IMG/VR virus record: IMGVR_UViG_3300050821_001527
Coordinates: 138,883 to 202,882 of that record
Source of the DNA: a virus
Lineage: Duplodnaviria; Caudoviricetes
Direction: 5' to 3' (one strand)
DNA length: 64,000 nt
Shown: piece by piece, positions 1-64,000 of the stretch
Position numbering within the stretch: the first letter of the stretch is position 1
How the letters are laid out: every line of letters begins with the position of its first letter
Translations under genes and position numbers: made by a program
The notes under the pieces: model-generated
What the model was told of the DNA's origin: nothing
Database searches by the model: none
Seen by the model: the letters and a program-made list of their open reading frames with translations, nothing else

Positions 1-1
1 G

Positions 2-595
2 TTTTCGGTCAAGCCACGTCATTCCATTTTCGCGCCTGCCGCAGCCCCAACGACTGCTTTGCAGCTTCAATTACTGGCTTTACAGCAACAGTTTAACACC
101 CAAAGCCGCAAACTGGATTTGGTCAATCAGGCTAAAAACCTCGTAAATGGCAACGCTTTAGACAAGGTTGACCTCATGTGCCTCGAATTGGAAGCCGTGA
201 GCCGTATTGAGAAACTTCCTTATATCAAGGACGGGCCGAGTGATACTTTGGCTGATTTGCCGAACTGGACTGTCCATGTCATGTCTTTTCTCCCGCCGCC
301 CATTTCCTCGACCAACCCGCCAGTCGGAACCGCTGCCCAATTACAGGCTCAAATCAGCAGCCTCGAAATCCAAGTAACCATTCAGGAACAACAACTTCTG
401 GAGATTCAGGCGTCGGCCAACAACCCGTCTCAAATCGTCAATGACGCTTGGTGGCAGAGCCAAGTGGACTGGGCAGCTTGGACGATGGCGTCTGTGGCTC
501 AAACCCTTGCATTGCCGGTCAGCACCCCCATTTCTAACCTTCCTGCTTGGGCAGCTTCCGTCATGCTTCGTTTGCCACCCAATACCAAACTCTAA
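2..595 (+). CDS. Hypothetical protein, 5'-partial (frame open to the window edge), Q/A-rich
   Basis: No stop from nt 2 to 595 in the frame of ORF 59..595; no recognisable motif. Confidence 0.6.
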   Translation, partial: FSVKPRHSIFAPAAAPTTALQLQLLALQQQFNTQSRKLDLVNQAKNLVNGNALDKVDLMCLELEAVSRIEKLPYIKDGPSDTLADLPNWTVHVMSFLPPPISSTNPPVGTAAQLQAQISSLEIQVTIQEQQLLEIQASANNPSQIVNDAWWQSQVDWAAWTMASVAQTLALPVSTPISNLPAWAASVMLRLPPNTKL

Positions 596-600
596 AACGT

Positions 601-771
601 ATGAGGGTTATCCTTCTCTTGATAGCCTTGCTAACGTGTTCTGGTTGCGAGAGTTACTCTCATACCGGAAAGTGGGCACCTGACGGCTTTAATTTCACCG
701 AATATCACGCCCTTGGCACACCATTTAGGGGAGACACCCTTGCTGCCGGTTTTAGTTGGAGCCTCAAGTAA
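601..771 (+). CDS. Small lipoprotein
   Basis: MRVILLLIALLTCSGC: hydrophobic signal plus lipobox-like Cys. Confidence 0.55.
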   Translation: MRVILLLIALLTCSGCESYSHTGKWAPDGFNFTEYHALGTPFRGDTLAAGFSWSLK

Positions 772-778
772 CTTCTCC

Positions 779-807
779 TTGACAATCCCTGAAAATCTCC
801 CTAGTAT
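779..807 (+). promoter_or_regulatory. Sigma70-type promoter, representative of about 40 copies; ATG 6 nt after the -10 box (leaderless)
   Basis: TTGACA(779-784)-17 nt-TAGTAT(802-807)-6 nt-ATG(814). Similar elements at about 1849, 3241, 3992, 5665, 9735, 16380, 17904, 21106, 22885, 24661, 25630, 27410, 28482, 31446, 32734, 33937, 34506, 35791, 36874, 39319, 42058, 42862, 43977, 47046, 47321, 47801, 49098, 49321, 50186, 51538, 51778, 53695, 54667, 55273, 57262, 59317, 61057, 61292, 61923, 62463, 63149. Confidence 0.85.
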
Positions 808-813
808 TTAGGG

Positions 814-1449
814 ATGACTGATTTCTTAGACAGAAGCACCGTTTTGGTTCTGAACTCGCTCTATCAACCGATAGGGACGATTTCTCCCAAGAAGGCGCTG
901 GTTGCCCTTAATTCGGCCTCAGACCAATGTGATATAGCCGCCAAAGCTATTGACATTCAGTATGCTGTAGGCGAAGACGGCAAGTATGACCTCGAAACCG
1001 TGGAGACGTTTACTCCATGTTCTTTTGAGGAATGGCTGAACGTTACTGTTCGTCCGGGGCTTGACCAGATTATTCACACGTCGAAGATGCAGATTCGCTG
1101 CCCGACTGTGGTAATCACGAACTACAGCAAGATTCCCATGCGTCGTTTCAGGGCCACGAAGTCCGTCCTTTACGAAATGCAGAAGGGCATCTGCGGTTAT
1201 TCGGGCGTCAAGTGCAACCCGAAGCAACTCAACATCGAACACAAGCTTCCGCGCAGCAAGGGCGGGAAGGACACGTTCGAGAACCTGATGCTCGTCAAGA
1301 AGGAAATCAACTTCGCTCGCGGCAACAAGCCGATGAAGGAACTTGGCCTCAAGCCGCTGTTCCGCCACCAAGAGCCGAAGCCGATTCCGGCGAGCTTCAC
1401 AATCAAGACGGCTGTGCATCCTGATTGGGGTTATTTTATTCAAAAATAA
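814..1449 (+). CDS. HNH endonuclease (VLVLN...YQP-type family)
   Basis: N-terminal VLVLNSLYQP; CGYSG...LNIEHKLPRSKGGKDTFENL...N..RGNK HNH motif. Confidence 0.85.
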   Translation: MTDFLDRSTVLVLNSLYQPIGTISPKKALVALNSASDQCDIAAKAIDIQYAVGEDGKYDLETVETFTPCSFEEWLNVTVRPGLDQIIHTSKMQIRCPTVVITNYSKIPMRRFRATKSVLYEMQKGICGYSGVKCNPKQLNIEHKLPRSKGGKDTFENLMLVKKEINFARGNKPMKELGLKPLFRHQEPKPIPASFTIKTAVHPDWGYFIQK

Positions 1450-1464
1450 CCAATAAAATTCAGA

Positions 1465-1496
1465 GCGGGGTCATCGAAAGGTGGCCCCGCTTTTTT
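1465..1496 (+). terminator. Intrinsic terminator
   Basis: GCGGGGTCATC-GAAA-GGTGGCCCCGC followed by TTTTTT. Confidence 0.9.
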
Positions 1497-1528
1497 GTTA
1501 GTATGGGCGGGGACGAGATAGAATAGGT

Positions 1529-1843
1529 ATGGAAATTAAGCATACGGACGGCAAAGTCACGGATACCAGTGACATGGATGACATTACGGCGATGATTTTG
1601 GAGAAGGCCGAGGAATTTCGCATTATGTGCAATGAAAACGGGCGTCCTTTCGTGCTTATCGTCGAAGCCAACCCCAAGAAAGTCCACCACAATATGTTTT
1701 GGGGCTTGAACCGCGCCGGTCTGCATCCCGGCAAGAACGAGAAAGACAGCCAAACCTGTTTTAACAACATGATGGAAATGGTCAATGGCTTCGTCAGGCA
1801 CATTTCCAACGGGGTATTCACAATCGGCAGACCGCAGCAATAA
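1529..1843 (+). CDS. Hypothetical protein
   Basis: 104-aa ORF between a terminator and the next promoter. Confidence 0.7.
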   Translation: MEIKHTDGKVTDTSDMDDITAMILEKAEEFRIMCNENGRPFVLIVEANPKKVHHNMFWGLNRAGLHPGKNEKDSQTCFNNMMEMVNGFVRHISNGVFTIGRPQQ

Positions 1844-1883
1844 TTTACTTGACTTTGCCCGAACAAGGGTATATCATCAGGTA

Positions 1884-2129
1884 ATGAAACTTAAATTTAT
1901 CCTATCCTTGGTCGTCCTTGCCTTTTACGCCCTCGGACTCAAATTGGTGGACTTCTTCTACTCCCCGATTACCGGCACACTTTCCGCACAGCAAGTGAAT
2001 GACTCCACCACCGATTACGCATTAGCCAAGTTTGTCCGTGACGGGCATCTTCAAGGCTCCATGCTCATTCTCACGGTGCTGGCCATCGTCCTGATTTGGC
2101 TTATCGTCCCCAACCGCAAAACCGTTTAA
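1884..2129 (+). CDS. Two-TM membrane protein, partner of the SPFH gene
   Basis: ATG 6 nt after TTGACT-17-TATCAT; two hydrophobic segments. Confidence 0.75.
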   Translation: MKLKFILSLVVLAFYALGLKLVDFFYSPITGTLSAQQVNDSTTDYALAKFVRDGHLQGSMLILTVLAIVLIWLIVPNRKTV

Positions 2130-2157
2130 CTGTCCCTAATCAAAAAAAACAAAAACA

Positions 2158-3177
2158 ATGAAAACACTAAAGTCCCTGCTCATGCTCGCAATGCTCGGCG
2201 GTCTGTTGACCGTCACGGGCTGTATCAAACCCCCGAAGGTGCCAACCTGCGTCGAAATCAAGCCGAATGCTACGGCATGGGTTATCCCGCTGGACGGGAA
2301 CTCCCAATCAGGACAGGCTCAGTTCAACTCCGTTGCCTTCTTGGAGGCCAAGAAAGTCGCCACCAAGCGCATCTGGATTGACAAGGTGGAACAGCCCATT
2401 GGCCGTTTCAGTTGGGAAATTCAATGGATTGATGCCGTCAGGGTTATCGCTGTTGACCGCTCCCTCGTTACCCGCGAATGGACTGCCGATGCCGAAACCG
2501 GGACTGCTCAAGCCGACCAGAGCATCCACGTTAATACCAAGGACAACATCGGTTTGAAAATCGGCATTAACATCACTGTCAGCATTGACGAAAGTGACGC
2601 CTCGACGTATCTGTATTACCACGGCGAACGCCCTTTGGCTGACGTGACCGACCAGAACCTACGTGGTTTCGTCCTGACAACCTTGAGTGGCGAAGTGGCA
2701 TCCATGAATCTTGTGGACTTCCAAGAAAATCAGGCGGTTATCTACAAAAAATTGTCTGACGTTGTGACCGCCGAATGCAAGAGCAAGGGTATCACCGTGC
2801 AGAGTATCGGCAACGCGAAGGGCTGGCAGTTCATTGACCCGAAGATTCAGGAGTCAATCAACAAGAGTTACATCGCTCAACAGGACAACAAGACGGCGGA
2901 AATGGAACAGAACGCCACCAAGACGCGCAACGCCACCGCCGTCCTCGTCAATGCGAACGAGAACTCCATCAAGGTCGCTACCGCGCAGGCCCAAGCTGAC
3001 GCAGCTATCAAGCTCGCGTCTGCCAAGGAAGCCGCCTCGTTCCAGAACGAGTTGCAAATCAACCTGCTGCTCGCGCAAGCGAAAATGGCGATGGCTACCA
3101 AGTGGAACGGCTCGATGCCCGCGAGCATCCTACCAAGCACGTCACCGCTGCTGTTGAACCTTGGCGACGGCAAGTAA
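2158..3177 (+). CDS. SPFH/band-7 family lipoprotein
   Basis: Lipobox LTVTGC; SPFH-like core (VNTKDNIGLKIGINIT...GITVQSIG...PKIQESIN) followed by an Ala-rich coiled coil. Confidence 0.75.
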   Translation: MKTLKSLLMLAMLGGLLTVTGCIKPPKVPTCVEIKPNATAWVIPLDGNSQSGQAQFNSVAFLEAKKVATKRIWIDKVEQPIGRFSWEIQWIDAVRVIAVDRSLVTREWTADAETGTAQADQSIHVNTKDNIGLKIGINITVSIDESDASTYLYYHGERPLADVTDQNLRGFVLTTLSGEVASMNLVDFQENQAVIYKKLSDVVTAECKSKGITVQSIGNAKGWQFIDPKIQESINKSYIAQQDNKTAEMEQNATKTRNATAVLVNANENSIKVATAQAQADAAIKLASAKEAASFQNELQINLLLAQAKMAMATKWNGSMPASILPSTSPLLLNLGDGK

Positions 3178-3198
3178 AGTTTATCAGCCAATACCCGA

Positions 3199-3238
3199 GA
3201 CGCCCGCCAGCGAAAGTTGGTGGGCGTTTCCTATTTTT
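3199..3238 (+). terminator. Intrinsic terminator
   Basis: GACGCCCGCCAGC-GAAA-GTTGGTGGGCGTT plus a T-rich tail. Confidence 0.8.
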
Positions 3239-3276
3239 ACTTGACATTTATTGCCATTTATCGTATTATTTTGAAT

Positions 3277-4269
3277 ATGGAAACCAACGAACGAATCTCT
3301 ACGCCCAAACTCGAATCCCTTATGGAATATCTGGAATACCAGTATCCGGCCACCAAGGGGGATATTAAATTGAAACACTTGTGCGCGGAAATTTCGTGCC
3401 TCGCCGGGGAGCGCGACACCTACAAGGAAGTTTACGAAAGCGCGGTGAAGGACTTGAGCGACCTGCGAGTATTTTTGAGTGGGGGAACGCCGGAAACTTA
3501 TTCCCTGCACATCAAAATCTTGGCAGACACGCTGCTCAAACAGGCAAGAGATTTATTATTCACCAAAAGGCTTATCGCCACCCAAGCCCTTTGGAATTGG
3601 CAGACGGGCGACCTTGTGCATGTGGTCAGTTCCAATAGGACGTATGTGCAAGCCTGCGTTGACCGCTATAACGACAATTTGGGGGCGAGCAATCGCCTCC
3701 GCGCCACGGTTGTCCCCGCCAACGACGCTGCAAGGGTCATTTGGATGCTTGAAAATGAGTCTTGAGGAACTAATTTGGAGAAAATACCACGAATACTTCC
3801 ATGAGCTTGGGGTCGCTCCAAAGACCCTTTCCCTTAGCTATCAAACGTATTACAGGGAATTCCATCAGACTCTCGCCCTACATGACTGGATTGGGCTTGG
3901 GTGTCATAGAGGACAGGAATTTAGAGGCATGAAAATCAAATGGGTGCAGAAAAAGGGCCATATTCAATGCCTTCCGCGCCCGAAAAAGTATTTGACTTAT
4001 GCAGAAACGTCAGCTAGTATGAATGTATGACTAGATACTCTGGAAAAGCTTGGGCCGAAATCCTCAAGGTCGAGATTCTCGAACCGACGGGATGGGATAA
4101 CGCCACGCACTATGAAAACGGCTTGATTGGCAAGCTGGAATTCTGCAATCGCGCTTCCAACAGCAAGCTCAAGACCCAAACCGCCTCGACCCGCCGCGAA
4201 GCTTCTGAGAAGCTCCAACAGCACTTCAAGAATAATGAGTTGCTGAGAAAATCCGCCGAATCGAAATGA
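3277..4269 (+). other. Three hypothetical CDS (3277-3765, 3755-4030, 4027-4269)
   Basis: Promoter-proximal or overlapping ORFs with no recognisable motif. Confidence 0.65.
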
Positions 4270-4616
4270 TTAGGCTGGCAATCATAGGCGGGAGGGATTT
4301 TGAGGACTGGGACTCTGCCAAGCTGTTTTTTGACCGTTGGTTTTTCGGTCGAAAGCTGGAATGTATCGTCTCTGGCGGGGCCGTGGGTGCTGACGCCATT
4401 GGTGCGCGACTGGCGAAGTTATATGATATTCCGCTAGTCGAATACCTTCCCGATTGGGCGACCTACGGTAAACGTGCTGGCTTCATGCGTAACGAGACAA
4501 TCATCAGAGATTGCACCCACGTCCTCGCCTTTTGGGACGGCGTGAGCAAGGGCACGAAGAACAGCCTCGGATGGGCGAAACTTCTCAAGAAGCCTACATT
4601 TATTTCATTTTATTGA
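4266..4616 (+). CDS. SLOG superfamily protein (DUF2493/YspA-like)
   Basis: IIGGRDF...IVSGGAVGADAIG...PDWATYGKRAGFMRN. Confidence 0.85.
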   Translation: MIRLAIIGGRDFEDWDSAKLFFDRWFFGRKLECIVSGGAVGADAIGARLAKLYDIPLVEYLPDWATYGKRAGFMRNETIIRDCTHVLAFWDGVSKGTKNSLGWAKLLKKPTFISFY

Positions 4617-4621
4617 ATTTT

Positions 4622-5667
4622 ATGTTTAAACAAGCATACTACTTTTTCGACAGGGAAGTCTTTAGCAAGCTCCCGTATGGCACCACGACCAAGACAAGCA
4701 AGCTCTTTGAAAGGGCGGAAATGGTCATTGGGGAGGACGGGAAGATTCTCAAGGGTGGGGTTGGCCTTATCGGTTGGCTGGCTCCCGAAGCCCTTGGGAT
4801 ATTGAGGAAAAGCTATCGCGGGCAAATCGTGTTGACGGCGGCACCTTTATGAAAAAATTTAAAGGTGTGCCGGTCAAAGTTCTTCGCCCTCTGGTTGTAA
4901 AACAGCCTTACGTCGCCGGTAAGCCCCAACAAGGGACTCCCATCGTGGACAAGGAAGGCACTTGGGTTCAAGTCGAAATACTCCGTGGTGTTGATAAAGG
5001 AAATCGCAGGCCGCTAACTTTGGAACAACTAACATGAAACAATCACCCTTTCAAAAATGGTATGTAAAAAACATCAAGGGCACCAGTATGGATTTGGGCG
5101 TGGGTGACGGAGCAACCCGAGGATGGAACGGGGCCATTCTGAAAATCCTTCGTCGCATCCAATACCGAAATCGTATTTTCGAGGGAAACTGGCAGCACGA
5201 AGATATTGACACCCTAATATCCGAATTGAAAGAAATGCTTGAAGAATGAGTAAAACCTACGCCATTTCCGAGGAACACTACGAGGCAATCAAGAAATTTG
5301 CCCGTAATTTCGCCTACCATGACAGGGATTGCGGAATGCACCCGAGTAACATGATGTCCCTAGAGGACTATTGCACTTGCGGATATTCCGACTGGATTGC
5401 CTATTTGAAGAAAAAGGAAGCCACCTTAAAGGAAATTGACCCTTCCAAAATTCTCGCATGATACCCGACCATCTACAAGCCCTTCTGGACAAGCTCTCAT
5501 TAGATAAACTTGATTACAGGGAGGAGGGTAACTTTTATCACCACCTTGCGGAAGTGACCGGCGCGGCTGATGCCGAGTGTCTGGACAAGTGCGTGGAAAG
5601 AATTTTGGGAGCCTCCCACGCCGACTTTAGAAAGGCGTTCGACCTGACTATCGGTAAAACTCCTTGA
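4622..5667 (+). other. Five small hypothetical CDS (4622-4852, 4849-5037, 5034-5249, 5246-5461, 5458-5667)
   Basis: Chain of ATGA-overlapping ORFs. Confidence 0.65.
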
Positions 5668-5726
5668 CTTATACCGCATTTTCCTCTATCATAAAAGAAA
5701 AAGAAAAAGAATAAAAGAGGAAAAAG

Positions 5727-6365
5727 ATGAGAACATTTTTTACATCGGATACACACTTTCACCATGCCAATATTATCAAGTATTGCAATCGTCCATTCAG
5801 GGACACGGCTGAAATGAACAACACCATTATCACCAACTGGAACGCAAAAGTTGGGGGGAATGACCTGATTTACCATTTGGGAGATTTCGCCTTCGGGCGC
5901 GAGGACTGGCATCTGACCATGCTCCTTGAAAAGCTGAAAGGCAAGATTATCTTCCTCAAGGGGAACCACGACAGACTCGCTTGGCGCAACCGTCAGCGTT
6001 TCTTCGCCTGCTCTGACTCGTATCGAGAGATTGAAGTCAACGGCCAAGAGATTACCCTGTGTCATTACGCTTTGCGCGTTTGGAACAAGAGCCATCATGG
6101 AGCATGGCACCTTTACGGGCACAGCCACGGCACCCTGCCCGATGACCCGCATTCCCGCAGCTTCGATTGTGGAGTGGACAGCCATAACTTCACGCCATTA
6201 TCGTTCGAGGAAGTCAAGGTTATCATGGATAAGAAACTTTGGAAGCCGATTGACCACCACGGCGAAAGACAGGAAGGCGGCGGGGTTGGTCTAAGCGCAG
6301 AAGATTACGCGAAGGCAGACCGTAAACGCCAGTATGAACAACTGAAAAAGGAATTTGAATTATGA
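5727..6365 (+). CDS. Calcineurin-like metallophosphoesterase
   Basis: SDTHFHH, HLGDFA, GNHD, LCHY, HLYGHSH motifs. Confidence 0.9.
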   Translation: MRTFFTSDTHFHHANIIKYCNRPFRDTAEMNNTIITNWNAKVGGNDLIYHLGDFAFGREDWHLTMLLEKLKGKIIFLKGNHDRLAWRNRQRFFACSDSYREIEVNGQEITLCHYALRVWNKSHHGAWHLYGHSHGTLPDDPHSRSFDCGVDSHNFTPLSFEEVKVIMDKKLWKPIDHHGERQEGGGVGLSAEDYAKADRKRQYEQLKKEFEL

Positions 6366-6778
6366 GTTGGAAATTTTGGAAGAAAAAAGTCACACCAGCA
6401 CCAAAGCCAGAGCCGGTAATTCCCGTGCCCGAGCCTCGTTGTTACGTTAAGGCTATCTTGAAAGACCTTGACGACAAGGTTAATTGGGAAGCAAAATACG
6501 AGGGCGATTCGAGATTTCTGTCCTACTCGAACAAGTCCCCAAACCAATACAGACTCCATATCTCAAATAGCGGTTGGTATAGCGGCTGCTACGTCTATGT
6601 CAGCTTGGAAGGAATTTCTTCCAGCGAAATGCAATTCACCGCTCACGAAAGGGAGCTTGTTGGGGAAAAAGCCGCCAAGTTACTCAAATGGATGGACGAA
6701 AAACTTTCCCAGTCCAAGGTGGAGGCAGACGAGAAAAAGTTGAAGAAGCTGTTCCCCGAATGCTATCCGCGCAAATGA
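6362..6778 (+). CDS. Hypothetical protein
   Basis: 138-aa ORF coupled to its neighbours. Confidence 0.7.
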   Translation: MSWKFWKKKVTPAPKPEPVIPVPEPRCYVKAILKDLDDKVNWEAKYEGDSRFLSYSNKSPNQYRLHISNSGWYSGCYVYVSLEGISSSEMQFTAHERELVGEKAAKLLKWMDEKLSQSKVEADEKKLKKLFPECYPRK

Positions 6779-7170
6779 TTTACTACCTATTCTTAGACGA
6801 CGTTCGTAAGCCGTTCCAAGTCACATGGGAGGAACTCCCCTTGGTGAACTGGACTGTCGCCAGAAGCTATGACGACTTCGTAAAGCTTGTAACTTTGATG
6901 GGCGTCCCGTCCTGCGTGTCCTTCGACCACGACTTAGCGGACGAACATTACGAGGATTACCGCGCCGTGGCCCCAAACGAGGCGAGAATCATTGACCCCC
7001 TCAAATTAAATTACAAAAAATATAAAGTCAAAAGTGGATACCACGCCGCCAAGTGGCTCGCGGCCTACTGCGCCAAGCATAAGCAACCCATCCCCGAATA
7101 CCATATCCACACACTCAATCACATAGGCCGACGCAATATCAGCAACCTTCTGGAAGGGGCCAAGAAATGA
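6775..7170 (+). CDS. Cyclic-phosphate-processing receiver-domain protein
   Basis: LFLDDVRKP...SYDDFV...VSFDHDL...SGYHAAKWL...HTLNHIG signature. Confidence 0.8.
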   Translation: MIYYLFLDDVRKPFQVTWEELPLVNWTVARSYDDFVKLVTLMGVPSCVSFDHDLADEHYEDYRAVAPNEARIIDPLKLNYKKYKVKSGYHAAKWLAAYCAKHKQPIPEYHIHTLNHIGRRNISNLLEGAKK

Positions 7171-7397
7171 AATACGTCTGCTACATGAATTACTACGGGT
7201 GGGCGAAGTTCGATGAATACAATGTCTTGATGTTTACTGACAGGGATATTGACCACGCCACCGAATTCAACAATGAGGATGCCGCGTATGCAGCACTCTG
7301 GAAGAATTCCGGTTACGAAGGCCACGTCCTGCAAAAGACTGAAAGCACCCGCATGATTGGACTTGACAGCCCGGAATATAAGAGGTAATATTGGTAT

Positions 7398-8174
7398 ATG
7401 ATTGAACAGCTTTCGAGCAAGAATCAGCGCATCCTTGTTTTCGCCGACCCGCATCAGGAGATTGACAAGGTGAGCAACATTCTGAAAAGGGAACAGGCCG
7501 ACAAGGTGGTTTGTTTGGGTGACTGGTTTGACAGTTTTCATCTTGAGAACGTCCGCTACAGCATCAAGACCGCCGCCTATCTTCAAAAGCTGGTCTTCCA
7601 ACCCAACTTCCTTACCCTGTTCGGGAACCACGACGTTCATTACTTTTGGGGCAAGAACGAACACGCGCTTTGCAGCGGGTGGACGAAGGATAAGGACAAG
7701 GCCATCATAGGCGCGTTCGAGGGCAAGATGGCGGAAGTCAGGGACAAATTTCAGTGGTTCGTCTGGATTGACGACTATCTTTGCACCCACGCCGGGGTTC
7801 ATCCTTACCACTTCCCTCCCATGCTTGAAGCCGACAAGAAAGGCATCAGCACATGGTTGAAGAAAGCCGGTGAACACGCAGAATTGAGTCTCGCCAGTGG
7901 AGGCTCGCATTGGTTCTTCCGTGCCGGGGAAGCCAGAGGCGGCAGTCAAAGAATCGGCGGAATCGTTTGGGCGGATTTTGATGACGAGTTTGAACCGATT
8001 GACGGGGTTAAGCAGTTGGTGGGCCACACCTATCATCGCCGCGCCGTCACGCATTACTCGAACAGGAATCTCGCCCGTGCCGAAGCGAACGATTTGGACA
8101 TTGACTGCAATCTAACGGAGTATCTAATCATTCACAACGGCAAACTCGAAATCAAATCCTACTACGATTTATGA
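7398..8174 (+). CDS. Calcineurin-like metallophosphoesterase (second)
   Basis: ADPHQ, CLGDWFD, GNHD, THAG, VGHT motifs. Confidence 0.85.
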   Translation: MIEQLSSKNQRILVFADPHQEIDKVSNILKREQADKVVCLGDWFDSFHLENVRYSIKTAAYLQKLVFQPNFLTLFGNHDVHYFWGKNEHALCSGWTKDKDKAIIGAFEGKMAEVRDKFQWFVWIDDYLCTHAGVHPYHFPPMLEADKKGISTWLKKAGEHAELSLASGGSHWFFRAGEARGGSQRIGGIVWADFDDEFEPIDGVKQLVGHTYHRRAVTHYSNRNLARAEANDLDIDCNLTEYLIIHNGKLEIKSYYDL

Positions 8175-9665
8175 TGGCAACCCTGAAAAAGTCCGTAGAA
8201 GTCGAAGGCCAGAAACTCGAAAAGGGAGCATTCGGGAAAGTCCTTGGTCATTGCTGGAATGAGGCCCATGAGGATTCTGTCTATGTCGAATTCCCAGCGG
8301 GAAAATTTCCTGTGGATAAAGCCTTGGTTGACTTAAAATAATCATGGGCAGAATCTTGGAATACTTTTCTGAACCACCGAATGAGAATGATTTCTTCGGA
8401 GTAAATTTACGCGAAACAATACAAACACTTCCTAAAATGAGCAAAGCAACAAAAATCCTACTCGTTCTGTCCCTTCTAACGGTCATTTGGACAGCAGACG
8501 TAATCGTCGGCCACTACCACCACCCTGTCGCCCCGGCCCCTTCACAAAGGTCGCTGGTTTATGGTGTGAGCAATTACATCAAGGACGCCAACCACATTAT
8601 CCTTCTTGGCAACCGCATTGGAGTCGTGGGAACGAACAACCTGTTCATTTTGGGAGGATGGGACGCCAGCCTGCCGGTTATCTCCACCAAGATTAGCGAA
8701 AGCGAGTTTCAGACAATCAGCAACGTTATTGTGAGGGCGGCAATCGAAAAAAGCAAGCAACCACGCCCGCAAGCCAAGGTTGTTCCCGCGCCCGCAGCCC
8801 CAACCAACGCTCCAAACCCACTCGACCACCCCTAATGAAGCTCTATGTAGTCCAAAATCGTGAAGGTAAGTTCTTCCGTTCGGTAGGCTACAACGGAGGA
8901 CATACGGGCGGTGTCAAGGGGAACTGGGTTGACACTCTCGACAAGGCGAAATTCTATGCCAAAATCGGTCAGGCCAAAAGCCGAGTCACTTTCTTCTACA
9001 AGGCGTGGCCATCGTTCGGATGCCCCGATATTCTCGAATTTGAGATAGACGTGGCGATGGCGAAAGTCCTCGACATGAAGGCTGCTACTGACAAGAAAAT
9101 TGCCAAGGCCCGCAAGGTTGAAGCAGAAAAACAGAGCGAACGCGCCGAAAGACACAGGCAATATCTGGAAAGTGAGCAGGCCAGAATCGCCAGCGAGCTT
9201 AAAAAATTGAATTAAATATGGACAAGGAAATAGCTCTTGACCTTCTCAAAGATACCTTTGACGAGGAAATTGCCCATTTGAGGTTGCGTATCATTCGTGA
9301 CGCGCAGGCTCCGCGTTTTGAGGCTTTACGTGCCACGCACCCGGAAATCCACGCGGATTTTGTGAAGGCGCGAACCGGCCCGCATGAAGTGCTGCTGCAA
9401 GCCCGCAGAAAACGCATACAAGTTCTCACCAAGCTTATCGAAAATGGATAAACCCACACAATCAGGCGCGGGTAAAGGAGACAAACCCCGCCCAACCAAT
9501 CCAAAAGTTTTCGCGGAGAATTTTGATGCGATTGATTGGGGACATGCCCCCAAAATCACGGATGCCGCGCTCCATCAGTTTTATAAGAACACCTGTAACA
9601 CCCGACAGGTTTCATTCGCGGAATTCAAAAGGAACTATTATGCTACTAGCAGCCCTAACAGGTAG
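8171..9665 (+). other. Hypothetical CDS cluster (8171-8341; 8344/8437-8835 secreted or membrane; 8835-9215; 9218-9451; 9444-9665)
   Basis: Tightly packed ORFs; hydrophobic N-terminal stretch in 8437-8835. Confidence 0.6.
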
Positions 9666-9768
9666 GGAGATTTTTGCGGTGCTGTTTTGGGCCATGCTGA
9701 TTGTTTCCGCATTTATGTGTGGAAAGGAAAGCTCTTGACAACCAAAGAGTAATGGGATAATATTAGGT

Positions 9769-10014
9769 ATGACTTTTCTTAATGTCGAACAAGTAATGGA
9801 CGGGCAGAACGGGACTATTACAAGAGCCATCATCTGCACCGCAGTCGTCGCGGAAACCTTCGTGGAAGCGATTCAGAAGTTGAAGGACAACGCTGCCAGG
9901 ATAAATCTCAAATGGGAAGTCGAGAAGGAGGACGACCAAGACTTTGAATACGTCATTAAGCAGGCGTATCCGGTCTATGGCTCCATGAAGAATCGCCAGT
10001 TGAGGATTATATGA
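9769..10014 (+). CDS. Hypothetical protein, tandem paralogue A
   Basis: Leaderless start; shares EQxMxG, AE(T/S)FxEA and P(V/I)(Y/F)GxM(K/R)N with 10011-10250. Confidence 0.75.
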   Translation: MTFLNVEQVMDGQNGTITRAIICTAVVAETFVEAIQKLKDNAARINLKWEVEKEDDQDFEYVIKQAYPVYGSMKNRQLRII

Positions 10015-10250
10015 TATTAATTCTTACCGAGCAGCCCATGAATGGCTCGAAATCAATGGCCGTTTACACAACGGGCGTCGAGGCTGACTCTTTCAAGGAG
10101 GCTGTGGCGCGTGTTAAAAACGCCGGGGCGGAAAAGAATCTCAAGCCTGTAATCCATTCGGATAACGATGCGGAATTTTCATTTACCATTCCGTCCGATA
10201 TGTTTCCGATATTTGGGGTCATGCGTAACTCGGCTCTGAAAATGCTATGA
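10011..10250 (+). CDS. Hypothetical protein, tandem paralogue B
   Basis: Aligns by eye over its length with 9769-10014. Confidence 0.75.
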   Translation: MILILTEQPMNGSKSMAVYTTGVEADSFKEAVARVKNAGAEKNLKPVIHSDNDAEFSFTIPSDMFPIFGVMRNSALKML

Positions 10251-10633
10251 GCAAGCTCAATAACACCGTGGTCTGTAAACATTGTCAGGCCGAAATGAAG
10301 GCAATTTACGCGGTCTGCCCGGTTTGCGGCATGAGACAGGACGGCAAGAATACAACCGAGCTATGTCAGAAGTGCGGGACGCAATATCTCAAGGGCGGCT
10401 CCTGCGATTGCGAGGGCGAGACACGATTGTTCTTTGGTCGCCCGATTAGGAAAGATACCACGGCGCAGTTTTTCCAAGACCCGTTGACCATCGAAGAATT
10501 TAAGGCGACCATCGCAGGCAGCTTCGACGCTTTCGCGCAGAACATGAAAACTATCGGTCATGCCGGGGACAAACACGTCGAGCTATGGGCCGAGCAATAC
10601 CTTGCGTGGCTGGAAATTGAACAGGAACGATAA
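10247..10633 (+). CDS. Zinc-ribbon protein
   Basis: CxxC...CxxC...CxxC...CxC. Confidence 0.65.
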   Translation: MSKLNNTVVCKHCQAEMKAIYAVCPVCGMRQDGKNTTELCQKCGTQYLKGGSCDCEGETRLFFGRPIRKDTTAQFFQDPLTIEEFKATIAGSFDAFAQNMKTIGHAGDKHVELWAEQYLAWLEIEQER

Positions 10634-10825
10634 TATGGACTGGTGCTGCGAAGATTTGAAAAGAAATTTCACGCTGTCTGTGGATTACCAAGACATTCGT
10701 GAACTCTATAATGGCAAGTGTCCGTATTGCAAATCCGTAGCGAAGATTGGAGCGGAAAGGCCGGTTGGCAGAGTCATCCCCATGTCCGAGTTAAAGGCTT
10801 GGGCCGAAAAAACGTGGAGTCCTCT

Positions 10826-11212
10826 ATGAGAGAGATAAGATTCCGCGTTTGGGACAAAAAGTATCAGCGATTCGTCAGCATCGAACCATTTGATACTGAC
10901 CTGAACGACACGTTCGCCAACGACTCTTTCATCTTCCAGCAATGGACTGGCCTGCAAGACAGGAATGGCAAGGATATTTACGAAGGCGACATAGTTAGTG
11001 TCTATGACCCGGACAACAAGTTCGTGGTATCTTTTGGGAAAACGGAAAGGCAAGTTCTTTCCTATGATGGGCACACGATATTGCCCATTGAAATCGTTGG
11101 GTTCTATTTCAAGGCTCTGGATAACGGTCAGCCTTACTATAGCATCACCAATAATACCTTGGGCGAACACGACCTTAAAGGCACAATAGTCGTAGGACAC
11201 GTTTTAAGCTAA
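10826..11212 (+). CDS. YopX family protein
   Basis: MREIRFRVWDKK...QWTGLQDRNGKDIYEGDIV. Confidence 0.9.
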   Translation: MREIRFRVWDKKYQRFVSIEPFDTDLNDTFANDSFIFQQWTGLQDRNGKDIYEGDIVSVYDPDNKFVVSFGKTERQVLSYDGHTILPIEIVGFYFKALDNGQPYYSITNNTLGEHDLKGTIVVGHVLS

Positions 11213-11218
11213 CACAAT

Positions 11219-12310
11219 ATGAACAACACCGACCAAGAATACTTCCGTCTCCTGCGCCTTATCCTCGATAATGGCCGCACGAAAGTCAATCGAACCGGCG
11301 TGGATACCATCGGCGTTTTCGGCGCACAGGCGCGTTTCAATCTCGCCGAAGGCTTCCCACTTCTAACTACCAAGAAAGTCTTTCTCAAGGCCATCATCCA
11401 CGAACTGCTCTGGTTCATCAAGGGCGACACGAATATCAAGTATCTGGTTGATAACGACGTTCACATTTGGGACGAGTGGGCCTACAAGCGTTTCTGCGAT
11501 GCTCAAAAAGGGACGGACGGAGTTATTACGAAAGCCCTTATTGACCAAAAGCAATTCATTCAGAATATCAAGGAATTTCCTGAATTTGCCGCTAGATGGG
11601 GCGACCTTGGAGAAGGCACCTACGGAGGCATGTGGAGGGCGTTTCCTTACTACCGCGAATACGATGACGGCGAGGATGGTTCCGACTGCGCTACTATACA
11701 ACGCGCCCATGAAACGATTGACCAACTCAAAAAAGTCGTGGATAAGCTGAAAACCAATCCCGATGACCGTCGCATGATTGTCAGCGCGTGGCATCCTTAC
11801 TGGGTTGACCATTGTGCCCTACCGCCGTGTCATTGTCTTTTCCACTTCAACACGGAAGAACTAACCGTCTCTGAGCGACTGGACGTGTATCACAAGGGAG
11901 GCTACAACTTGCTTCCGAAGTATCTTGGCGCGGACGATGCCACGGCGCACAAGAATCTGGATGATATTGGCGTTCCCAAACGCAGGCTTAACTGCTTGCT
12001 CTATCAACGCTCCTGTGACACGTTCTTAGGCGTTCCATTCAATATCGCCAGCTACGCGCTCTTGACGAGCATGATTGCCAAGGTGGTCAACATGGTTCCC
12101 GGCGAGTTTGTCCACACCTACGGCGACTTGCACATTTACAAGAACCATCTGGAACAGGTCAAGGAACAGCTTTCGCGCAAACCGTTCGACAAGCTTCCTA
12201 CCTTGAAACTGAACCCCGCCGTCACCGATTTATTTCAATATAAATACGAGGACATTTCAGTCATGGGATATGAATGTCATCCCGCCATCAAAGCCCCCAT
12301 CGCTGTCTAA
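11219..12310 (+). CDS. thyA: Thymidylate synthase
   Basis: [35 protein letters not shown]...PFNIASY, GDLHIY, IKAPIAV C-terminus. Confidence 0.97.
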
Positions 12311-12769
12311 TATGAAAACCAACGAACGTAAAGACGCGGAAGAAATCGTCAGAAGGCTGCGCGAGCGCAATCCCGCAGCTTTCAATGGACTCATAGACGA
12401 GAACATTACATTGGAGGACTTCGCTGAAATAGTCATTGTCCAATACAAGGCTTTCAACGCGGGAGCCAAAGAGTTGAGGCCCGACAAGAACGTAAAGGTT
12501 CCAGATTACGTTTGGTCAACCGAAGGCTACGACCCAAGCAGATTGCCAAAATGAAATTCGACCACGAACATTGCGATAAGTGCGAGAAAGTAACCCCGCA
12601 CTACAACGGGAAGTGCGGCCCCTGTGAAACGGCAGCGGGAAACAAGGCCCGCCGCCTGCACTTTGCTTCCCTAAAGGGCTTGACAGTTGAGGAAAGGCTT
12701 GATAGGATTGAAAAGTGGCAATACGAAATGCAAATCAGTCCCCCGTGGATTGAGCCAACCTACTAAACC

Positions 12770-12940
12770 ATGAACTACCGAAACGAAATACCTGCTGGAA
12801 TCCCCCGAAATAAGACCGAACTGCGAGAAATGCAAGCCGCCCAAGTCAAGACCCCTCCGCTTACGGCTGGATTGGTTATTTTGGGTGCGGCGTTCGTCAT
12901 TTTACTGGGCGTTTTGACGATTATCCACATGGTTCGCTAA
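12770..12940 (+). CDS. Small single-TM protein (absent from the ORF track)
   Basis: MNYRNEIP...LTAGLVILGAAFVILLGVLTIIHMVR*. Confidence 0.6.
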   Translation: MNYRNEIPAGIPRNKTELREMQAAQVKTPPLTAGLVILGAAFVILLGVLTIIHMVR

Positions 12941-12975
12941 TACGAATCAATAAAATTCAATAAATTGAAATAAAT

Positions 12976-13479
12976 ATGGCAACTTTTCGCGCAATCGTGG
13001 CAATGGGTGAAAATCGTGAAATCGGCGAGGGAGACAAGATTCCTTGGCGTCTCAAGGCCGATATGCAGCACTTTAAACGCACCACCATGAACGGCCATGT
13101 CCTTTTTGGCCGCAAGACGTTTGATTGCCTGCCCAATAAGACCCTCGTAAACCGCACCATTTGGGTTCTGACGCGCCGTAACCCTGACGGATGGACTAAG
13201 ACGACCAACCACGGTCTGACGCTCTCCTGCGCCACCAACGTCGTGGAATCGCTATCCCAGCTTCCCGACGGACAGGACTATTGGGTTTGTGGAGGTTCTC
13301 AAATCTATTCCCTGCTCTTGGACAAGCTGGACGAGGTAGTCTGCACCCATGTTTCGGGTAAATTTTCCCAAGCGGACGCCCACATGTCTGCATTCGAGCA
13401 TCTTTTCGCCCGAAAAGACATCTTGACTACCGGCGAAGGATACAGTATCGTCAGGTATTATGATAAGATTACTGGTTAG
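12976..13479 (+). CDS. folA: Dihydrofolate reductase
   Basis: IVAMGENREIG...IPW.LKADMQHFKRTT...GRKTFDCLP...L.NR...GGSQIY. Confidence 0.93.
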   Translation: MATFRAIVAMGENREIGEGDKIPWRLKADMQHFKRTTMNGHVLFGRKTFDCLPNKTLVNRTIWVLTRRNPDGWTKTTNHGLTLSCATNVVESLSQLPDGQDYWVCGGSQIYSLLLDKLDEVVCTHVSGKFSQADAHMSAFEHLFARKDILTTGEGYSIVRYYDKITG

Positions 13480-13618
13480 AATTTTCTGCGCTTTAGTTTT
13501 TGGGAAGCAGCCCCATTTTCATACGTGGGGCAAATGGGAAACTGAATGCCGCAGCACTTGGTCAAGACAGCATCGCCAATGTCGCACCTGTGGCAAGGAA
13601 CAATCTAGGATATTTTAA
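13460..13618 (+). CDS. Small HxWxxW...CxxCG protein (DUF1660-like), absent from the ORF track
   Basis: MIRLLVRIFCALVFGKQPHFHTWGKWETECRSTWSRQHRQCRTCGKEQSRIF*. Confidence 0.65.
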   Translation: MIRLLVRIFCALVFGKQPHFHTWGKWETECRSTWSRQHRQCRTCGKEQSRIF

Positions 13619-13740
13619 GTGTTGAAGATGGCCCTGCCGATGCCTTTGACGAAGAACCAAAGGTTATTCCAGCGCAGGACGAGAATGCTCAATAGGAAGC
13701 ATTGAACATTGAGTAGCAAACTTTCGAGACGTTCGTTCAC
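13615..13740 (-). CDS. 41-aa hydrophobic peptide divergent from the MunI-like gene
   Basis: GTG start 7 nt after GTGTAAT on the - strand; (M)NERLESLLLNVQCFLLSILVLRWNNLWFFVKGIGRAIFNT*; fills the intergenic gap exactly. Confidence 0.5.
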   Translation of the reverse strand: MNERLESLLLNVQCFLLSILVLRWNNLWFFVKGIGRAIFNT

Positions 13741-13754
13741 TTATTATATTACAC

Positions 13755-14345
13755 ATGGATGGCCTGAAAAACAGAACTGGTTGGCAGAATGCCAGCAGCC
13801 TCAAAGCTTCCGCGACTGAAAGCAGCTTCGCACAGGCCATGAGCGCGGCTTTCGTGGGAACGGATTTTCGTTTGAGGCATAAGCCAAGGGAGTTCCGAAA
13901 CATCTATCTACAAATTCCCTTGGATGCAGCCATCGCCGCCTCCATTTATCAGCCGATTAAGCCTTACAAGCACGGTGTTATTCCCGACTATGCCATTGAC
14001 AACATTGTCACTGGGAAAACGCTCTACGTCGAAGTCAAACGTCAGGATGGCTGGGTGGAGGGAAAGACCAGTTCGGCAGGGAGAGGAAACGCCCATGAAA
14101 GGTCTTGTAAATTCTTTACGCCCGGATTGCTGCAAATTTTAAGGGCCAAAGGGAAGCTGGATGATTCAGTTTTGCCGTTTTGGGCCGTATATCAGGGAGA
14201 TATTGCGCGTGACCCGAAGCGTGTCCGTGAAATCCATTGCTGGTTCAGCGGGTATTCCAACCACTTCTTTCTGTGGCAGGACATAAATATCTCGCATCCT
14301 TTAGTTACCCATTTTCAAACCAAACTGAAACAAATCCTCGAATGA
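13755..14345 (+). CDS. MunI-like type II restriction endonuclease (orphan; no methyltransferase in the window)
   Basis: PDYAIDN...YVEVKRQDGWVEGK.SAGRGNAHERSCK.FTPGL...PFW.V.QGDI.RDPKRVREI matches MunI as I recall it; the PD..(D/E)xK centre is intact. Confidence 0.88.
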   Translation: MDGLKNRTGWQNASSLKASATESSFAQAMSAAFVGTDFRLRHKPREFRNIYLQIPLDAAIAASIYQPIKPYKHGVIPDYAIDNIVTGKTLYVEVKRQDGWVEGKTSSAGRGNAHERSCKFFTPGLLQILRAKGKLDDSVLPFWAVYQGDIARDPKRVREIHCWFSGYSNHFFLWQDINISHPLVTHFQTKLKQILE

Positions 14346-15916
14346 ATCCCATCCCTCTAATCCCGTTCGACAAACCCGAGTGGCGCGTGGTCAAAGAAAA
14401 GCACGTCCGCTACAAGATTGTCAACTACAAGAAATATTACCAGCGTTCGCCCGGAACACCGCGCAACGGCAAGACGATTTTCGTTTATGACTTCGGTGAC
14501 GGGTTGAACGTCATTCGCATGAGCTATTCCGCCTCCAAGGGTGCAACCGGAGTGGAATTCGCCCGCCAAGGAGCCGACACGTTTCGTTTGCGTGTCAGGA
14601 ACGGCAGGCTGGTCATTTGGAAAACCCAACTTACCCCGGACAGGGGCCGCATCGTCCGCAATGTTTCCAACCGCATTGACGACCTGAAAAGAATTTTGCT
14701 GAACTTTGGCAATAAGAATACCTATTCCAAACCTTTCCAGAAGCCTGAACCAAAGCCTAAGCAGGAACAGTCCGATGAAATCCCCCTGAGCCACAGAATC
14801 TCCGAGCTTATGGACAGTAGTAGCGACTGGCCAGAAGTTACGAAAACCCAAGTGCGTGTGATTAAGTCTGTAAACGCACGTCTGAACAAGATTTTGATTC
14901 ACTTCCTCAAGCGTCACGGAATCAAGTTCAAATACGGCAGGGACTTCTTCGAGAATCTGCGTGTCGCCTGCTATCCCTTCACGGAAGGTTTCGCCCTCAA
15001 GAGCAATTCGCTCAACGCGGTTTACTCGCGCCATTTTATTCACGGGGACATTAAGCATGTAGTCAAGAAATGCTTCGGCACGGACGGCGGAAAGCTTACC
15101 CGCATGGTCTGCGAACGAATCCGTAAAGACCAAAACTTCGATGTTCTGTGTCTAGGCGCGGTCATCAAGGGACTCATGCCCGTGGATTATGTCTATCAGG
15201 CTTTGGAGAAGGCCAACGTCACCAAAATCAAGGACGTTGACAAAAATCGAGTAGGCGTCAAATTGAACGTCGTCAGGGCATTACTCAAGAACTACAACGC
15301 CTCCCGCGTTTTGAAGCTCGTTCTCGACGAGAATTTCGGAGAATGGTATTTCAACGACTCCATCATCATTTACGGCCAGCGTAAAGCCGAGCCTGACTTC
15401 CAGATTATCGAAAAGCCGAAAAGCTGGCAGGAAATACACGACTATCTCGCGCCCCGCCGTCTAGCAGCTTCCGTCAAGACCGAAGAAATGGAACTGCCCG
15501 TCTCGCCGAAATACAAGGAGATAGACGGATTGGAATACGAAGGATTCAAGATAGAAGTCCCCAAGCACACGAACGACCTTGTTTCCTACGCCAACCAGAT
15601 GCAGAACTGTATTCGCTGGTATGGCTCACAGGTAGTCGCCAAGCAATGCAACATCCTTGGTATCTACAAGGAGGATAAGCTGGTTTACAACATTTCGATT
15701 CGCAGCAAGGTCATTGACCAGTTCAGGGGTAAGTGTAATTCCGAACCAGACCCGGAGGATAAGTCAAAGATTCTCAAGGCTCTCTTGGAGAAGGGAATCA
15801 TTTCCTCGCTACCCGACGACAGACGAGACTCTTTGGCTCTGGCCCGCGCAGTTATCGCCCCGCCCGTCCCGGTTCCCCTTGTAGTGGCAAACGACGACGG
15901 AGGCGTTCCATTCTAA
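14342..15916 (+). CDS. Large protein with a C-terminal PcfJ-like domain
   Basis: IEVPKHTNDLVSYANQMQNCIRWY...IDQFRGKCN signature; W.E.HD motif. Confidence 0.7.
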   Translation: MNPIPLIPFDKPEWRVVKEKHVRYKIVNYKKYYQRSPGTPRNGKTIFVYDFGDGLNVIRMSYSASKGATGVEFARQGADTFRLRVRNGRLVIWKTQLTPDRGRIVRNVSNRIDDLKRILLNFGNKNTYSKPFQKPEPKPKQEQSDEIPLSHRISELMDSSSDWPEVTKTQVRVIKSVNARLNKILIHFLKRHGIKFKYGRDFFENLRVACYPFTEGFALKSNSLNAVYSRHFIHGDIKHVVKKCFGTDGGKLTRMVCERIRKDQNFDVLCLGAVIKGLMPVDYVYQALEKANVTKIKDVDKNRVGVKLNVVRALLKNYNASRVLKLVLDENFGEWYFNDSIIIYGQRKAEPDFQIIEKPKSWQEIHDYLAPRRLAASVKTEEMELPVSPKYKEIDGLEYEGFKIEVPKHTNDLVSYANQMQNCIRWYGSQVVAKQCNILGIYKEDKLVYNISIRSKVIDQFRGKCNSEPDPEDKSKILKALLEKGIISSLPDDRRDSLALARAVIAPPVPVPLVVANDDGGVPF

Positions 15917-16383
15917 TGCAAAACAAAACATTCGGTTTCCAAACCCAAATGGCGATAGGCGACAAGGGAGAGCAGGACTTCAAACAATACTACGCTCATC
16001 TAGGCCCGGTCAAAAGCGAGGATAGGGCGATTGACTTCATTCTGGCCGATGGCACGACTGTCGAACTAAAATCCGACAGCTACCCGATGGAAAAGACCGA
16101 GAACTTTTTCATGGAAACTTTGAGCGATACCAAGTCCGGCAAGCTTGGGGGTGTCTTTAGGGCAAGGAATGATAAAATTCATTTTTTTGTATATTATTAC
16201 CCCGCCAACAAGACGTTCTTCTGGTTCGAGGTTGAAAAACTTTGTGCCGAAGTCGAAAGGCTGATTGGCACCGGAAAATACAGGGTCAAGTCCATCAAAA
16301 ACAGGTCATGGACTACCGAGGGTTACGCCCTGTCCCGCAGCCTGTTCGAGAAGGTCATGCTGAGAAAAGACGTTTTTCCTTGA
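15916..16383 (+). CDS. Putative PD-(D/E)xK nuclease
   Basis: GDKGEQ...IDFILADGTTVELKSD. Confidence 0.55.
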   Translation: MQNKTFGFQTQMAIGDKGEQDFKQYYAHLGPVKSEDRAIDFILADGTTVELKSDSYPMEKTENFFMETLSDTKSGKLGGVFRARNDKIHFFVYYYPANKTFFWFEVEKLCAEVERLIGTGKYRVKSIKNRSWTTEGYALSRSLFEKVMLRKDVFP

Positions 16384-16414
16384 CTTTAGGCGTAAATACT
16401 GTCAATATCAGTAA

Positions 16415-17584
16415 ATGAAAATCTACGCCGAAAACACTCGCGTCCCAATCAAGTCTTGGTGTGAAAACCCGGAAGCCGGGGCTATCAAGCAGGCCGAGAA
16501 CATGGCCAACCTGCCATTCACTTTCAGACACGTCGCCCTCATGCCCGACACCCATCAAGGCTTTGGTATGCCTATCGGTGGAGTTCTGGCTACCGATAAC
16601 GTCATCATTCCGAACGCTGTCGGAGTTGACATTGGGTGCGGTATGTGTTCCATCGAATCCAACATCCAAACTTGGGACAGGGAACTGTTGACGGAAGCCA
16701 TCAAGGAAATCCGCTACAACGTTCCTGTCGGATTCAGCCGCCATCTTACCGCGAAGCCTGTGGACAAGCTGCCCGCCAGCACGTCCCCGAACGCCTACTA
16801 TGAGAAGTTCCTTGAGCCGTCCCTGTTCCAACTCGGAACCTTGGGCGGCGGGAATCACTTCATCGAATTACAGAAGAACCCGAACGGAAATCTGTGCGTG
16901 ATGATTCACTCTGGTAGCCGCAACATCGGGAAGCAGGTTGCCGACTATTACAACAAGCTCGCCCTCGCTCTGAACCAGCGTTATTTCAGTCAGGTCACGA
17001 AGGAAACCGACTTGGCGTTCCTGCCGCTTGACTCTGCCGAGGGTCAGGCTTACTTGGCGGAAATGACTTACTGTGTCGCGTTTGCCTTGGCGAACCGCAT
17101 GGAAATGATGAACGCTTGCCAGCAAGCCATCTACAAGGTTTTCAAGCCTTTGCAACAGGTCGAGTTCACGAACTTCATCAACATTCCGCACAATTATGCG
17201 AAGGTTGAAAAGCACTTCGGCAAGGAAGTCGTCGTCCACCGCAAGGGCGCGACGAATGCCAGCGAGGGCGTCATTGGGCTAATCCCCGGCTCGCAGGGCA
17301 CCAAGAGCTACGTGGTGCGCGGCAAGGGTAATCGTGAGAGCTTCGAGAGTTGCTCCCACGGCGCAGGCCGCAAGATGGGCCGCATGGTCGCCAAACGCAC
17401 TCTGAACATCGAAGACGAGCAACGCAAGCTGGACGAACTTGGAGTCATTCATGCCGTCCGCGCCAACTCTGACTTGGACGAGGCTCCGGGTTCCTATAAG
17501 GACATTGACGTGGTTATGAGCGAGCAAACCGACCTGATTGACGTTATCGAAGAACGCACTCCTTTGGGAGTCGTGAAGGGGTAA
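16415..17584 (+). CDS. rtcB: RtcB RNA 2',3'-cyclic phosphate ligase
   Basis: MPDTHQG.GMPIG, VGVDIGCG, GTLGGGNHFIE, IHSGSR, HN, VHRKGA, IPGSQG, CSHGAGR, DEAPGSYKDI. Confidence 0.97.
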   Translation: MKIYAENTRVPIKSWCENPEAGAIKQAENMANLPFTFRHVALMPDTHQGFGMPIGGVLATDNVIIPNAVGVDIGCGMCSIESNIQTWDRELLTEAIKEIRYNVPVGFSRHLTAKPVDKLPASTSPNAYYEKFLEPSLFQLGTLGGGNHFIELQKNPNGNLCVMIHSGSRNIGKQVADYYNKLALALNQRYFSQVTKETDLAFLPLDSAEGQAYLAEMTYCVAFALANRMEMMNACQQAIYKVFKPLQQVEFTNFINIPHNYAKVEKHFGKEVVVHRKGATNASEGVIGLIPGSQGTKSYVVRGKGNRESFESCSHGAGRKMGRMVAKRTLNIEDEQRKLDELGVIHAVRANSDLDEAPGSYKDIDVVMSEQTDLIDVIEERTPLGVVKG

Positions 17585-17941
17585 GGGGGCTATCCCCCAT
17601 TTACGTTATGGGCTAATCGTGCTATGATGGAGTATGAAGTCAAAAATGAAAAAATTAGTCCATCAATGTTCAGCCGCAATATACGCGGCGACCAGCATTA
17701 AACCCGAGTTCACTGAACTTGGGGAGTTCGTGTTATGGCAAATCGCGGTGGGTGTCGGCGATAAGGAGTCTTATCTCGACGCCCCGCGACCATGCCACAA
17801 AGACAGATAAATATGAGCAGACGATACAAGCAAGACGACGATACGACCCTGATGGGGATTGGGATGTTTTTCTTGTTCGTGGTTATCTCCTGAGTAGAAA
17901 CCCTTGACACCAACCGAAAGCTGGGCTATTATTATAGAACG

Positions 17942-18361
17942 ATGAAAATACAGCAAAAATCTCCCCCTCCCGAAAAGCGAATTCTCGACAGCGGTTCCCG
18001 CCAGCAGTTTAAAACCGGCTCAGTCCGTGACACTTCCGAGGGTAAGGGGCGATTCGATTTGCTCCCGTTTTACGCTCTTTTGAAGGTCGCGCAGCACTTT
18101 GAGGAAGGTGCGAAGAAATACGCGGAAGACAACTGGCGCAAGGGCCAGCCCGCTTCCCGCCTGTTTGATAGCTGCCAACGTCATTTGGCGAAATACGCAA
18201 TGGGGTTCGAGGACGAGCCGCATTTGACCGCTGCCGCGTGGAATCTGCTTGCGCTTATCGAAACGCTCAAGCGAGTTGAGCTTGGTCAACTTCCGGCTGA
18301 ACTAAACGATTTCCCGCGTGTCAAGATGGAATTTGACACCAAAGAGGACAAGAAAATCTAA
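17942..18361 (+). CDS. dATP/dGTP diphosphohydrolase (DUF5664-like)
   Basis: GSVRD..EGKGRFDLLP...GAKKY..DNWRKG...RHL...HLTAAAWNL. Confidence 0.85.
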   Translation: MKIQQKSPPPEKRILDSGSRQQFKTGSVRDTSEGKGRFDLLPFYALLKVAQHFEEGAKKYAEDNWRKGQPASRLFDSCQRHLAKYAMGFEDEPHLTAAAWNLLALIETLKRVELGQLPAELNDFPRVKMEFDTKEDKKI

Positions 18362-18576
18362 TGGAAAAGCATGGTTTAATGGCGCGATACCCGAGGGACA
18401 CAGGACACCACTCTTGGGCGAGCCGTGACTATGAGGATGTGGATTGCAAGGCGGTTGGATGCCTTTTCAATCTACAAGAGAAATGTTCCGTTCCGTCCAG
18501 ATGCAAGATAAATAGCGAAGGAAGATGCGAGGGATTTATGGCGCGTCCGACGCCCAAAAAAATTGACGGAGATTAA
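18361..18576 (+). CDS. Small Cys-rich protein (DUF1540-like)
   Basis: CKAVGCLFN..KC...C.I...G.CEGF. Confidence 0.5.
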   Translation: MEKHGLMARYPRDTGHHSWASRDYEDVDCKAVGCLFNLQEKCSVPSRCKINSEGRCEGFMARPTPKKIDGD

Positions 18577-18577
18577 C

Positions 18578-18742
18578 ATGCCCAAGACACAAGAACGTCC
18601 CAGTAAGAAAAAGGTGGAGAAATCCAGCCAACCCAAATCCGCGCCCGCAACGGAGCGCACGTCTCCGCGTCATTTGGGGTTTGGGCTTTACGATACGAGT
18701 GGCGGGCATTTAGGCTTTGGACTCTACAAGGTGGACAGATAA
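18578..18742 (+). CDS. 54-aa basic peptide with a duplicated HLGFGLY motif
   Basis: ...RHLGFGLYDTSGGHLGFGLYKVDR*. Confidence 0.5.
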   Translation: MPKTQERPSKKKVEKSSQPKSAPATERTSPRHLGFGLYDTSGGHLGFGLYKVDR

Positions 18743-18743
18743 C

Positions 18744-19376
18744 ATGACAGACCGAGAACGCATCCTTTCAGCCGTGGTTTCCGAACTGGCAACGACACAA
18801 CTTTTGTGTCGTGGCGGGTATTCGGAGCAGGATTTTAAGGGGCGTGGCTTGGGTGATACAGATGCTCCTTACGTTCATTTTGCGTATTATCGTGAGCCTG
18901 TCGCGGGTGATTTGGTCTTAGCTAAGACCGGCCATAACAGCGAGTGGAAAATTGGCTGGTATGTTCGCCGTCTTGATGCAGCTTTGGGTGGAGCAGTTAT
19001 CCGCGAAATTGGTTCTGAAAGACTTTGTAACTACAGTAACGAGGGATTTGTCCCTATCGTTGGCATGTATAAGTCGGAAATACTGGAAGGGTTGCAATAT
19101 AAGATTTCCAGACTCGTTCAGATGGCCTTTAAGAAGGGTGACGAATATTCCTACAGGTTTGCGGGAGTAGAATTCGTTGAAGGAAATAAGGCGATTATTT
19201 GGGTGCGTGAAGTTTGGGGCGGTTTATCCAAGCCTTCAAAACCGTTCTCAATCGAACTGATTTACGACAAGAAGACGACTATCAAGAAGATTCTGGAAGT
19301 CCTCCGCGCTGGCGGATACGGAACAAGAAAATTCGAGTTGGTGAATCCCGACCCGTCCCCAAATTTAATTCAATAA
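18744..19376 (+). CDS. Hypothetical protein
   Basis: About 210-aa ORF. Confidence 0.7.
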   Translation: MTDRERILSAVVSELATTQLLCRGGYSEQDFKGRGLGDTDAPYVHFAYYREPVAGDLVLAKTGHNSEWKIGWYVRRLDAALGGAVIREIGSERLCNYSNEGFVPIVGMYKSEILEGLQYKISRLVQMAFKKGDEYSYRFAGVEFVEGNKAIIWVREVWGGLSKPSKPFSIELIYDKKTTIKKILEVLRAGGYGTRKFELVNPDPSPNLIQ

Positions 19377-19378
19377 AT

Positions 19379-19999
19379 ATGAGAATGCAAACAGTAAGAT
19401 ACAAGGCGTTTAATCCCGAGCTTCCCGTCATCGCCCCCAAGCGTGGGACTGCGAGTGCTGCCGGTTATGATTTGACCTACGTGGGCTATCCGGTCATTCT
19501 TGAACCGGGCAAGCGTTATGCCTTTCCCACGAATCTCATTCTTGAAATACCTGAGTCGTTTTACGGACGCATCGCCCCTCGTTCCGGCCTCGCCTTCAAA
19601 CAGGGCATTGATGTTCTCGCCGGGGTCATAGACTCTGACTACAGGGGCGAAGTCAAGGTAATCCTCGTTAATTTGGGGGACAAGTCAGCTTCGTTTTTGA
19701 ACGGGGACAAGATTGCTCAAATAATCTTTGAGCGTTATTACGACTTCGTGGTTGAGCCTGCCGACCAGCTTGAGGAATCCGAGCGCGGCGAAGGCGGTTT
19801 CGGAAGCACCGACAAGAAAAGCAAGGTAGAGTTACTCTGCAAAATCTGCGGAGGCTCATGGGATAAAGCGCACAGTGATACGGTGGGGTGTCCTGTCAAG
19901 AATGAGGAAGTAGTCTGCGCGACTTGCGGGGCACCCCCGGCATTTCCTACGGCTGTCAAAACGCCTTATTACTGCTCGTCTTGTCAAGGAATGGCCTAA
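19379..19999 (+). CDS. dut: Trimeric dUTPase with a C-terminal Cys-rich extension
   Basis: AAGYDL, PRSGL, GVIDSDYRGE, KIAQ, RGEGGFGST, then CxxC...CxxC...CxxC. Confidence 0.93.
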   Translation: MRMQTVRYKAFNPELPVIAPKRGTASAAGYDLTYVGYPVILEPGKRYAFPTNLILEIPESFYGRIAPRSGLAFKQGIDVLAGVIDSDYRGEVKVILVNLGDKSASFLNGDKIAQIIFERYYDFVVEPADQLEESERGEGGFGSTDKKSKVELLCKICGGSWDKAHSDTVGCPVKNEEVVCATCGAPPAFPTAVKTPYYCSSCQGMA

Positions 20000-20002
20000 T
20001 TT

Positions 20003-20857
20003 ATGAATACGACAGTCATCTATCATCGTGCTGACTATGACGGGATTTTCTCCCGCGAAGTAGCCAAGCGTTTCCTTCCGGCCACGACCAATTACATTGG
20101 TTGGGACTACGGCGACCCCGTGCCGGAAATTCCGCTGGATACTAAGTTGTATATGATTGACCTGTCTATTGACGCCTTAATGACCTTTCCGGGGCTTATC
20201 TGGATTGACCATCACAAGTCGGCGATTGAAAAGTTTCCCGCCGCGCTCAAGGGCTATCGCATTGACGGGGTGGCGGCTTGTCGTTTGGCCTATCAATGGT
20301 TCCTGAAAGAACAACGCGACCTTGCCGGGATGGTTTGGATGCTCCCCGACAAGCTGGAATTTGATGAACGCAGGGTTGAAGAACCCCTTGCACTTACTCT
20401 GGCGGGTGAATACGATGTTTGGGTGCATAAGGGTGATGGCGCGGTAGAGTTCCAATTTGGCCTTGACGCCCAACCGGAACTTGATTGGGACGAGCTATTC
20501 GACTCAGCCGATTACGTCAACAAGCTTGTCGGCGAAGGAGCGATTGCCATGCGTTGTTACACCAAGCGTGACGCCGTGAATGTCACGGAGCGCGGGTTCA
20601 TTCACCAATGGGAAGGTCTGAATTTCCTCACGTTGAATACCGTTCGCAGCAACTCGAACAGCTTCGCCGCAAGGGACGTTCCTGAAACCGGCCACGACGC
20701 TTTGATGACCTACTTCTGGAATGGCAAGGTCTGGACATTCTCGCTCTATCACGCGAAGCACAACAAGGAAATTGACCTTTCCGCCATCGCCTCGAAATAC
20801 AAGGGTGGCGGGCACAAAGGAGCCTGTGGATTCCAGTTGGCCCAACTCCCGTTCTAA
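20003..20857 (+). CDS. DHH/DHHA1 phosphoesterase
   Basis: YHRADYDG, MIDL, IDHHKSA, GGGHKGACGF. Confidence 0.88.
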   Translation: MNTTVIYHRADYDGIFSREVAKRFLPATTNYIGWDYGDPVPEIPLDTKLYMIDLSIDALMTFPGLIWIDHHKSAIEKFPAALKGYRIDGVAACRLAYQWFLKEQRDLAGMVWMLPDKLEFDERRVEEPLALTLAGEYDVWVHKGDGAVEFQFGLDAQPELDWDELFDSADYVNKLVGEGAIAMRCYTKRDAVNVTERGFIHQWEGLNFLTLNTVRSNSNSFAARDVPETGHDALMTYFWNGKVWTFSLYHAKHNKEIDLSAIASKYKGGGHKGACGFQLAQLPF

Positions 20858-21140
20858 CATGAAATTTTTCAAAAATCTGTTCGCCAAACGTCCACCATCC
20901 GAAAAACCCTCACCACCGAAGGCCGGGGACAGATTCGTGGACAAGGTTTGGGGCGATACCATTCTCGCCATTACCCAAATAAGCGATAAGGGCGACCTGA
21001 TTCGCTACAGGTTCGACCAGATTGATGGCAAGAACTACGAAGGCTTGAAATATCGCAGCCTATGCACTATGCCCGTTTGGTTGCTGAAAAGTCAATATAA
21101 GTTCCTTGACAGGAAGTAAAATGTTGATTATTATTGATTT

Positions 21141-21416
21141 ATGAAATACGAAACACGTTCTCAAATCACTGGCAGGTTCATTTCCCGCTCTCACGCCCGT
21201 CGCATCGCTACCCTTCGCCGTCAACAGCGCACACGCCCTGAAACGGTTGTCACGGGGCGTCTCTACGGATGGAAGGGCGCGGTTGTCCGTGCTGGCCGAA
21301 AAGTCAACCAGTTGCGCCTCGTCACTCTGCATAAGAGTCTCGTTGGTTACGTGCCCGACAATGAACTGTCGTTGGTTACACCTGAAACGGTCAAGGGTTA
21401 CTTAAAAACAGCCTAA
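21141..21416 (+). CDS. Arg-rich hypothetical protein
   Basis: Leaderless start; N-terminal RSQITGRF motif. Confidence 0.7.
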   Translation: MKYETRSQITGRFISRSHARRIATLRRQQRTRPETVVTGRLYGWKGAVVRAGRKVNQLRLVTLHKSLVGYVPDNELSLVTPETVKGYLKTA

Positions 21417-21460
21417 CCCAAAACTTTTTGGACTCGCGCTCCCGTCGAGTGTAATATAGA

Positions 21461-21565
21461 ATAAGAGTGGAAAAATGGTCAAGTCAGGAGTCTTTCTCCA
21501 TCTACCATAAAAGGCCACAACTTATTGCACTCTACGAGATAGCCGAGCAATTCGGTTATTTTTCG
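21461..21565 (+). ncRNA. Candidate rod-like small RNA with its own promoter and terminator
   Basis: TGGACT-17-TAATAT/GTGTAAT upstream; nested stems ATAAG/CTTAT, GTGG/CCAC, ATGGT/ACCAT, GGAG/CTCC; terminal AGCCGA/TCGGTT hairpin plus T tract. Confidence 0.5.
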
Positions 21566-22091
21566 TCCCCATAAACCATGACCATCACGATAGGATACTG
21601 GGCATTCCCCTTGGCCGCGACAGTTATATGTCTCGTTCTGATGTTTCGACCTTATCATAGAAGCGGGAGTTATGACTTCGGGGAAATCTTCCGACTGCTT
21701 TGGTTGGTTCCTATCTCGGTGGCGTGGCTGCTTTACTTTGGTATTCGAGCCTTACTAACGTGAACCATCGCCGCCCATTCAGGATTAAGAGAAGCGATGC
21801 GGAGAAAATAATCCGCGAGGCAATGTCAATGACGCCGCAGGTTTGGTGCGACCAGCTTGATGGCAGCGTCAGTTTCTCTCGCCAGCCCACCGACAAGACG
21901 CCCGAAGAAGTTTTGCAGATTGGCTTGCGAGAGGTAAATACCTTGTGGAATTTCATTAAGCGCGAGGCAATGTGCGGCGACGAGGCTTACTATGACGTTG
22001 GCTGCTGCACTTTGGGTAAAAGGCCCGAATACTTTCTGTGGATTAAGCTATCCATAGAGGACGGAGACAAGTTAGTCAAGAAATACAAATT

Positions 22092-22595
22092 ATGAACCTT
22101 CCAATACCTTCATGGGACGAGCTATTCATGCGCGACGTTTATCTGCGAGCGTCCAAGTCGAAAGACCCAAGCACGAAGATAGGCGCGGTATTGGTCAAGG
22201 ATGGACACGACATTCTCAAAGGCTACAACGGCTTTCCGAAGGGCGTTAAAGACCTTCCAGAACGATACGCTGATAGGGCGGTTAAATACGGAATGGTGGC
22301 TCACGCGGAAGCCAATGCTGTTTTCATGGGTGCGCGTTTTGGAATTTCGACGTTGGGCACGACGCTTTATACCCAAAGTCCTCCCTGCCATAATTGCGCT
22401 ATTGCCGTCATTCAAGGTGGTATCAAAGACATTGTTGTCCACGCTCAATGGCCGGAAATGAACCACGTCGAGGAATGGGTGAAGTCAATCGCTCTTGCGA
22501 AGGTCATGTTAGGGGAAGCGGGAATCTCAATTCGCGTCTTTGACAAGGTGTTGGGACTCCAAGGGCTAATCGGAGGCAAGATTGTTGATGTATGA
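22092..22595 (+). CDS. dCMP deaminase
   Basis: SKDPSTKIGAVLV...GYNGFP...HAEANA...PCHNC. Confidence 0.92.
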   Translation: MNLPIPSWDELFMRDVYLRASKSKDPSTKIGAVLVKDGHDILKGYNGFPKGVKDLPERYADRAVKYGMVAHAEANAVFMGARFGISTLGTTLYTQSPPCHNCAIAVIQGGIKDIVVHAQWPEMNHVEEWVKSIALAKVMLGEAGISIRVFDKVLGLQGLIGGKIVDV

Positions 22596-23148
22596 GAAAT
22601 GAGATTTACTTTACCACCAACCTTACTGAGAATGAACACTACATCGTAGAGGACATTATCAGGCAGTTTTGCAAGGCTAAGGGCTGGCAGGTTTTGTATT
22701 ATCGAAAGTTCAAGAATGGCCATGTTTCGGGCTACCGTGAATGCAAGATTGTCGGACATATCCCCTCTATCCTCAAAGAGTTGGAATTAAATTCAATAAA
22801 TATCGGCAACGCCAATAGACAGGTCAAGTTTAAGGAGAAAACCGTCCCTGAATGGCTGGCCGAACGCTTGGCCAAACTTTTCTCTTGACAGGTTGGGAAT
22901 TGTTGGATAGTCTGATGGTATGTCTGATTACTCAACATTGAAATCAAAACTGCTCACCCTCCAAGAGCAAATGGAGGGACTCGAAGCCGAACTGAAAACC
23001 TTCAAGTTCGAGAGTGAATTTAACCGCGAAGAAGCCTTCGACGAAATCGCCACCGCCATTGTCGCCTTCGATGACCTCGAAGAAATCCTTGACAGGGATG
23101 AAGAACTTGTTAGAATGAAGGAAGCAACAGCAGAATAACAAATACAAA

Positions 23149-23277
23149 ATGAAACCCAAACCAAAAACCAGCCAGTATCGCAACCGCGCCAGCCGCCTCG
23201 TCCGCAAGTCCAAGACCAAGGAAGGCTTGACGCCCGCGCAGAAGGAACGCCTCAAGGAACTCTCCCAGTTCGTGTAA
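23149..23277 (+). CDS. 42-aa highly basic peptide
   Basis: MKPKPKTSQYRNRASRLVRKSKTKEGLTPAQKERLKELSQFV*; A-rich leader downstream of an internal promoter at about 23089. Confidence 0.6.
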   Translation: MKPKPKTSQYRNRASRLVRKSKTKEGLTPAQKERLKELSQFV

Positions 23278-23289
23278 GCTTCCCATCAC

Positions 23290-23721
23290 ATGAGATTTAC
23301 ACCAGAGCAAATAACAACCCTCGAACCGAACGAAGTCTTCGTTTTCGGTTCAAACCGCGCCGGGGTTCATGGTGCGGGGGCCGCGAAGCTGGCAGTCGAG
23401 AAATTCGGCGCACACTTCGGCGAGGGCGAGGGTGTCCAAGGGCGAAGCTATGCTTTCCCAACCAAGGACGAGAACATCCAGACCCTTCCGTTGGAGGAAA
23501 TCGAAATCTCCGTCCAAAGGCTATTGAAAGCCTGCCGCATGGCTCCCTCCAAGACGTTTCTGTTGACGAAGGTGGGATGCGGACTGGCCGGTTTGACGGT
23601 CAAGGACGTGGCGACCTTGTTTAAGAATTACACGTTGCCTAAGAACCTTGTGCTGCCGATGGAGTTCCACGAAGTCATCTACCCGATGCCGAAACCGCGC
23701 TGCCGTTGCTCTTGTAAATGA
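23290..23721 (+). CDS. A1S_2505-family (macro-like) phage protein
   Basis: FTPEQIT.L.PNEVFVFGSN..G.HG.GAA..A...FGA..G.GEG.QG.SYA.PT. Confidence 0.75.
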   Translation: MRFTPEQITTLEPNEVFVFGSNRAGVHGAGAAKLAVEKFGAHFGEGEGVQGRSYAFPTKDENIQTLPLEEIEISVQRLLKACRMAPSKTFLLTKVGCGLAGLTVKDVATLFKNYTLPKNLVLPMEFHEVIYPMPKPRCRCSCK

Positions 23722-23878
23722 AGCCTTGGTGCCAGCATATCAAATTCGACTACCTTTTCGGGGATGACCCGTATCCCCGCTGGATTTTAACCAGCCGAGG
23801 AATCGAAGCGGGCGACGATTGGAAGTGCTGCCCGGTTTGCGCTCAGAAACGACCCCGCAGAAATAAAAAGAAAAACAC

Positions 23879-25118
23879 ATGAACTTGGAAGTGGGACAAC
23901 GAGTAAAGTATTGGGACGCGGATAATATCCTGCGTTTCGGCTTTTTCTGCTCTGGAAACGAGAAGAAGGTGGTTCTCGCGCTTTTCCCAACTGGCCATAA
24001 GCTTTCGGATAATTTTTCGCCGCCGAACATGACTTGGGAAGTTCAAAGGGAGAGAATCTATGAGGGCTAAGGACTTGGAAATTTGCTATAAGGGCATGTC
24101 GGCTCCCGTCAAGGAGTTGATTGAAGTTGCCCGCGCTGCCCAAAAGGAATGCGATAAATTCAACTTCCCCGACGAGGACAGACCGATTTTGCACGAAGCA
24201 CTCGAAAAATTGAAGAAAGCCTGCCCGGACTTTTTCGCATGAAAATCAAACGAACAATCGCAAATACCCTCTATTGGGGCATGGCCGGAACGGTTACGCT
24301 ATTGATTGGCGGCATTGCCGTCGCCGGGATTTTCAAGGTTGTAGCGTCAATGGTGCAATTTCTTTCCGATTTCTTCTCCGACCCCAAGGCTCGCTTGGCT
24401 GTCGGTTTGGTCATTGCGTTCTACGGAACCGGGATTACGGTGCTGCTCCTGATTTTCAAGCTCTTTGAGTGGGCAAATAAAAATCGAAAAATATGAGCTT
24501 CCATTTCATACACCGATGGGAGAAATACTCCCTTGAGGGAAAAGATGGCAGCGAACAGCTTTGGCGTCAATGCCGCGTGTGCCACGTCACCCAATTTCTC
24601 GCAGTCATCAGCCCTTCTCTGGAACTTCATTCTTCCGCCCGAACCAGTCATCCATATCCCTTGACAGACCCCGAAAAAGTCGTTAGGCTGTATTGATGAA
24701 AGTTTTATACGAAGTGTTGGTTCCAACAATGTATGGCTTCCCAAAAGTCACGCCCATCTCCACCCGCCATCACAAAAACTGGGACAAAGAAGTTCAAAAA
24801 ATCACTGGTGGTTTAACCATTATGAAGCCCGCGCAGGGCAGATGGGTGGACAAGGGCGTAGAGTATCCCGAACGTATTATCCCTGTTAGGATTATGTGCG
24901 AAGAAAGGGAAAACTCATTTAAAGCATCCCCCGGTGGAATGACTTCTTGCCCCGACAATACACAAATAACCAAAATTATCCAGTTGACCTTGAGACACTA
25001 CCGACAGAAGGCCGTGATGTATTATGTTGTCTCCAATGATGTTAGGGTAGTCTATGCTACGGAGTTTAAACTGACTTCATCGCGCAATGGTCAGCGTCCG
25101 TGCAACCCCCGCTCGTAG
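23879..25118 (+). other. Hypothetical CDS cluster (23879-24070; 24060-24242; 24239-24496 membrane; 24493-24696 DUF1660-like; 24696-25118)
   Basis: Overlapping starts and stops; 24493 has H.W.KY...RQCRVC. Confidence 0.6.
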
Positions 25119-25596
25119 TTTTAGCTTGATGACAATTAGCGCAAAGCAGTTGCAAAATTTTAGGGAATTTCTGGCGGAAGGCCCAAGTATAAATGCTCCC
25201 TTTGGTGCCATTGAATACTTCCTGACGGTGTTTTGCCCCGTCGTTATTGATATGGTCAAGCTGTAGATATTTATGCACACCCAAGCCACAACACTTGCAT
25301 TTTCCTCCGTAGGCTTCGATACAGGCCGCACGGTGTTTGGCGTAAATCTCTCGATTACGCTCGGAATGCTTGTCCAAACACGATTCGCACATGCTTTTGC
25401 CTTCAACGCGGGGATTGATGCAACAATATCTGCACAAGCCATTTTGGATAGCTTTTTCTTTAAATGAATGACCGTAACTCAGGTGTTCAAGGTGGTGCTT
25501 TTCGCATCGGGTTTTCCCTTCCATGCGTGGGGCACCGCAACGGGTGCAAAGTCCTGCCGCCTTGTATTCAAAATATCTACTGTTCATACCTTTCAT
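25066..25596 (-). CDS. HNH homing-type endonuclease with N-terminal Zn-finger repeats
   Basis: GLCTRC/GLCRYC repeats; CKCCG...LQLDHINNDG...LQLLCANCHQAK; antisense orientation. Confidence 0.85.
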   Translation of the reverse strand: MKGMNSRYFEYKAAGLCTRCGAPRMEGKTRCEKHHLEHLSYGHSFKEKAIQNGLCRYCCINPRVEGKSMCESCLDKHSERNREIYAKHRAACIEAYGGKCKCCGLGVHKYLQLDHINNDGAKHRQEVFNGTKGSIYTWAFRQKFPKILQLLCANCHQAKTTSGGCTDADHCAMKSV

Positions 25597-25664
25597 TACA
25601 CGTAGCCGTATGTGGAGAGAAATTAAATCTTGACACGCCCGGAAAGATAACCTAATCTTTGATT

Positions 25665-28600
25665 ATGGAATACACGCCTGATGACTTAATAAAGCTGGTT
25701 GGTGCGGTTGCCGGACTGGAACGCGCCGGACAACGTGCGTTTGTTGACTTTGGATATGGCAACGCCGTCCAAAAATGGGAGGAACTGAAATCCGCCCGCA
25801 AACAGGAACGCGAGAATCTCCAAAAGGAGTTGACCAGAATCCAAACCCGTTTACAGGAAATTGACGGCAGGACGATTTACGCCGGAACAAAGGAAGTCTA
25901 ATTTATGAATGACATACGCGAACCAGTTTGGACGGCGGAAAACCAAAACCGCAAATGCGGCGACACGACCTTCGATATTTGTGGATGGTGCAAACACCGT
26001 GGCTGCGGCACGATGCGCTACGACACCATGCTCCGAGGCTCCTGTGACCTGATGAAGCGTTACGGGAACGAAGTCGAGTGGGACACCCCCTGTAAAATCA
26101 AGGGTTTGGGCAAGGATGACCTCAAGGACATTGTTGAGTCCAAGGGCTACGAAATCAGGGAACACGAAGCCGGTATCAAGCGCACCAACGAGGAAATCGT
26201 TGAACTGCAAAAACTGATTCGCAAGGCTCCCAAAAAGCCCTGTCTCCCTGATGCTCGCGGTTGCGACCACTTTCCCCTGAATGCCCGCGTATGGGTGTTC
26301 TTGAACGGGAAAAATATCCAATCCACGACTGTCAAGACCGGCTGGTATGCAGGGGTCACGGTCAACGGCTATCGTTCCGGGGATGGGTGCGTCTCGTATG
26401 TCTTGGACGAGCTTCCTGAATCTCGCAAGGGTTGGGGCTGTGGTTTCGCGGTGCCCGTGGTCTTGCTGGCTTGGGAATACGAATACTTCAAGCAGAACAC
26501 CGGCGACTTCAACGACTGGCTGCTGGCCTGCGACAAGAGCTACAACGGGGACAAGATTATCTGTCCCGCAATGAAGAACCTGAAATGAAAAATCCCTACA
26601 TCGTCCCGCCTTTCGCGGTTCCCGACCATTACAAGCCCACTGTGAGATTTTTCTGGTGGTCTTGGCATCCGAACTACTCCTATTGGTCGAAGTCCTGTTG
26701 GGGCGGCAACACGGAGGACGAGGCATGGGACGCCTTGGCGAAACCGATGGCCGACAGTATGCGCTATTATGACAACAGGCTTGTGCGCGAAGGTGACGGA
26801 CAGTTCACGGTAGTCGCCGCCTCGCCTTGCAAGGAATTAGGAGCTTGGCAGGAAATTGCCCGCGATGCAAATGGCTGGCGCAAACCCACTGACGCCAAAC
26901 CGATTAAGGGGTGGGATAAATAATTCAATATATGTCTGCCCGCCAAAAGAAAGTCGAACAACTTGCGGAAGTCATCTACCGCGCCCTGTATGCCACGTCC
27001 TATGACGGTGGCAACAATTTGAGATACCATGCCGAGCAACTGGCTCAGGTGCTAGTGGACATGATTGACCCGATTGAGTAAAAGTATGACCCAAGCCGAA
27101 ATAGACGCGGAAAAGCGCGGGAAACTAGAAGGGCTGCGCTATGCGGCCTCCCTTTGCGAGTTTCGCCGATTGCCCATGTATAATGCGTCTTACCATGCGG
27201 CCTGCAACGACATACAGATTTTCTGTCTTGCGGCAGTTGAGCGTGTCGAAGCCGGGGAACAAATGGAAAGCCTAGCTATCGCACATTGATTTATGAAGCT
27301 GCGTATCTACCACGAATGGCGCAAATACACCCTCCGCGATGACAGTCGTAGATTCTACCTGCGTAAGTGCATCCATTGCGGCAAAATACAGCTACGCGGA
27401 ATATTGCCCTTGACACCATCGGAAATCCTCAATAGAGTCTAATCATGCGACCTGAATCCGAAAGAAACGTTGACAAAGAATTTCTCCGTAAGAAAGGCTG
27501 GTGGCCTACTTCCGCAGACGAAATGACTTGGCTCTGCGAAGGCATGAATCCTAAATACGGCGGGCACACGCTTTCCGAAGCGGTCAAACGCCAGCAGGAA
27601 ATGGAAATCATCGAGCGCAACGGGGCGTATTTCTACTACGTGCCTGACCGCATGGGTTTTGGCTACTGGATTGGCAAATACATTGACCGAAACCAGACTC
27701 CCCGCCGCACTCAATTCACTGGTCTGACGAAAGAGGAAGCTCAAAAACTCGTCACCAAACTCAACAAGGACTCGAAATACGAGCCTATCTTGGGCGTTGA
27801 CTATCAAGAGCATCAGTGGAACCGCATCATCATCTTCAAAGAGAAGCATGGCGACAGGCATTTCATTGCCCAAACCCGCAGCGACATGGAGAAAATCGCC
27901 CTCAAGATTGTCTTGGAGCGCGAGGACGAGGGCTGGTATGATTTTGAATACGAGGAACCTGTCCTGCCGAAAATCGCCTTGGAAAAGGCTGACGAATATG
28001 GCGCGACCCTTGCGGAAGCTATCAAGGCCGAATGGAAGTCCTATGAATACTCCCAAAAGCAATGCGCCCAAAGCAAGAAACTCGCCGAAGCTTTGAAGAA
28101 AATTGTCAAGGAAAAAGACGGCGACGTGGCTATCCGCTTCCTGAATGAAATGAAGGGCGGCGAATACGAAGCCTTTGAAGTAACCGGCAGCGAAGAATTT
28201 TAATTCAATAAATATGCAAACACTACTTAAATTCACAATCCTGAATCGCAAAACGAAGGAACGCACGGAGATAGGCAAATACTACGAAGGATTCCTGCCT
28301 TTCTCGGAAGGCACCATCGTCACGACTGGTTTGTATATGCTTCGTGTCGAGCGTGTTTCGTTCTCCGCAGCCCTCTCGCCGACCCTCACCGTGGATTTGG
28401 ACGAGGCCGTTGCCAGCAGCGACCAAGACAAGATGAATTGCATTGCCATGCTTGAACGTTTCGGTTGGGAAGTGATTTGACTTGACAGGCCCGGAAACAT
28501 CATCTAATCTCTAAATATGAAGTTACAAAAAGCCCCCGCCCGTAAAATCGAACCCACGATTGCGCTCAAGGACATTAAGCCCGGAGCCTGCGTCCGTTTC

Positions 28601-28774
28601 GCCCACGATACCATTGAGGACGCTTTCAAGTCCGACCTGTTTTTCATGCGCCTCGACGCCCCGGAAGCCAAAGACCGAGTTCGTCTGGTCAATCTGGCAG
28701 ACGGCAAGCAACTTGAACGCGACGGCGACCACCGCGTAGTCGTCCATACCTGCACCCTCAATCTCGACCTGTAA
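25665..28774 (+). other. Hypothetical CDS cluster (25665-25901; 25905-26588; 26585-26923; 26932-27081; 27086-27289; 27293-27442 DUF1660-like; 27445-28203; 28214-28480; 28517-28774)
   Basis: Promoter-proximal or coupled ORFs. Confidence 0.65.
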
Positions 28775-28778
28775 TTCT

Positions 28779-29930
28779 ATGTTTGGCTCAATCATTTCAG
28801 ACCTTGACGAGCAAGACGGGTTTCCAAAGCTTTTCAAGCTAACCTCCAAAGGCCAAATCCAAGAATGGCAAATATTCGTGGATGGCGGCAAATTCTATAC
28901 CGTCGAAGGCATTCAAGGCGGGAAGGCTACCACTTCCAAACCCACGGTTTGCAAGGTAAAGAATCCGGGCAAGGCCAACGCCACCAGTCCCGAACAGCAA
29001 GCTTTGAAGGAAGCCGCCGCAAAGCACAAGAAAAAGCTTGAGGGCCAATATTTCAAAACCGTGGCCGAAGCCAGTGGTGGAAATAAGAACTGGTATGAGC
29101 CTATGCTGGCCTTCAAGTTCGAGGATTACAAGGAAGGGCTGGTTTACCCGGTCTATTCACAGCCGAAGCTGGACGGTATCCGTTGCATCATCACCGCCGA
29201 AGGGATGTTCTCCCGCCAAGGCAAGCCGTTCCCCGCCGTTCCGCACATTTTCAACGCGCTGAAACCGTTCTTCGCCAAAAACAAGAACGCGATTTTGGAC
29301 GGCGAGCTTTATTGCGAAAAGTTGTCCGACAATTTCCCCAAGCTTGTCTCGCTGATTAAGAAAAACAAGCCGACCCCCGAGGACTTGGCGGAATCGGCCC
29401 AAATAATCGAGTTTTGGTGCTATGACGCCCCGCGTATTGGCGTCTATGCCGAGACTGACAAGTTCTATGACCGTTTCCAGTTAATGAGCAGCCTGTTGCT
29501 CAACCGTTACGCGAAAATCAAGGTTGTCAGCACCTTCCTCATCTCGAATTACGAACAGCTTACCATCCGTTACGAGAAATACCTTGAAGATGGTTACGAG
29601 GGCCAGATGGTGCGCCTCAACGGTGCCTACGAAAATAAACGCAGCAAGAACCTTCTCAAGCGAAAGGAATTTGTGGACGAGGAATATGAAATCGTGTCAT
29701 TGGAAGAAGGCAAGGGCGGCAGGATTGGGACGGTAGGGTTTATGAACTTCTATTCCCGTGGCGGCAAGCCTTTCAAGTCGAACGTCAAGGGAGAGTTCGA
29801 TTATCTCCGTAAACTGTGGGCTGACAGATTGAAGCTGGTGGGCAAGAAAGCGACCATCAAATACTTCTCGCTTACGCCTGACCGCATCCCGCGTTTCCCT
29901 TACGTCATCGCAATCAGAGACTACGAATGA
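28779..29930 (+). CDS. lig: ATP-dependent DNA ligase
   Basis: QPKLDGIRC (motif I), LDGELY, YDAP, EGQMVR, KRSKNLLKRK, RFP. Confidence 0.93.
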   Translation: MFGSIISDLDEQDGFPKLFKLTSKGQIQEWQIFVDGGKFYTVEGIQGGKATTSKPTVCKVKNPGKANATSPEQQALKEAAAKHKKKLEGQYFKTVAEASGGNKNWYEPMLAFKFEDYKEGLVYPVYSQPKLDGIRCIITAEGMFSRQGKPFPAVPHIFNALKPFFAKNKNAILDGELYCEKLSDNFPKLVSLIKKNKPTPEDLAESAQIIEFWCYDAPRIGVYAETDKFYDRFQLMSSLLLNRYAKIKVVSTFLISNYEQLTIRYEKYLEDGYEGQMVRLNGAYENKRSKNLLKRKEFVDEEYEIVSLEEGKGGRIGTVGFMNFYSRGGKPFKSNVKGEFDYLRKLWADRLKLVGKKATIKYFSLTPDRIPRFPYVIAIRDYE

Positions 29931-32084
29931 AAGCAGCAAAACTAACCAAAGCCGAGTTTTTAAACGTCCTCCGCGCCATTGTGGAGTGTGTCGAATCCGA
30001 TGACTCTTTTGAGGGTTCGCTTAAATACACCTGTCTGGAAGGCGACTGCAAACGCGGCGAATTTCTGGTCAATGCCTTTTGGCGTAACGGCAATTCCCAA
30101 GGTCAGGGCGGCTGCGCCATAATCTCCGGGCCAGAAACCATTGAAGCATGAGCAAGATAAAACGCAAATTCAGAAATCCGGTCAAGGTTGAAATCGTCGA
30201 ATCGGAACGTGGTTGGGGCCAAAAGGTCGAATCCGTCCGCGAGTTTGGCGGCATCAAGTCCGCGCAGAAATTCGCCGACAAATTCAACGCCCCCAACATC
30301 GAGAACCACAAGAAAAAACCCCACTACGTTCCCGACTGCTACGTCTTTGCCCGCATTGTGGGATAATCAAAAATATGGAAACTGAAAAACAACTCACCAC
30401 CTACGAAAAACTCACCGGCCTGCGCCGAATCATCGTAAACCGTGCCGCCGAAGTGATGAACTACACGAATTGGAGCGACGACTTCGCCGCGAAACAGATT
30501 CGTGAAATACCGACCCTTGACCGCTTGCGAGAGCATTTCGGGGAAATAAACATCGCCGAGCTTACCGCCGCGCAGATGGACGAGCTTGGGTTTGGCCGTT
30601 GGGACGATTCGGGGTTGCGCCTGATTCCGCTCTGGATGTTCCAATTCCTGCCCGCCGAAATCAAGACGACTAACATCGAAGGGGCGACCACGCTCAAGAA
30701 AGCCGACATGGACAACGACCATCGCTTTGGTTGCTTGGCGTATGGCGTGTTCCCAGTGGACTTGAAGAAATGAAAATCCTGATTACCCTCAAAGACCCGG
30801 ACGGCGTTTCAAATTCGCTCGATGACTGCGCCCGTGGGCACGTTCAAGACCCTGCAAATATGGAAGACTTCAAGGCGAGCCTTGAGGACGACATTAAGAA
30901 ATGGGTGCGATGGGGTGAATACGTTTCGATTGTCATTGACACCGATAAGGGGACTGCCACAGTCGTCCCTGTTGAATGATGAAACGCTCGTTTTTCTTTC
31001 ACTACAACAAGCCAGCCTCGAAATCCGCTGGCCGACCAAAGCTGTCGGTTCATTTTCGAGACACATGCTACATCGTGGACAAGGTTGTCTGCCATGTGGG
31101 TGTCGAATCGAAAAATAACAAACGCCAGCCCCATTGTGTGATGAAGGGAAAAGCCTTCCTAGTCGAAGTGAAGGAGGAAAACGGCCTATCAACCGCTTCC
31201 ATCCTCTGATTTAAAATTCAATAAATATGACACTCAAAACATACATTGCCGGTTTGCAGGAAATCGCCGAAAAACATCCCGGTGCCATCGTCGTCTATGC
31301 GGCTGATGACGAGGGAAATAGCTACAGTCCCGTGCATTACACCGGCACCGTTGGCAATTTCAAGGACGGCGAGTTCCAGTCGCAGAAAAATTTGAAGGAC
31401 GCCGGGGATGATTCCCCTCTTAACGCCGTGTGCATCAATTAGTTATTGACACGGGTTCAAATATACAAGACACTTGGATTATGAAGAAGCTAAACATCAC
31501 AGACACAACGAACAGCCTCTACGAGAAGCTGGTATCCGACCTTCCGTTCACGGAGGAAGATAATTCCGCCCTCGCGCAGATTGTCAAGGAGTTTCTCATG
31601 GAACACCCGGACAGAATCCATGACCTTATCGGTGGAGAACTGATTCCAGACGAAGGCGAGGAAGTATGACCTTGACGCTCACCAAAGATGAAGTCAGGAA
31701 AATCCTTGACGGGGAATACGTTAAGGGCGACTTTGAGAAGCATTATCGCCACAATGGGGGCTATCAGGACGTGATTTTCACCCGCGACGGCAAGCATTAC
31801 CAGTTCACCTATCTCTGGTTCGAGGATGAAGGCGTGTATTGGGACAACACCTACGAAGCCACCGAAGTCGTTGAGGCCGAAAGGGTCGTAAAATACTGGA
31901 AAAAGGTCGAATGAACTTAGACGCGAGGGCAAGAAAGATAGTCACCGATATTGATGACTTGGTAACTAAAATTCACGCTGAAAGGGGTAATAAATCCGTG
32001 GATGAAATGATACAACTTGTTCGTGTCGGGCGAATTACAATTCTTAAAAAAGCCATGCGAGACTATGCTAAGAGCCGTCAGTAA
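29927..32084 (+). other. Small hypothetical CDS array (29927-30151, 30148-30366, 30375-30773, 30770-30979, 30976-31209, 31227-31442, 31481-31669, 31666-31914, 31911-32084)
   Basis: Coupled ORFs with no assignable function. Confidence 0.65.
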
Positions 32085-32085
32085 T

Positions 32086-32682
32086 TTAATTCGATAAATT
32101 TGCGCCCTTGCGGATATTTTCCTCTGCCCACAGCGGTTGAAGATTTGTGTAATGGAAGCAGGTTTTCTGTTGAGTGGGGTCTGTCAAATCAAAGGAGGCT
32201 ATCGGACGGATATGGTCTATGTGCCACCCGTGTAAGCTGTGATTATCCCACGTCATGCCCGGTTTCCATTGAGACTCAAGATGGGTTTTAAGTTGCTCAA
32301 GTGAACATCCTACCAAGTGCAGGGTTGGGTTGGTTTTACGAAGGTTTTGGCGTCCAAGGGATTCGTTGATTCTTTTGCGAAGGTTGTCCTTTAGTCGAAA
32401 ATTTACGTCGGTTCTGCGCCTGTTGCTGGCGTAAGCTCTAAAATACGCACGTCCGGCTGGGGTTTTGAATTTTCTGCGGGCTTTTCGTGTGATTGCGATA
32501 CGGTTAAGCTGATAATATCTTTGAGATTTTTCAGTGTCACGTTTCTTTCGGCAGGAGTCACACAGGGCATCATAACCATGCCAAACCCCATTGACGTATT
32601 TATCCCCTCTTTTGGTCACAGCTTTGAATTGTGTGATAGGAAAAGTCCCAAGGCATCGTTTGCATGTTTTCTCTTGCATCAT
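32086..32682 (-). CDS. HNH endonuclease (MTWDN...WHIDH.RP...NLQPLW family)
   Basis: GCS.EQLK.HLE.Q...GMTWDN...WHIDHIRP...HYTNLQPLWA.EN..K; AT-rich; antisense. Confidence 0.88.
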   Translation of the reverse strand: MMQEKTCKRCLGTFPITQFKAVTKRGDKYVNGVWHGYDALCDSCRKKRDTEKSQRYYQLNRIAITRKARRKFKTPAGRAYFRAYASNRRRTDVNFRLKDNLRKRINESLGRQNLRKTNPTLHLVGCSLEQLKTHLESQWKPGMTWDNHSLHGWHIDHIRPIASFDLTDPTQQKTCFHYTNLQPLWAEENIRKGANLSN

Positions 32683-32809
32683 AAGTAATTACACCTAAAT
32701 CAGTAAGAATGATAACGAAAATTGAGAATAAACTTGACAAAGCCTGAGAGTCTTGGTAGGATAGTATTACAGTTAAACGAAAAACAAAAACAAACTAAGT
32801 CAAAAATCC

Positions 32810-33628
32810 ATGAAAACGCCGCCATATATCATAACTGACCACTCCATCACCCTCGTCATCGGCAACAAGCCCCTCACGATGGTCGCTTCCAACGCCTCCT
32901 ACAGCGAGGTCAAGGCCCGTATCGCCCGTGGCGACTTCAAGGGCATCGAAGACCTTTTTGACGCTGGCAAGGCTCTGGCCCAATACGTCAATGGCAAAAT
33001 CGCCATCGTCGGCAACACCGTTCGTTTCAACGGCAACGTCGTCCACAACTACGTGGTGGACAAGATTATCGCCTTCCGCAAGCAGGGCTTACCCTATCAG
33101 CCGCTCCTGAACTTCCTTGAGAAGCTGTTGCAGAACCCGAGCCAGCATTCCGTGGAAGGTCTGTATTCCTTCTTGGAGAACGGCCTGATGCCGATTACCC
33201 CCGAAGGTAACTTCCAGTCCTACAAGGGCGTTCAGGACAACTTCTACTCCGTCCGCAACGGTTCCCTGACGTTGCTCAAGGGCCGCGCTGATTCGTCCGG
33301 CCACATCTACAACGGTGTCGGCGAGGAAATCGAATGCCCGCGCAACGAAGTCAGCGATAACTTCAACGAAGGCTGCGCCCGTGGCCTGCACATCGGTTCC
33401 CTGAACTACGCGAAGGGTTGGGGCAAGCGTGTGGTCATCGTCGAAGTCAACCCCGCTCATGTCGTCTCCGTTCCAAAGAACGAGGTCGAGAAGATGCGCT
33501 GCCACGCCTACAAGGTCGTGGGTGAGTTCAACGCCCCGCTTGACCAGAACTACACTGTCGGCACCACCGAGCAGTTGTCCGCGAAGGCCAAGGCCCAAAA
33601 GCGCGACTCCAACGGGCGTTTCGCCTAA
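32810..33628 (+). CDS. rIIB: rIIB-like protein
   Basis: PITPEGNF.SYKGV...CPRNEV.D....CA.GLHIGS..YA...VVIVEVNP.HVVSVP...KMRCH.YKV. Confidence 0.85.
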   Translation: MKTPPYIITDHSITLVIGNKPLTMVASNASYSEVKARIARGDFKGIEDLFDAGKALAQYVNGKIAIVGNTVRFNGNVVHNYVVDKIIAFRKQGLPYQPLLNFLEKLLQNPSQHSVEGLYSFLENGLMPITPEGNFQSYKGVQDNFYSVRNGSLTLLKGRADSSGHIYNGVGEEIECPRNEVSDNFNEGCARGLHIGSLNYAKGWGKRVVIVEVNPAHVVSVPKNEVEKMRCHAYKVVGEFNAPLDQNYTVGTTEQLSAKAKAQKRDSNGRFA

Positions 33629-33671
33629 TCCGAACAAATTCCGAATCCCACAGGGGGCTAGGTAATAAACC

Positions 33672-33705
33672 GGGCGGCTAGTCTTAGGACTGGTCGCCCT
33701 TTTTT
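33672..33705 (+). terminator. Intrinsic terminator after rIIB
   Basis: GGGCGGCTAGTC-TTAG-GACTGGTCGCCC-TTTTTT. Confidence 0.9.
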
Positions 33706-33739
33706 ATTCAATAAATATCAACCCCAAACTATAATAAGC

Positions 33740-33934
33740 ATGAAACAAAAACTCTCACTACTTCTGTTGGCCGGGGTGCTGGCGTTGGCGGGTTGCAGGA
33801 GCGATTCTGCGTCCGCGATGCCCGAATATCGCCCGACCCCTTCGATTGACCTGTCCAACCCGGAGAGCCAGCGCAATTACGACGCCTATCTCAAGTGGCA
33901 GGCCGAACATGACGCACAAAAAGCCAAGCAATAA
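33740..33934 (+). CDS. Small lipoprotein
   Basis: LLLLAGVLALAGC lipobox; TATAAT just upstream. Confidence 0.7.
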   Translation: MKQKLSLLLLAGVLALAGCRSDSASAMPEYRPTPSIDLSNPESQRNYDAYLKWQAEHDAQKAKQ

Positions 33935-33971
33935 GCTTGACTTACGGGGAGGATTTGGTAGAGTAAGGGGA

Positions 33972-34517
33972 ATGAAAATCCTTTTCCTCGATATTGATGG
34001 CGTCCTGAACAGCGAAGAATCGTTCCACCTGAACCATCAGGCTCGTTGCGATGACGCCCACCGTAATGGCCGCGACGGGGCTTCCTTCAAGCCGGAATTT
34101 TGCTGGCCCTTGGGACACCTTCACACGCCCCTGATTGCCCGTCTGAATCAAATCATGGAGGACACTGGTTGCTTCATCGTCCTATCCTCGTCTTGGAGAA
34201 TCATTTGCGACTTGCCGGATTTGCGCGGCTGGATGAAGCAGAAGGGTTTCGAGTTTGGGGACAGGATGATTGACAAGACGGACAATGACCCGCAGGACGC
34301 CCGTGGCGGGCAGATACAGCGTTGGCTGGACGCGCACCCCGAAGTGACTGCCTACGCAATCCTTGACGATGATTCCGAGGATATTGTCGGAACCTACACC
34401 ACAAAACATCACCACAACAACTTTGTCCATACGCCTTTCATGTATGGCCTTCAAGACGAGCAGGTTGGACAGGTGTTTGAAATTTTGAATCGCAGGAATA
34501 AGTCCTTGACAGTTTGA
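33972..34517 (+). CDS. HAD-superfamily phosphatase (HAD_SAK_2, RNA-repair-associated type)
   Basis: MKILFLDIDGVLNS, VLSSSWR, RGGQIQRWL, AILDDD. Confidence 0.85.
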   Translation: MKILFLDIDGVLNSEESFHLNHQARCDDAHRNGRDGASFKPEFCWPLGHLHTPLIARLNQIMEDTGCFIVLSSSWRIICDLPDLRGWMKQKGFEFGDRMIDKTDNDPQDARGGQIQRWLDAHPEVTAYAILDDDSEDIVGTYTTKHHHNNFVHTPFMYGLQDEQVGQVFEILNRRNKSLTV

Positions 34518-34540
34518 GAAGTGATTGGTAGTCTAATTAT

Positions 34541-34676
34541 GGTCTGAGCGGTAGCTGGACGTAAGGCAGTAGTCGGTGGCTAAAACAGGAAGTGGCAGGA
34601 GTAATTGCCCTGCTTACCCTGATAAATCTAAGGCGAATCGAGCGTCCGAGGGGCTAACAGCCCTTCCTGACCACCA
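34541..34676 (+). ncRNA. tRNA-scaffold RNA 1 (136 nt, ends in ACCA)
   Basis: Starts 6 nt after the -10 box TAGTCT; acceptor GGTCTGA/CCTGACC (2 mismatches); internal helix GGACG/CGTCC; T-like arm AGGGG-CTAACAG-CCCTT; ACCA. Confidence 0.6.
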
Positions 34677-34681
34677 ATTTA

Positions 34682-36068
34682 ATGAAAAAAAAGAATCTCA
34701 TAGTGGCCTATCAAACGCCTGACGGCGAACTTCATCCCGTCTGCATGGCCTACAGCCATTTCCATTTGGGCGTGGATAATGCGGCGGTGTTTACCGAAGA
34801 CCAGCAGATTCGCCTCGCCATTGCCGCCGTCAAGAGCCAGAAGGCCCACTGGAAGGGTTTGTCCCGCGATGGGGCGTTTGCCATCATCAATATTGACAAG
34901 CCGCACGGGTATTCCATTTTTCTCGAAAACGCTGGCGGGATTCTTGCCCACAACTACAAGGGACAAATTCGTCGAGCGGCAATCAGGAGCATTAACGGCA
35001 TGAGCGCGGCGGCATGGTATGAGAAGCTGCGCGAACGCAAGTCTTTATGCGTCGTATGAGATTTGAAGAACGATGGGCCTTAACGAAACATGGTCTGATA
35101 ATTCCTACCATCAAGTATGGGGATTTTAGCCAAGTCATTCTCCTACCCCTTTTTCTGTTGAGGTTTCCGAGGCAGGATTGGCCAGAGATACCAATGTATC
35201 GTGACTTCCCGGCCCTGCCCGGAACAAATACGTGTGTTCTAGTCTATGGCAAGAAACAGATTGGCTTGAGCATAGATTCAAACGGGGAGTCCATTGGGGT
35301 AAGTCTTAGCCATCCCGTATCTAAGTATTGGTTGTCTATTTTGCAGCCAATTTGGAACGCTCATAAGCCTAAATGCCCGACGTGCCGCGATACTGGTTGG
35401 GACGGAATAGGATACACACTAACCTGTGTTGATTGCGGAAAGTCCAAATAAATATGATTAAATTTAAAGACATGGCGATAGGCCAGCGATTCTTCGCATG
35501 GGGCGATTGCGTCCTGAACTACAATTACCCGAAATGGTGCCTGTTGGAAAAGGTTGACGAAAGCACAGCCAAGGAAATCATGGCTGACGGCAGCGATGGC
35601 ATCAAGACCGGAATGGAAACGGCGGGGAGTTTCATCCCCGAAGTCAAGCACGTTTTCCTTGTCGAAGTCAGCGTCCTGAATCCCATTGACAAGCCCGGAA
35701 CGATTCAAGGTCATGTGGAGAAATTCTTGCAGAACGTCAATGACCTACAGACGCAAATCGGAAGTTCCTCCAACTTCACCATAAAACTCCTTGACAAGAG
35801 TGGAAGCGTTTGATAAGGTTAGAGCGTAATGAAATTCGTGAAAGCAAATCTCGACGGCGAAGAATTGAGATTGACGATTGAGGGCTTAGAAAGCCTTTTG
35901 GAAAACATGAAATCTTGGGGGCAAAAAGCTCCATTATATTCTCCCATGCGAGAGGTCTTTCTTGCTCAATGTGAACAAAGAAAGGCGCGAATATCCGGTC
36001 TGGTTGAATACTTTCAGATAGGATTGCTCAATACTCCGAACGGACAATTTATCGGAGACAAAATTTAA
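34682..36068 (+). other. Hypothetical CDS (34682-35059, 35047-35451, 35454-35813, 35829-36068)
   Basis: ORF track plus promoter positions. Confidence 0.65.
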
Positions 36069-36271
36069 CGGTGGATAGCTCAGGTTCAGAGCGCAAGCTT
36101 AATAAGCTTTCCTGAAAAGGATAGCCGCACATTACCCGAGAGAAAGCGGAAAAAGTTGGCCGTGAAATTGACGGCAGAACGTTCGTGAGTAAAGCGGATA
36201 TGGGTGGTTGTTGGGTTCAGGAGTAGATTACATCTACGAGGTCGAAGAATGAAATCCTTCTCCACTGACCA
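36069..36271 (+). ncRNA. tRNA-scaffold RNA 2 (203 nt, ends in ACCA)
   Basis: Acceptor CGGTGGA/TCCACTG; TA; D arm GCTC-AGGTTCA-GAGC; hairpin AAGC-TTAATAA-GCTT; domain of about 110 nt closed by TCCTGAA/TTCAGGA; hairpin GTAGA/TCTAC; GAGGTC; T arm GAAGA-ATGAAAT-CCTTC; ACCA. Confidence 0.75.
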
Positions 36272-36323
36272 TTTTGTCACTACATTACTTTCCCGTAGTG
36301 ACATTCTTAGTGTAATATCTGAT

Positions 36324-36887
36324 ATGAACGAGTCAGATTACATTGGAAAAACTTTCAACCGCATTACCATCATCGGGAAAGACGAAGAACGCACTACCAA
36401 AGATTGCTTCTATGTTACTGGCAAATGCACTTGCGGACGTATCAAGAGTTATGCCCGCCACCGATTGATGGGAAAGGATGCTCCGCAAAGCTGCGGCTGC
36501 ATTCAAAGAGAACTCAAGGCTGGTAAGAAATATCTCCCACCGGGAGAGGCCGCGATTCGTGAAACATGGAGAATTTACAAAGAGAATGCTAAACGTCGTA
36601 AGTTTTCTTTTTCCATTGATTTATTGAATTTTAAATCATTGACCCAAAAACCCTGTCATTATTGCGGGGCACCACCAACCAACGTCCACAAAACCCGCAC
36701 AAAGACGCCAGATTCTTGTTCTTATAGCGGTTTAGACCGAGTGAAGACGCGAGAGGGATATAGCGTAGAAAATGTCGTAACCTGTTGTGCAGTTTGTAAT
36801 TGGATGAAAGGGACGATGGAATACGCCGAATTCATCAAACAGGTCGAAAAAATATCGAATCACTTGAAAAGCCTTGACAGGAAGTGA
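36324..36887 (+). CDS. HNH homing-type endonuclease (PacI-like C-terminus)
   Basis: IGKTFNRITI...KCTCG N-terminus; CHYCG...GLDRV...GYSVENVVTCCAVCNWMKG; ATG 7 nt after GTGTAAT. Confidence 0.85.
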   Translation: MNESDYIGKTFNRITIIGKDEERTTKDCFYVTGKCTCGRIKSYARHRLMGKDAPQSCGCIQRELKAGKKYLPPGEAAIRETWRIYKENAKRRKFSFSIDLLNFKSLTQKPCHYCGAPPTNVHKTRTKTPDSCSYSGLDRVKTREGYSVENVVTCCAVCNWMKGTMEYAEFIKQVEKISNHLKSLDRK

Positions 36888-36908
36888 ATTTTGGTTTAAT
36901 TTCAGTAT

Positions 36909-37373
36909 ATGTTTGCGACACATAACTCAGCCGTCGAGTCCTTCCAATTCAGGTGGGCGGAACCTTTGGGCTATCCCGAGTGTCCTTACATGAAAAGATG
37001 GGTTTTTGTGTTTTTCGGTTACTCTATTCGCGTCCATCACTGGATTCGCAGCGACGACAAACGTTTCTTTCATTGTCACCCTTGGAACTTTCTGACCATC
37101 GTTCTCAAGGGTGGTTACACGGATGTATCGCCGTCTTTAGACCTGTTTCTTGACGCTCAGGAGCCTATTAGAGAGACTTTGACGGCTGGAATGGTCAAAT
37201 ACCGTCGCGCCGAACACAAGCACTATGTTGATGTTCCCGTGGGCGGGGCATGGACTCTGCTTCTGGCCGGACGCAAAAAGCGCAAGTGGGGCTTTTGGAT
37301 TAAGCCTAACCAGTTTTTCCGACCACTACGATATTTCAGTAAATACGGACACCCGCCCTGTTCGGAACAGTGA
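36909..37373 (+). CDS. Cupin-fold protein
   Basis: SIRVHHW..SD...FHCHPW.F.TIVLKGGY.D...HKH.V. Confidence 0.7.
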   Translation: MFATHNSAVESFQFRWAEPLGYPECPYMKRWVFVFFGYSIRVHHWIRSDDKRFFHCHPWNFLTIVLKGGYTDVSPSLDLFLDAQEPIRETLTAGMVKYRRAEHKHYVDVPVGGAWTLLLAGRKKRKWGFWIKPNQFFRPLRYFSKYGHPPCSEQ

Positions 37374-37505
37374 TTAGCTCTTAACCAGCAAGTCAACAGC
37401 AAGCAGAATAACAGCAACCGGGATTAGGGGCCACGAAGGTTTGACAAGGGCACCAATCGCCAAGGCGAGCGCGAGAACGGGCAGGATGACATGAATGTTG
37501 TTCAT
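37374..37505 (-). CDS. 43-aa two-TM peptide (absent from the ORF track)
   Basis: TTGGAT-17-TATAAT-5-ATG on the - strand; MNNIHVILPVLALALAIGALVKPSWPLIPVAVILLAVDLLVKS*. Confidence 0.7.
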   Translation of the reverse strand: MNNIHVILPVLALALAIGALVKPSWPLIPVAVILLAVDLLVKS

Positions 37506-37559
37506 GCCTTATTATATTGGAAGTCAGGTATTTATCCAAGGGGAAATCCCCGATAGAAA

Positions 37560-39311
37560 ATGAAAACTGTCAGAGAATGGACAAATAAGGCGATGGATAC
37601 GACTTTTCGATGGGATTTCGAGAAGTTGATACAATCCATTCAGATAGATGCCTTTAAAGCGGGGCGCAAATCCGCCCGCCACGTTTGCCGCGAAAGCAAG
37701 ACCTGTGCCTGCGATATTCAGGGTTTGGAACCCAATGAAGAATGTCCGGTGCATGGCGCGGGGGAATATCCTCCCCGTTGCGGAACCTGCGGGCGTTTTA
37801 TCACCCGCGACAATAAATCTCAATAAATATGAGCCTTTCACAAGACCCGGAACAACTCGAAAATCTTCCCTCCCGCGAAGTCATTCGTGTCAGCGACACC
37901 TACGACCACTATTGGGGCGAAGGGATGCCTTGGGCGCGTATGAACCGTTGGTTCGAGGCTCAGGAGGGGCGCAATGTTGACCGCGTTTTCCACGACTTCG
38001 TGCATCTGAAATGGCTGCTGGCCGAATATCGCACCAAGGAACAATTCCGCCGCCACATTGAAATGGACACCTTCGTCGTGGATGGAAGGGTTTGCTACTA
38101 CGACGCTTACCACTCCCGCTGGCAAAACGAGCCTTGGCAGGTTGTCGAGAAGCAGGCTCGCAAGACCATCTACGTCAATCCGACTACACACACCGTCGAA
38201 ATCTTCAAGCCTCCGACGGACAAAAGCTGGAAGTCCCGCTGGTATGCCGAACGTGCGGCGAAGGTCAAGGTGCTTGGCGATTACCACCAGCTTTACAAGA
38301 AAGACGGTATTTGGTATGAAGTCAAGGCGCAAAAGGCCACCAACCGTATGCTCCACTTCACCCCTTGGCGTTGCCCCTTGAAAAAGCCGGATGACATTCT
38401 GATGGAAAGCGGCGACTCGCCCTTGGGCCAGCCCATCCAAATCATCCTCAAACGCCAGCTTAACAGCAAGGAACTGCGTAAACATGGCTTGGCCAACGAC
38501 TTGAAATAATCTATGAAAATAAGAAACGAGAAAGTAATTGACGTGTCCGATTGGGACGGCTTGGTTGAGAAAACGTATGGCAGGCCATACAGCTTCCAAC
38601 AGCAAGACGGGTGCCAGAGCAGGGGTAGTTTCCGCTTTAGCGTCCCGAGCGACGAAGCCTGCGACTTTGAAAGCGAAACCGTGCCGGAAATCGTCAACCA
38701 TGAAACGATGGGCGTGAGCTTTGCCGCATGGCTCAAACGCGACCCCAAGGCGAAATTGGCCGGGGAGAAAGATTGTCCCGATTACTGTATCGAATTGTGG
38801 TGGCACCGCAATTTCTATCCTGAATTTCAAACGGTGGCGAATGACCTTCACGCCAAGGGACTTCTGGAAGCCGGGGACTACACCATCAACATTGACTGGT
38901 AAATAAAATTCAATAAATATATGCTAGGCTACATCATACTCATTCTCCTGTTGGCCGTGTTTGTGGCGGCGTTCATCGTCGTCCGCAACCAGCGCGACAA
39001 AATCTACGATTCGATGGTCGAATATCGTCGCATGTATTGGGCTGAATGTGACCGTGCCGACGACTTGGAAATCAGGCTCATAGACGGGCCGAAACCCCCA
39101 AAGGATTGACGTGGAAAGACTTACGCTTAACCAGCAAGAGGATTGGCAGACATGGAAGCAGTCTATGGGGCGTTATTCGGGCATTGACTTCGACAAGGAG
39201 CCTACCCATTATCCGTGTATCTTGTTGTGGTTCAACTATGATATTCGAGGCTCCAAACATGATGGGGGTGGCCACGATTTTGTTTACAGGGAAGATTTGG
39301 AAAAGCTTTGA
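37560..39311 (+). other. Hypothetical CDS (37560-37826, 37829-38509, 38513-38902, 38921-39109, 39111-39311)
   Basis: Tightly packed ORFs. Confidence 0.65.
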
Positions 39312-39388
39312 TTTTCCCTTGACAGTTCAAGAATTATCTGTCAGAGTAATAGAGTAGTCGCAGTAAAAACCTAAACTTAAAACCTAAA

Positions 39389-41455
39389 ATGATTCAACTC
39401 GACAAACCCAACACGGTAATTTCCAGCGGCATCGAAAACGCTGTCTCCTTCGGCATCAAGCAGGAAGGACTGGCCCACATCTTCTCCGTTCTCCGCAATC
39501 AACTGTATTCTGACAAGACCCTCGCCGTAATCCGCGAGTATTGCACGAATGCCGTTGACGCCCATGTCGAAGCCGGGAAAGCCCTACTGCCCATCAAGGT
39601 CACGCTGCCCTCCCGCTTCAATCTGGTGTTCAAGGTGCGCGATTTCGGCTTGGGCCTGACCGAGCAGGACATTCAGGACATTTACGCCTTCTACGGCGAA
39701 TCCACGAAGCGCAAGAGCAACGCCATGATTGGGCAGTTGGGCTTGGGCAGCAAGTCGGCTTTCGCCTACGGTGACAATTTCGTCATCACTTCCTACACCA
39801 ACGGAACCAAGACCACCTACAACGCCTTCATTGACGTGACGCAGATTGGTCAAATCGCCAAGTTGGGCAGCGAACCCACCGACGAGCCGAATGGTGTTGA
39901 GATTTCCATTGGCGTCCGCGAGGATGACGTGGAAGATTTCCACAGCAAGGCCGAGAACCTTTTCAAGTATTTCAAGGTCAAGCCGGAAATTGACGGCGCG
40001 GATTTCAAGTTTGAAGCCCGTGTTCCCATCATGGAAGGCAAGGGCTGGCGCGTGTTCAGCGGCACTTCCGTTGCCGTCATGGGCAACATCGGCTACCCGC
40101 TCGAAAACCACACGAAGGACAACCAGATTGCCGAAGCTTTGACGGCGGGCATTGAAGTTGATTTCAACATCGGCGACTTGGAAATTTCCGCCTCCCGCGA
40201 AAAGCTGCAATACACTGACCGCACCAAGGCTGCGGTGGAAGCCAAGCTGCGTGAAGTCATCAAGGAAGCGGGCGAGCAGTTGAACAAGCGTTTCGCCGCC
40301 TGCGCGACGTTGTTTGACGCGATGAAGCTGTATGGACAGGTCATGGACTACGGTTCTAGTCTGTATCCCCTGCGCGGCCTGTTGAAGAAGAATCTGATGT
40401 TCAACGGCACTTCGATTTCGAGTAGCCGCCTACACTTCCAAACGCCGAATGACGGTAGTTGGAACGTGCGTGAATACAGCCTGACCTACCGCTCGAAGCG
40501 CGTCCGCTCGAATCAGGTCAACGTGATTGACTGTGACGAAAAGACGGTTGTGGTTCTGAACGACTTGGGCCTGCGCGGTGGGATTCCGAATCGCGTCCAT
40601 GCCAATGTCATGGCGGGCAAGCGTGTCTATGTCGCCTACTATGCGAACAAGGACAGCGCGAAGTTCTTGAAGGAAACCGGACTGGTGGATGCGAACTGCA
40701 TCCTCCTTAGCTCGCTGCCGAAAGTCAGCTTGGCGACTGCCGGTAATTCCGGTGGCGGGGCGAAGAACAGCAAGCACGGTCTTAGCGTGTTCTCCTTCGA
40801 TTACGCCGCTTCCAAGAACATGACCCGCTATTCCAGCCGCAATTCCGACTACTGGAAGCCCGAAACGGTGGACGTGGCGAATGATGCCGGTGTCTATGTC
40901 ATCATTGACCAGTTCAACTTCCAGACCCGCAACAGTGGTTGGGATAGCCCGAGCGACATGCGCCGTCTGATTGAACGCTTGGAAAAGTTGGGCATCACGG
41001 TGCCGACCATCTACGGGTTCAAGGCCAAGCAGTTTGAGAAGGCCCGCAAGAACGCCAAGATGGTTAGCCTGTGGAACTGGCTCGACACCACGCTGGCCGC
41101 GTATTTCACCACGAATGACATTTCGCAGAAGCTCGCCAATCGCATCGAGTTCAACAACAACAGGGGTTCTGAAAGTTGGATTCGCACCTTGATGGCCCAC
41201 GCCAGCGAGTTGACTCCCAAGACGAGTGCTGCCGGGACTGCGGAGTTCCTGCGCCATCTGGAATGCTCTGGCGAAGCTGCGAAGCTGGACGCTTGCGCCG
41301 AGTTTTCGGGTTACGTGACGCTGGTGAAGCCCGAGTTCACCATGTCCGAAATTGCGAAGGACTTCAACGCGAAGTATCCCTTGCTCAAGTTCGTCAACTT
41401 CGGCCAGCCGAATAGCTGGATTGCGACACTCGCATACATCAACTTGGTTGGGTAA
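39389..41455 (+). CDS. rIIA: rIIA-like protein (N-terminal GHKL/HATPase domain)
   Basis: LYSDKTLAVIREYCTNAVDAH, VRDFGLGL, STKRKSN..IGQLGLGSKSAFAY, ISASREKL.YT. Confidence 0.88.
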   Translation: MIQLDKPNTVISSGIENAVSFGIKQEGLAHIFSVLRNQLYSDKTLAVIREYCTNAVDAHVEAGKALLPIKVTLPSRFNLVFKVRDFGLGLTEQDIQDIYAFYGESTKRKSNAMIGQLGLGSKSAFAYGDNFVITSYTNGTKTTYNAFIDVTQIGQIAKLGSEPTDEPNGVEISIGVREDDVEDFHSKAENLFKYFKVKPEIDGADFKFEARVPIMEGKGWRVFSGTSVAVMGNIGYPLENHTKDNQIAEALTAGIEVDFNIGDLEISASREKLQYTDRTKAAVEAKLREVIKEAGEQLNKRFAACATLFDAMKLYGQVMDYGSSLYPLRGLLKKNLMFNGTSISSSRLHFQTPNDGSWNVREYSLTYRSKRVRSNQVNVIDCDEKTVVVLNDLGLRGGIPNRVHANVMAGKRVYVAYYANKDSAKFLKETGLVDANCILLSSLPKVSLATAGNSGGGAKNSKHGLSVFSFDYAASKNMTRYSSRNSDYWKPETVDVANDAGVYVIIDQFNFQTRNSGWDSPSDMRRLIERLEKLGITVPTIYGFKAKQFEKARKNAKMVSLWNWLDTTLAAYFTTNDISQKLANRIEFNNNRGSESWIRTLMAHASELTPKTSAAGTAEFLRHLECSGEAAKLDACAEFSGYVTLVKPEFTMSEIAKDFNAKYPLLKFVNFGQPNSWIATLAYINLVG

Positions 41456-41479
41456 GTTTTAGGTCTTACTCGATTACTC

Positions 41480-41514
41480 AGGGCGGCGGGGAGAGTTCCT
41501 CGCCGCCCTTATTT
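41480..41514 (+). terminator. Intrinsic terminator after rIIA
   Basis: AGGGCGGCGGGGA-GAGT-TCCTCGCCGCCCT-TATTT. Confidence 0.85.
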
Positions 41515-41525
41515 AATTCAATTTA

Positions 41526-44500
41526 ATGCAACGCACACTCAAAGATGCAAGTTGGGATAAGCCTTATGCCGTCATCGGCATCATAGACGCTTACGGGGCC
41601 ATCCACCATCGCCCTGTGACCCTCAACAATGATGCGAAGTCCCATGACCATTACTGGCCGGGGCAGACCCATAAGCGTTGGCGTTTGACGATTTCCGAAT
41701 GGCAGTTGGAGAACAGCGTCCTGTCCCGCGAAAACAAACTGACCCCGGAGGAAGCGGAGGACGTGTATGCCGTGTGTCGTAAAGCCTATACCCCGCCTCG
41801 CTGGTTGGTCAAGGGCGAGGAATGGGAGGCGTTAGGTCGTCCGCGCTCTGGCAAGGCTTACGACGCCCACTGTGCCAAGTGGGACGCTATTATGGCCAAA
41901 CCGCAATGGCCATGAGATACGAACGCCGCTCCTATCATACGTGGTATGTCTGGACGCCCAAGGGCAGGCTCTATTGTGTCTCCACCCTCAACCGCAAGCG
42001 CATGATGAAACAGCTTAAACGCTCTAGGAAAAACCTGCGAAAATTGGGCCATTGGGCTTGACAGGCGGGAAAAGACTGGTAGATTCATTATATGGCCCGA
42101 AGCAAAAAGACTAATCCGAGTCCCAAGAAGGTTGTTGATTTGTCCAAGGTGGACATTAGCAACGATTTCCGCGATTTTCCTCAACTCTACTCGACCCCCG
42201 AGGACATTCAGAAGTATATCGGCGAGCGCAAGTTGGACGTGCCCGTCCTGAGCCATATCTTGAAGCTGCGCGAAACCGGGAAACTCGATGCAACCCCCAC
42301 GGAATTAGAGTTTTACTTCGCGGAACTGTTCGATTACATCTACGACGTTTACCGTGTCCCGGTGCCGGAAACTTATCGCCGCATGGACGACTGGTTGCAG
42401 CATATCGAACTGGAACTGGTCTATGGTGGCTTTGCCCATGTTCGTGCCCATGCGTATGAATTTGCCCTTAACCGCTACCGCACCCACAAAGAGTCCGAGG
42501 CCATATTCAAGGACATTGGTGTTGAGCGCGACCCGCTGCCCCAAATCAACTGTGTCACCAAATTGGAGATAGAACACCATCCCCAATTCTACATCAGCAC
42601 GAACCCGAAGCTGATTGAGTCGTTTTGGATTCACTCGTCCCGCCACTCAGGGCAACCCGAACGTGTTGGCGATGAAGCCTATATGCGAGTCCATGTTTAC
42701 CCGGACAGGGTTTACATCATGGGCTGCGACGACTGCTCCTACACCTTGCGAACCAAGAACGCTGACGAGGCTAAGGCTTTCGCGGAGTATCTGAAAACCG
42801 CCGCCCCGGTCTGGTGCTTTGGGAATTTTAAGCAGATTCACAAAGACCTTGAATTTACGAATTGACAAGGGTAGAAAACCTGCTAGGATTAGATTATGGA
42901 CTGGCAACCGACAATGCGACATGCTGAAATTAACGGAGTCAAGCTTACCGAAGGACAGGCTATGACAATCCATGCCGCTTTAGTGGGTTTCTCGCAGGAT
43001 TTGAGGGCCAACGGTCTTGGCGAGGACGAGCATGGAAAAACGATGACCCGTCTCTATCTCAAAAACATCCAGAGCCTTTTTGACCTTTACCTGAACAAGT
43101 AAACTATGGGTTACGAATACATCCAAACCACGGAAGTCAAAGGCGTTACAGCCGAGAAAGTCGCCGACGAAATCTCGAAGCTGATGCAGCTACGCTGTGT
43201 CAACAAAATCGTCGTAAAGCACGTCGGCGGTTGGATTTACGACATTTCCTGCGAGAACGAGGAACATGGAGTCACTTACTAACATGCCTAAAGTAACCAA
43301 AGAACTGATTCGCAAATTTGAAATCGGCGACCCGTTGACCGATAACGAATGCCGCGCCCTGTATGACTTTTTCGCGGAGCTACAGGATAGCCTGTCACTG
43401 ATGGGTGCGGAATACCATATCGCTTGGGTGCCAATCATGCACAAACGAAACGCGGTGGAGGGTTATCTTCGCGCCCGCAACAAGAATGTATGAACTGGTG
43501 GAAGCAACGCCGCAATGGTCAACCGACCAAATCCAAGTCCAAAAAAGGCTCGTTCTTTAACAGCGCGAACGTTACTTGGGTTTGCCTCAAGCACGGTAAG
43601 ACTTCCCGCTCCCGTTTTGGCGCGTCCTGCCCGGTCTGCCGCGAACCTATGAAGTCTATGGGCTATCGTTGGCGTGTGGGACGCAATGGGCAGCTAACCA
43701 AGCAAGAAAACTTTACAAAGTCCAAGCTAGACCGCAGAGCATCAAGAATATGAGAACATCACAACTCGAACCGGCTCTCAAAGAGTCATTCACTGAAATC
43801 GAATCGGCCACCAGCCGTAAACGCGGCAAAAAGCTTTACATGACTGTCAAGCTTAAAAAGTGGAGTCTGGACAACCATCGCCTCATGTTGAAGATTCAGG
43901 AGGCGTTGAAAAGCTACTTCCCGCGCATTTCCATGACCAGTTTCGGCGGGGAGAATGCCACGTTCCGACTTAACCCTTGACACGCCCGAAAATCCTGATA
44001 GATTAAGTATATGAAAGACCTACTCGAAGCGTTGCAAATCATGGCGAAGTATATGGACGACGAGTATGCTCCCACCTGTTGCGAGCATGACGTGCTGTAT
44101 GTCCCCACGGTTGACTACGACAAGGTATCCGCTGCCGACAAAAAGCGTCTGGATGAATTGGGATTCATTGAAAACACGGACGGCGGGCAGGGGTTCATGT
44201 CTTATCGTTTCGGAAGTTGCTGATTTATGACTACGTTATCCAAAGCCCGCGCAGACCAAATCGCCGACGAGTGGAGTGGAGCTTATCGCGCTGATTACAA
44301 TGGCCGCGAAGTTTCCGTCCAGATTATCCGCGCATTGTTCGAGGAAGGAATTAACAAGGCCGACGCGAGGGAAATCTATTTCTCGAAACACCTTCGCTGG
44401 TTCTTCGACGGACAGGGCGACAATGTGCCGGTGAAGGTCGCGGCGGAACGCTTCAAGGCGTATCTTAAACGCAACGCCAACTCCGTAAAAAGCATGTTCA

Positions 44501-45229
44501 AGAGCGAACTGCAACGCCCCTTGTCCGTTCAAGGACTGGGATGGAACGAGTGATTTATGAAATTCCGAGAGCTAAAGGTAGGCGACACGTTCCGATTCAG
44601 GTCGGAACATAGCCCGGAAGAAATCCGCAAGAAAGTCGCCTATCGAAAGTATGTGGACTTTCAAACTCGCACCATTTATGGTCTTGGCCCCGGCGACCCG
44701 AATTACGTGAAAAAAGCAAGGGGCGAATCGCCAGTAGTAAAAGTATGAAGCCCGGATATACGCTGGTCTATTTTGAATGTTGGACACACCCGCAGTCGGG
44801 TAGAGTCTTTCGCCAAAAGACCACAGAGCATTCTAGGTCGCTGGCAAAGTTGCAGAAACTTATCGTTTCTCGCAGGAAGCTTTACAAACAATGGAACAAC
44901 GGACGCTTCATAAGGGGCATACGTTATTTCGAGACTTTTGAGATATGTTAGACATAGCACCAAACGAATTTTTCCTCGAAGAAATTGTCTTCCTCGAAAC
45001 CGTCATCAAGCGCATGGCGGGGCGAGACGTTGATTCGTGGGCAGTCTTTACCAAGGAACCGGCGAACCAAAAAGGATACGTCTGGTGGGTGAACAGATAC
45101 GAGCATGGCGGGCACATCCTATCTCCCATGTGGGTGAAGGAAACCCGCAAGAAACTCGTTGGCAGGCCATTGGCTGAGTGCATTAAGCTCGCCCTGTCTT
45201 ACGAGAGGTCTTACGCGGACGGTTGGTAA
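41526..45229 (+). other. Array of about 13 hypothetical CDS (including 41526-41915, 42092-42865, 42896-43102, 43266-43493, 44011-44223, 44227-44553, 44945-45229)
   Basis: Several leaderless promoter-proximal starts. Confidence 0.65.
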
Positions 45230-45244
45230 TTTAATTCAATTTAT

Positions 45245-45622
45245 ATGGAATTTCACAAGCATTGGACTTTTCAGGAGCGAAGCGTGGATTGGGCGCACAA
45301 GTGTTTCGGCCCCGTCATCGTGAACAACACGAAGGAGCGCGGGCATCGTTTCCTTGAGGAAGCTGTAGAACTGTTCCAGTCAATCGGACGCCCCAAAGAG
45401 GAAGCTCTGGCGTTGGTGGATTATGTCTATGGTCGCCCGGTGGGTGACAGGCAGCAGGAGATTGGCGGGGTAATGGTCACGCTGGCCGTTCTCTGCGCGG
45501 CTCTAGGCGAGGACATGCACGAACTTGGCGACACGGAACTGGGGCGAGTCATCCAGAAGATTGATAAAATCCGCGCCAACCATCAAGCAAAAATTGCAAT
45601 CAGACCACCAACAGAAATTTAA
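45245..45622 (+). CDS. MazG-like NTP pyrophosphohydrolase
   Basis: ERGHRFLEEAVEL...QEIGGVMVTL. Confidence 0.65.
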   Translation: MEFHKHWTFQERSVDWAHKCFGPVIVNNTKERGHRFLEEAVELFQSIGRPKEEALALVDYVYGRPVGDRQQEIGGVMVTLAVLCAALGEDMHELGDTELGRVIQKIDKIRANHQAKIAIRPPTEI

Positions 45623-45890
45623 CCATTATGATTACTGACTCCATTGTGTCCAGTTGTGGTGGGTGGGACGAGGCCGGTGAATACGGCGACGTTCAACTCT
45701 ATCAAGCCGTTCTTGCCATTGATACCAAAAAGTTCAAAAAGGGGCAGACCGTCGAGACTATAAGCTTCGTATTCTCCAAGAGCCTGTGCCAAATTTGGGA
45801 CAAGGCGGGCTGCGAAAGCGCAGATGGGTGTCAGCCTATGGAAGTAATTGAGGAATTTGCGCTCGTTCTCACGCCCGTCTTTAACCTGTA

Positions 45891-46223
45891 ATGCGCGTAA
45901 AATTCCAAGTCCCCATTCACGACGTTGCCGTGGTTGTAACAGTCACGGATAACATTCCCGCCGCCTACAAGAAAGAGTTCGGTATAGAGATAGGCGACAG
46001 TCGGATGGCGTGTCTAGGCTATCATGGCCGCAAGTTCGGATTGTTTTTCGAGCCTGCCGCCAAACGCAGACTGGAAATCGTCGCACATGAAATCTTTCAC
46101 CTGACCCACCGCATTCTTGAGAAGAACTGCATGAATTTTGACGAGTTGCACCATGAGCAGGGTGCGTATCTCTGCGAATATCTGACCAAGCGAGTGCTGA
46201 AAATTCTGAACCAAAAGCAATGA
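45891..46223 (+). CDS. HExxH zincin-like protein
   Basis: IVAHEIFH...EQGAYL. Confidence 0.55.
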   Translation: MRVKFQVPIHDVAVVVTVTDNIPAAYKKEFGIEIGDSRMACLGYHGRKFGLFFEPAAKRRLEIVAHEIFHLTHRILEKNCMNFDELHHEQGAYLCEYLTKRVLKILNQKQ

Positions 46224-46891
46224 AACCCAAACGCATCTATCTAGTCCGTCACGGCCAGTCGGAAGGCAACGTGGATAGGGCTGTTCGCGCTCTAAAGCCC
46301 GATTACGCCCTCAAGCTTACCGAAACGGGCATTAGGCAGGCCGATGCCGTGGGCAGGGAGCTACTGCAACAGATAGGATTGCAGCCAGTCCAGTTCTATA
46401 TCTCCCCGTTCTGGCGCACACGTCAGACCTATCAGCAAATCGTGAAGTTTTTCCCGCTCTCCAATTTTTACGAAGACCCTCGCCTTCGTGAACAGGAATG
46501 GGGTCATTTCAGGGACGAGCAGCGTGACGTGCCTTTGGAAAAGGAGCGCGACAGCTATGGACACTTCTACTATCGCCTGCCTGATGGCGAGTCGTGCGCT
46601 GATGTTTACGACAGGGTAAGCGACATGATTCAAACCATGTGGCGTGACTTTGCCAAGCCGGAATATCCGAGCGAGGTTATCGTGGTCAACCACGGCATGA
46701 CCATGCGTGTGTTTCTCATGCGCTGGCTACACTGGTCGGTGGAAGAATTTGAAATCATTGCCAACCCCGGCAACTGCGAATATCACTTGTTGGAACTGGA
46801 CGAGCGCACCGACAGGTATAAACTGGTCACAAAGCCGCGCCGTTACGAGAGTTACAATCACCCTTACCAGTTTGATTGGAAAACCGCGTGA
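46220..46891 (+). CDS. Histidine phosphatase (phosphoglycerate mutase superfamily)
   Basis: LVRHGQSEGN, LTETG..QA, SPFWRTRQT, LREQEWG, GES..DV..R, VNHG. Confidence 0.92.
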   Translation: MKPKRIYLVRHGQSEGNVDRAVRALKPDYALKLTETGIRQADAVGRELLQQIGLQPVQFYISPFWRTRQTYQQIVKFFPLSNFYEDPRLREQEWGHFRDEQRDVPLEKERDSYGHFYYRLPDGESCADVYDRVSDMIQTMWRDFAKPEYPSEVIVVNHGMTMRVFLMRWLHWSVEEFEIIANPGNCEYHLLELDERTDRYKLVTKPRRYESYNHPYQFDWKTA

Positions 46892-47367
46892 ACCAATATA
46901 TTTCATTTTTAATCGCCACCGGGGACTTACGCTGTGTCGAGCAAAGGTTTGGCAAGCGCAAGTATCAGTGGTTCCAAACAGTTAGCCCTTGGCTGGACAA
47001 CGGAAGGGAATTGGATGCGTGGATGATTCCAATTCTTAATTGTGCTTGACAGACCCCGAATGCTTTGGTAGGGTTAGAACATGCAAGACGAACCAGTAAT
47101 CGGGTGGCCTTTGGAAGATGCCTTGAAATTGATTTCCGAGGCGTATGACATTTACGCTTGGCTGGACGTGAACAAAACTACCCATCGTTCCATTCGCCTG
47201 ACGCCCGAAAACGCGAGACAGTGGTGCATCGAAGTCGCCGGGGATGGATTCAAGAAAATCCCCCTGTTTCGCAACGGCACCACGATTTTTCTCGGCAGCG
47301 TCGAGGGAAGAATTTAACCCTTGACAAGCGGGGAAAAGGTGTGTAGGGTTAGAGTATAAGATTTTTC

Positions 47368-47382
47368 GTTCTTTTGACAATT
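47368..47382 (+). promoter_or_regulatory. BoxA-like element in the ncRNA operon leader
   Basis: GTTCTTTTGACAATT between the promoter at 47321 and the tRNA-like elements; resembles rrn boxA. Confidence 0.4.
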
Positions 47383-47391
47383 ATAGTCTCC

Positions 47392-47463
47392 GTGTCATTC
47401 GTCTAATGAAGGACAATCGGGCCTTGAACCCGAAAAGTATAGGACGCAATGCCTTTATGATAA
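47392..47463 (+). tRNA. Degenerate tRNA-Gln(TTG)-like element
   Basis: D stem GTCT/GGAC; anticodon arm TCGGG-CCTTGAA-CCCGA; weak T arm ATAGG/CCTTT lacking TTC; no CCA. Confidence 0.55.
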
Positions 47464-47748
47464 ACGGCGGCAAGGGATTGAGTTTTGATTGTAAAACATG
47501 CCGTGCATGGCCTGTTTCTTAGTCCCGCGTTTTTTTCCTGCAAGAAACTCGTTCGGTGGGTATTGCGATAGACTAAAAACCCTCCAAGGCGGCAAGTGCC
47601 CCGGTTCTGATACAGCCGAAAACTTGCATGTGGATTGCATCTACCAGTCCAGCTTTTAGACTTTTGTGCTACAACAATAATCCGTTAGGTTGCTGATTCG
47701 ATAATATGCAAACAGTGTTAGCTCTTTGACTACAACAAAGACCGCCGT
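47464..47748 (+). ncRNA. tRNA-scaffold RNA 3 (285 nt)
   Basis: Acceptor-like ACGGCGG/CCGCCGT stacked on a T-like arm TCTTTG-ACTACAA-CAAAGA; internal stems GTTTT/AAAAC, GTTTCTT/AAGAAAC, TTGCATGT/ATATGCAA; no ORF. Confidence 0.6.
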
Positions 47749-47835
47749 TTTATTCCTCCTAGAAAGGGTTTTGGGGCGCAATCCAAAATTACAATTTCAG
47801 TTGACAATGGTAGAAACATTTGCTTAAATTAGACT

Positions 47836-48222
47836 ATGAAAATCAAAATCAATCGTGAATCTCTCGACGCTTTCGCTTCCCGCCTGTTCTATCTGGCGTG
47901 GCAGGCTTGTGGTGGCCCGCTTGGTATGGGTGTCTTTCAAGACCGTCCCGGTGCCTCCGAAAAGGACGTTTTCAACAATGTAATCACGGCGGGCGACTAC
48001 GCCGGGGCGTTTGGTCGCGGCAAAAACGAGGTCTATGGCGACTACGTGTTTGGCCGAATGATGAAGTTCGGATTCACCATCTTGGACGATGGCGTTATCC
48101 AGTTCCGCAACACGGACTTCCGCCCCGATTATCAAGGGTTCTCGCGCAAGTATCCCACGATTGAAGCCTTGTTGAAGGCCACCGTGGAAAGCACCGGCAT
48201 CCCATACGAAGTTGTGGAGTAA
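47836..48222 (+). CDS. Hypothetical protein between the ncRNA blocks
   Basis: Leaderless start after TTGACA-18-TAAATT. Confidence 0.75.
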   Translation: MKIKINRESLDAFASRLFYLAWQACGGPLGMGVFQDRPGASEKDVFNNVITAGDYAGAFGRGKNEVYGDYVFGRMMKFGFTILDDGVIQFRNTDFRPDYQGFSRKYPTIEALLKATVESTGIPYEVVE

Positions 48223-48226
48223 TTTG

Positions 48227-48354
48227 GTCTGCCCCATACGCTCTGGTTAATGCGGACGGGTTAAGCGGGATGCTTCCTATCCAAAGACAGATGGCAGACA
48301 GGTTCCGCGTGTTCGCGGACGCACCGCTAGATTGAACCAGCAAGACTAGCGGGG
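48227..48354 (+). ncRNA. Structured non-coding elements (73-nt closed element plus a pseudoknot-like element)
   Basis: GTCTGCC/GGCAGAC; CCGCG/CGCGG; CCGCTAG/CTAGCGG with loop GAACC complementary to GGTTC at 48301. Confidence 0.45.
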
Positions 48355-48358
48355 AATT

Positions 48359-48632
48359 TGACGTGTGGCGGAATGTAAAGACGCAAGGCGAAAACACGGT
48401 CTAGCTGAGTAAGTCGGGGAGAACGCTACCCGAAAGTAAACTACTGAAATGCGGCAAGTCCTGAATTGACAGGCAGCGCGAACTGACCAGAACCAACTGG
48501 TGATACCGTTGATGGCGTAAGTAGCTCCACCATCAATCTGTGTGTAAGACCAATGGCTGAAATATGCCGACAGAAAGCGCATAAGATTAGTGAGCCGATA
48601 TATCCATGCAGGTTTAAATCCTGCCACGTCAA
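48359..48632 (+). ncRNA. tRNA-scaffold RNA 4 (about 273 nt, Leu/Ser-like ends)
   Basis: Perfect acceptor TGACGTG/CACGTCA; TG-GCG-GAATGTAAAGA-CGC D arm; T arm GCAGG-TTTAAAT-CCTGC; about 220-nt multi-hairpin insert. Confidence 0.75.
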
Positions 48633-48958
48633 AAAAATTCAATAAATATCAACGCTCAAGAGATTGACAACTACATCAAGGCGAATCACGCCGAAGCTTG
48701 GCCCGCAGTCAAGGCCGCTATCAGGCAGGCGATGGCTTATGCCGTCGAGGTCAACAACCAGAAGCCAAGGACAGTGATGGTTGAACACAATGGTCTTTGG
48801 GCTGGACGTGTCGCCACTGATGTTGAGGGCGAACTGAGTGTTATCATCGCCAATGACAACGCTTTCGACTTGCTCCAAGGCCGTTCCCCGCTTCCTTACG
48901 TCAAAGACATTACCCCAAGCGAGGCGACCCGCAAAAGACTTGTTGAAATTGCCACCGC

Positions 48959-49111
48959 ATGAACGCATTCGAGCAGGGCTATCAAGCTAACTTGCTCTCT
49001 GAAAACCCCTTTTGGAAGGACTATCCTAACCAGAAAACCCCGGACGACGAAAAGATTCGAGCGTGGCAATGGGTGGACGGTTACGTGCAGAAAATCATTG
49101 ACAATCACTGA
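48959..49111 (+). CDS. Ribosome-modulation-factor-like small protein (absent from the ORF track)
   Basis: MNAFEQGYQA...ENPF...RAWQWVDGY resembles the RMF pattern A..RGYQA...CPY...R..WL.GW. Confidence 0.45.
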   Translation: MNAFEQGYQANLLSENPFWKDYPNQKTPDDEKIRAWQWVDGYVQKIIDNH

Positions 49112-49132
49112 CAACCTTGATAGTCTCATTCT

Positions 49133-52100
49133 ATGCTTGACATTCCCAAAGGCACAAACATCTATCGTGCGGCTGAAATGGCCGTTGCGGAAGCCCGTCG
49201 TTTCCGTATGGAAGTGCAGTTCGAGTTTAACGAGATTTACTTGAGCGTTTCCCCGCTTTCCTGCGCCGACGATATTGCCGTCATCTACAGCCTGAAATCT
49301 GAAATCCGCCGTTTAAAGGCTTGACAAACACTGAAAGAGCCGTTAAGGTCTAATCATGTTCTTCCTCGAAAAATTCAAAATCCGCGAATGGGGACAGGTC
49401 ATTCGTGACGGCAACGACAAGTTGGTGTTGTTGTATGGCGGCGACCCTATCGCCTTCATCAATCACCGCTGTATGTATATCCGTCGTGCCCCGCTTGGTA
49501 AGAACGACGATTTGACCCAAACCATCGCCGATTTTTCCAAAATGTATAAGCATTGGATTGAGTCCACGGTTATGGAGGACTCGGCTATCACCAATCTGAC
49601 AATCTCAAACTGATGAAAAACATCGTCAAAACCCTCGTCCAACTCGCCCTGCAAGCCGAACCCCTTCGTCGCCAGATTGATGAACAGGTCAAAAGGGTGG
49701 CTATCGAATGGTCGCAGGCTGATTCGTGGCGTTACCAGCATGGTGTTGACCGTCCCACCAAAACCGATTCGATTAACTCATGGAGCATTGACGGGGGCGG
49801 CATGGTGACTGTCCGCTGGTCGGAAACGTGGAACTACGGCGGCTATGCCGATGGTGACTTTGACTTTCCCGCGAAGTATATCTATGACGCTGACGCCCTC
49901 GTCCAGTGGACGCAGGACTGTCGCGCCGTTCAGAAGTCCAATGAGGCCGACGAAGCCGCAAGGCAGCGTGAGATTGACAGGGCGCAGTTGGAACGTTTAC
50001 AGGCGAAACTGGCACAGGCTTGATTATGGAAAAAGACCGCAAAGATTGGACGTTTGAGGAACTGAATTTGCATTGCTGCAAAATCATCTTGGAGCATCTG
50101 TTGAACGGCTCGTTTAAAACGGGCGTCTATATGGCCCTCCAAGTCGCCGTCATGTGGCACGATGAACAGAAACCACAAACAGAGCTTGACAAGAGGCGAA
50201 ACAGTCGTTAAGGTTATTCTATGCCGAATAATCCGTTAGTCAAAAGCCGCATTCTTTTAAATCCGATGAACGAAAAGTCTTTTTCTCACGTCTCCCGTTG
50301 GGGCACTGAGTTCCAATCGTTTCGTTGCGATTTTCGTAACGGAGTGGCGGTTAAGAATGCTCCGAAGGATAAGGCTAAACTTGCGAGCGACGTAGCTGAA
50401 ATGATTGGTTATCATTCTGTCGCAATCTGGCCCAACTTGAACGGGTTTCAGGGCTATGACTGCATCCAGTGGGCGTTTATATGAAGTGGAGTAAGACCAG
50501 ACCCAAGACGGTAGGCCATTACTGGTTTCAGGATGGCCTGACGAACAACCCAAGGATACTTCGTGTGACCAAGGAAGATGGTAAACTTTGGGCACAGGAC
50601 GAGGAAATCAGTTGCTCTTTCAAGCCGGGAAGTAAAATCACAGACCCGGATGACCTTGAGGAATGGGGCAGCGAACCCATCCCCGAACCGACGGAATAAA
50701 AATTCAATTTAATGAAAATCCATCGCTACAGGAAAACCGTTTACCGCTCCTTCAAGGGCCGTATCATCTGGAAAGACTCGGAAGGGTATTTCATTGATGG
50801 CTGGCCTTTCGAGGGCGTTAATGGTCTGCGCTTTTCCAGTCTTAGGAAAGTGAGAGTGGCGATTAGATTGTGGATAACCTTCTGCATGAACGTCTTTAAG
50901 CTCAACCGCTACCTGAACATGCTAACGGTTGACCCGAGCAACTACAGTGGTTGTTATGGGAAATTCATTAGCATTGAGAAACTCGAAAAACTTGTCAAAC
51001 GATGAAAAACCTAGCCTCCCATGACGAATCCCCGGAAAACGTCGCCTCGACGGACACCGCCCTGATTGCCGAACTGACTGCTGCGGGCATCCCCTGCGAA
51101 ATCCAGCCGAAACAGGTTGGTGGCGAAGTCCAGACCCGAGTGATGGGCAAGGCCGGGAACTTCGTCTTTGACCGTCGTTGGTATTATTGGGCGGTTGACG
51201 GGCGAGTCCCGCTGGAAGTAGCCAAGGAAATCTACGCCCTTGACTCAGGGAAGGTCGTTCGCGTTTCCGGTCACTGTATGGCTCCCACGCCCGAAGAATG
51301 GGCCATAGCCTACGAGGACGCCACCGGACGCATGGTGGTGGATGACGTGGAATGGGAAAAGGGACTCAAGATGTTCAGTGGCGAGCATTGGAAGGATACT
51401 TTGGTCAGGTGGAACACGGAACACGTCCCGCAAAGCAAGGCCGGGGCATCCTCGACCTTCGTGACTTCGTATCATATTGACACGCAGGAGGGTTTGAACC
51501 TGTTTACGTCGGTGCTACGCAAGCACAAACTAATCCCTTGACACAGGTGCAATTTTTGATAGGATGATTATATGCTAGAGACTTTCTGGAAAAGCAAACG
51601 CGCCAATTACCGTGTCATCCTCAAAAGCGGGGCGGATTATCGCTTGAGCGCGGAAAATTGCAAAATCAAATGGAACGAAGCAACCGGGAGTTTAATTTCC
51701 TATGAGTTTATCAGGCCCAAGGGCGAGGTTCCGTTCCATTGTTCGCCGCTTGAAATCGCCGCAATTCTTAAATTGGCTTGACAGCAATCGAAAATCAGGT
51801 AGGATAACTATATGACGCGAGACATTCCACTCTATCCAGACCGAACGCCAACCGAGGAAGGTCACTACATCTTCAAGGGTAAGTATTCCGGTCATGTGGA
51901 GTTGATTCATGTGCTGAATGCTGTGGGTTTTCGCGGCACCTATCTTGGGATTGTGAGTCATCGTGGCCGAAACGTCCTCGCGCTCCAAGGTTCGTTCAGC
52001 GAGAAACTCAACTTCCCCGTCCAATAAAATTCAATTTATATATGAGCAAGAACAAAGAACTCGCCCTCCGTGGACTCAGTTACCTTCGTGGTGACGATTT

Positions 52101-55100
52101 GGAACGTGCCCGTGCCGCCTTTCGCGGACTGACTTCAAGGCAAATGCAGGAGCAGTATGGCCAGAGTGGGCAGACGCGCCAGCAAATTCTCGACGGGTAT
52201 GAACAACACGCCCGCGAAGTCGAAGGGGCTGTTGCTTGGGTGAACGCTCAACGCGATTAACCATGAAGATTGTTGATTTTCAAATCCGTTTCGTGCTGGA
52301 ATGTCCTGTCTATGACGGGGCCGGGAAGGTTTGGCGAGTGCTGAACCTGAATACCGGGACAGTCTATTCCAACGCATACGAGACGGTTCACGCCGCCCGT
52401 AAGTCAATCGCCGTCGGCGAAGTGCGCGGGGGCTTGACTGTCAAGGCAGTTGACCTTCCCTACCTTTGCTCGCTCGTTGAACAGGATAACTAATATGTCG
52501 TGGTGTCTTTTCAAACATAATTGGAGCAAGTGGGGCAGAGTCCTCCCTTTGCATCACAGCTACGAAGCCATTCAAACGCGCCGTTGTTGGGACTGCGGTG
52601 CCGTCCAAACTCGCAAGATAAAGAGCGAAGTCGGTTTCGCCCACGCACAAAATTTACAACAAATCAACCAGCAACACAACATACCATGAACCCACTCCGT
52701 CGCCTTTACATCGCCATCTTCAAGCCTACTCGCGTCGTTGACTCGCAACTCATGTCTTTTTCCGAGGCCGACATTCTGATTCGTGCCGGTTTCGGCTGGC
52801 AACTCGCCAAGACCGACGAGGCTCTGTTGGAGGAAAACATGACTTGGGTTGAGAAACGCGAACCAATCACGCAATGAAAATGACACCCAAGCAACGCAGG
52901 CTCTATGATGGCCTGACGCGCAAGCAGAAAGTCATCTTCGACTCGGCCTTGGAAAGCTTTCCGGCCAGCAAGTTCGACTCGCTCTACGATATTGCCATAC
53001 AGGGCGGCGTGAAGTGGGATTTCAAGGGCCGATATTAAATTCAATTTATATGGACGCCAGAAGTAGAATGTTTTTCAACTGCACAATGTCGTTTATGATT
53101 GGGGCTATCATTATCGAATTGATTGCGTTTCCGGCCATGACTGCCAACAAGGTTTGGCGTCCCGAAGCCATCAAACGAAACGTGGCCCACTACGACGAAA
53201 ACGGAAAATTCACTTGGAACTCCGTCACCAACCGATGATTCCCAAACTCAAAATCCGCCTCGAAACTCTAGTCGCCCGAAAGCCTTGGGGCCGACCAGTC
53301 GCCGCGACAGTTCTTGTCTTTGTCGCCGTAGGACTACTAACGTGGCTGGTGCATGTGTCACAACCGACCCCGGAACAAATTCGCCAGCAACAGGAGCAGG
53401 CGCAAGCACAGGAGGCCCGCCAGCATCAAGAACAGCAAGCCGCAATTCACAGCGCACGTCTCGCCTTGGATGCCTTTGACGACGCCCAAGCAACCATAAC
53501 CAACCGATGACTCAACAATTTACATACTACCTGCATGACGACGCCACCCGTGGCGAACGCCGCGAAACCCTTGAGGCCCAAGGAGTTGAACTAAGCGAGG
53601 AAGCGTGGGAAAAGCTTGGGCGTCCATTCTACGAAATCGGCTTGAAGTGTGAGGTTGACGAATACGGGGTAGTCAAGATTCTTGGCGTTATCCCTTGACA
53701 GGAACCGAATCCCTGCTAGGATGTAGATATGGATGCGAAATTAAAAAAGGCATTGGAGAAGTTCGCGGAAAAGCACAACTTGGAAGTGCATTTCTCCTGC
53801 CTGTTCTGCGGAAACAAGAGAGAATCCGTGGGGGCTGTGTCGGGCAACCCGTTCTGTGACGCACCCTCGCATTTCGTGACGCTGACCCAAAAACCAGCCA
53901 AAAAGGGCAAACACGTCGCCGAGCAGTTCAGGTTGGGACTGGAATAAAATTCAATTTATATGGAACTCGCCAATCTCAAAGTCTCCGAATGGTATCAGGT
54001 TGAGTATCAACACCCAACCGACTTGCAGGACTTCTACAGGGGCAAGGGTTTGATTATCCGTCTGAACCCGCCCTGCTATCCCGTTGGGATTGTCGAAGTG
54101 CTTTGCGAGGATGGCCAGTTTGGGTATTTTGAGGCCAAAGACCTGATAGGTGCTACCCCGGCACCGGCAGATTTAACGTCGCTCTTGCTCAAGGTTGCCC
54201 GCAGGCTATGAGAGCCAAGTATATCATAGTCGAGAACTTAGGACTGGAAATGCCCATCGTTTTCAATCCGTGGTTTGCCCACGCAGACATTGGCAGGGCG
54301 CACAAGGTTATTTCAGCGGGGTTTTGCTCTTTTTACGTTGACAAAGACCGAACCGTATGGGAGACTTGGGGAGAGTCGGTGAGTATGAACATCAAATCCC
54401 GCAGGGAAGATGCGACAATCATCGGCAAGTATCTGCAATACGACTGCTAAAAACCTATGAAAATCGAAGTCTGCGAACGTCTTATGGATTACTGGCTGGA
54501 CGACAAGGGCCAGCAACGCCCGAAGTATCACGCCCAAATCGCTGGTGTCCCCGGCCTTTGGAGTTGTGGCCGCTCCCCGGACGAGGCTATTGGTGGCCTG
54601 ATTAACAGACATACCGGACTGTTCAATCTCGAAGTCGAACGCCTTGGCAAGCTCGCCCGATAACCCTTGACAACTAGAGAACGCTCTGGTATGTTCAATA
54701 CATGCTGCTAATTAAATCAATTTTAATCGGGGTCATCCTGATAGTCGGTCTGCTGTTCACCGACACCCCTTGGCTGCATTTCAAGAGACTCTGGCTCAAG
54801 CGTAAGGTGTGGCTGATGTTTGGCCGATGCCCGCGCTGCAACTGTGCCGTCAACTATACCCGAACCCAACGTCCGATTTGTCCTAACTGCGGAAAACCTT
54901 GTTAAACCTATGAGCGAAAACACCAAGCTGCAAATGCGTAGATTCACCGGAGACTTTTGCGAAAGTTACGCACAAAGCTTCGCCCGCGAATTAACCGCCC
55001 GTTTCGGGACGTTCCCGACCCTGCATTACAACTGCGATTACGATTTCCCTTGCGAGGTTCCGGTTGTGGTTACGGAAGATACAACCGAGGAATACACCAC

Positions 55101-58100
55101 GAAGCCGGGATTTTTCTCGAACGGCGGCGAAGTCAGGAAGCGAGTCGTCGCCTCCACCGTCCTGCTGGCTTTTTCGAGGACACTCACGAATGATGAATTG
55201 AAGAACTGGCGTTTCTTTAAGCTTGGCTACCTTTGCCGCACCTACACGCCGACCTGTTGGTCGTAATTGTCCTTGACAACACCCGAACATTTGGTAGAGT
55301 AAAAGAGTAGTCGGAACCTAAAACCAAAAACCTATGCCTAAAATCAAACCCCTCAAGTATGACCCCTGCTGCGGGACGCACATCAATCAAGCCTGCAAAG
55401 AGGCTGCTGCGCTTGCCAAGGAAAACGGGCGCATCGTCAATTTCAACTTCAACGGCGTCAAGCTTTCTGCCTCACCCGGCAAACCCGCCTCCACGTTGAA
55501 TTGGGAATACAACATGGAAATGAATCGCCTTGCCCACACGCCGGAAGCGGTTCGCAAACGCAAGGAATGGGAAGCTGAATCCGCCCGTGAAGTCGCGGAA
55601 ACCCAAGTCAAGGCTGACCGATTGATGGGCAAGCTGCCCCAAGTCGTCGGGAACCTGACCGAGTTGATGGCGTGGCTCAAGGAATACACGCCCTGCGCCG
55701 ACCTGATTGGCGTTAAGGCTGGCAATGAGCAACTGTTGATGTCCTTGACCGAGGCCGGTTACGAAGTCGGTTGGGGCGTTGGCAAGCCCAAGGAGTTTTT
55801 CGTGAAGGCGGAAAACGTGGGCCGTTGGGTCGTGGGACAGGTCATGGACTGCCTCAAGAGGGGCATGGGGCCGCATCCCATCACCACGAAGTTCTGCGAC
55901 GACTACAAAGCGTTACTGAAATGAGCAAGCCGATTACACCAGCCGAAGCCAAGGGATTGGCGCAGGAGTCAATCCCCGGCTTCGTGTTTGAAGCGGTCAA
56001 TCACCTGATTGCCACGAAGCTTGGAAGCAGTTCCAGCGTGAGTCTCAAGCAGGACGAGATTATCGCAGCGATTTTGGAACGTCCCGAGGCGGAAAGTCTG
56101 ACTCGCGGGGACGTGTTCAGCAATCATTGGCTGGACTTCGAGCCATCCTATAGAAAAGCGGGATGGGAAGTCGAATACGACAAGCCGGGATACTGCGAGA
56201 GCTACGAAGCGAACTTCACTTTCTCGTTCAAACAATAAAATTCAATTTATATGACTCGTCCGCAACTACCATCAGCACCCCGTCTGCGCGAACCCAACAA
56301 AACTTGGACGGAACGCAAGGAGCTTAATCGCAAGCAAATTTGGGACGGTGACGAGTTGGAGTTGTCCCCCACGTCCAGATATTTCTTTGACGTGCAATAC
56401 GATGGCGATACTTCTGACTACTTTTTGGTGGAGTATCAGGAAGTTGAACGCCCGAACGATGCTTACGCCAAACAACTCGCGGCCTACAATCGTGAGCAGA
56501 CCGAATACAAGGCTGACGTTGCCTCCTATCCCGACAGGCTCGCCCAATGGGAAGCGGGAGAACGTGGACGCAAGATGGAGCAATTCCTGCGCCTGAAAGC
56601 TGAATTGGGGCAATGACATGGACACCGTTCTCGAATTTCAACTGTGGTGGCTGGCCGACGAGCAATACAAGTTGCGCGACCAAGTGAGCAAGGAAGATGC
56701 TTTCCTAATATGGAAGGCTGCTTACACCATCGGGTATGACGAGGGTAAGTGGTTAAATGCCAATTAAAAATTCAATTTATATGCCAAACACTGTTAAATC
56801 CAATCAAGCCCGCACCATCGTTCCTGAACCATTGATGGGTGACATTTATCAGGACACCGAGACGAAAGAGCTTTACATGCTCGCGTGTTCCCGAACTGAC
56901 GAATATGCCGCCATTTCCCTGACGGACGGAAACCGTTTCAGCGACACCAGAAGCGATAAAAACGCAGCGGTTCGTGGTCTGGTTTTCTTCGGCAGGAACG
57001 TGAAAATTACCGTCCAAAGATAATTATGCCACGCCTGAAACGATACGCCTACATTCTGGAAACCGGGGATTCTCAATGGTCGCTTGAAACCACCCGCAAG
57101 ATGCCGCCGCTCCAAGTGTTCAAGGCTCTCTATCCCCGAATTTCGGAGGAAGCCAAGACCCTTGGGATAATCTTTTCCGTTTCGGGCGGGGACTTGGACG
57201 AGCCGGTGTATGTGTCCACGGAACGCGCCCTGCGTCACATTGGCAAATGGATTGAATAACCTTGACAGGAAACGAAAAATCCCTTAGATTAACAATATGA
57301 AAGCACTTGGATACATTACGGCAACGATTCTGGTTTCGGTCTATTCGACCCTCCTGAATGGTTGGGGTCTGACTAAGCTGTGGGCTTGGTTCATCGTCAC
57401 AACTTTCGGCTTGAAGCCGCTGCCCATCGCCGCTGCGATTGGTGTCTCTCTGGTTGCGAGCTATCTCACGCACCAGTTGATTACTTCCAAGGAGGCGAGC
57501 GAGAAAAGCTACGGGCAAGTCATCACCGAAGGCTTTATCTGGACGACCTTCAAGGTTGTGTTCGCTCTGGTGGGCGGGTTCATCGTGAAAGCGTGGATGT
57601 AACATGGAATCCACTTACACCAAGGAGTATGAAGTCAAGTATGTCTTGGGCGAGTGGTGGACTACCTTTGCCACCTGTTCAAGCCGCGAATACGCTGACC
57701 GTATCGAACAAATGCTTTTAGCGGACGGCAAGACCACCCGCATTGACGCCATTCGTCAGGGTGTCATCCTCGGAACCCCGAAACAACAATCGTAAATTTT
57801 ATGGTCAAGTATCGCATACGCTACAAGTTCAAAAGCCGCATCGGGAACCTGTATTTCAATCTCGAAAAGAGCGAGAATGATTTCCGCTCCTGCCAAGTCA
57901 TCGCTGAAAATGAGCCTGTCGAGGAATGTGAGCGCGTCTTGAAAGCCATTCTTGAAGGCGAGAGAGAAGTAATCATCGTCCCTATCCAAGTATCCACTTT
58001 CCGTCTCCACTAATTATGTCCATCCTGCGCGAATATACCTGCTCCTGTTCCCCGAGCGTTCCTTTCTGCGTCGTCCACAAGACTTTGGAGGGCAGGCAGG

Positions 58101-58636
58101 GTTATTGCTCTTGGTGCGGGAAACCGAATCCAACCCCGACTGGCAAGACCACGGTAATCGAAGGCGACTACTGCGTGGTTCGTAAGAATGGCACGGAAGT
58201 CGAGCGTTACAAAAAGAAAAACTTAGTTGACTCAAGAAACCTATAAACCTATGCAAAAACAACAAAAATTGGTAGTCGAGGACAGCATGGCGACGTTCAG
58301 CAACTACGTGAACCGCTTAATGAGCGAGGGATGGAAAGCCGTTCCCGGCACGGTTACGGCTACGATGGGGTTGAGTGGCTCTGGTGCGAACCGAAGTGCT
58401 TACTGTATCGTCCTCGAAAAAGAAATCTCCGCAACCGAATGATGCCACAAACACCCATCAAGATTTACAAGCGAGCATTGTTCGCCTTGTGCGAAAAGGC
58501 CATCGAATCGGGAACGAGTAATCAATCCCGCCTCGCTGAATATCTCAAAATCATCGCCAAAGAATCCTACGAGGACGGGGTAACTCCAACCATTGAGATA
58601 ACCCAAGACAGCTTTAATGTGTTGGTTGGATGCTGA
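49133..58636 (+). other. Hypervariable array of about 35 small hypothetical CDS (including 49133-49324, 49613-50023, 51002-51541, 52495-52689 DUF1660-like, 53235-53510 membrane, 55334-55924, 55921-56238, 56251-56616, 57297-57602 membrane)
   Basis: A promoter every 0.3-2 kb, leaderless starts, AATTCAAT junction motifs. Confidence 0.65.
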
Positions 58637-58639
58637 TAT

Positions 58640-59293
58640 TTAATTCAATTTATTGTTTTTGGATAAATTGTCATGCGCCCAAAGAGGTTGAAGGTTGGTG
58701 AAATGACAGGCTTTTAGAAAATCTTCCCTTATCGCCAAATCGAACGAGGATAATGGTTTCACATGGTCAATATGCCACTGGCCGTAGTTTTCCCACGACA
58801 TACCGGAGCTAAATTGATTTTCAAGGTGGGTTTTTAGTTCTGGAATACTGCAACCCAAATCCCTGACCGCGCTTCCAGTTTTAGATTGTTTTTTGATTGC
58901 TTGATATAGTCTGCCACGAAGGTTTATAGATAGTCGCGTATTCAAGTTTTTACGACGATTTCTACTATAAATTGCATTTAGAAGTTTGGCGTGAGGGCCA
59001 CGGCGACGAATTTTGTTTCTCTCTTGCTTTTTAAGCTTGATGGACAAGGAAAGTTGGCGGTATCGGTTTCTATCGTCTGCGCGATTACAAATTTTACACC
59101 TTGTTTTAATCCCGTGTTTGCTGCTGCCTGTGCTGTTTTTTGGAAACTCGGAAATTGGTTTTTCGAGTTGACACCCATTGCATCTTTTGGTAGGTAAAGT
59201 AAAACCGCTTACGGTGAATGCAGTCTGTGGAACAGAAGACCCTTCCAAGGGGCACGTAAGCGGTAAAGTATCATAGGTTTCCATAAGCTGCAT
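58640..59293 (-). CDS. HNH endonuclease, same family as 32086-32682
   Basis: LGCSIPELKTHLENQFSSGMSWENYGQWHIDHVKP...HFTNLQPLWAHDN.SK. Confidence 0.88.
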   Translation of the reverse strand: MQLMETYDTLPLTCPLEGSSVPQTAFTVSGFTLPTKRCNGCQLEKPISEFPKNSTGSSKHGIKTRCKICNRADDRNRYRQLSLSIKLKKQERNKIRRRGPHAKLLNAIYSRNRRKNLNTRLSINLRGRLYQAIKKQSKTGSAVRDLGCSIPELKTHLENQFSSGMSWENYGQWHIDHVKPLSSFDLAIREDFLKACHFTNLQPLWAHDNLSKNNKLN

Positions 59294-59351
59294 TCATAGA
59301 ATTATTACACATTTTCTTGACATTCAACGAGATAAATTCTATGATAAGATT

Positions 59352-62300
59352 ATGTCAGAGAACCAAAAATCACGATTCCCGCAGCACGAAATTGATTTGA
59401 CCCCTGCTTATACCAAGCTCGGTGAAGAACGTAAGGCTCAGGAAGCCGCCCAAGCTGCTGAAAAGGCCGCAACCGATAAAGCTGCCGCTGACGCGGAAGC
59501 TGCGAAAAAAGCAGCCGAGGGAGCAAAGTAATGTCCACGCCACGCGAAATCGAACGCGCCAGATTCAAGGAGCATGTCGAGCAGATATTGCAGGAACATG
59601 GCTTGATAGGCTCAGTTCAAGACCTTGCGGACTTTATCCGTAACCCGGAAGTCGTTTGGTATGGCCCGCATGAGTGCAATGGCTGTGGTGCCACGATAGT
59701 CAAATCGAGCATCAAATCAGGCGGGGTATCTTTGGACGCCCCGCACGACCATCACTATCCTAATCATCAATGGGCAAGGCATAATTGCCCGTCATCTTCA
59801 CGATGATATGTGTATTAGAATGAAATGGATAGAGATGAATTATCAGAGCGTGTAGAACACCTGATTGAAAAGGTTAATGGCTTGGATGTGGCTTTTGGCA
59901 GTTCCGCCAAACGTCAGGAAGCCGAGCAGTTAATCGAGTCTGCCGCCGATAGCCTTGAATCATACCTTGACCTTCTCGAAGATGAAGAAGGCGACGAACC
60001 TGAATAATGAGTGCTGAAATCCTAGAGAAGCAGATGCCGCCCAAGTCGTATTACGTTTTGGGCACGGACTGGTATTGCTACGTCGAACCAACCGCCAATG
60101 ACCTTGAGTTCCTGTCCAAAGAGGATAGGATGGTGGAAATCGCTACGAAGGCCGTGGAAGCGTTTTTCGGGCTGGTGGTCAACGATACCCTCGTCCAGAT
60201 GGACAAAGAGGTAGAACCGCAAATAGGCGTCGTTCTGGCCATCGTGGAGAAGGGTGGGGAGGACAAGCCGGACGATTACGATTACATTCCCTCTTACCTG
60301 CCCTTGGGAGGGGCTGGACGTTACGCCGCCAGTCGTCATACCCAAAATCTGTTCGCCGAATGGTTGAAGCAAGCCGACGCGAAAGCCAAGGCTCGACTCG
60401 CGGTGGACAAAACTAGACAGCCAAGGACGAACCGAAAGGCCAAGTCCCTCGAATTACCCGCCGCCCCCAAACCCCCGGCGACCCCACCGGAAGCCACCTA
60501 ACCCATTGTTGAAATCCTTTCCACCCACGGAGAACCATGTTTGACCTATTTTTAGACTTTAGGACGCTCCTGTGTGTCATCTTGTCCCTCGCATTAGGAG
60601 TTGAGACGATTTGGCTCATTCATTTGACACATTACGGTCAGGAAAAGTGGGGTGTTTTTCTGACCAAATTCAAACGATTTTCCAAGCAAATATGGGCCAT
60701 AAAAGTGCCTATTGGCAAGGGTTTCATGCAGGTCGGGTGGGCACCGAATACAGGGGATGGGTTAGAGGCCAGCATGGAGAGTATAAAGAGAGAAGGATAT
60801 AGGGGGATTGGGGTGGGGGTTGGGTTGGCTCGCGCACTTAAATTTATCCAAATAAAATTCATTAAATATCCAAAACAACCCACCAATCATCATCCCTACT
60901 AGCACTTACCCCAATGATTCCTGCGTTCTGCGAGGTTTCCCGACACGATAACATAGTTGCCGTTTGCAGGAAAACACAGTTGACGCCCACGGGTGCCCAC
61001 CAATTTAATTCAATAAAATTCATTTAAACGAATAAAAACAAATTAAATTAAACCCCTTGACGTTCCTTGAAATAACCCCTATGGTAATCTAATGAGCGAG
61101 AACCTACAAAACTGCCTCGGGGCTGCTGCGGTTATTTTCGCGTTCTGGCTTGGGGTCGCGTGTGTGGCGTGGGCCGTGGGGCAGGCGAAACCACTAAACA
61201 AACCCAATGGCAAAAAACTCAAACCCCCGCGTGACAATGAGAGCTATGACGACTGGGTTGCACGAATGGCATCACTAAAATAACAAACCCATTGACACCA
61301 GTGTAATCAACTGGTAGTATGAGTAAAGAAAAAGATGATGGTGGTGGGTATCCGATGGTGTTTAATTTGGATTTGGAAGATTCGGTGTCGGCCCGCACAC
61401 GACCACGTTACCCACGAAAGCGCGTGAGACATAATGGCACAGTGAGACACTTTGGCACACGTTGCAAACGATTTTCGGGGCAAATATAGACCCAAACAGA
61501 AACGTAATTTTTCGCAAATATACAACAATTTATGGCTTTTCCTGACGAAAAACCTTCCATTCCGAACGATAAATCGCCAAATACGGCAAAACCGCCAGTT
61601 GCCGAAAAACCCCCAAAAAAGACCCTCGCCCAATTCTACGCCGAGCAACAGCAATTAAAATTAAATAAATATCCCCCGGCTGACAAGGCGCACATCATGG
61701 CGAACTGGGGAACGGATGACCCCAAGGTTCGTGCGTTTATGGAGTTGGTCGCGGAATGGGCCGAGCATGAGTTCGACAAACAGGAAACGCCCGCGCCAGT
61801 CCCCAAGGAAGAACAGTGTCCGTGCCAATGTGGTCATGGTGTTATGTTGCATGATGTTGCGGGCAAGGAACACAAGTGCCGTGGCAAGGATTGCACCTGT
61901 AAAAAATACCAACCCAAACCCCTTGACAAGAAGTGAATTGTGGTATAGGGTAATGGTATGGATATTTACGACGAGGCCGCGAAAGAGTTTGAGAACATCA
62001 TGTTCGAGAACCTGAGCAAGCAGACCGTGGCTGTCCAGAGGCAGACGTGTTGCGCGTTGGAGCGCGGGTTAAAGAGCCTGCGAAACCGTTTGCGCCGAAA
62101 TACAGAGGAACGCCTGCAACAGCTTGTCAGGTTCCCGAAGTCGCCGCAGGACATGGCGCTCAAGCACAACCCCGACTGCGAGTTGGGGGGATAACTACAA
62201 AGAGTGCCCCGCCTGCCAGAAATAAGACCCTCAAAGCAAACCAATAATAGCCCAAATAATACACTATGGGTAAAGACATTTACTTTCGTGTGGTTGCCAA

Positions 62301-62466
62301 GGTGCCGGATGGTGACAGGGTGCTGCTCCTTGAGAACGATGACTATTCGTATTACGCCATCGCCACCCCCGAACAGGCCAAAACCGTCAAGGTCAAGGAC
62401 TTGATTAAGGTGGAGACTGCCGGGGTGAACTTCGGGTTCTACCGAAAGATTGCAAAAAAGGCTTGA
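59352..62466 (+). other. Hypothetical CDS (59352-59531 Ala/Lys-rich; 59531-59806; 59825-60007; 60007-60501; 60537-60902; 61092-61283; 61532-61936; 61958-62194; 62266-62466)
   Basis: ORF track plus promoter-defined starts. Confidence 0.6.
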
Positions 62467-62497
62467 CATAAATTGAATTTTAATTCATACTCTTAAC

Positions 62498-62767
62498 ATG
62501 ATTGAAACTAAGCCGAAATCCACGCGAGGCCGCACCAAGGGCAGTTACAGCTTCATCGTTCTGCCCCTCAAGGATGTGGTGAAACAACTTACCGGGGTGG
62601 ACATTGCCTCCCCAATCCAAGCAACCTTTTCCGTCAAGTGGGTGGAAGCTGTTGGCATCCAGACCAGCGCCATCGCCAAGAACAGCCTCGAAACCGCCAA
62701 ACAAACCACCGTCGCAACTGCCGAAGGCGAACCCATCGCCCCATTGTCCCCCGAAATCGAACTGTAA
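62498..62767 (+). CDS. Small protein with an AT-hook-like motif
   Basis: KPKSTRGRTKGS near the N-terminus; promoter spacer contains the inverted repeat TGAATT-TT-AATTCA. Confidence 0.55.
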   Translation: MIETKPKSTRGRTKGSYSFIVLPLKDVVKQLTGVDIASPIQATFSVKWVEAVGIQTSAIAKNSLETAKQTTVATAEGEPIAPLSPEIEL

Positions 62768-62985
62768 TACATGAACAAACTACCCCAGCACTTTTGGGCC
62801 ATTCACAAGAAGGTTTATAACCGTGAGTGGCTGTTCCTCGACAAATCAACCCGCCGCATCATCCTCGCAGACCGCGAAAGCGAGATGGCCGCATGGTTCT
62901 ACAAAATCGTGATGGATAACGCCCTGCGTTTCTTTCTCGACGAGGAACACAACTACAACTCCCGCCACCGCTTCCAATACGCCCG

Positions 62986-63144
62986 ATGAAACTCATTCTA
63001 GGCATACTAATGGGCGGGGTGTGTGGTGTCCTGTCGGTCTTGGGATACCAGCAGCAGGGCGGCATACTTGGCTTGGCCATCATCGCCACCATCATCACCG
63101 GGGCAATCGCGGCTACGGAAGTCTGCGAAAACTGGAAACAATAA
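62986..63144 (+). CDS. Small two-TM protein (absent from the ORF track)
   Basis: MKLILGILMGGVCGVLSVLG...ILGLAIIATIITGAIAA. Confidence 0.6.
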   Translation: MKLILGILMGGVCGVLSVLGYQQQGGILGLAIIATIITGAIAATEVCENWKQ

Positions 63145-63186
63145 ACCCTTGACAAGTTAAGACAGTTCGTATAGATTGGTGGAGTT

Positions 63187-64000
63187 ATGACTATCACATC
63201 TAAAGCAAGCTCGGACGTTTTCGCCGAAGTCGTGGGACAGGCGAGCGTGAAACGAAAGCTCAATTTCTTCCTGACTGCCGCGCAGGACACCGGAACGGTT
63301 CCCCCGCTCCTGTTCCCCGCAGCCAAGGGGGTTGGGAAAACCTTCATCGCCAAGGAGTTTCGCAAGGGACTCTATCAGCGCACCGGGGATGACGCGGGGC
63401 AGCGCAAGCCGCTCTACCCGTTCAACTGCGCCACCATCAAGAACGCCAAGCAGTTCTTCAACTGGATAATCTCCAACCGCATTCAGGACAAGGAAGTCAC
63501 CATCCTGCTGGACGAGTCCCACAAGCTGCCCAACGACCTGTCGGAAGCCCTGTTGACGGTGCTGCAACCCAACAAGGAAAACAAAAACTCCCTGACCTTC
63601 GATGATTATGTCTTGGAGTTCGACATGGCCCGCATTACGTGGATGTTCTGCACCAGCGAAGTCCACAAGATGAACAAGCCCCTCGTTGACCGCTTGGAGC
63701 GTGTTGAACTTGAGGAATATACGGTTGACGAACTGGCGGAAATCGTTCGCCGCAACCTGCCCGAAGTCCAGTTTGACGACGGGGTTCTGGAAACCGAAGT
63801 GGTGCCCGTGTTGCGCGGCAATGCCCGCTCTGCTCAAAAGATGGCTGGCCACATCAAGTCCTTTTTGGGCAAGTCGCTGGCGTTCTTCGCCGAAGATTGG
63901 GCGCAAATTAAGCTGGCCTTGGGCATCAACCCCCTCGGCCTGACGCCGCAGGAAATCAAGGTGCTGCGTATCTTGGCGCAACACAAGGAAACCAGCCTGA
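63187..64000 (+). CDS. ruvB: RuvB-like AAA+ ATPase, 3'-partial (missed by the ORF track because it has no stop)
   Basis: F.EVVGQ..VK; Walker A AKGVGKT; Walker B ILLDESH; VDRL; RGNARSA; LGINPLGL. Confidence 0.85.
   Translation, partial: MTITSKASSDVFAEVVGQASVKRKLNFFLTAAQDTGTVPPLLFPAAKGVGKTFIAKEFRKGLYQRTGDDAGQRKPLYPFNCATIKNAKQFFNWIISNRIQDKEVTILLDESHKLPNDLSEALLTVLQPNKENKNSLTFDDYVLEFDMARITWMFCTSEVHKMNKPLVDRLERVELEEYTVDELAEIVRRNLPEVQFDDGVLETEVVPVLRGNARSAQKMAGHIKSFLGKSLAFFAEDWAQIKLALGINPLGLTPQEIKVLRILAQHKETSL

Follow-up and report, generated by a model that had tools for sequence, protein, structure and literature searches.

A solitary MunI-family restriction endonuclease gene in a tailed phage genome that lacks CAATTG

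We found that a tailed phage carries a predicted restriction endonuclease of the MunI family together with neither a DNA methylase nor a single copy of CAATTG, the sequence that this enzyme most likely recognises. The reading that we favour, and hold to be probable, is that the phage is protected from its own MunI-type enzyme by its lack of CAATTG and uses the enzyme on non-self DNA. The stretch of DNA analysed, hereafter the window, is the final 64 kb of a 202,882-bp IMG/VR virus record (G000), whose genes mark it as a tailed phage: they include those for a large terminase, a DNA polymerase and a tape measure protein of 2,491 aa, along with a tmRNA gene and numerous tRNA genes. The record is linear, and neither a terminal repeat nor a circular overlap was found in it, so its completeness stays at the CheckV value of 91%. 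The identical enzyme protein was found on seven contigs in all, and the four places listed for them are other soil assemblies containing essentially the same phage; one of these contigs, L076, differs from the phage record at 7 positions in 16,980 bases.

The enzyme gene and its neighbours lie at the following positions of the window:

11219-12310, plus strand: thymidylate synthase (ThyA; Pfam PF00303, E 3.9e-104)
12976-13479, plus strand: dihydrofolate reductase (DHFR; Pfam PF00186, E 8.7e-31)
13460-13618, plus strand: 52-aa ORF, two CxxC pairs, no family match; lies between DHFR and the enzyme gene
13480-13754, no strand: gap upstream of the enzyme gene, 275 bp, containing no controller (HTH) gene
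13755-14345, plus strand: predicted MunI-family type IIP restriction endonuclease gene, solitary; ATG-to-TGA ORF, 196 aa
14342-15916, plus strand: PcfJ-like gene (Pfam PF14284, E 4.5e-11), from gene calls on identical contigs
Downstream to about 22595: RtcB (PF01139), dATP/dGTP diphosphohydrolase-like (PF18909), dUTPase (PF00692) and dCMP deaminase (PF00383) genes

With thymidylate genes on one side and dNTP-pool genes on the other, the enzyme gene sits in a nucleotide-metabolism module. The ATG of the PcfJ-like gene, which occupies the place taken in homologous loci by a convergent MT-A70 methylase gene, overlaps the TGA of the enzyme gene (ATGA), and the two genes are predicted to be translationally coupled. 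Contigs from one soil metatranscriptome were 100% identical to positions 13515-13889 and 13927-14077, which gives a weak hint that the enzyme gene is transcribed; such contigs carry no information on strand, level or timing, may derive from carried-over DNA, and are uninformative about the uncovered stretch 14108-16500. The 52-aa CxxC ORF, which was not called by outside gene callers, lies under the RNA-library contig that starts at 13515. On the minus strand, over the enzyme start codon (13743-13770), there is a strong promoter-like TTTTCA-16-TATAAT sequence (10 of 12 matches) with the phage's recurrent GTGTAAT motif, directed away from the enzyme gene and toward a 41-aa antisense ORF (13615-13740). 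This site could be a chance occurrence or an antisense control element of the kind described for some restriction genes. We considered whether a missing Shine-Dalgarno sequence marks damped translation of the enzyme and rejected this idea, as the neighbouring genes have none either and one precedes just 50 of the 182 plus-strand ORFs. In that count, a Shine-Dalgarno-like core was sought at -20 to -4 and found in about 50 of the 182 ORFs, whose starts are a crude longest-ORF call; the ThyA, DHFR, enzyme and PcfJ-like genes are all without it, which may hint at the host group. ThyA itself is 363 aa long and matches the 266-position profile end to end, with an insertion of about 100 aa.

The enzyme matched Pfam PF11407 (RestrictionMunI) over profile positions 8-192 of 193 (E 2.6e-61; 207.2 bits against a cut-off of 25), the PADLOC model REase_II PDLC03520 (E 6.5e-60) and, through residues 4-195, the solved MunI chain 1d02_A (PDB 1D02; E 1.4e-57). 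At 196 aa, compared with 202 for MunI, it is full length. In an alignment with 23 homologues from databases and 4 from viruses, the phage protein kept all 52 columns that are invariant across these 28 members. The invariant columns include P77-D78 and E93-V-K95 of the PD...EVK motif, whose acidic and lysine residues we take to be equivalent to D83, E98 and K100 of MunI. The loop R110-G-N112-A-H114-E115-R116, which presumably corresponds to MunI R115 to R121, is identical to that of MunI, with six of its seven positions invariant in the family and A113 nearly so, and the longer recognition stretch GRGNAHERSCK is also the same in the two proteins. A preliminary description of this DNA had reported that the catalytic and recognition motifs of MunI are intact, and both PD...EVK and GRGNAHER were indeed present in the ORF at 13755-14345. 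The identity of the enzyme is about 49% to a protein on viral contig L002 that is a near-copy of MunI, and 65% to the closest outside homologue. These data identify the protein as an intact, full-length type II restriction endonuclease of the MunI family, and it is predicted to work as a homodimeric PD-(D/E)XK endonuclease. As all sampled members of the family conserve the recognition loop, CAATTG is the natural choice of specificity, and it is most likely the sequence that the enzyme recognises.

Cellular homologues are laid out differently. In the two loci that we inspected, an HTH_3 C-protein gene comes first, the endonuclease gene second, and a methylase gene of the MT-A70 type, convergent with the latter, third. 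No HTH controller gene was found in the 275 bp upstream of the phage enzyme gene, where the only ORF, the 52-aa CxxC ORF, had no HTH match. The preliminary description had seen no methyltransferase in the window, and this held not only there but also in the rest of the 202,882-bp record. A six-frame search of the record with profile models of six DNA methyltransferase families, MT-A70 (PF05063), EcoRI_methylase, D12/Dam, N6_N4, N6_Mtase and C5 (the models other than PF05063 being PF13651, PF02086, PF01555, PF02384 and PF00145), gave nothing at E<=1, and tblastn with two cognate-type MT-A70 proteins gave no match in G000. The same tblastn search found MT-A70 within 3 kb of the MunI locus in 78 of 80 cellular cases and matched all four of the other viral MunI contigs, which served as positive controls; in these four contigs, all of which contain CAATTG, the PF05063 search also placed an MT-A70 gene next to the endonuclease gene. 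Taking cellular and viral loci together, the methylase was immediately adjacent in 82 of the 84 homologous loci checked. Among the 119 ORFs of at least 140 aa in G000, PADLOC and Pfam identified no DNA methyltransferase; they identified homing-type HNH and GIY-YIG proteins and one generic Methyltransf_11 protein in a sugar/glycan locus. PADLOC also found in these 119 ORFs no second type II endonuclease that would match other words eliminated from the genome, and another REase_II match, at 814-1446 of the window, proved to be an HNH domain protein. The enzyme is thus solitary within the 203-kb record, which CheckV estimates to be 91% complete. The two cellular MunI loci without an MT-A70-like ORF within 3 kb, out of 80, are both on archaeal MAG contigs (L144 and L169; Aenigmatarchaeota and Methanosarcinales) and may represent additional solitary enzymes or be paired with a methylase of another family. 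One of the viral contigs, L002 (IMGVR_UViG_3300029858_000330, provirus class; 7.5 kb), encodes at 1073-1663 a protein that, judged by eye against the 1d02 alignment, is nearly identical to Mycoplasma MunI; it has an MT-A70 methylase gene beside this near-copy and two CAATTG sites.

It is conceivable, but in our judgement very unlikely, that the phage DNA is protected by modification after all, with a methylase that is encoded in the unassembled 9% or so of the genome, is of an unrecognised family or comes from the host, or through some other base modification. The record is linear, 91% complete and without end repeats, the Methyltransf_11 protein is present in the glycan locus, and many phage ORFs have no family, all of which leaves room for such a protein. 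On the other hand, the methylase is adjacent to the endonuclease gene in 82 of 84 homologous loci and the flanks here are DHFR and the PcfJ-like gene, and the six methyltransferase families were absent in all six frames. A Z-genome, which the dATP/dGTP diphosphohydrolase-like gene brought to mind, was rejected when our search for a PurZ-type adenylosuccinate synthetase found none, and the ordinary set of ThyA, DHFR, dUTPase and dCMP deaminase gives no hint of a replaced base and points to normal thymine. A modified genome, moreover, would have no need to eliminate CAATTG or 44 other palindromes.

CAATTG is missing from the whole record. The manual reading behind the preliminary description had found none in 64 kb, and our count agreed, giving 0 in the window against 27.7 expected from dinucleotide shuffles and 12-33 from Markov models of orders 1-4; genome-wide, the count was 0 against 73-106 expected. 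The zero extends to codon choice. Gln-Leu dipeptides occur 169 times in the proteome, and codon usage predicts that 21.9 of them would be written CAA-TTG, whereas none is; CAG-TTG is used 39 times. In the other two reading frames, where 10.7 and 17.6 copies of CAATTG were expected, there were also none. These zeros, set against their expectations, show that CAATTG was removed through synonymous codon choice. Sequences that differ from CAATTG at one position had also been described as frequent, and this was borne out by a pooled observed/expected ratio (O/E) of 0.89 (CAATTC/GAATTG, 166; AAATTG/CAATTT, 212). The companion statement that GAATTC is common stood only in part: it is present, with 10 copies in the window and 58 genome-wide, but at about half of expectation (74-114). 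Depletion of star sites as a signature of the phage's own enzyme was considered and dropped, as the neighbour O/E of 0.89 compares with 0.93 in a relative without the gene (G001) and gives no signal.

CAATTG is one of many words that this phage avoids. Genome-wide, 45 of the 64 palindromic hexamers (70%) are absent, GATC occurs 0 times against about 680-870 expected, GTAC once, GGWCC not at all and CCWGG 0 or 1 times (two counts differ), and the degenerate sites GRGCYC and GTMKAC are both at zero. Several asymmetric words are nearly eliminated as well, among them GGTCTC (0 observed, 79 expected), CTCTTC (2, 115), CACGAG (1, 60), GCAGTG (2, 57) and also CTGGAG, while GGATG, GACGC and ACCTGC are untouched. 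The palindromes that survive are AAGCTT, AAATTT, AATATT, GAATTC, TGGCCA, TTGCAA, AACGTT, TAGCTA and CTATAG, and nearly the same set survives in the relatives G001 and L079. Such selective avoidance of words is the pattern expected from many host restriction systems, and avoidance of restriction sites is known from non-temperate phages (Rusinov et al. 2018, PMC6286503), which it defends against the enzymes of their hosts. The caveat in the preliminary description that other palindromes are avoided too therefore turned out to be stronger than it was put there, extending to 45 of 64 hexamers, to GATC and to several asymmetric sites. With 45 of 64 palindromic hexamers at zero, the absence of CAATTG is by itself not specific, and inside this phage genome taken alone it is not remarkable.

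Specificity was restored, despite this broad avoidance, by comparison with relatives, which keep CAATTG. Searches with the DNA polymerase and terminase identified 63 related viral loci, with proteins about 55-76% identical to the queries; these are distant relatives, with DNA polymerases about 60% identical. PF11407 was not found in any of the 11 whole records among them, by a search that does find the enzyme in G000. We read eight of the eleven in full (1.06 Mb in total) and counted 31-82 CAATTG sites in each, with O/E between 0.56 and 1.22 and a pooled count of 449 against 487 expected, so that an equal depletion in relatives lacking the gene, which the preliminary description had named as evidence against its proposal, was not seen. 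Among the 45 words that are absent from our phage, CAATTG ranks first in retention by the relatives, whether by pooled O/E, by minimum O/E or in G001. Were the enzyme's site drawn at random from the words missing from the phage, this rank would arise with a chance of 1 in 45, or about 0.02, a statistic computed after seeing the data and over eight relatives that are not independent of each other. The complete 164-kb genome of G001 illustrates the point: its word O/E values correlate with those of G000 (Spearman 0.70) and it has nearly the whole forbidden set (GATC, GTAC and CCWGG all at 0, 25 palindromes missing and most of the rest close to zero), and it contains 82 CAATTG against 88.5 expected. 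A 9.7-kb contig, L079, has the same ThyX-PcfJ-RtcB gene order without a MunI gene and permits the same set of words, yet has two CAATTG sites. We considered whether the equivalent slot of L079 holds an alternative nuclease and rejected this: the 212-aa protein there has no MunI similarity and no family.

The comparison is one among distant relatives. Megablast of 8 kb around the enzyme gene against 50,697 phage records gave no match, and the enzyme protein had only one other match among phage records, on a gut contig at 56% identity. The PcfJ-like neighbour had no relative in the viral_contigs or metagenome_contigs sets, and a protein search returned just three relatives, at 44-47% identity, from which the L079 DNA was obtained; a close sister phage with or without the enzyme gene was not found in these searches. 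Some other words are private eliminations of the G000 lineage, kept by relatives and without a matching phage enzyme, namely ATGCAT, CATATG, CTCTTC, CACGAG, GCAGTG and CTGGAG, with ATTAAT nearly so. The data thus partly support the view that CAATTG is, among the eliminated words, the one specific to the gene-bearing lineage, though other private eliminations exist.

These observations bear on a different account, which we consider unlikely, in which a MunI-type restriction-modification system of a host purged CAATTG, as other host systems purged the other 44 palindromes, and the gene is a tolerated selfish or neutral passenger with no role against the host. The gene may have come from such a host, whose DNA would be methylated, and it would be harmless in a genome free of sites; the sites could have been lost first and the gene acquired afterwards. 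Avoidance that is broad and site-selective, that includes asymmetric sites and that leaves others untouched is the signature of selection by host restriction-modification, and several private eliminations in G000 have no matching phage enzyme, so that a host MunI-type system would be a sufficient cause. MunI homologues do occur in soil phyla such as Acidobacteriota. MunI-family genes are nevertheless rare in cells, with 261 stretches among about 185,600 species genomes, and the failure of the relatives to avoid CAATTG is consistent with this rarity. That the phage's only type II endonuclease should match the eliminated word that relatives avoid least (1 of 45) would require the further story of capture from that very host, and no donor is visible, the best outside homologue being 65% identical.

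The gene itself argues against both recent arrival and neutral carriage. Its GC content of 0.491 and GC3 of 0.553 compare with genome gene means of 0.496 and 0.560, and it contains none of the genome's forbidden words, whereas six homologous genes have 3-9 each. As it matches the genome in composition and is without forbidden words, the gene appears to be an old resident and not a recent capture; the description of the endonuclease as captured, insofar as a recent event was meant, did not survive this comparison. The intact invariant residues argue for purifying selection, and their retention together with the matched composition points to long-term selection of this kind over the neutral carriage that a passenger would imply. 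We looked in the same light at the proposal that the protein no longer cuts DNA, being for example a site-specific DNA binder or silenced, in which case the missing methylase would need no explanation. Among the solitary restriction endonuclease genes of prokaryotes, inactive or fragmentary ones are frequent (99 of 272; Ershova et al. 2012, PMC3488263), and PaeR7I loses restriction activity once its methylase is removed, with the endonuclease gene unmutated (cited in PMC3488263). The phage protein is full length and keeps 52 of 52 invariant columns, catalytic residues and recognition loop among them, and inactivity would leave unexplained why its site coincides with a lineage-specific elimination; we regard this proposal as highly improbable.

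In the reading that we favour, a MunI-type homodimer would cut CAATTG and the phage would carry it without any methylase. Its own DNA, having no CAATTG, would be immune, and the enzyme could be produced at any time in infection without self-damage. The broad avoidance of restriction sites would be the background that allows this phage to live without modification, and, provided that the enzyme is active, any new CAATTG arising in the phage would be lethal, so that the enzyme itself would now maintain the zero. The likely use would be to cut unmethylated host DNA, leading to shut-off and a supply of nucleotides, a use suggested by the position of the gene in a module of thymidylate and dNTP genes. 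Co-infecting phages are an alternative target, and the fully read relatives would offer 31-82 CAATTG sites each. Destruction of host or competitor DNA is, by analogy with T4 denA/denB and chlorovirus endonucleases, the role that we propose; target and benefit, like activity and specificity, are inferred, and either site loss or the gene may have come first. Of the original idea, a captured restriction endonuclease with self-protection by site elimination, the intact enzyme, its solitary state and the site-free genome are upheld, and recent capture is not. A bolder version, which we advance only tentatively and think doubtful, is that the phage's own endonuclease and not a host system drove and enforces the removal of CAATTG, a self-imposed avoidance that replaces the methylase, and that the weapon is aimed mainly at sibling phages. 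CAATTG would then be one of the few specificities still able to hit siblings, because these have purged almost every other 6-bp palindrome.

The case probably combines kinds of system that are known separately: an enzyme of the MunI family, an endonuclease without a methylase whose carrier is protected by lacking the site, and a nuclease that a phage turns on non-self DNA. R.MunI (Mycoplasma sp., C^AATTG, PDB 1D02) is of the same length class, can be aligned end to end and has identical catalytic and recognition motifs. MunI and nearly all homologues checked are encoded in units of three genes, alongside a C-protein and a convergently transcribed MT-A70 methylase, whereas the phage gene has neither and lies in a nucleotide-metabolism operon. 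For solitary endonucleases, the comparison is with R.PacI. This HNH enzyme recognises an 8-bp site made up of A and T only, and in its GC-rich bacterial carrier such a site can be absent with little selection. R.PacI, from Pseudomonas alcaligenes, has no cognate methylase, and its self-protection has been explained by the absence of its site from the carrier genome (Ershova et al. 2012, PMC3488263). The phage record resembles this in being without methylase and without recognition site over the 203 kb examined; unlike PacI, the phage lost a 6-bp site that was expected 73-106 times, and did so through synonymous codons. In the literature searched we found no phage example of immunity by site absence, and PacI is the one precedent.

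For nucleases that discriminate against non-self DNA, phage T4 offers a likeness in outline. Its endonucleases II (denA) and IV (denB) cut host DNA and not phage DNA, which contains hydroxymethylcytosine, and denA also lies near the nucleotide genes frd-td-nrd. The enzyme described here would likewise spare phage DNA and lies near thyA and DHFR, with host cutting the presumed function. In T4, however, the distinction depends on base modification, and the enzymes are unrelated and show little sequence specificity; in this phage, sequence content alone would make the distinction. Chlorovirus restriction-modification systems, reportedly described by Agarkova et al. in 2006, include type II endonucleases that the virus encodes and uses against host DNA. 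In chloroviruses each endonuclease has a partner methylase, which protects the viral DNA; the phage shares with them the virus-encoded type II endonuclease and differs in having no methylase. A type II endonuclease that has no methylase is considered deadly for the organism carrying it, and the accepted exception, a carrier without sites, is a rare-cutter in a bacterium. The word-selective elimination of palindromic and asymmetric sites is of the type described by Rusinov and colleagues (PMC6286503), and departs from it in that one eliminated word matches the phage's own enzyme and is not avoided by relatives.

What sets the phage apart is a common 6-bp specificity in a 203-kb genome where about 50 recodings keep CAATTG out of the coding sequence. 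If the enzyme is active, a virus would be able to tell self from non-self by sequence content alone when it deploys a nuclease against host or rival DNA, which would join the study of restriction-site avoidance, a defence, to that of nucleases used in offence, two fields that are usually kept separate. The phage would also be a natural system for measuring how strongly a single enzyme shapes the word usage of a genome, and the enzyme is a candidate new MfeI/MunI isoschizomer from soil.

The relatives vary in their own right. GATC is absent from the whole 164-kb genome of G001 and from the loci of about 22 kb of G005 and G009, and no palindromic hexamer that contains GATC occurs in any of these three whole records; CCWGG is absent from G001, G004 and the loci of many other relatives. 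The sets of avoided words thus vary among the phages of one clade, and the group would suit the study of host-specific restriction-modification pressure.

Follow-up and report, generated by a model that had tools for sequence, protein, structure and literature searches.

Among described systems, the elements analyzed here come closest to the tRNA-like stable RNAs of phages, of which T4 rnaC and rnaD are examples. These species 1 and 2 RNAs of the T4 tRNA gene cluster are phage-encoded and stable, about 120-140 nt in length and of unknown function; in rnaC, a T arm and then an acceptor-type strand form the end, and there are large extra hairpins; the cluster includes the homing endonuclease gene segB. 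The tRNA-like domain of tmRNA (RF00023) keeps the acceptor and T arm with a large structured domain between them. Intron-bearing tRNA genes, with group I introns in bacteria and phages or bulge-helix-bulge introns in archaea, regain their cloverleaf when the insert is removed. YrlA-type bacterial and phage Y RNAs are non-coding, have a tRNA-mimicking module and are bound by Ro60/Rsr (Chen et al. 2014, PMC4201824).

The DNA examined here, referred to as the window, comprises the final 64 kb of a soil jumbo phage from IMG/VR that is 203 kb long and has approximately 45 tRNA genes and one tmRNA. The original prediction was that four segments of the window, numbered 1 to 4 in order, form a single family of non-coding RNAs in which an acceptor-type stem is stacked on a T-type arm and a large folded domain replaces the anticodon region. 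This was confirmed in part. The tRNA-frame interpretation suits segment 2, which fits a frame holding a large folded RNA domain, but one family of giant tRNA scaffolds is not demonstrated by the four segments. As the best explanation of the whole we tentatively favor, with confidence a little short of even, the view that they represent three different things.

All four segments are non-coding, as claimed: all six frames were negative for coding potential while the neighbouring genes were positive. The T-type loops CTAACAG, ATGAAAT, ACTACAA and TTTAAAT are present, segments 1 and 2 end in an encoded ACCA, and, as anticipated, a tRNA scanner overlooks the segments, ARAGORN reporting nothing in the window. 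No match to tmRNA or another Rfam family was found; the window gave none at the gathering score, and small regions searched at E<=10 gave only noise. Only segment 2, with z = -3.4, and its insert, with z = -4.4, fold with exceptional stability; for segments 1, 3 and 4 the values lie between -1.1 and -2.0. All four lie in lineage-specific DNA that is absent from the nearest relatives and could be neutral, and no homologues of any of them were found in related phages. The RNA enzymes said to be encoded in the same window were found:

16415-17584, in the window: RtcB
33846-34517, in the window: HAD_SAK_2
46220-46891, in the window: His_Phos_1 phosphatase

Segment 2 (36069-36271) is convincingly a genuine tRNA-derived gene with a folded insert of 128 bases. 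Its parts and immediate surroundings are as follows:

36069..36109, + strand: 5' tRNA half, with the acceptor strand at 36069-36075, the D arm at 36078-36092 and the anticodon stem-loop at 36094-36109
36110..36237, + strand: insert of 128 nt, an irregular 113-nt rod plus a hairpin
36238..36271, + strand: 3' tRNA half, with G43, the variable loop AGGUC, the T arm, the acceptor strand at 36261-36267 and ACCA at 36268-36271
36276..36302, + strand: 8-bp hairpin GTCACTAC ... GTAGTGAC, directly 3' of segment 2, read from the sequence
36327..36887, + strand: gene immediately following segment 2, for an endonuclease of HNH / endonuclease VII-like (homing) type

The predicted 7-bp acceptor is present here, with one G-U pair, together with a true D arm (GCUC/GAGC), an anticodon arm with AAU (AAT at 36101-36103), a T arm and the encoded ACCA. 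Two features differ from the prediction. The T arm, GAAGA-AUGAAAU-CCUUC, is non-canonical and has 4 bp and an A53-C61 mismatch instead of 5-6 bp, and the insert does not take the place of the anticodon region; the anticodon arm is retained, with the insert placed where the anticodon stem meets the variable loop. The Rfam tRNA model scored 16.6 bits on segment 2, aligned over the 5' part (acceptor, D arm and anticodon arm), and the minimum free energy structure retains these three helices. In a genome-wide scan for frames ending in NCCA, no other frame longer than 150 nt had a D arm. Without 36110-36237, what remains is a cloverleaf of 75 nt, of Ile(AAU) type and with CCA encoded; ARAGORN rejected even this insert-free body.

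Within the insert, the rod is closed by UCCUGAA/UUCAGGA and the hairpin, GUAGAU-UAC-AUCUAC, occupies 36223-36237. The minimum free energy of the insert is -43.6 kcal/mol, a value equalled by 0 of 200 shuffled sequences, while its reverse complement reaches only -28.4 kcal/mol. Since the + strand is thus 15 kcal/mol more stable, the structure is one of the RNA, on that strand. No further copy of the insert was found in the genome. An RNA contig, 35844-36259, passes unspliced through it, and no spliced joint was seen in four runs, a limited body of data. Segment 2 belongs to a lineage-specific 4.9-kb island, approximately 44 kb from the tRNA array of the phage. The hairpin at 36276..36302 may be terminator-like, with a weak U tract. 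The endonuclease gene matches phrog_1035, 3118 and 3322 (E 1e-11 to 1e-13), and no close homologue of its product was found in the protein collection.

The combination of a T arm with large hairpins in T4 rnaC follows the principle seen in segment 2, and, as in the T4 cluster, a homing-type endonuclease gene accompanies the RNA. However, the T arm of rnaC is the canonical GGUUCGAAUCC and its gene lies inside the tRNA cluster, whereas segment 2 is far from the array, has its anticodon arm complete and its T loop non-canonical, and carries an insert that is larger and is placed at the variable-region junction. The two sequences are not similar. The phage has a tmRNA of its own (G000 108618-109001) with a 116-nt tmRNA-like RNA beside it. 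Segments 3 and 4, at about 280 nt, are within the size range of tmRNA, but all four segments are without a G3-U70 pair, a tag reading frame or a tmRNA match by ARAGORN or Rfam, and segments 3 and 4 are without CCA. YrlA RNAs are often encoded with RtcB-type RNA repair genes, and RtcB is present in this window. The topology of YrlA is permuted, however: a loop closes its acceptor-like stem and the free ends belong to the Ro-binding stem, while here it is the acceptor-like helix that the free ends form. Rfam gave no YrlA match, and the Y-RNA reading is weakened because the phage has no gene for Ro60 or another TROVE protein.

Two abundant non-coding RNAs, segments 3 and 4, have their end design in common, and their tRNA character is unproven. 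They and the elements around them were mapped as follows:

47046-47074, + strand: twin promoter, in front of a 78-aa ORF
47321..47349, + strand: predicted promoter TTGACA-N17-TAGGGT, driving the non-coding stretch that holds segment 3
47462..47750, + strand: segment 3, non-coding domain with a 9-bp closing helix AAACGGCGG/CCGCCGUUU (strict scan)
47769..47788, + strand: predicted hairpin UUUUGG-N8-CCAAAA after segment 3
47836..48222, + strand: conserved gene for a 128-aa protein between segments 3 and 4, with 141 homologues
48357..48633, + strand: segment 4, non-coding domain with a 9-bp closing helix UUUGACGUG/CACGUCAAA (strict scan)
48635..48647, + strand: copy of the motif AAATTCAATAAAT, the 3' bound of segment 4

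In both segments the closing helix is perfect. Because it reaches 9 bp and can be extended into the flanks, it does not amount to an acceptor of 7 bp with NCCA left free at its end. It abuts a hairpin of the predicted size, at 47723-47741 in segment 3 (6 bp, loop ACUACAA) and at 48608-48624 in segment 4 (5 bp, loop UUUAAAU); the closing helix of segment 3 persists in the minimum free energy and centroid structures of a larger context. The putative D arm of segment 4 has only 3 bp. In its strict form, with a perfect 9-bp helix directly next to a hairpin that has a perfect stem of 5-6 bp and a loop of 7 nt, this architecture occurs at 3 sites genome-wide, compared with 0.4 in shuffled sequences, and segments 3 and 4 are two of the three, both non-coding, on one strand and separated by 900 nt. 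They also have in common the motif GCGGCAAG, found twice in segment 3 (47467 and 47589) and once in segment 4 (48451), that is, three copies within 1 kb compared with 10 on that strand in 203 kb. Given this motif and the closing helix stacked on a 7-nt-loop hairpin, the two segments probably have a common origin or a common binding partner. Neither has CCA, D- or T-loop signatures or unusual stability, their folds being no better than shuffled sequence, and nothing shows that their end is read as a tRNA minihelix.

The RNA data are contigs assembled from one or two soil metatranscriptomes and carry no strand, ends or local depth; read in this way, a contig over segment 3 (47119-47773) has a depth of 88.7 and one over segment 4 (47818-48594) a depth of 31.1, compared with 3-6 for the neighbouring genes. 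The former ends within the hairpin at 47769..47788, which is followed by the next promoter at 47801. The latter enters sequencing adapter 14 nt ahead of the hairpin proposed as a T arm, so of the discrete transcripts predicted RNA cover exists, but for segment 4 it stops short of that arm. Two strong promoters in tandem may be all that lies behind the high RNA level. The motif AAATTCAATAAAT, presumably a phage promoter or leaderless-start signal, has about 35 near-identical copies genome-wide, mostly directly ahead of ATG start codons. The AlphaFold model of the 128-aa protein (pLDDT 91) had no fold match; in several relatives its gene adjoins one of the PolyA_pol family (CCA-adding type). Segments 3 and 4 would be two lineage-specific, strongly transcribed non-coding domains flanking this gene.

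Segment 1 is probably just an mRNA leader:

34506..34534, + strand: putative sigma-70-like promoter TTGACA-N17-TAGTCT, predicting transcription from about 34541, where segment 1 begins
34541..34676, + strand: segment 1, non-coding, 136 nt, the probable leader of the gene at 34682, with a cloverleaf-like fold and ending in ACCACCA

The promoter belongs to a family, TTGACA-N16/17-TAGnnT, with further members at 42058, 42862, 43977, 47046 and 47321. We read segment 1 as a leader because the promoter places the predicted start at its first base, because its acceptor pairing is weak (5 of the 7 pairs form, with 2 mismatches) and because its fold is unremarkable (z = -1.7). There was no Rfam match and no homologue at the same position in related phages. 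It would serve a lineage-specific gene cassette as a structured 5' leader.

That all four segments are one tRNA-scaffold family, with an acceptor/T minihelix read by host tRNA enzymes and different domains serving as decoy, inhibitor or adaptor, appears improbable, and these functions are purely conjectural. The phage does build RNAs on tRNA frames, in segment 2 and in its array; the stack of helix on 7-nt-loop hairpin exceeds chance in segments 3 and 4; the loop UUUAAAU of segment 4, as far as its letters go, fits a U54-A58 T-loop pair; RNA repair genes are in the window; and a near-identical 15-nt hairpin is found in segments 2 and 3 and nowhere else in the genome. However, there is no significant sequence similarity among the four, and none of the tRNA-specific tests that could be applied was passed by segments 1, 3 and 4, including tRNA and tmRNA models at E<=10 on small regions. 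The mismatched acceptor of segment 1, the long helices of segments 3 and 4 with neither CCA nor loop signatures and, as a weak hint only, the early stop of the segment 4 contig also count against it. The loose frame is itself common by chance; a 7-bp stem with a 5-bp hairpin and 7-nt loop, allowing at most one G-U in each, occurs 48 times in the window alone. Somewhat less doubtful, yet still unlikely, is that the segments have nothing functional in common, segment 2 being a tRNA pseudogene in decay that took an insertion on an island mobilised by an endonuclease, the others leaders, 3' UTRs or spacers, and the frames the result of chance or local duplication. This would agree with the lack of this DNA in the nearest relatives and of detected homologues, the unexceptional folding of segments 1, 3 and 4, short internal repeats in 47300-48700 that suggest duplication, and an RNA abundance explicable by strong promoters alone. 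But it is difficult to see how the segment 2 insert could have such strand-specific stability if the RNA were not under selection. In segments 3 and 4, both the strict architecture and the clustering of GCGGCAAG are above chance, and ORF-free stretches of 400-500 nt are rare in this densely coding genome.

We consider it very unlikely that segment 2 is an intron-bearing tRNA-Ile(AAU) from which an endonuclease excises the 128-nt insert, the phage RtcB sealing the halves into a 75-nt decoding tRNA. Removal of the insert does restore a canonical-length cloverleaf with a perfect 5-bp anticodon stem, an RtcB-type ligase is encoded in the window, a homing-type endonuclease gene adjoins the segment, and ARAGORN finds a 62-nt intervening sequence in another tRNA of the array. 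Against this, the insert lies outside the anticodon loop and matches neither a group I intron nor another Rfam family; bulge-helix-bulge motifs are no more frequent than expected by chance, and none is correctly placed around the insert; the RNA contigs hold only the unspliced form; and the T arm and the ARAGORN rejection also disagree with a decoding tRNA. A34 anticodons, of which AAU is one, are rare in bacteria, with the exception of Arg(ACG).

Under the favored reading of three different things, the segment 2 RNA would be made and kept with its insert. The tRNA frame would most likely provide a protected CCA terminus as well as end processing, with an RNase P cut immediately behind the stop codon that ends the upstream ORF; the rigid G-U-rich rod may be the working part, for example a protein docking site or a decoy. 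Other tRNA frames with inserts occur in the tRNA array outside the window, at G000 125416-125563 and 126421-126556, and are clearer examples than segment 2. By analogy, segment 2 would resemble the stable tRNA-like RNAs of phage tRNA clusters, of which the array of the same phage holds smaller examples.

The window takes up the final 64 kb of an IMG/VR virus record of 202,882 bp, with an estimated completeness of 91%. The source of the phage is soil, and it was present in two DNA runs and two metatranscriptome runs. Four non-coding segments of the window had been proposed to share a tRNA scaffold and to have RtcB and other RNA-repair genes in the same window, and such genes were indeed found. 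The segments and these genes are as follows.

16415-17584, RtcB
33846-34517, HAD_SAK_2 gene, upstream of segment 1
34541-34676, + strand, segment 1
36069-36271, + strand, segment 2
46220-46891, His_Phos_1 phosphatase
~47462-47750, + strand, segment 3
~48357-48633, + strand, segment 4
elsewhere in the window, an ATP-dependent DNA-ligase-family protein and a metallophosphatase

A codon model trained on the long ORFs of the phage gave negative coding potential for all four segments in six frames and positive values for the adjacent genes, in agreement with their non-coding description. As anticipated, tRNA scanners pass over them: in the window, ARAGORN called no gene and Rfam gave no match at gathering score. 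A tRNA was defined by a score of at least 29 bits, the gathering threshold, for the tRNA model RF00005 or by an ARAGORN call, and none of the four segments had either. For segments 1, 3 and 4, a permissive Rfam scan of small regions returned only noise, with no match to tRNA or tmRNA models at E<=10. The predicted loops are present (CUAACAG, AUGAAAU, ACUACAA and UUUAAAU in segments 1 to 4, respectively) and none is canonical; the ACCA ends expected for two segments are encoded in segments 1 and 2. The signature of the tRNA elbow (G53-C61, U54...A58 with U55 C56, and GG in the D loop) was found in none of the segments, and a U54-A58 pair is possible in segment 4 only. The tRNA genes of the phage's own cluster, or array, outside the window also deviate in the T loop (e.g. 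UGCGAGU, AGCGUUA), but in other ways than the segments do.

The common frame of a 7-bp acceptor stem stacked on a T arm survived for the most part in segment 2, which has 7 acceptor pairs including G2-U71, followed by ACCA. It did not hold for segment 1, where 5 of the 7 pairs form before the ACCA, nor for segments 3 and 4, which have instead perfect closing helices of at least 9 bp and no CCA. An anticodon arm (5-bp stem, 7-nt loop, U33 and a purine at 37) is present in segment 2 and is missing at the right position from segments 1, 3 and 4. When one G-U pair was allowed in each stem, a loose frame, made of a 7-bp stem directly next to a 5-bp hairpin whose loop has 7 nt, was found 48 times in the window. 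The shared frame is therefore much weaker than first described. A strict design, in which both a 9-bp helix and the 5-6 bp hairpin that it abuts (7-nt loop) are perfectly paired, exceeds chance, with 3 sites genome-wide on both strands versus 0.4 in shuffled sequences; segments 3 and 4 account for two of these sites. When the segments were compared with each other and with elements of the array, nothing was significantly similar except for two short, borderline matches. No ToxI-type tandem repeats were found. As no homologue of any segment was found, every structure described here rests on a single sequence. Overall, the observation is partly confirmed and its interpretation partly supported.

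Segment 2 is the solid case among the four. Its parts, in order on the + strand, are:

5' half, acceptor strand CGGUGGA, UA, D arm GCUC-AGGUUCA-GAGC, G
anticodon arm, stem CAAGC, loop UUAAUAA (U33, anticodon AAU, A37), GCUU
36110-36237, the 128-nt insert
after the insert, G, variable loop AGGUC, T arm GAAGA-AUGAAAU-CCUUC
3' end, acceptor strand UCCACUG, ACCA

The insert had been thought to replace the anticodon region. This was not the case: the anticodon arm is kept, and the insert follows position 42 of the anticodon stem. Only when the insert is removed does this stem form 5 perfect base pairs, in a body of 75 nt. The 5' part gave a 16.6-bit Rfam tRNA alignment in the permissive scan, below the 29-bit gathering threshold, and an A53-C61 mismatch lies at the foot of the T stem. 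In a genome-wide scan for NCCA frames, segment 2 was the sole element of more than 150 nt with a D arm. Its T arm departs from the canonical form, and even without the insert the body is rejected by ARAGORN; we doubt that the RNA takes part in decoding. The insert-free body was no closer to the array tRNAs than shuffled sequence was.

The insert folds into an irregular rod of 113 nt, which 7 bp close, and a 6-bp hairpin behind the rod. The fold reaches -43.6 kcal/mol (z = -4.4; none of 200 shuffles was as stable), versus only -28.4 kcal/mol for the reverse complement. With the + strand so much the more stable, the structure depends on G-U pairs and is thus one of RNA, on the + strand, which argues against a DNA palindrome or MITE. 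A hairpin nearly identical to that at 36223-36237 (GUAGAU-UAC-AUCUAC) occurs at 47630-47644 in segment 3 (GUGGAU-UGC-AUCUAC), with a stem change from A-U to G-U; the pattern is at no other site in the genome.

Removal of the insert by splicing would yield a more ordinary tRNA, and evidence for this was sought in several ways. An RNA contig from the metatranscriptome run X4 (35844-36259) crosses the insert without a gap, and a joint was seen in none of the four runs, although assembled contigs could miss a rare spliced form. A group I intron was rejected, since the core model RF00028 had no match in segment 2 at E<=10 and the insert lies outside the anticodon loop, the wrong site for such an intron. 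For an archaeal-type intron, bulge-helix-bulge-like arrangements were present at about the chance level (7 versus 3.6 in shuffled sequence), but none brackets the insert or yields a cloverleaf and the contigs contain no spliced product, so this candidate was rejected as well. Splicing is thus unsupported. Segment 2 is, in our view, a phage RNA derived from a tRNA, whose structured insert is unusually large and sits at the junction of the variable region.

The stop codon of a 79-aa ORF immediately precedes segment 2, and an 8-bp hairpin follows the end of the segment. Downstream, in the same island as segments 1 and 2, are an HNH/endonuclease VII-like gene (36327-36887) and a cysteine-dioxygenase-like gene (36909-37373). 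For the 186-aa product of the former, a protein search gave no homologue beyond the phage itself. In related phages, a gene for a HATPase of ~690 aa follows HAD_SAK_2, either directly or past one small ORF, but in this phage 4.9 kb (34518-39388) separate HAD_SAK_2 from the 688-aa HATPase_c_3 gene. This places segments 1 and 2 in a lineage-specific island. Segment 2 is ~44 kb away from the tRNA array; its tRNA-like ends are encoded, and its RNA is known from assembled contigs.

Segment 1 begins at the predicted start (34541) of a + strand promoter at 34506-34534. Its RNA has no terminator before the gene at 34682. It has a cloverleaf-like fold (z = -1.7) and ends in ACCACCA; its acceptor has two mismatches, the hairpin at the T position has no T-loop features, and RNA cover is ordinary. 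A 5' leader is the economical and most likely reading, and a small tmRNA-like RNA a less likely one.

The promoter of segment 1 belongs to a family of strong sigma-70-like sequences, TTGACA-N16/17-TAG(G/A/T)nT, that is also found at 47046-47083, 47321-47349, 42058, 42862 and 43977. Segments 3 and 4, both non-coding and on one strand at a distance of ~900 nt from each other, flank a conserved gene for a 128-aa protein (47836-48222), with these predicted signals:

47046, + strand, promoter TTGACA-N17-TAGGGT, driving a 78-aa ORF
47321, + strand, twin promoter, driving a non-coding RNA of ~430 nt that holds segment 3
47769-47788, + strand, UUUUGG/CCAAAA hairpin near the end of the segment 3 stretch
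47801, + strand, third promoter, driving the 128-aa gene

The start from the 47046 promoter falls on the ATG of the 78-aa ORF (47081), so this mRNA would be leaderless. After the 128-aa gene comes non-coding RNA of ~420 nt containing segment 4, which is bounded at its end by a copy of the phage-wide motif AAATTCAATAAAT. About 35 copies of this motif, in the forms (A)AAATTCAATAAAT and AAATTCAATTTAT, were found, nearly always flush against an ATG; the sites include 48635-48647, 12953, 19366, 22789, 28201, 31214, 33704, 37816, 38906, 52027, 53037, 53947, 56238 and 56768. A few copies have ATC for ATG, with the ORF start further downstream. The motif is probably a phage-specific promoter or a signal for leaderless starts. 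In the ORF that follows segment 4 (48618-48962), coding potential begins at ~48639, 93 nt before the first ATG (48732), pointing to a start codon other than ATG or to a start fixed by the neighbouring motif.

In the metatranscriptome run X3, the only source of cover for the segment 3 region, RNA contig depth was 88.7 over 47119-47773 and 31.1 over 47818-48594, compared with 3-6 for other phage genes. Such unevenness speaks for RNA rather than carried-over DNA. Two promoters in tandem may account for this level without any special stability of the segment 3 and 4 RNAs. The second contig enters Illumina adapter sequence immediately after 48594, 14 nt short of the T-like hairpin of segment 4, so this was the end of some cDNA fragments, which hints weakly that the abundant segment 4 RNA lacks the proposed 3' strand. 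X3 has no RNA contig over 48595-48985, a gap that was given no weight. The soil DNA run X2 is identical to the phage up to 47423 and then has no contig until ~49447; the stretch without contigs comprises segments 3 and 4 with the 128-aa gene between them, and may reflect a strain difference or an assembly break.

The sequence GCGGCAAG occurs at 47467, 47589 and 48451, compared with 10 copies along the same strand of the whole 203 kb, and CUACAACAA...CCGUU is found twice within segment 3. The perfect 9-bp helix of both segments can extend further into the flanks and is a long closing helix without the free NCCA tail of an acceptor. Neither segment has a CCA or a D- or T-loop signature, and their folding (z from -0.4 to -2.0) was indistinguishable from that of shuffled sequences, with no strand asymmetry. 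Both segments are real non-coding RNAs, abundant and specific to the lineage, and they have a motif and an end design in common.

Searches for homologues were without success. Neither segment region was matched by megablast or blastn among 50,697 phage records, and blastn and nhmmer found no match to the four gaps in 310 kb of related-phage loci. A pattern for the D arm had only two chance matches in IMG/VR, both within coding sequence, and the D-arm and anticodon-loop pattern had none in JGI metagenome contigs. In the loci of relatives, reached via the 128-aa protein and via HAD_SAK_2, the flanking genes are kept and the segments are missing; a strict frame scan, cluttered by masked N runs, returned only true tRNAs and chance-level matches. 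N runs lie in large non-coding gaps near the 128-aa homologue in two related-phage contigs, L009 (~13299-13370) and L013 (~4855-4954). Around the closest 128-aa relatives (63-71% identity), protein genes are packed tightly, with no space for such elements. The 128-aa protein has more than 140 phage or metagenome homologues with invariant G, D, Y and R residues, and in several relatives its gene is immediately upstream of one of the PolyA_pol family (CCA-adding type). Its AlphaFold model (pLDDT 91) had no structural match in PDB or AlphaFold clusters.

Clearer scaffold-type RNAs were found by NCCA frame scan and folding in and near the array, at ~116-134 kb of the phage record. The array has 25 Rfam tRNA matches above threshold and ~45 genes by frame scan, all with an encoded NCCA end; in the whole genome, ARAGORN placed a tmRNA at 108618-109001. 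The elements, in record coordinates, are:

109007-109122, 116-nt tmRNA-like RNA, directly after the tmRNA
125416-125563, 148-nt RNA with 7-bp acceptor, D arm with GG, canonical T arm CUCGG-UUCGAUU-CCGGG and ACCA
126421-126556, 136-nt RNA, a tRNA with a 62-nt intervening sequence according to ARAGORN

In the 148-nt RNA, ~70 nt of structured RNA take the place of the anticodon arm. The phage thus does build RNAs on tRNA frames, which raises the prior for segment 2. These elements have no sequence in common with the four segments. The last 12 nt of the 116-nt RNA (acceptor 3' strand and ACCA) recur as GTAGCTCCACCA at window positions 48521-48532 in segment 4, with no matching 5' strand or T arm beside them; this may be a remnant or a coincidence.

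Among known systems, tmRNA and YrlA resemble the segments in joining a tRNA module to another domain, but their defining features are absent here. For tmRNA (RF00023), neither ARAGORN nor Rfam gave a match in the window, and a tag ORF and G3-U70 are both lacking, the third acceptor pairs of segments 1 to 4 being U-A, G-C, G-C and A-U. YrlA or another Y RNA acting with Ro60 was rejected, as the 203-kb genome had no TROVE match in searches with positive controls and there was no Rfam match; moreover, the ends of YrlA form a Ro-binding stem, with a permuted tRNA module, whereas the free ends of the segments form an acceptor-like helix. That the tRNA clusters of phages encode stable tRNA-like RNAs, such as the species 1 and 2 RNAs of T4, has been known for decades, although their function is still unknown. 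These are the best analogue of segment 2. T4 rnaC, retrieved together with rnaD, has a canonical T arm, an acceptor-type strand at its end and large hairpins (z = -4.6).

The defences that target tRNAs, and the repair or replacement of tRNAs by phages, are now an active field. It is conceivable, but in our view unlikely, that tRNA frames serve this phage as a modular chassis for an RNA-based counter-defence toolkit comprising segment 2, the 116-, 136- and 148-nt elements and possibly segments 3 and 4. The frame would give stable, correctly processed RNAs, and the varied inserts would serve to bind, or to mislead, proteins of host or phage with tRNA as their target, among them anticodon nucleases and repair or processing enzymes. 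Such a toolkit would work alongside the phage RtcB, HAD_SAK, phosphatase and CCA-adding genes. The original claim is narrowed in that two of its four elements prove to be abundant non-coding RNAs and another is probably a leader. With its complete cloverleaf, its 128-nt insert whose stable fold is specific to one strand, a homing-type endonuclease as neighbour and RtcB and other RNA-repair genes in the same phage, segment 2 is a concrete and testable case of a tRNA frame used beyond decoding.

Follow-up and report, generated by a model that had tools for sequence, protein, structure and literature searches.

The window analysed here comprises the final 64 kb (64,000 nucleotides) of a 202,882-bp IMG/VR phage record, which represents a 203-kb soil phage with a genome GC content of 49%. 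Positions are those of the window unless they are marked as genome positions. Between a gene for a HAD phosphatase and ORF 34682 lies an intergenic gap of 164 nt, which holds a structured RNA of 136 nt preceded by an early-type promoter (Table 1).

Table 1. Features of the RNA locus and of associated genes, in window coordinates
Feature	Position	Strand	Remarks
RtcB RNA ligase	16415-17584		
rIIB-like gene	32810-33628		
HAD phosphatase, 'Swiss Army Knife' RNA-repair type	33975-34517		PF18143; true length 181 aa; upstream gene
Early-type promoter	34506-34534	+	From sequence; same build as the 62 TTGAC-N16-18-TAnnnT sites of the phage
Accessory block, HAD gene to rIIA	34518-39388	+	4.87 kb; absent from nearest relatives; RNA is its first element
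Structured RNA, 136 nt	34541-34676	+	Start G34541 predicted; ACCA is the proposed 3' end
Closing helix, 5' strand GGUCUGA	34541-34547	+	Pairs with 34666-34672
Small D-like hairpin AGC-GGUA-GCU	34547-34556	+	Pair probabilities 0.94-0.996
Long irregular arm	34557-34647	+	Closing-helix probability 0.94-0.95
T-position hairpin	34648-34666	+	Pair probabilities 0.81-1.0
Closing helix, 3' strand CCUGACC (34666-72), discriminator A and CCA	34666-34676	+	From sequence
AUUUA trailer, CCA to ATG	34677-34681	+	Proposed cleavage zone, from (A)TTT enrichment behind tRNAs
ORF 34682, 125 aa	34682-35059	+	Function unknown; starts 5 nt past ACCA; first gene of the block
rIIA-like gene (GHKL ATPase)	39389-41455		

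The phage carries RNA-repair functions, as is evident from the presence of the HAD RNA-repair phosphatase, RtcB and the rIIA- and rIIB-like genes. Because the HAD gene adjoins the RNA and RtcB is encoded as well, a Y RNA (YrlA/Ro) was considered and rejected: the phage has no TROVE gene, the RNA ends in an acceptor-type helix and not in a distal stem, and there is no match in Rfam.

ORF 34682 has six remote homologues (34-40% identity), all of them on Logan/ENA contigs. Closer relatives were not found, neither Pfam nor PHROG gave a match, the Atlas offered no lead, and pattern scans of IMG/VR and GTDB returned no relatives. It is followed in the accessory block by further genes, the block containing in all three ORFs without a family match, an HNH endonuclease (36204-36887) and a cupin-type protein. 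In the related loci L002 and L004 the HAD gene has rIIA immediately behind it, an rIIA with 53% identity to 39389-41455. Each border of the block carries a copy of the -35 region CCTTGACAGTTnnAGAA (34503-34520 and 39318-39335), which suggests that the block entered by recombination between promoter sequences. A second tRNA-shaped RNA, with an NCCA-TTTT end, lies within the block at 36069-36271, 1.4 kb downstream of the 136-nt RNA. Neither the RNA nor any of the three ORFs downstream of it has a paralogue in the genome. The leaders of rIIA (39350-39388) and of the ORF at 55334 (55302-55333) are clearly homologous (GAGTAGTCG...AACCTAAAAC...AAAACCTA, a score reached by none of 300 shuffles) and represent a shared leader type.

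Promoter and predicted start site

The promoter consists of a -35 element TTGACA (34506-34511), a 17-nt spacer, a TG (34526-27) and the -10 element TAGTCT (34529-34534). Its upstream part lies within the end of the HAD gene, which has its stop codon at 34515-17. All HAD relatives L002-L007, which come from metagenomes and are 48-61% identical, have a TTGACx promoter at the same place, likewise overlapping the end of the HAD gene. An alternative promoter, TTGAGA-18-TATGGT, was discarded as being weaker than the TTGACA/TGn site and off the consensus of the phage.

On the + strand of the whole genome 62 sites of the form TTGAC-N16-18-TAnnnT were collected, and a promoter was called leaderless where the ATG of an ORF of 50 aa or more followed within 10 nt of the -10 element. 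By this measure 44 of the 62 are leaderless, the spacing from -10 to ATG being exactly 6 nt in 32 of those. Leaderless mRNAs thus appear to be the rule in this phage, and would mostly start at the seventh base after the -10 element. G34541 is the seventh base after TAGTCT, and the spacing at the 32 leaderless promoters makes it the predicted start, a credible prediction by comparison within the genome. The preliminary description had given the RNA its own promoter, with a start 6 nt past TAGTCT on the first G; such a promoter is present in the sequence, and the spacing agrees with that start.

In only eight of the 62 cases is the distance from promoter to ORF greater than 100 nt, a class which includes the promoter of the tRNA array. 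Since the RNA abuts ORF 34682 with neither a terminator nor a gap, one might regard it as a plain structured 5' leader of the ORF 34682 operon, uncut at ACCA and with tRNA-like ends by coincidence, which would at most stabilise the message or tune its translation. We consider this, the main rival of the reading preferred below, rather unlikely. Where leaders are not simply absent in this phage, the ordinary ones are 31-60 nt long, A-rich (21-38% GC) and unstructured, quite unlike the present RNA with its 55% GC and multiple helices.

Fold of the RNA and comparison with tmRNA and tRNA

Folded alone, the 136-nt RNA forms a four-way junction with an MFE of -49.2 kcal/mol and pair probabilities of about 0.95. 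Its parts are a closing helix of 4 bp with an additional pair, a hairpin of 3 bp with the loop GGUA, a long arm that has 6 bp at its base, and a hairpin of 8 bp. Its stability is only moderate: the folding z-score is -1.74 against shuffles, 12 of 200 shuffles being equally stable. Among all 136-nt windows of the genome its MFE falls in the top 1.6%, and among the GC-matched ones in the top 4%. The moderate z-score would also suit a plain leader.

The strands of the closing helix, GGUCUGA and CCUGACC, form five pairs, of which pairs 1-4 have a probability of 0.95 and pair 6 one of 0.44. Positions 5 and 7 are mismatched (U5-U128 and A7-C126), and the two acceptor mismatches noted in the preliminary description are therefore real. 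With five of seven positions paired the acceptor is worse than that of each of 53 phage tRNAs (6-7), while G1-C72 and ACCA are present. These two mismatches, the worst in the set of the genome, would suit a decaying relic, that is, a former tRNA-like gene or a recombination scar which arrived with the 4.9-kb block and which is still transcribed and has no function. The setting would suit it too, as the block is missing from the relatives and the RNA lies near a duplicated promoter segment and an HNH endonuclease. We think a relic quite improbable, however, because the fold is still well defined and GC-rich, and because ACCA, the trailer and the exact start-site register are all intact.

A 9-nt 'D' stretch follows the 5' acceptor-type strand. 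The long arm, closed by GGACGU/GCGUCC (34557-62/34642-47), stands at the position of a tRNA anticodon arm; in place of an arm with a 7-nt loop there is thus a 6-bp helix around 81 nt of further structure, at whose tip is the hairpin GGCAGG-AGUAAUUG-CCCUGCU. The arm also contains AGTAGTCGGnnnCTAAAAC, a 19-nt motif that is common (16/19) to this RNA and the leader at 55306. On the strength of that motif, part of the RNA may derive from an ordinary leader, and the match counts in favour of the plain-leader explanation. A 21-codon GTG frame, MAGVIALLTLINLRRIERPRG, lies inside the RNA at 34592-34657; it is in frame with ORF 34682, with a single TAA between the two.

After a one-base linker, G34648, comes the T-position hairpin, which in the MFE fold has 8 bp and an AAC loop. 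In the register of a tRNA it has 5 bp (34649-53/34661-65) and a 7-nt loop, AGGGG-CUAACAG-CCCUU (34649-65). The loop CUAACAG is neither UUCRANY nor the nGCnnnn of the majority of the phage tRNAs, and resembles the NNNNCAR loops of five of the 53. The ACCA is at 34673-76. All parts of the layout first proposed for this RNA (acceptor strands, D region, a helix arm of about 80 nt, a 1-nt linker, a T-type arm and ACCA) can thus be found in the sequence.

The RNA had been called 'mini-tmRNA-like' from its topology. With the tRNA-like domain of tmRNA (RF00023 and the ARAGORN models) it does share the acceptor helix, a D region that is short and forms no proper arm, a long helix at the position of the anticodon stem, and the T-position hairpin followed by ACCA. 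The order of parts and a size about one third that of tmRNA are borne out, and kinship with tmRNA is not. Unlike tmRNA, the RNA has no G3-U70, no canonical (UUCRANY) T loop, no pseudoknots, no credible tag frame and no match to a tmRNA model. Position 3 is a U, paired with A130, in agreement with the earlier remark that alanine identity is lacking. Where a tmRNA would have a tag frame with a resume codon, there is only a frame of five codons with no hydrophobic tag end (GCA GUA GUC GGU GGC UAA, 34566-34583), and it falls within the motif common to ordinary leaders.

With default thresholds ARAGORN called neither a tRNA nor a tmRNA anywhere in the window, nor did it with introns allowed; at lowered thresholds it made hundreds of calls, which were uninformative. 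No Rfam family, RF00005 included, reached its gathering score in the window, or E <= 10 over 34300-34900. A covariance model (R2) was built from 24 of the phage's own tRNAs, which form an array at genome 116,600-133,900, outside the window. This model identified 53 genes with an encoded CCA in the array, as against 20 with Rfam and 17 with ARAGORN. Run at E <= 10 with filters off, it recovered these 53 and did not report the 136-nt RNA. Judged by its sequence, the RNA is neither a tmRNA nor a decoding tRNA.

The phage already has a full tmRNA, which ARAGORN located at genome 108618-109001 (T loop UUCAACU), and a gene for SmpB was not found in the phage. That the RNA is a miniature tmRNA, charged and active in ribosome rescue, which the topology and the short GCA frame might recommend, is in our view extremely improbable given this full tmRNA without SmpB and the differences set out above. 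Five nucleotides past the tmRNA, at genome 109007-109122, is a 116-nt RNA having a perfect 7-bp acceptor with G3-U70, a T loop UUUAACU and ACCA. From its sequence this would be a better candidate than the 136-nt RNA for a small tmRNA-like or alanine-type RNA.

Searches for homologues of the 136-nt RNA were negative. There was no match by blastn against INPHARED, none in 23-mer and two-anchor pattern scans of IMG/VR, and none with nhmmer and a single-sequence model of the RNA (R1) over 160 HAD loci, 60 rIIA loci and 20 whole phage records. As no homologue was found, covariation lends the fold no support, and it is here that every reading of the RNA is weakest. A 20-mer of the central hairpin, taken from the GTG frame, matched three GTDB genomes. 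Two of the matches, in MAGs, are membrane-helix coding (LAGVIALL), the flanks differ, and the matches were dismissed as due to chance. A comparison with the RNA that follows the array promoter at genome 116433 gave no significant similarity.

The want of homologues is what one might expect of a plain leader. It weighs against a cis-regulatory RNA for the accessory operon, such as a ligand-sensing leader or a put-like processive antiterminator, for which no conservation was found. The well-defined multi-helix fold, proximal to a promoter and ahead of an operon, would accord with such a regulator. Nevertheless, we hold it to be very unlikely: no Rfam family appears even at E <= 10, there is neither a terminator nor a sequestered start that might serve as its target, and the start region is unpaired in longer folds.

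The tRNA-type ends

The tRNAs of the array are unusual in that their T loops are mostly nGCnnnn (UGCGAnU, AGCGUUA, GGCAGAA, CGCGAUA) and many of their D loops are without GG, so that their elbow is non-standard. With them and with the insert-bearing tRNA-shaped RNAs of this phage the 136-nt RNA shares a 7-nt acceptor strand adjoining a 5-bp/7-nt hairpin, NCCA and an (A)UUU trailer. It is different from the phage tRNAs in lying 40 kb from the array, in its two acceptor mismatches and in having a D arm of only 3 bp; there is no sequence similarity between them, and R2 misses it. With the insert-bearing RNAs it has in common a large folded insert at the anticodon position, in the same genome. Lak megaphages reportedly have 'enigmatic' tRNA introns.

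Directly behind CCA, (A)TTT occurs in 47 of the 53 phage tRNA genes, compared with 2.9% of the other 3,160 CCA sites. A composite signature was accordingly defined as a stem of 5 bp with a 7-nt loop, then 7 nt, NCCA, the (A)TTT trailer and a 5' partner strand, the last being sought within 300 nt and having its first four positions, and at least five of seven overall, paired. This signature is present 43 times in the tRNA array. Elsewhere on the + strand there are just two cases, one where the tmRNA ends and one at 34676; two more lie on the - strand, and 30 block-shuffled genomes had a mean of 0.43. If the trailer is left out the motif becomes frequent, the + strand of the window by itself having some nine such 3' ends, and single features are for this reason not decisive.

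The 5' end was brought in by anchoring the 5' strand at the predicted start, within one nucleotide, at each of the 62 promoters. A start-anchored helix with NCCA arises at 12 of them, so that this pairing by itself is obtained by chance and would be compatible with a plain leader. With the 5-bp/7-nt hairpin added, two promoters are left, the second of which heads the tRNA array, and with the (A)TTT trailer as well just one, the promoter of the 136-nt RNA. The combination found at the ends of this RNA is more than chance would give. That the full signature, hairpin and trailer included, is unique among the 62 promoters and otherwise limited to tRNAs and tmRNA argues against a plain leader with coincidental ends. 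The sequence supports a discrete, promoter-started, structured and non-coding stretch, and we read its termini as mimics of the ends of the phage's own tRNAs.

Proposed processing and its parallels

Based upon these features, transcription would start at G34541, the first base of the closing helix. The RNA is predicted to fold into the four-way junction, in which coaxial stacking of the closing helix with the 3' hairpin can give an acceptor/T-type minihelix ending in ACCA. The host or phage machinery for tRNA 3' maturation would then cut the AUUUA just past CCA, by analogy with the 53 tRNA genes, presumably with a cut of RNase E or RNase Z type followed by trimming. In transcripts that read through from the HAD gene, RNase P could make a further cut ahead of G34541. 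Cleavage would free a stable tRNA-ended RNA and leave the message of ORF 34682 with a leader of about 5 nt, the form which the phage, with 44 of its 62 promoters leaderless, seems to prefer.

The preliminary description had set an RNA gene against a plain 5' UTR of ORF 34682. Both are probably true in part, the element being co-transcribed with the ORF and likely cut at ACCA. The reading that we prefer, and to which we would give about half of our confidence, is that of a tRNA-end mimic, co-transcribed with ORF 34682 and cut at ACCA in the manner of a t-element. The array offers an analogy. At least five array ORFs begin 3-6 nt past a tRNA CCA and take up the space as far as the following tRNA (two such ORFs are genome 121045-121461, which ends 6 nt before the next tRNA, and 124546-124728, which ends 5 nt before it), and the ACCA-AUUUA-AUG junction of ORF 34682 is the same as these tRNA-ORF junctions. 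PHROG matches just one of these ORFs, and the case for their reality is therefore mainly how exactly they fit; chance alone would give about 0.4 such junctions, by our own rough estimate and not by a computation with a tool. The fit has the look of tRNA punctuation of near-leaderless mRNAs. As a counterpoint to cleavage, AUUUA may be mere start-codon context.

Punctuation alone leaves the element unexplained, because a promoter 6 nt before the ATG already gives a leaderless message. One might suppose more broadly that the phage uses punctuation by true tRNAs and by tRNA-end mimics to carve out near-leaderless mRNAs, and that the released 136-nt RNA is itself functional, its 81-nt arm being cargo or a binding site (for example as a decoy that draws off host factors which read or attack acceptor ends). 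We regard this extended proposal as speculative and, taken as a whole, unlikely.

In plant mitochondria, t-elements fold in a non-canonical, tRNA-like way, and a cut at their 3' end, most likely by RNase Z, sets the 5' end of an mRNA such as that of cox1 (PMC1920247); the documented parallel is of this kind, and the motif GGTTCRANYCC served to locate some of them (Forner et al. 2007, PMC1920247). Features of t-element type are found here, namely the non-canonical tRNA-like fold, a closing helix adjoining a 5-bp/7-nt hairpin, and the tRNA-type flanking ACCA-ATTT. As with t-elements and mitochondrial tRNA punctuation, this fold comes directly before an mRNA. The proposed role is also the same, that of steering tRNA-processing enzymes so that the 5' end of the mRNA would be made at the 3' end of the element, and the released element may likewise persist as a small RNA. 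The phage RNA differs from t-elements in being promoter-started, which makes a 5' cut unnecessary, in encoding its CCA, and in having an 81-nt arm in place of the anticodon arm. It is without GGTTCRANYCC, and its processing is only predicted.

From its tRNA region phage T4 expresses two small stable RNAs, C and D, which are about 120-140 nt long, have no known function and are matured together with the tRNAs. These too are phage-encoded RNAs of like length; unlike the present one they lie inside the tRNA cluster.

As a single orphan sequence, the RNA permits only a modest claim. In the literature that was searched, tRNA-like processing signals are known from mitochondria and none has been described for phages. 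If the RNA is cut at ACCA, it would be a phage case in which tRNA-like structures beyond the tRNA array act as processing signals. It would add a promoter-headed member to the tRNA-shaped RNAs with large inserts in this genome, and such signals would, if this is true, make the leaderless messages that the phage prefers.

What the first reader, a model, noticed from the sequence alone, without database searches (positions are those of the whole stretch)
36069..36271. 203-nt tRNA-like RNA with three arms between the D and T arms, ending ACCA
Both ends are textbook tRNA (CGGTGGA-TA-GCTC...GAGC-G at the 5' end; GAGGTC-T arm-TCCACTG-ACCA at the 3' end). Between them lie an anticodon-like hairpin (AAGC-TTAATAA-GCTT), a domain of about 110 nt closed by TCCTGAA/TTCAGGA (containing CCGC/GCGG and GCCGT/ACGGC), and a second hairpin (GTAGA-TTACA-TCTAC). 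It starts right after the stop of the upstream ORF and is followed by a GTCACTAC/GTAGTGAC hairpin.
Basis: seen in the sequence. Interest (0 to 1): 0.8.

Follow-up and report, generated by a model that had tools for sequence, protein, structure and literature searches.

The report
Phage tRNA carrying giant extra arm
An uncultured 203-kb soil phage encodes a 203-base RNA that is a complete isoleucine-type tRNA cloverleaf with a 128-base folded insert where the short variable loop begins. RNA samples hold it unspliced, but no relative was found, so its job is inferred, not shown.

Summary
Window 36069-36271 (+) has a 7-bp acceptor stem, a D arm, an anticodon-type arm (loop UUAAUAA, anticodon AAU), a class-I variable loop (AGGUC), a weak T-type arm and an encoded ACCA end.

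A 113-nt rod-like hairpin and a 15-nt hairpin sit between the anticodon stem and the variable loop. The insert folds far better on the + strand (z -4.4) than on the - strand (z -2.2), and 7 of its 34 pairs are G-U. That points to structure kept at the RNA level.

Contigs from two soil metatranscriptomes cross the insert unspliced and stop near the ACCA end. The downstream HNH endonuclease starts at ATG 36324, so the RNA is not part of that ORF.

"Textbook" is too strong for the 3' end. The T arm has an A-C mismatch and no T-psi-C loop, and ARAGORN and Rfam both miss the gene.

I found no homologue in any collection, so there is no covariation test. The stretch lies in a 5.7-kb insertion between the rIIB-like gene and rIIA.

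Best reading (about 50%): a tRNA-derived stable RNA that does not decode, or decodes poorly, and whose tRNA body serves processing and stability while displaying the insert. The closest known layout is phage T4 RNA C.

The scan had already noted this stretch and similar tRNA-shaped phage RNAs on other DNA.

The parts
35791..35819 (+). Sigma-70-like promoter candidate: TTGACA, 17 nt, TAAGGT, just upstream of ORF 35829.
   Evidence: Read from the sequence. The -10 matches only 3 of 6, so the scan does not list it. The X3 RNA contig starts at 35844. Inference only.
35829..36068 (+). Orphan 79-aa ORF whose TAA stop abuts position 1 of the RNA. One RNA contig joins it to the RNA.
   Evidence: no homologue among 5.8 billion proteins; X3 contig 35844-36259.
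36069..36075 (+). Acceptor stem, 5' strand (CGGUGGA).
   Evidence: pair probability 0.87-1.0 with 36261-36267.
36076..36093 (+). U8, A9, D arm (GCUC, loop AGGUUCA, GAGC) and G26.
   Evidence: probability 0.99. Rfam's tRNA model aligns this part with posterior probability near 1.
36094..36110 (+). Anticodon-type arm: 4-5 bp stem and 7-nt loop UUAAUAA (U33, anticodon AAU, A37, A38). It can also fold as a 6-bp AAGCUU palindrome with a 3-nt loop. Its last base, U43 (36110), is also the first base of the insert's closing stem in the MFE fold, so this part and the next overlap by one base.
36110..36222 (+). 113-nt rod-like hairpin domain closed by UCCUGAA/UUCAGGA, with apical hairpin GCCGU-GAAAUUG-ACGGC.
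   Evidence: -39.4 kcal/mol, z -4.30; - strand only -23.9, z -2.17; 7 of 34 pairs are G-U.
36223..36237 (+). Second inserted hairpin, GUAGAU-UAC-AUCUAC.
   Evidence: probability 0.75-0.98.
36238..36243 (+). G plus class-I variable loop AGGUC (A44, G45, G46, U47, C48).
   Evidence: Sequence. Array tRNAs of the same phage carry AGGUU, AGGUG or AGGCC at this place.
36244..36260 (+). Degenerate T-type arm: GAAG(A), loop AUGAAAU, (C)CUUC. Pair 53:61 is an A-C mismatch and there is no T-psi-C consensus.
   Evidence: probability about 0.4, competing with a 3-bp alternative; ARAGORN fails.
36261..36271 (+). Acceptor stem 3' strand (UCCACUG), discriminator A73 and encoded CCA.
   Evidence: All 24 array tRNAs listed also encode CCA.
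36276..36302 (+). Downstream hairpin (8-bp stem, 11-nt loop) followed by AUUCUUA; a possible weak terminator.
   Evidence: Sequence. The terminator scan does not flag it. The RNA contigs stop before it.
36324..36887 (+). Free-standing HNH endonuclease gene, not part of the RNA.
   Evidence: PHROG endonuclease and HNH families; (homologues start at this ATG).

Best explanation
This is a tRNA-derived stable RNA gene. It has an isoleucine-type class-I cloverleaf (anticodon AAU, A73, encoded CCA) with a two-hairpin module of 128 nt at the 43/44 junction, pointing out where class-II tRNAs carry their long arm.

Proposed mechanism:
1. It is transcribed together with the small upstream ORF.
2. RNase P cuts directly after the ORF's stop codon, guided by the acceptor/T minihelix and the 3' ACCA.
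3. The 3' end is trimmed to the encoded CCA.
4. The compact tRNA core then protects and displays the 113-nt rod as the working part, as a binding site, decoy or sponge for a host or phage factor. The RNA does not serve as a routine decoder.

Shown: the anatomy, the strand-specific fold, and presence of the unspliced form in RNA libraries.
Inferred: RNase P and CCA processing, stability, and any cargo function.
For: - Anatomy and fold statistics.
- The descriptor finds only true tRNAs, one array shell and this RNA in the genome, against 0.4 hits per shuffled genome.
- All core tertiary-contact nucleotides are present (U8, A14, G15/C48, A9/U12-A23, G26/A44, G10/G45, G22/G46, A21; read).
- The insert's structure exists only on the + strand and uses 7 G-U pairs. 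That fits selection on RNA, not a DNA palindrome.
- RNA contigs from two studies cross the insert without a joint. One lies wholly inside the 203 nt (36085-36255). Both stop 12-16 nt before the ACCA end, while the DNA runs continue. The same RNA runs show no cover of 35600-35843 or 36263-36659, which argues against DNA carry-over.
- The T arm departs from the rule kept by most of this phage's array tRNAs, where 53:61 is G-C in most and base-paired (G-U in one) in the rest, and tRNA finders reject it. That argues against routine decoding.
- The phage already has tRNA-Ile(GAU) in its array.
- T4 RNA C folds into the same topology: a closing stem, a long rod, a second hairpin and a T arm.
Against: - No homologue was found anywhere, so there is no covariation and no evidence of conservation.
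- Contigs cannot show true ends, strand or abundance, and no raw reads were available.
- The gene lies in a hypervariable 5.7-kb insertion that the nearest relative lacks, so it may be young or dispensable.
- No partner protein or target is identified. Neighbouring ORFs have no informative family.
- The intact anticodon loop has no explanation under a pure carrier model.
Confidence: 0.5

Rival explanations
1. Decaying tRNA gene. A former tRNA-Ile-like gene was hit by an insertion and is now a transcribed relic without function.
For: It is an orphan in every collection searched. It lies 50 kb from the tRNA array, in a plastic region next to a mobile HNH endonuclease gene. The T arm is degenerate with an A-C mismatch. 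The insert is bounded by a perfect 7-bp inverted repeat.
Against: Every other helix and all core tertiary nucleotides are intact. The insert is a strand-specific RNA fold rich in G-U, with z -4.4 on the + strand against -2.2 on the - strand, unlike a DNA palindrome or a MITE. There is no second copy of the insert in the genome. The RNA appears as a discrete piece in RNA libraries.
Confidence: 0.2
2. Working decoder: a tRNA(AAU) read by IleRS and the ribosome, with a hypertrophied variable arm that adds a regulatory or recruiting handle. It would be a natural counterpart of engineered V-arm aptamer tRNAs.
For: It has a complete anticodon loop with U33, A37 and A38. A35, U36, A73 and U12-A23 match known E. 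coli IleRS identity elements (established knowledge, not tested here). CCA is encoded, as in all array tRNAs. Ordinary tRNA genes with anticodon AAT exist in other phages (L029, L033, L034, L036). T loops in this phage are often non-canonical. Engineered tRNAs tolerate V-arm aptamers (PMC7590224).
Against: It has the A53-C61 mismatch and no T-loop consensus. PMC7590224 reports that V-loop Spinach fusions keep only marginal tRNA activity, and this insert is larger. A34 is unusual in bacteria. The phage already encodes tRNA-Ile(GAU), which reads AUU and AUC. ARAGORN and Rfam reject it.
Confidence: 0.12
3. 3'-terminal tRNA-like cap of the upstream mRNA. The structure stays attached to ORF 35829-36068 and protects the transcript's 3' end or couples its translation to tRNA enzymes.
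For: The X3 contig joins the ORF and the RNA in one piece, 35844-36259. The ORF's stop codon abuts position 1. There is no separate promoter between them.
Against: The X4 contig covers only the RNA (36085-36255), with nothing on the ORF. That fits a processed, more stable species. A contig across two genes does not prove a single transcript.
Confidence: 0.1
4. Intron-bearing tRNA. The 128-nt insert is removed to give a tRNA of about 75 nt.
For: Lak megaphages carry tRNA genes with unexplained inserts that were called introns (PMC6784885). Candidate boundaries follow a U and end in a G.
Against: Both RNA contigs are unspliced and no joint was seen. There is no group I or group II match even at E up to 10. 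128 nt is too short for a group I core (established knowledge). The position is not the anticodon loop. Even the in-silico spliced form is not recognised as a tRNA.
Confidence: 0.04

Closest known systems
Bacteriophage T4 RNA C (species 1 RNA, rnaC, AF158101 70908-71046) and RNA D
   Same: Both are small stable phage RNAs of unknown role (PMC3014915). In RNA C a terminal stem stacked on a T arm encloses one long irregular hairpin and a second shorter hairpin. That is the same topology, in a T4-like phage.
   Different: T4 RNA C has a canonical T arm (loop UUCGAAU) but no D arm and no anticodon arm, and it lies inside the tRNA cluster. This RNA keeps the D and anticodon arms and the variable loop, has a degenerate T arm, encodes CCA, and lies 50 kb from the array. 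There is no sequence similarity.
Class-II tRNAs (Leu, Ser, Tyr) with a long variable arm
   Same: The extra helix leaves the core between the anticodon stem and the T stem.
   Different: Natural variable arms are up to roughly 20-25 nt (established knowledge). Here 128 nt sit in two hairpins, on a class-I type body with a 4-bp D stem and an AGGUC loop.
Engineered tRNA-aptamer fusions (V-Spinach tRNAs, aptamer-tagged allo-tRNAs; tRNA-scaffold expression of recombinant RNA)
   Same: A foreign folded RNA is placed in a tRNA body that supplies processing and stability. V-loop insertion is one of the designs (PMC7590224; PMC3753655 listed).
   Different: Those are man-made. This one is natural, larger, and of unknown ligand.
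Canonical phage tRNA-Ile(AAT) genes
   Same: They share the anticodon loop UUAAUAA and the TAGCTCAG...AGAGC D arm (L029, L033, L034, L036).
   Different: Those are 73-76 nt, have normal T arms, and ARAGORN recognises them. They show no wider sequence similarity to this RNA.
tmRNA tRNA-like domain
   Same: An acceptor stem and T arm with a CCA end enclose a large non-tRNA domain. The phage has its own tmRNA.
   Different: This RNA has no G3-U70, no tag reading frame and no pseudoknots, and it has no Rfam or ARAGORN tmRNA match. It keeps the D and anticodon arms.

Membership tests
Canonical tRNA (Rfam RF00005) | Cloverleaf with acceptor, D, anticodon and T arms plus the conserved core nucleotides | tested here: met
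   All four arms are in the MFE fold. U8, A14, G15/C48, A21, G26, A44, G45 and G46 were read.
Canonical tRNA (Rfam RF00005) | Score at or above the curated threshold, or detection by a tRNA finder | tested here: not met
   Rfam gives 16.6 bits against 29, on 36069-36139 with a wrong 3' half. ARAGORN finds nothing, with or without the insert.
Canonical tRNA (Rfam RF00005) | T arm with a G53-C61 pair and a T-psi-C-R-A loop | tested here: not met
   Pair 53:61 is A-C and the loop is AUGAAAU.
Canonical tRNA (Rfam RF00005) | Length of about 70-95 nt | tested here: not met
   203 nt. The RNA contigs are unspliced.
Canonical tRNA (Rfam RF00005) | Aminoacylation and decoding | not testable with these tools
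   Needs biochemistry.
tRNA with a group I intron | Group I catalytic core, with insertion in the anticodon loop | tested here: not met
   No Intron_gpI match at E up to 10. The insert is 128 nt and lies at the 43/44 junction. A true example for comparison is L035.
tmRNA | tRNA-like domain with G3-U70, a tag reading frame and pseudoknots | tested here: not met
   The G-U pair is at 2:71.
T4 RNA C-type stable tRNA-shaped phage RNA (an informal class, with no curated model) | A terminal stem stacked on a T arm encloses non-tRNA hairpins, in a T4-like phage | tested here: met
   Compare the folds. The rIIA and rIIB genes are shown.
T4 RNA C-type stable tRNA-shaped phage RNA (an informal class, with no curated model) | Sequence homology to rnaC or rnaD | tested here: not met
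   Model R1 finds nothing in the T4 locus L038.
T4 RNA C-type stable tRNA-shaped phage RNA (an informal class, with no curated model) | Accumulates as a discrete, stable, processed RNA | tested here: inconclusive
   The contigs of two metatranscriptomes fit this, but contigs do not show ends or abundance.

The most novel reading that the evidence does not exclude
The RNA is charged (probably with isoleucine) and still enters the ribosome or a phage enzyme, and its 113-nt arm recruits or senses a factor. It would be a natural aptamer-tagged tRNA that links decoding of AUU codons, or the charging state, to a phage-specific regulator or anti-defence function.
Probability: 0.1. Interest if true: 0.85.

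Novelty: new variant of a known kind. Interest (0 to 1): 0.5.

Why it matters
Phages are known to carry tRNAs, tmRNAs and a few unexplained tRNA-shaped stable RNAs such as T4 RNA C and RNA D, whose roles have been unknown for 50 years.

This one is unusual because it keeps the whole cloverleaf, anticodon loop included, and adds a large folded module exactly where engineers insert aptamers. If it is functional, nature uses the tRNA body as a chassis for other RNA domains. It would also give a defined construct for testing how much extra RNA RNase P, CCA enzymes, synthetases and the ribosome tolerate.

Its orphan status and the lack of covariation keep this a well-described candidate rather than a demonstrated new class.

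Tried and rejected
Homologue searches, all empty or chance:
- BLAST of 35800-36900 against GenBank phages.
- Exact and degenerate patterns in IMG/VR. Hits were coding sequences, ordinary tRNA-Ile(AAT) genes or a group-I-intron tRNA.
- The D-arm 19-mer in 185,579 prokaryote genomes gave one chance hit in a coding region.
- Covariance model R1 on the five rIIA relatives' whole records, on the HNH homologues' neighbourhoods, on the pattern loci and L019, and on the T4 tRNA region and this phage's own array.
- nhmmer and blastn on the rIIA loci.
- Flanking proteins as anchors. The upstream ORF has no relative and the downstream 154-aa protein has none in IMG/VR.
- rIIA relatives in IMG/VR and JGI metagenomes reach only 53% identity and lack the whole 5.7-kb region.

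Paralogy with the three sibling RNAs in the window:
- Short shared strings exist, such as GURGAUURCAUCUAC with 47464-47748.
- Local alignment scores do not exceed shuffles, so I claim no homology.

Other readings ruled out or left without support:
- No known Rfam family matches the insert.
- The minus-strand ORF 36086-36304 and the N-terminal extension 36204-36323 have no family, and HNH homologues have no counterpart for the extension.
- The upstream ORF has no informative ESM Atlas hit.
- A relaxed shell descriptor without CCA is non-specific.

Limits of the RNA data:
- Parts of the laid stretch without RNA cover are not evidence of silence.

Full report
**Context.** The window is bases 138883-202882 of a 202,882-bp IMG/VR virus record from soil, estimated 91% complete. 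The phage is T4-like. RIIA lies at 39389-41455 and an RIIB-like protein at 32810-33628. Upstream of the window the genome holds a tmRNA and a large tRNA array.

In the nearest relative (53% RIIA identity) the rIIB-like and rIIA genes are adjacent. In this phage 5.7 kb of small orphan ORFs, an HNH endonuclease gene and this RNA lie between them.

**Observation.** The unconstrained MFE fold recovers the following (-66.3 kcal/mol, z -3.37):
- a 7-bp acceptor stem;
- the D arm;
- the AAGCUU hairpin;
- a 113-nt domain closed by UCCUGAA/UUCAGGA;
- the GUAGAU hairpin;
- a weak T hairpin.

Pair probabilities are 0.9-1.0 everywhere except the T arm, which is about 0.4.

A simple descriptor (7-bp acceptor, U8, 4-bp D stem, T arm abutting the acceptor, NCCA) hits 14 places in the genome. 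These are 12 array tRNAs, a 148-nt shell inside the array, and this RNA. Dinucleotide-shuffled genomes give 0.4 hits each. With the anticodon-type arm and A14 added, I estimate a chance expectation near 0.001 per genome.

**Anatomy in tRNA numbering.**
- Present: U8, A9, G10-C25, U12-A23, C13-G22, A14, G15, A21 and G26.
- Anticodon stem 28-31/39-42, with loop U32 U33 A34 A35 U36 A37 A38.
- The insert comes next.
- Then A44 G45 G46 U47 C48, T stem 49-52/62-65 with A53-C61 unpaired, loop AUGAAAU, acceptor 66-72, A73 and CCA.

So the nucleotides that build the tRNA core are all there, and the insert sits at the 43/44 junction. That is the side from which class-II tRNAs project their long arm. The body is class-I and isoleucine-like: A35, U36, A37, A38, A73 and U12-A23 match E. 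coli IleRS identity elements. That last point is established knowledge and was not tested here.

**What is not tRNA-like.**
- ARAGORN finds nothing, even when I delete the insert in silico.
- Rfam's tRNA model gives 16.6 bits against a threshold of 29, and only by pairing the 5' end with a wrong partner inside the insert.
- Most of the phage's own array tRNAs keep a G-C pair at 53:61 and the rest still pair there (G-U in one), despite many odd T loops. This RNA has an A-C mismatch.

**The insert.** On its own, 36110-36222 folds into one long irregular rod (-39.4 kcal/mol, z -4.30). The reverse complement reaches only -23.9 (z -2.17), and 7 of the 34 pairs are G-U. The whole minus strand is also weaker. 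The structure is therefore specific to the + strand RNA and is not a DNA palindrome of a mobile element. No second copy exists in the genome, and no Rfam family matches it.

**Expression.** Two DNA runs hold the stretch in one piece and may be its source. Two metatranscriptomes from other studies hold parts of it.
- In X3 one contig covers 35844-36259, which is the upstream ORF plus the RNA.
- In X4 one contig covers 36085-36255, wholly inside the RNA.
- Both cross the insert without a joint. Both stop 12-16 nt short of the ACCA end, while the DNA contigs run on.
- Neither RNA run covers 35600-35843 or 36263-36659. DNA carry-over would not be expected to leave such gaps.

This is weak but consistent evidence for an unspliced RNA ending near 36271 and made from a transcript that begins near 35826. 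A TTGACA-17-TAAGGT promoter-like site lies at that place (read). Contigs cannot prove ends, strand or level.

**Coding alternatives.** The ORF 36204-36887 is an HNH endonuclease. Its homologues align from the ATG at 36324 and have no counterpart for the 40 codons that overlap the RNA. The minus-strand ORF 36086-36304 has no family.

**Relatives.** I found none.
- BLAST against GenBank phages gave nothing.
- Five IMG/VR pattern scans gave only chance or unrelated hits.
- One scan of prokaryote genomes gave a chance coding hit.
- Covariance model R1 found nothing on the related phage records, the HNH neighbourhoods, the pattern loci and L019, or T4 and the phage's own array.
- Protein-anchored searches also failed.

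The pattern scan did show that ordinary 73-76-nt tRNA genes with anticodon AAT exist in other phages. No covariation analysis was possible.

**Comparison with known RNAs.** T4 RNA C and RNA D are stable RNAs from the T4 tRNA region with unknown roles (PMC3014915). Folding the annotated T4 rnaC gives a terminal stem stacked on a canonical T arm. That stem encloses a long irregular hairpin and a second hairpin. This is the same topology as here, but without the D and anticodon arms.

Lak megaphages carry tRNA genes with unexplained inserts that were called introns (PMC6784885). Engineered V-loop fusions (V-Spinach, aptamer-tagged allo-tRNAs) show that this position accepts foreign hairpins, usually with much lower decoding activity (PMC7590224).

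Earlier notes of this scan describe many anticodon-less, leucine-type tRNA shells in phages, three more tRNA-shaped RNAs in this window, and a rewired elbow in this phage's tRNAs. I used these as leads only. The shared strings between this RNA and its window siblings do not exceed shuffles.

**Verdict.** This is a real, well-folded, tRNA-derived RNA gene that is probably expressed. It is distinguished by a complete cloverleaf plus a 128-nt module at the variable-loop junction.

Most likely (about 0.5) it is a non-decoding stable RNA that uses the tRNA body for RNase P and CCA processing and for stability, and displays the rod as the functional part. The rivals are:
- a decaying tRNA gene (0.2);
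- a working tRNA(AAU) with a giant arm (0.12);
- a tRNA-like 3' cap of the upstream mRNA (0.1);
- an intron (0.04).

Without relatives or raw reads, function remains inferred.

Noticed in passing
L007:19417-19564 (genome 125416-125563, + strand, inside the tRNA array): A 148-nt tRNA-shaped RNA lies between two array tRNAs. It has a 7-bp acceptor stem, a leucine-type D arm, a canonical T arm (loop UUCGAUU) and ACCA, but a folded insert of about 90 nt where the anticodon arm should be.
   Followed up: partly
L007:15660-15967 (genome 121659-121966, + strand): A sub-threshold but full-length match to the raiA motif RNA (RF03072) lies inside the phage tRNA array. It scores 54.9 bits against a 101.3-bit threshold, E 7e-11.
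   Followed up: no
window 34541-34676, 47464-47748, 48359-48632 (+ strand): Three more non-coding stretches close with an acceptor-like stem next to a T-like hairpin. The first also ends in ACCA. They are not significantly similar in sequence to 36069-36271.
   Followed up: partly
window 33629-39388: The rIIB-like and rIIA genes are adjacent in the nearest relative (L002/L019). Here they are separated by 5.7 kb of orphan ORFs, two tRNA-shaped RNAs and an HNH endonuclease gene. This looks like a hotspot of gene gain.
   Followed up: partly
L029, L033, L034, L036 (IMG/VR contigs): Ordinary-length phage tRNA genes with anticodon AAT (loop UUAAUAA). This anticodon is unusual for bacterial systems.
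   Followed up: no
L030:1567-, L031 (minus strand of 9699-9729), L035 (minus strand of 12011-12042): L030 and L031 have tRNA 5' halves followed directly by an ORF with cysteine pairs. This may be an intron-borne or invading endonuclease gene. L035 has a tRNA with an insert of about 200 nt in the anticodon loop that looks like a group I intron.
   Followed up: no
L007/L008 (genome 116-127 kb): All 24 array tRNAs listed encode their 3' CCA, and many have T loops with G-C at positions 55-56 in place of U-C. ARAGORN finds only 17 of them.
   Followed up: partly
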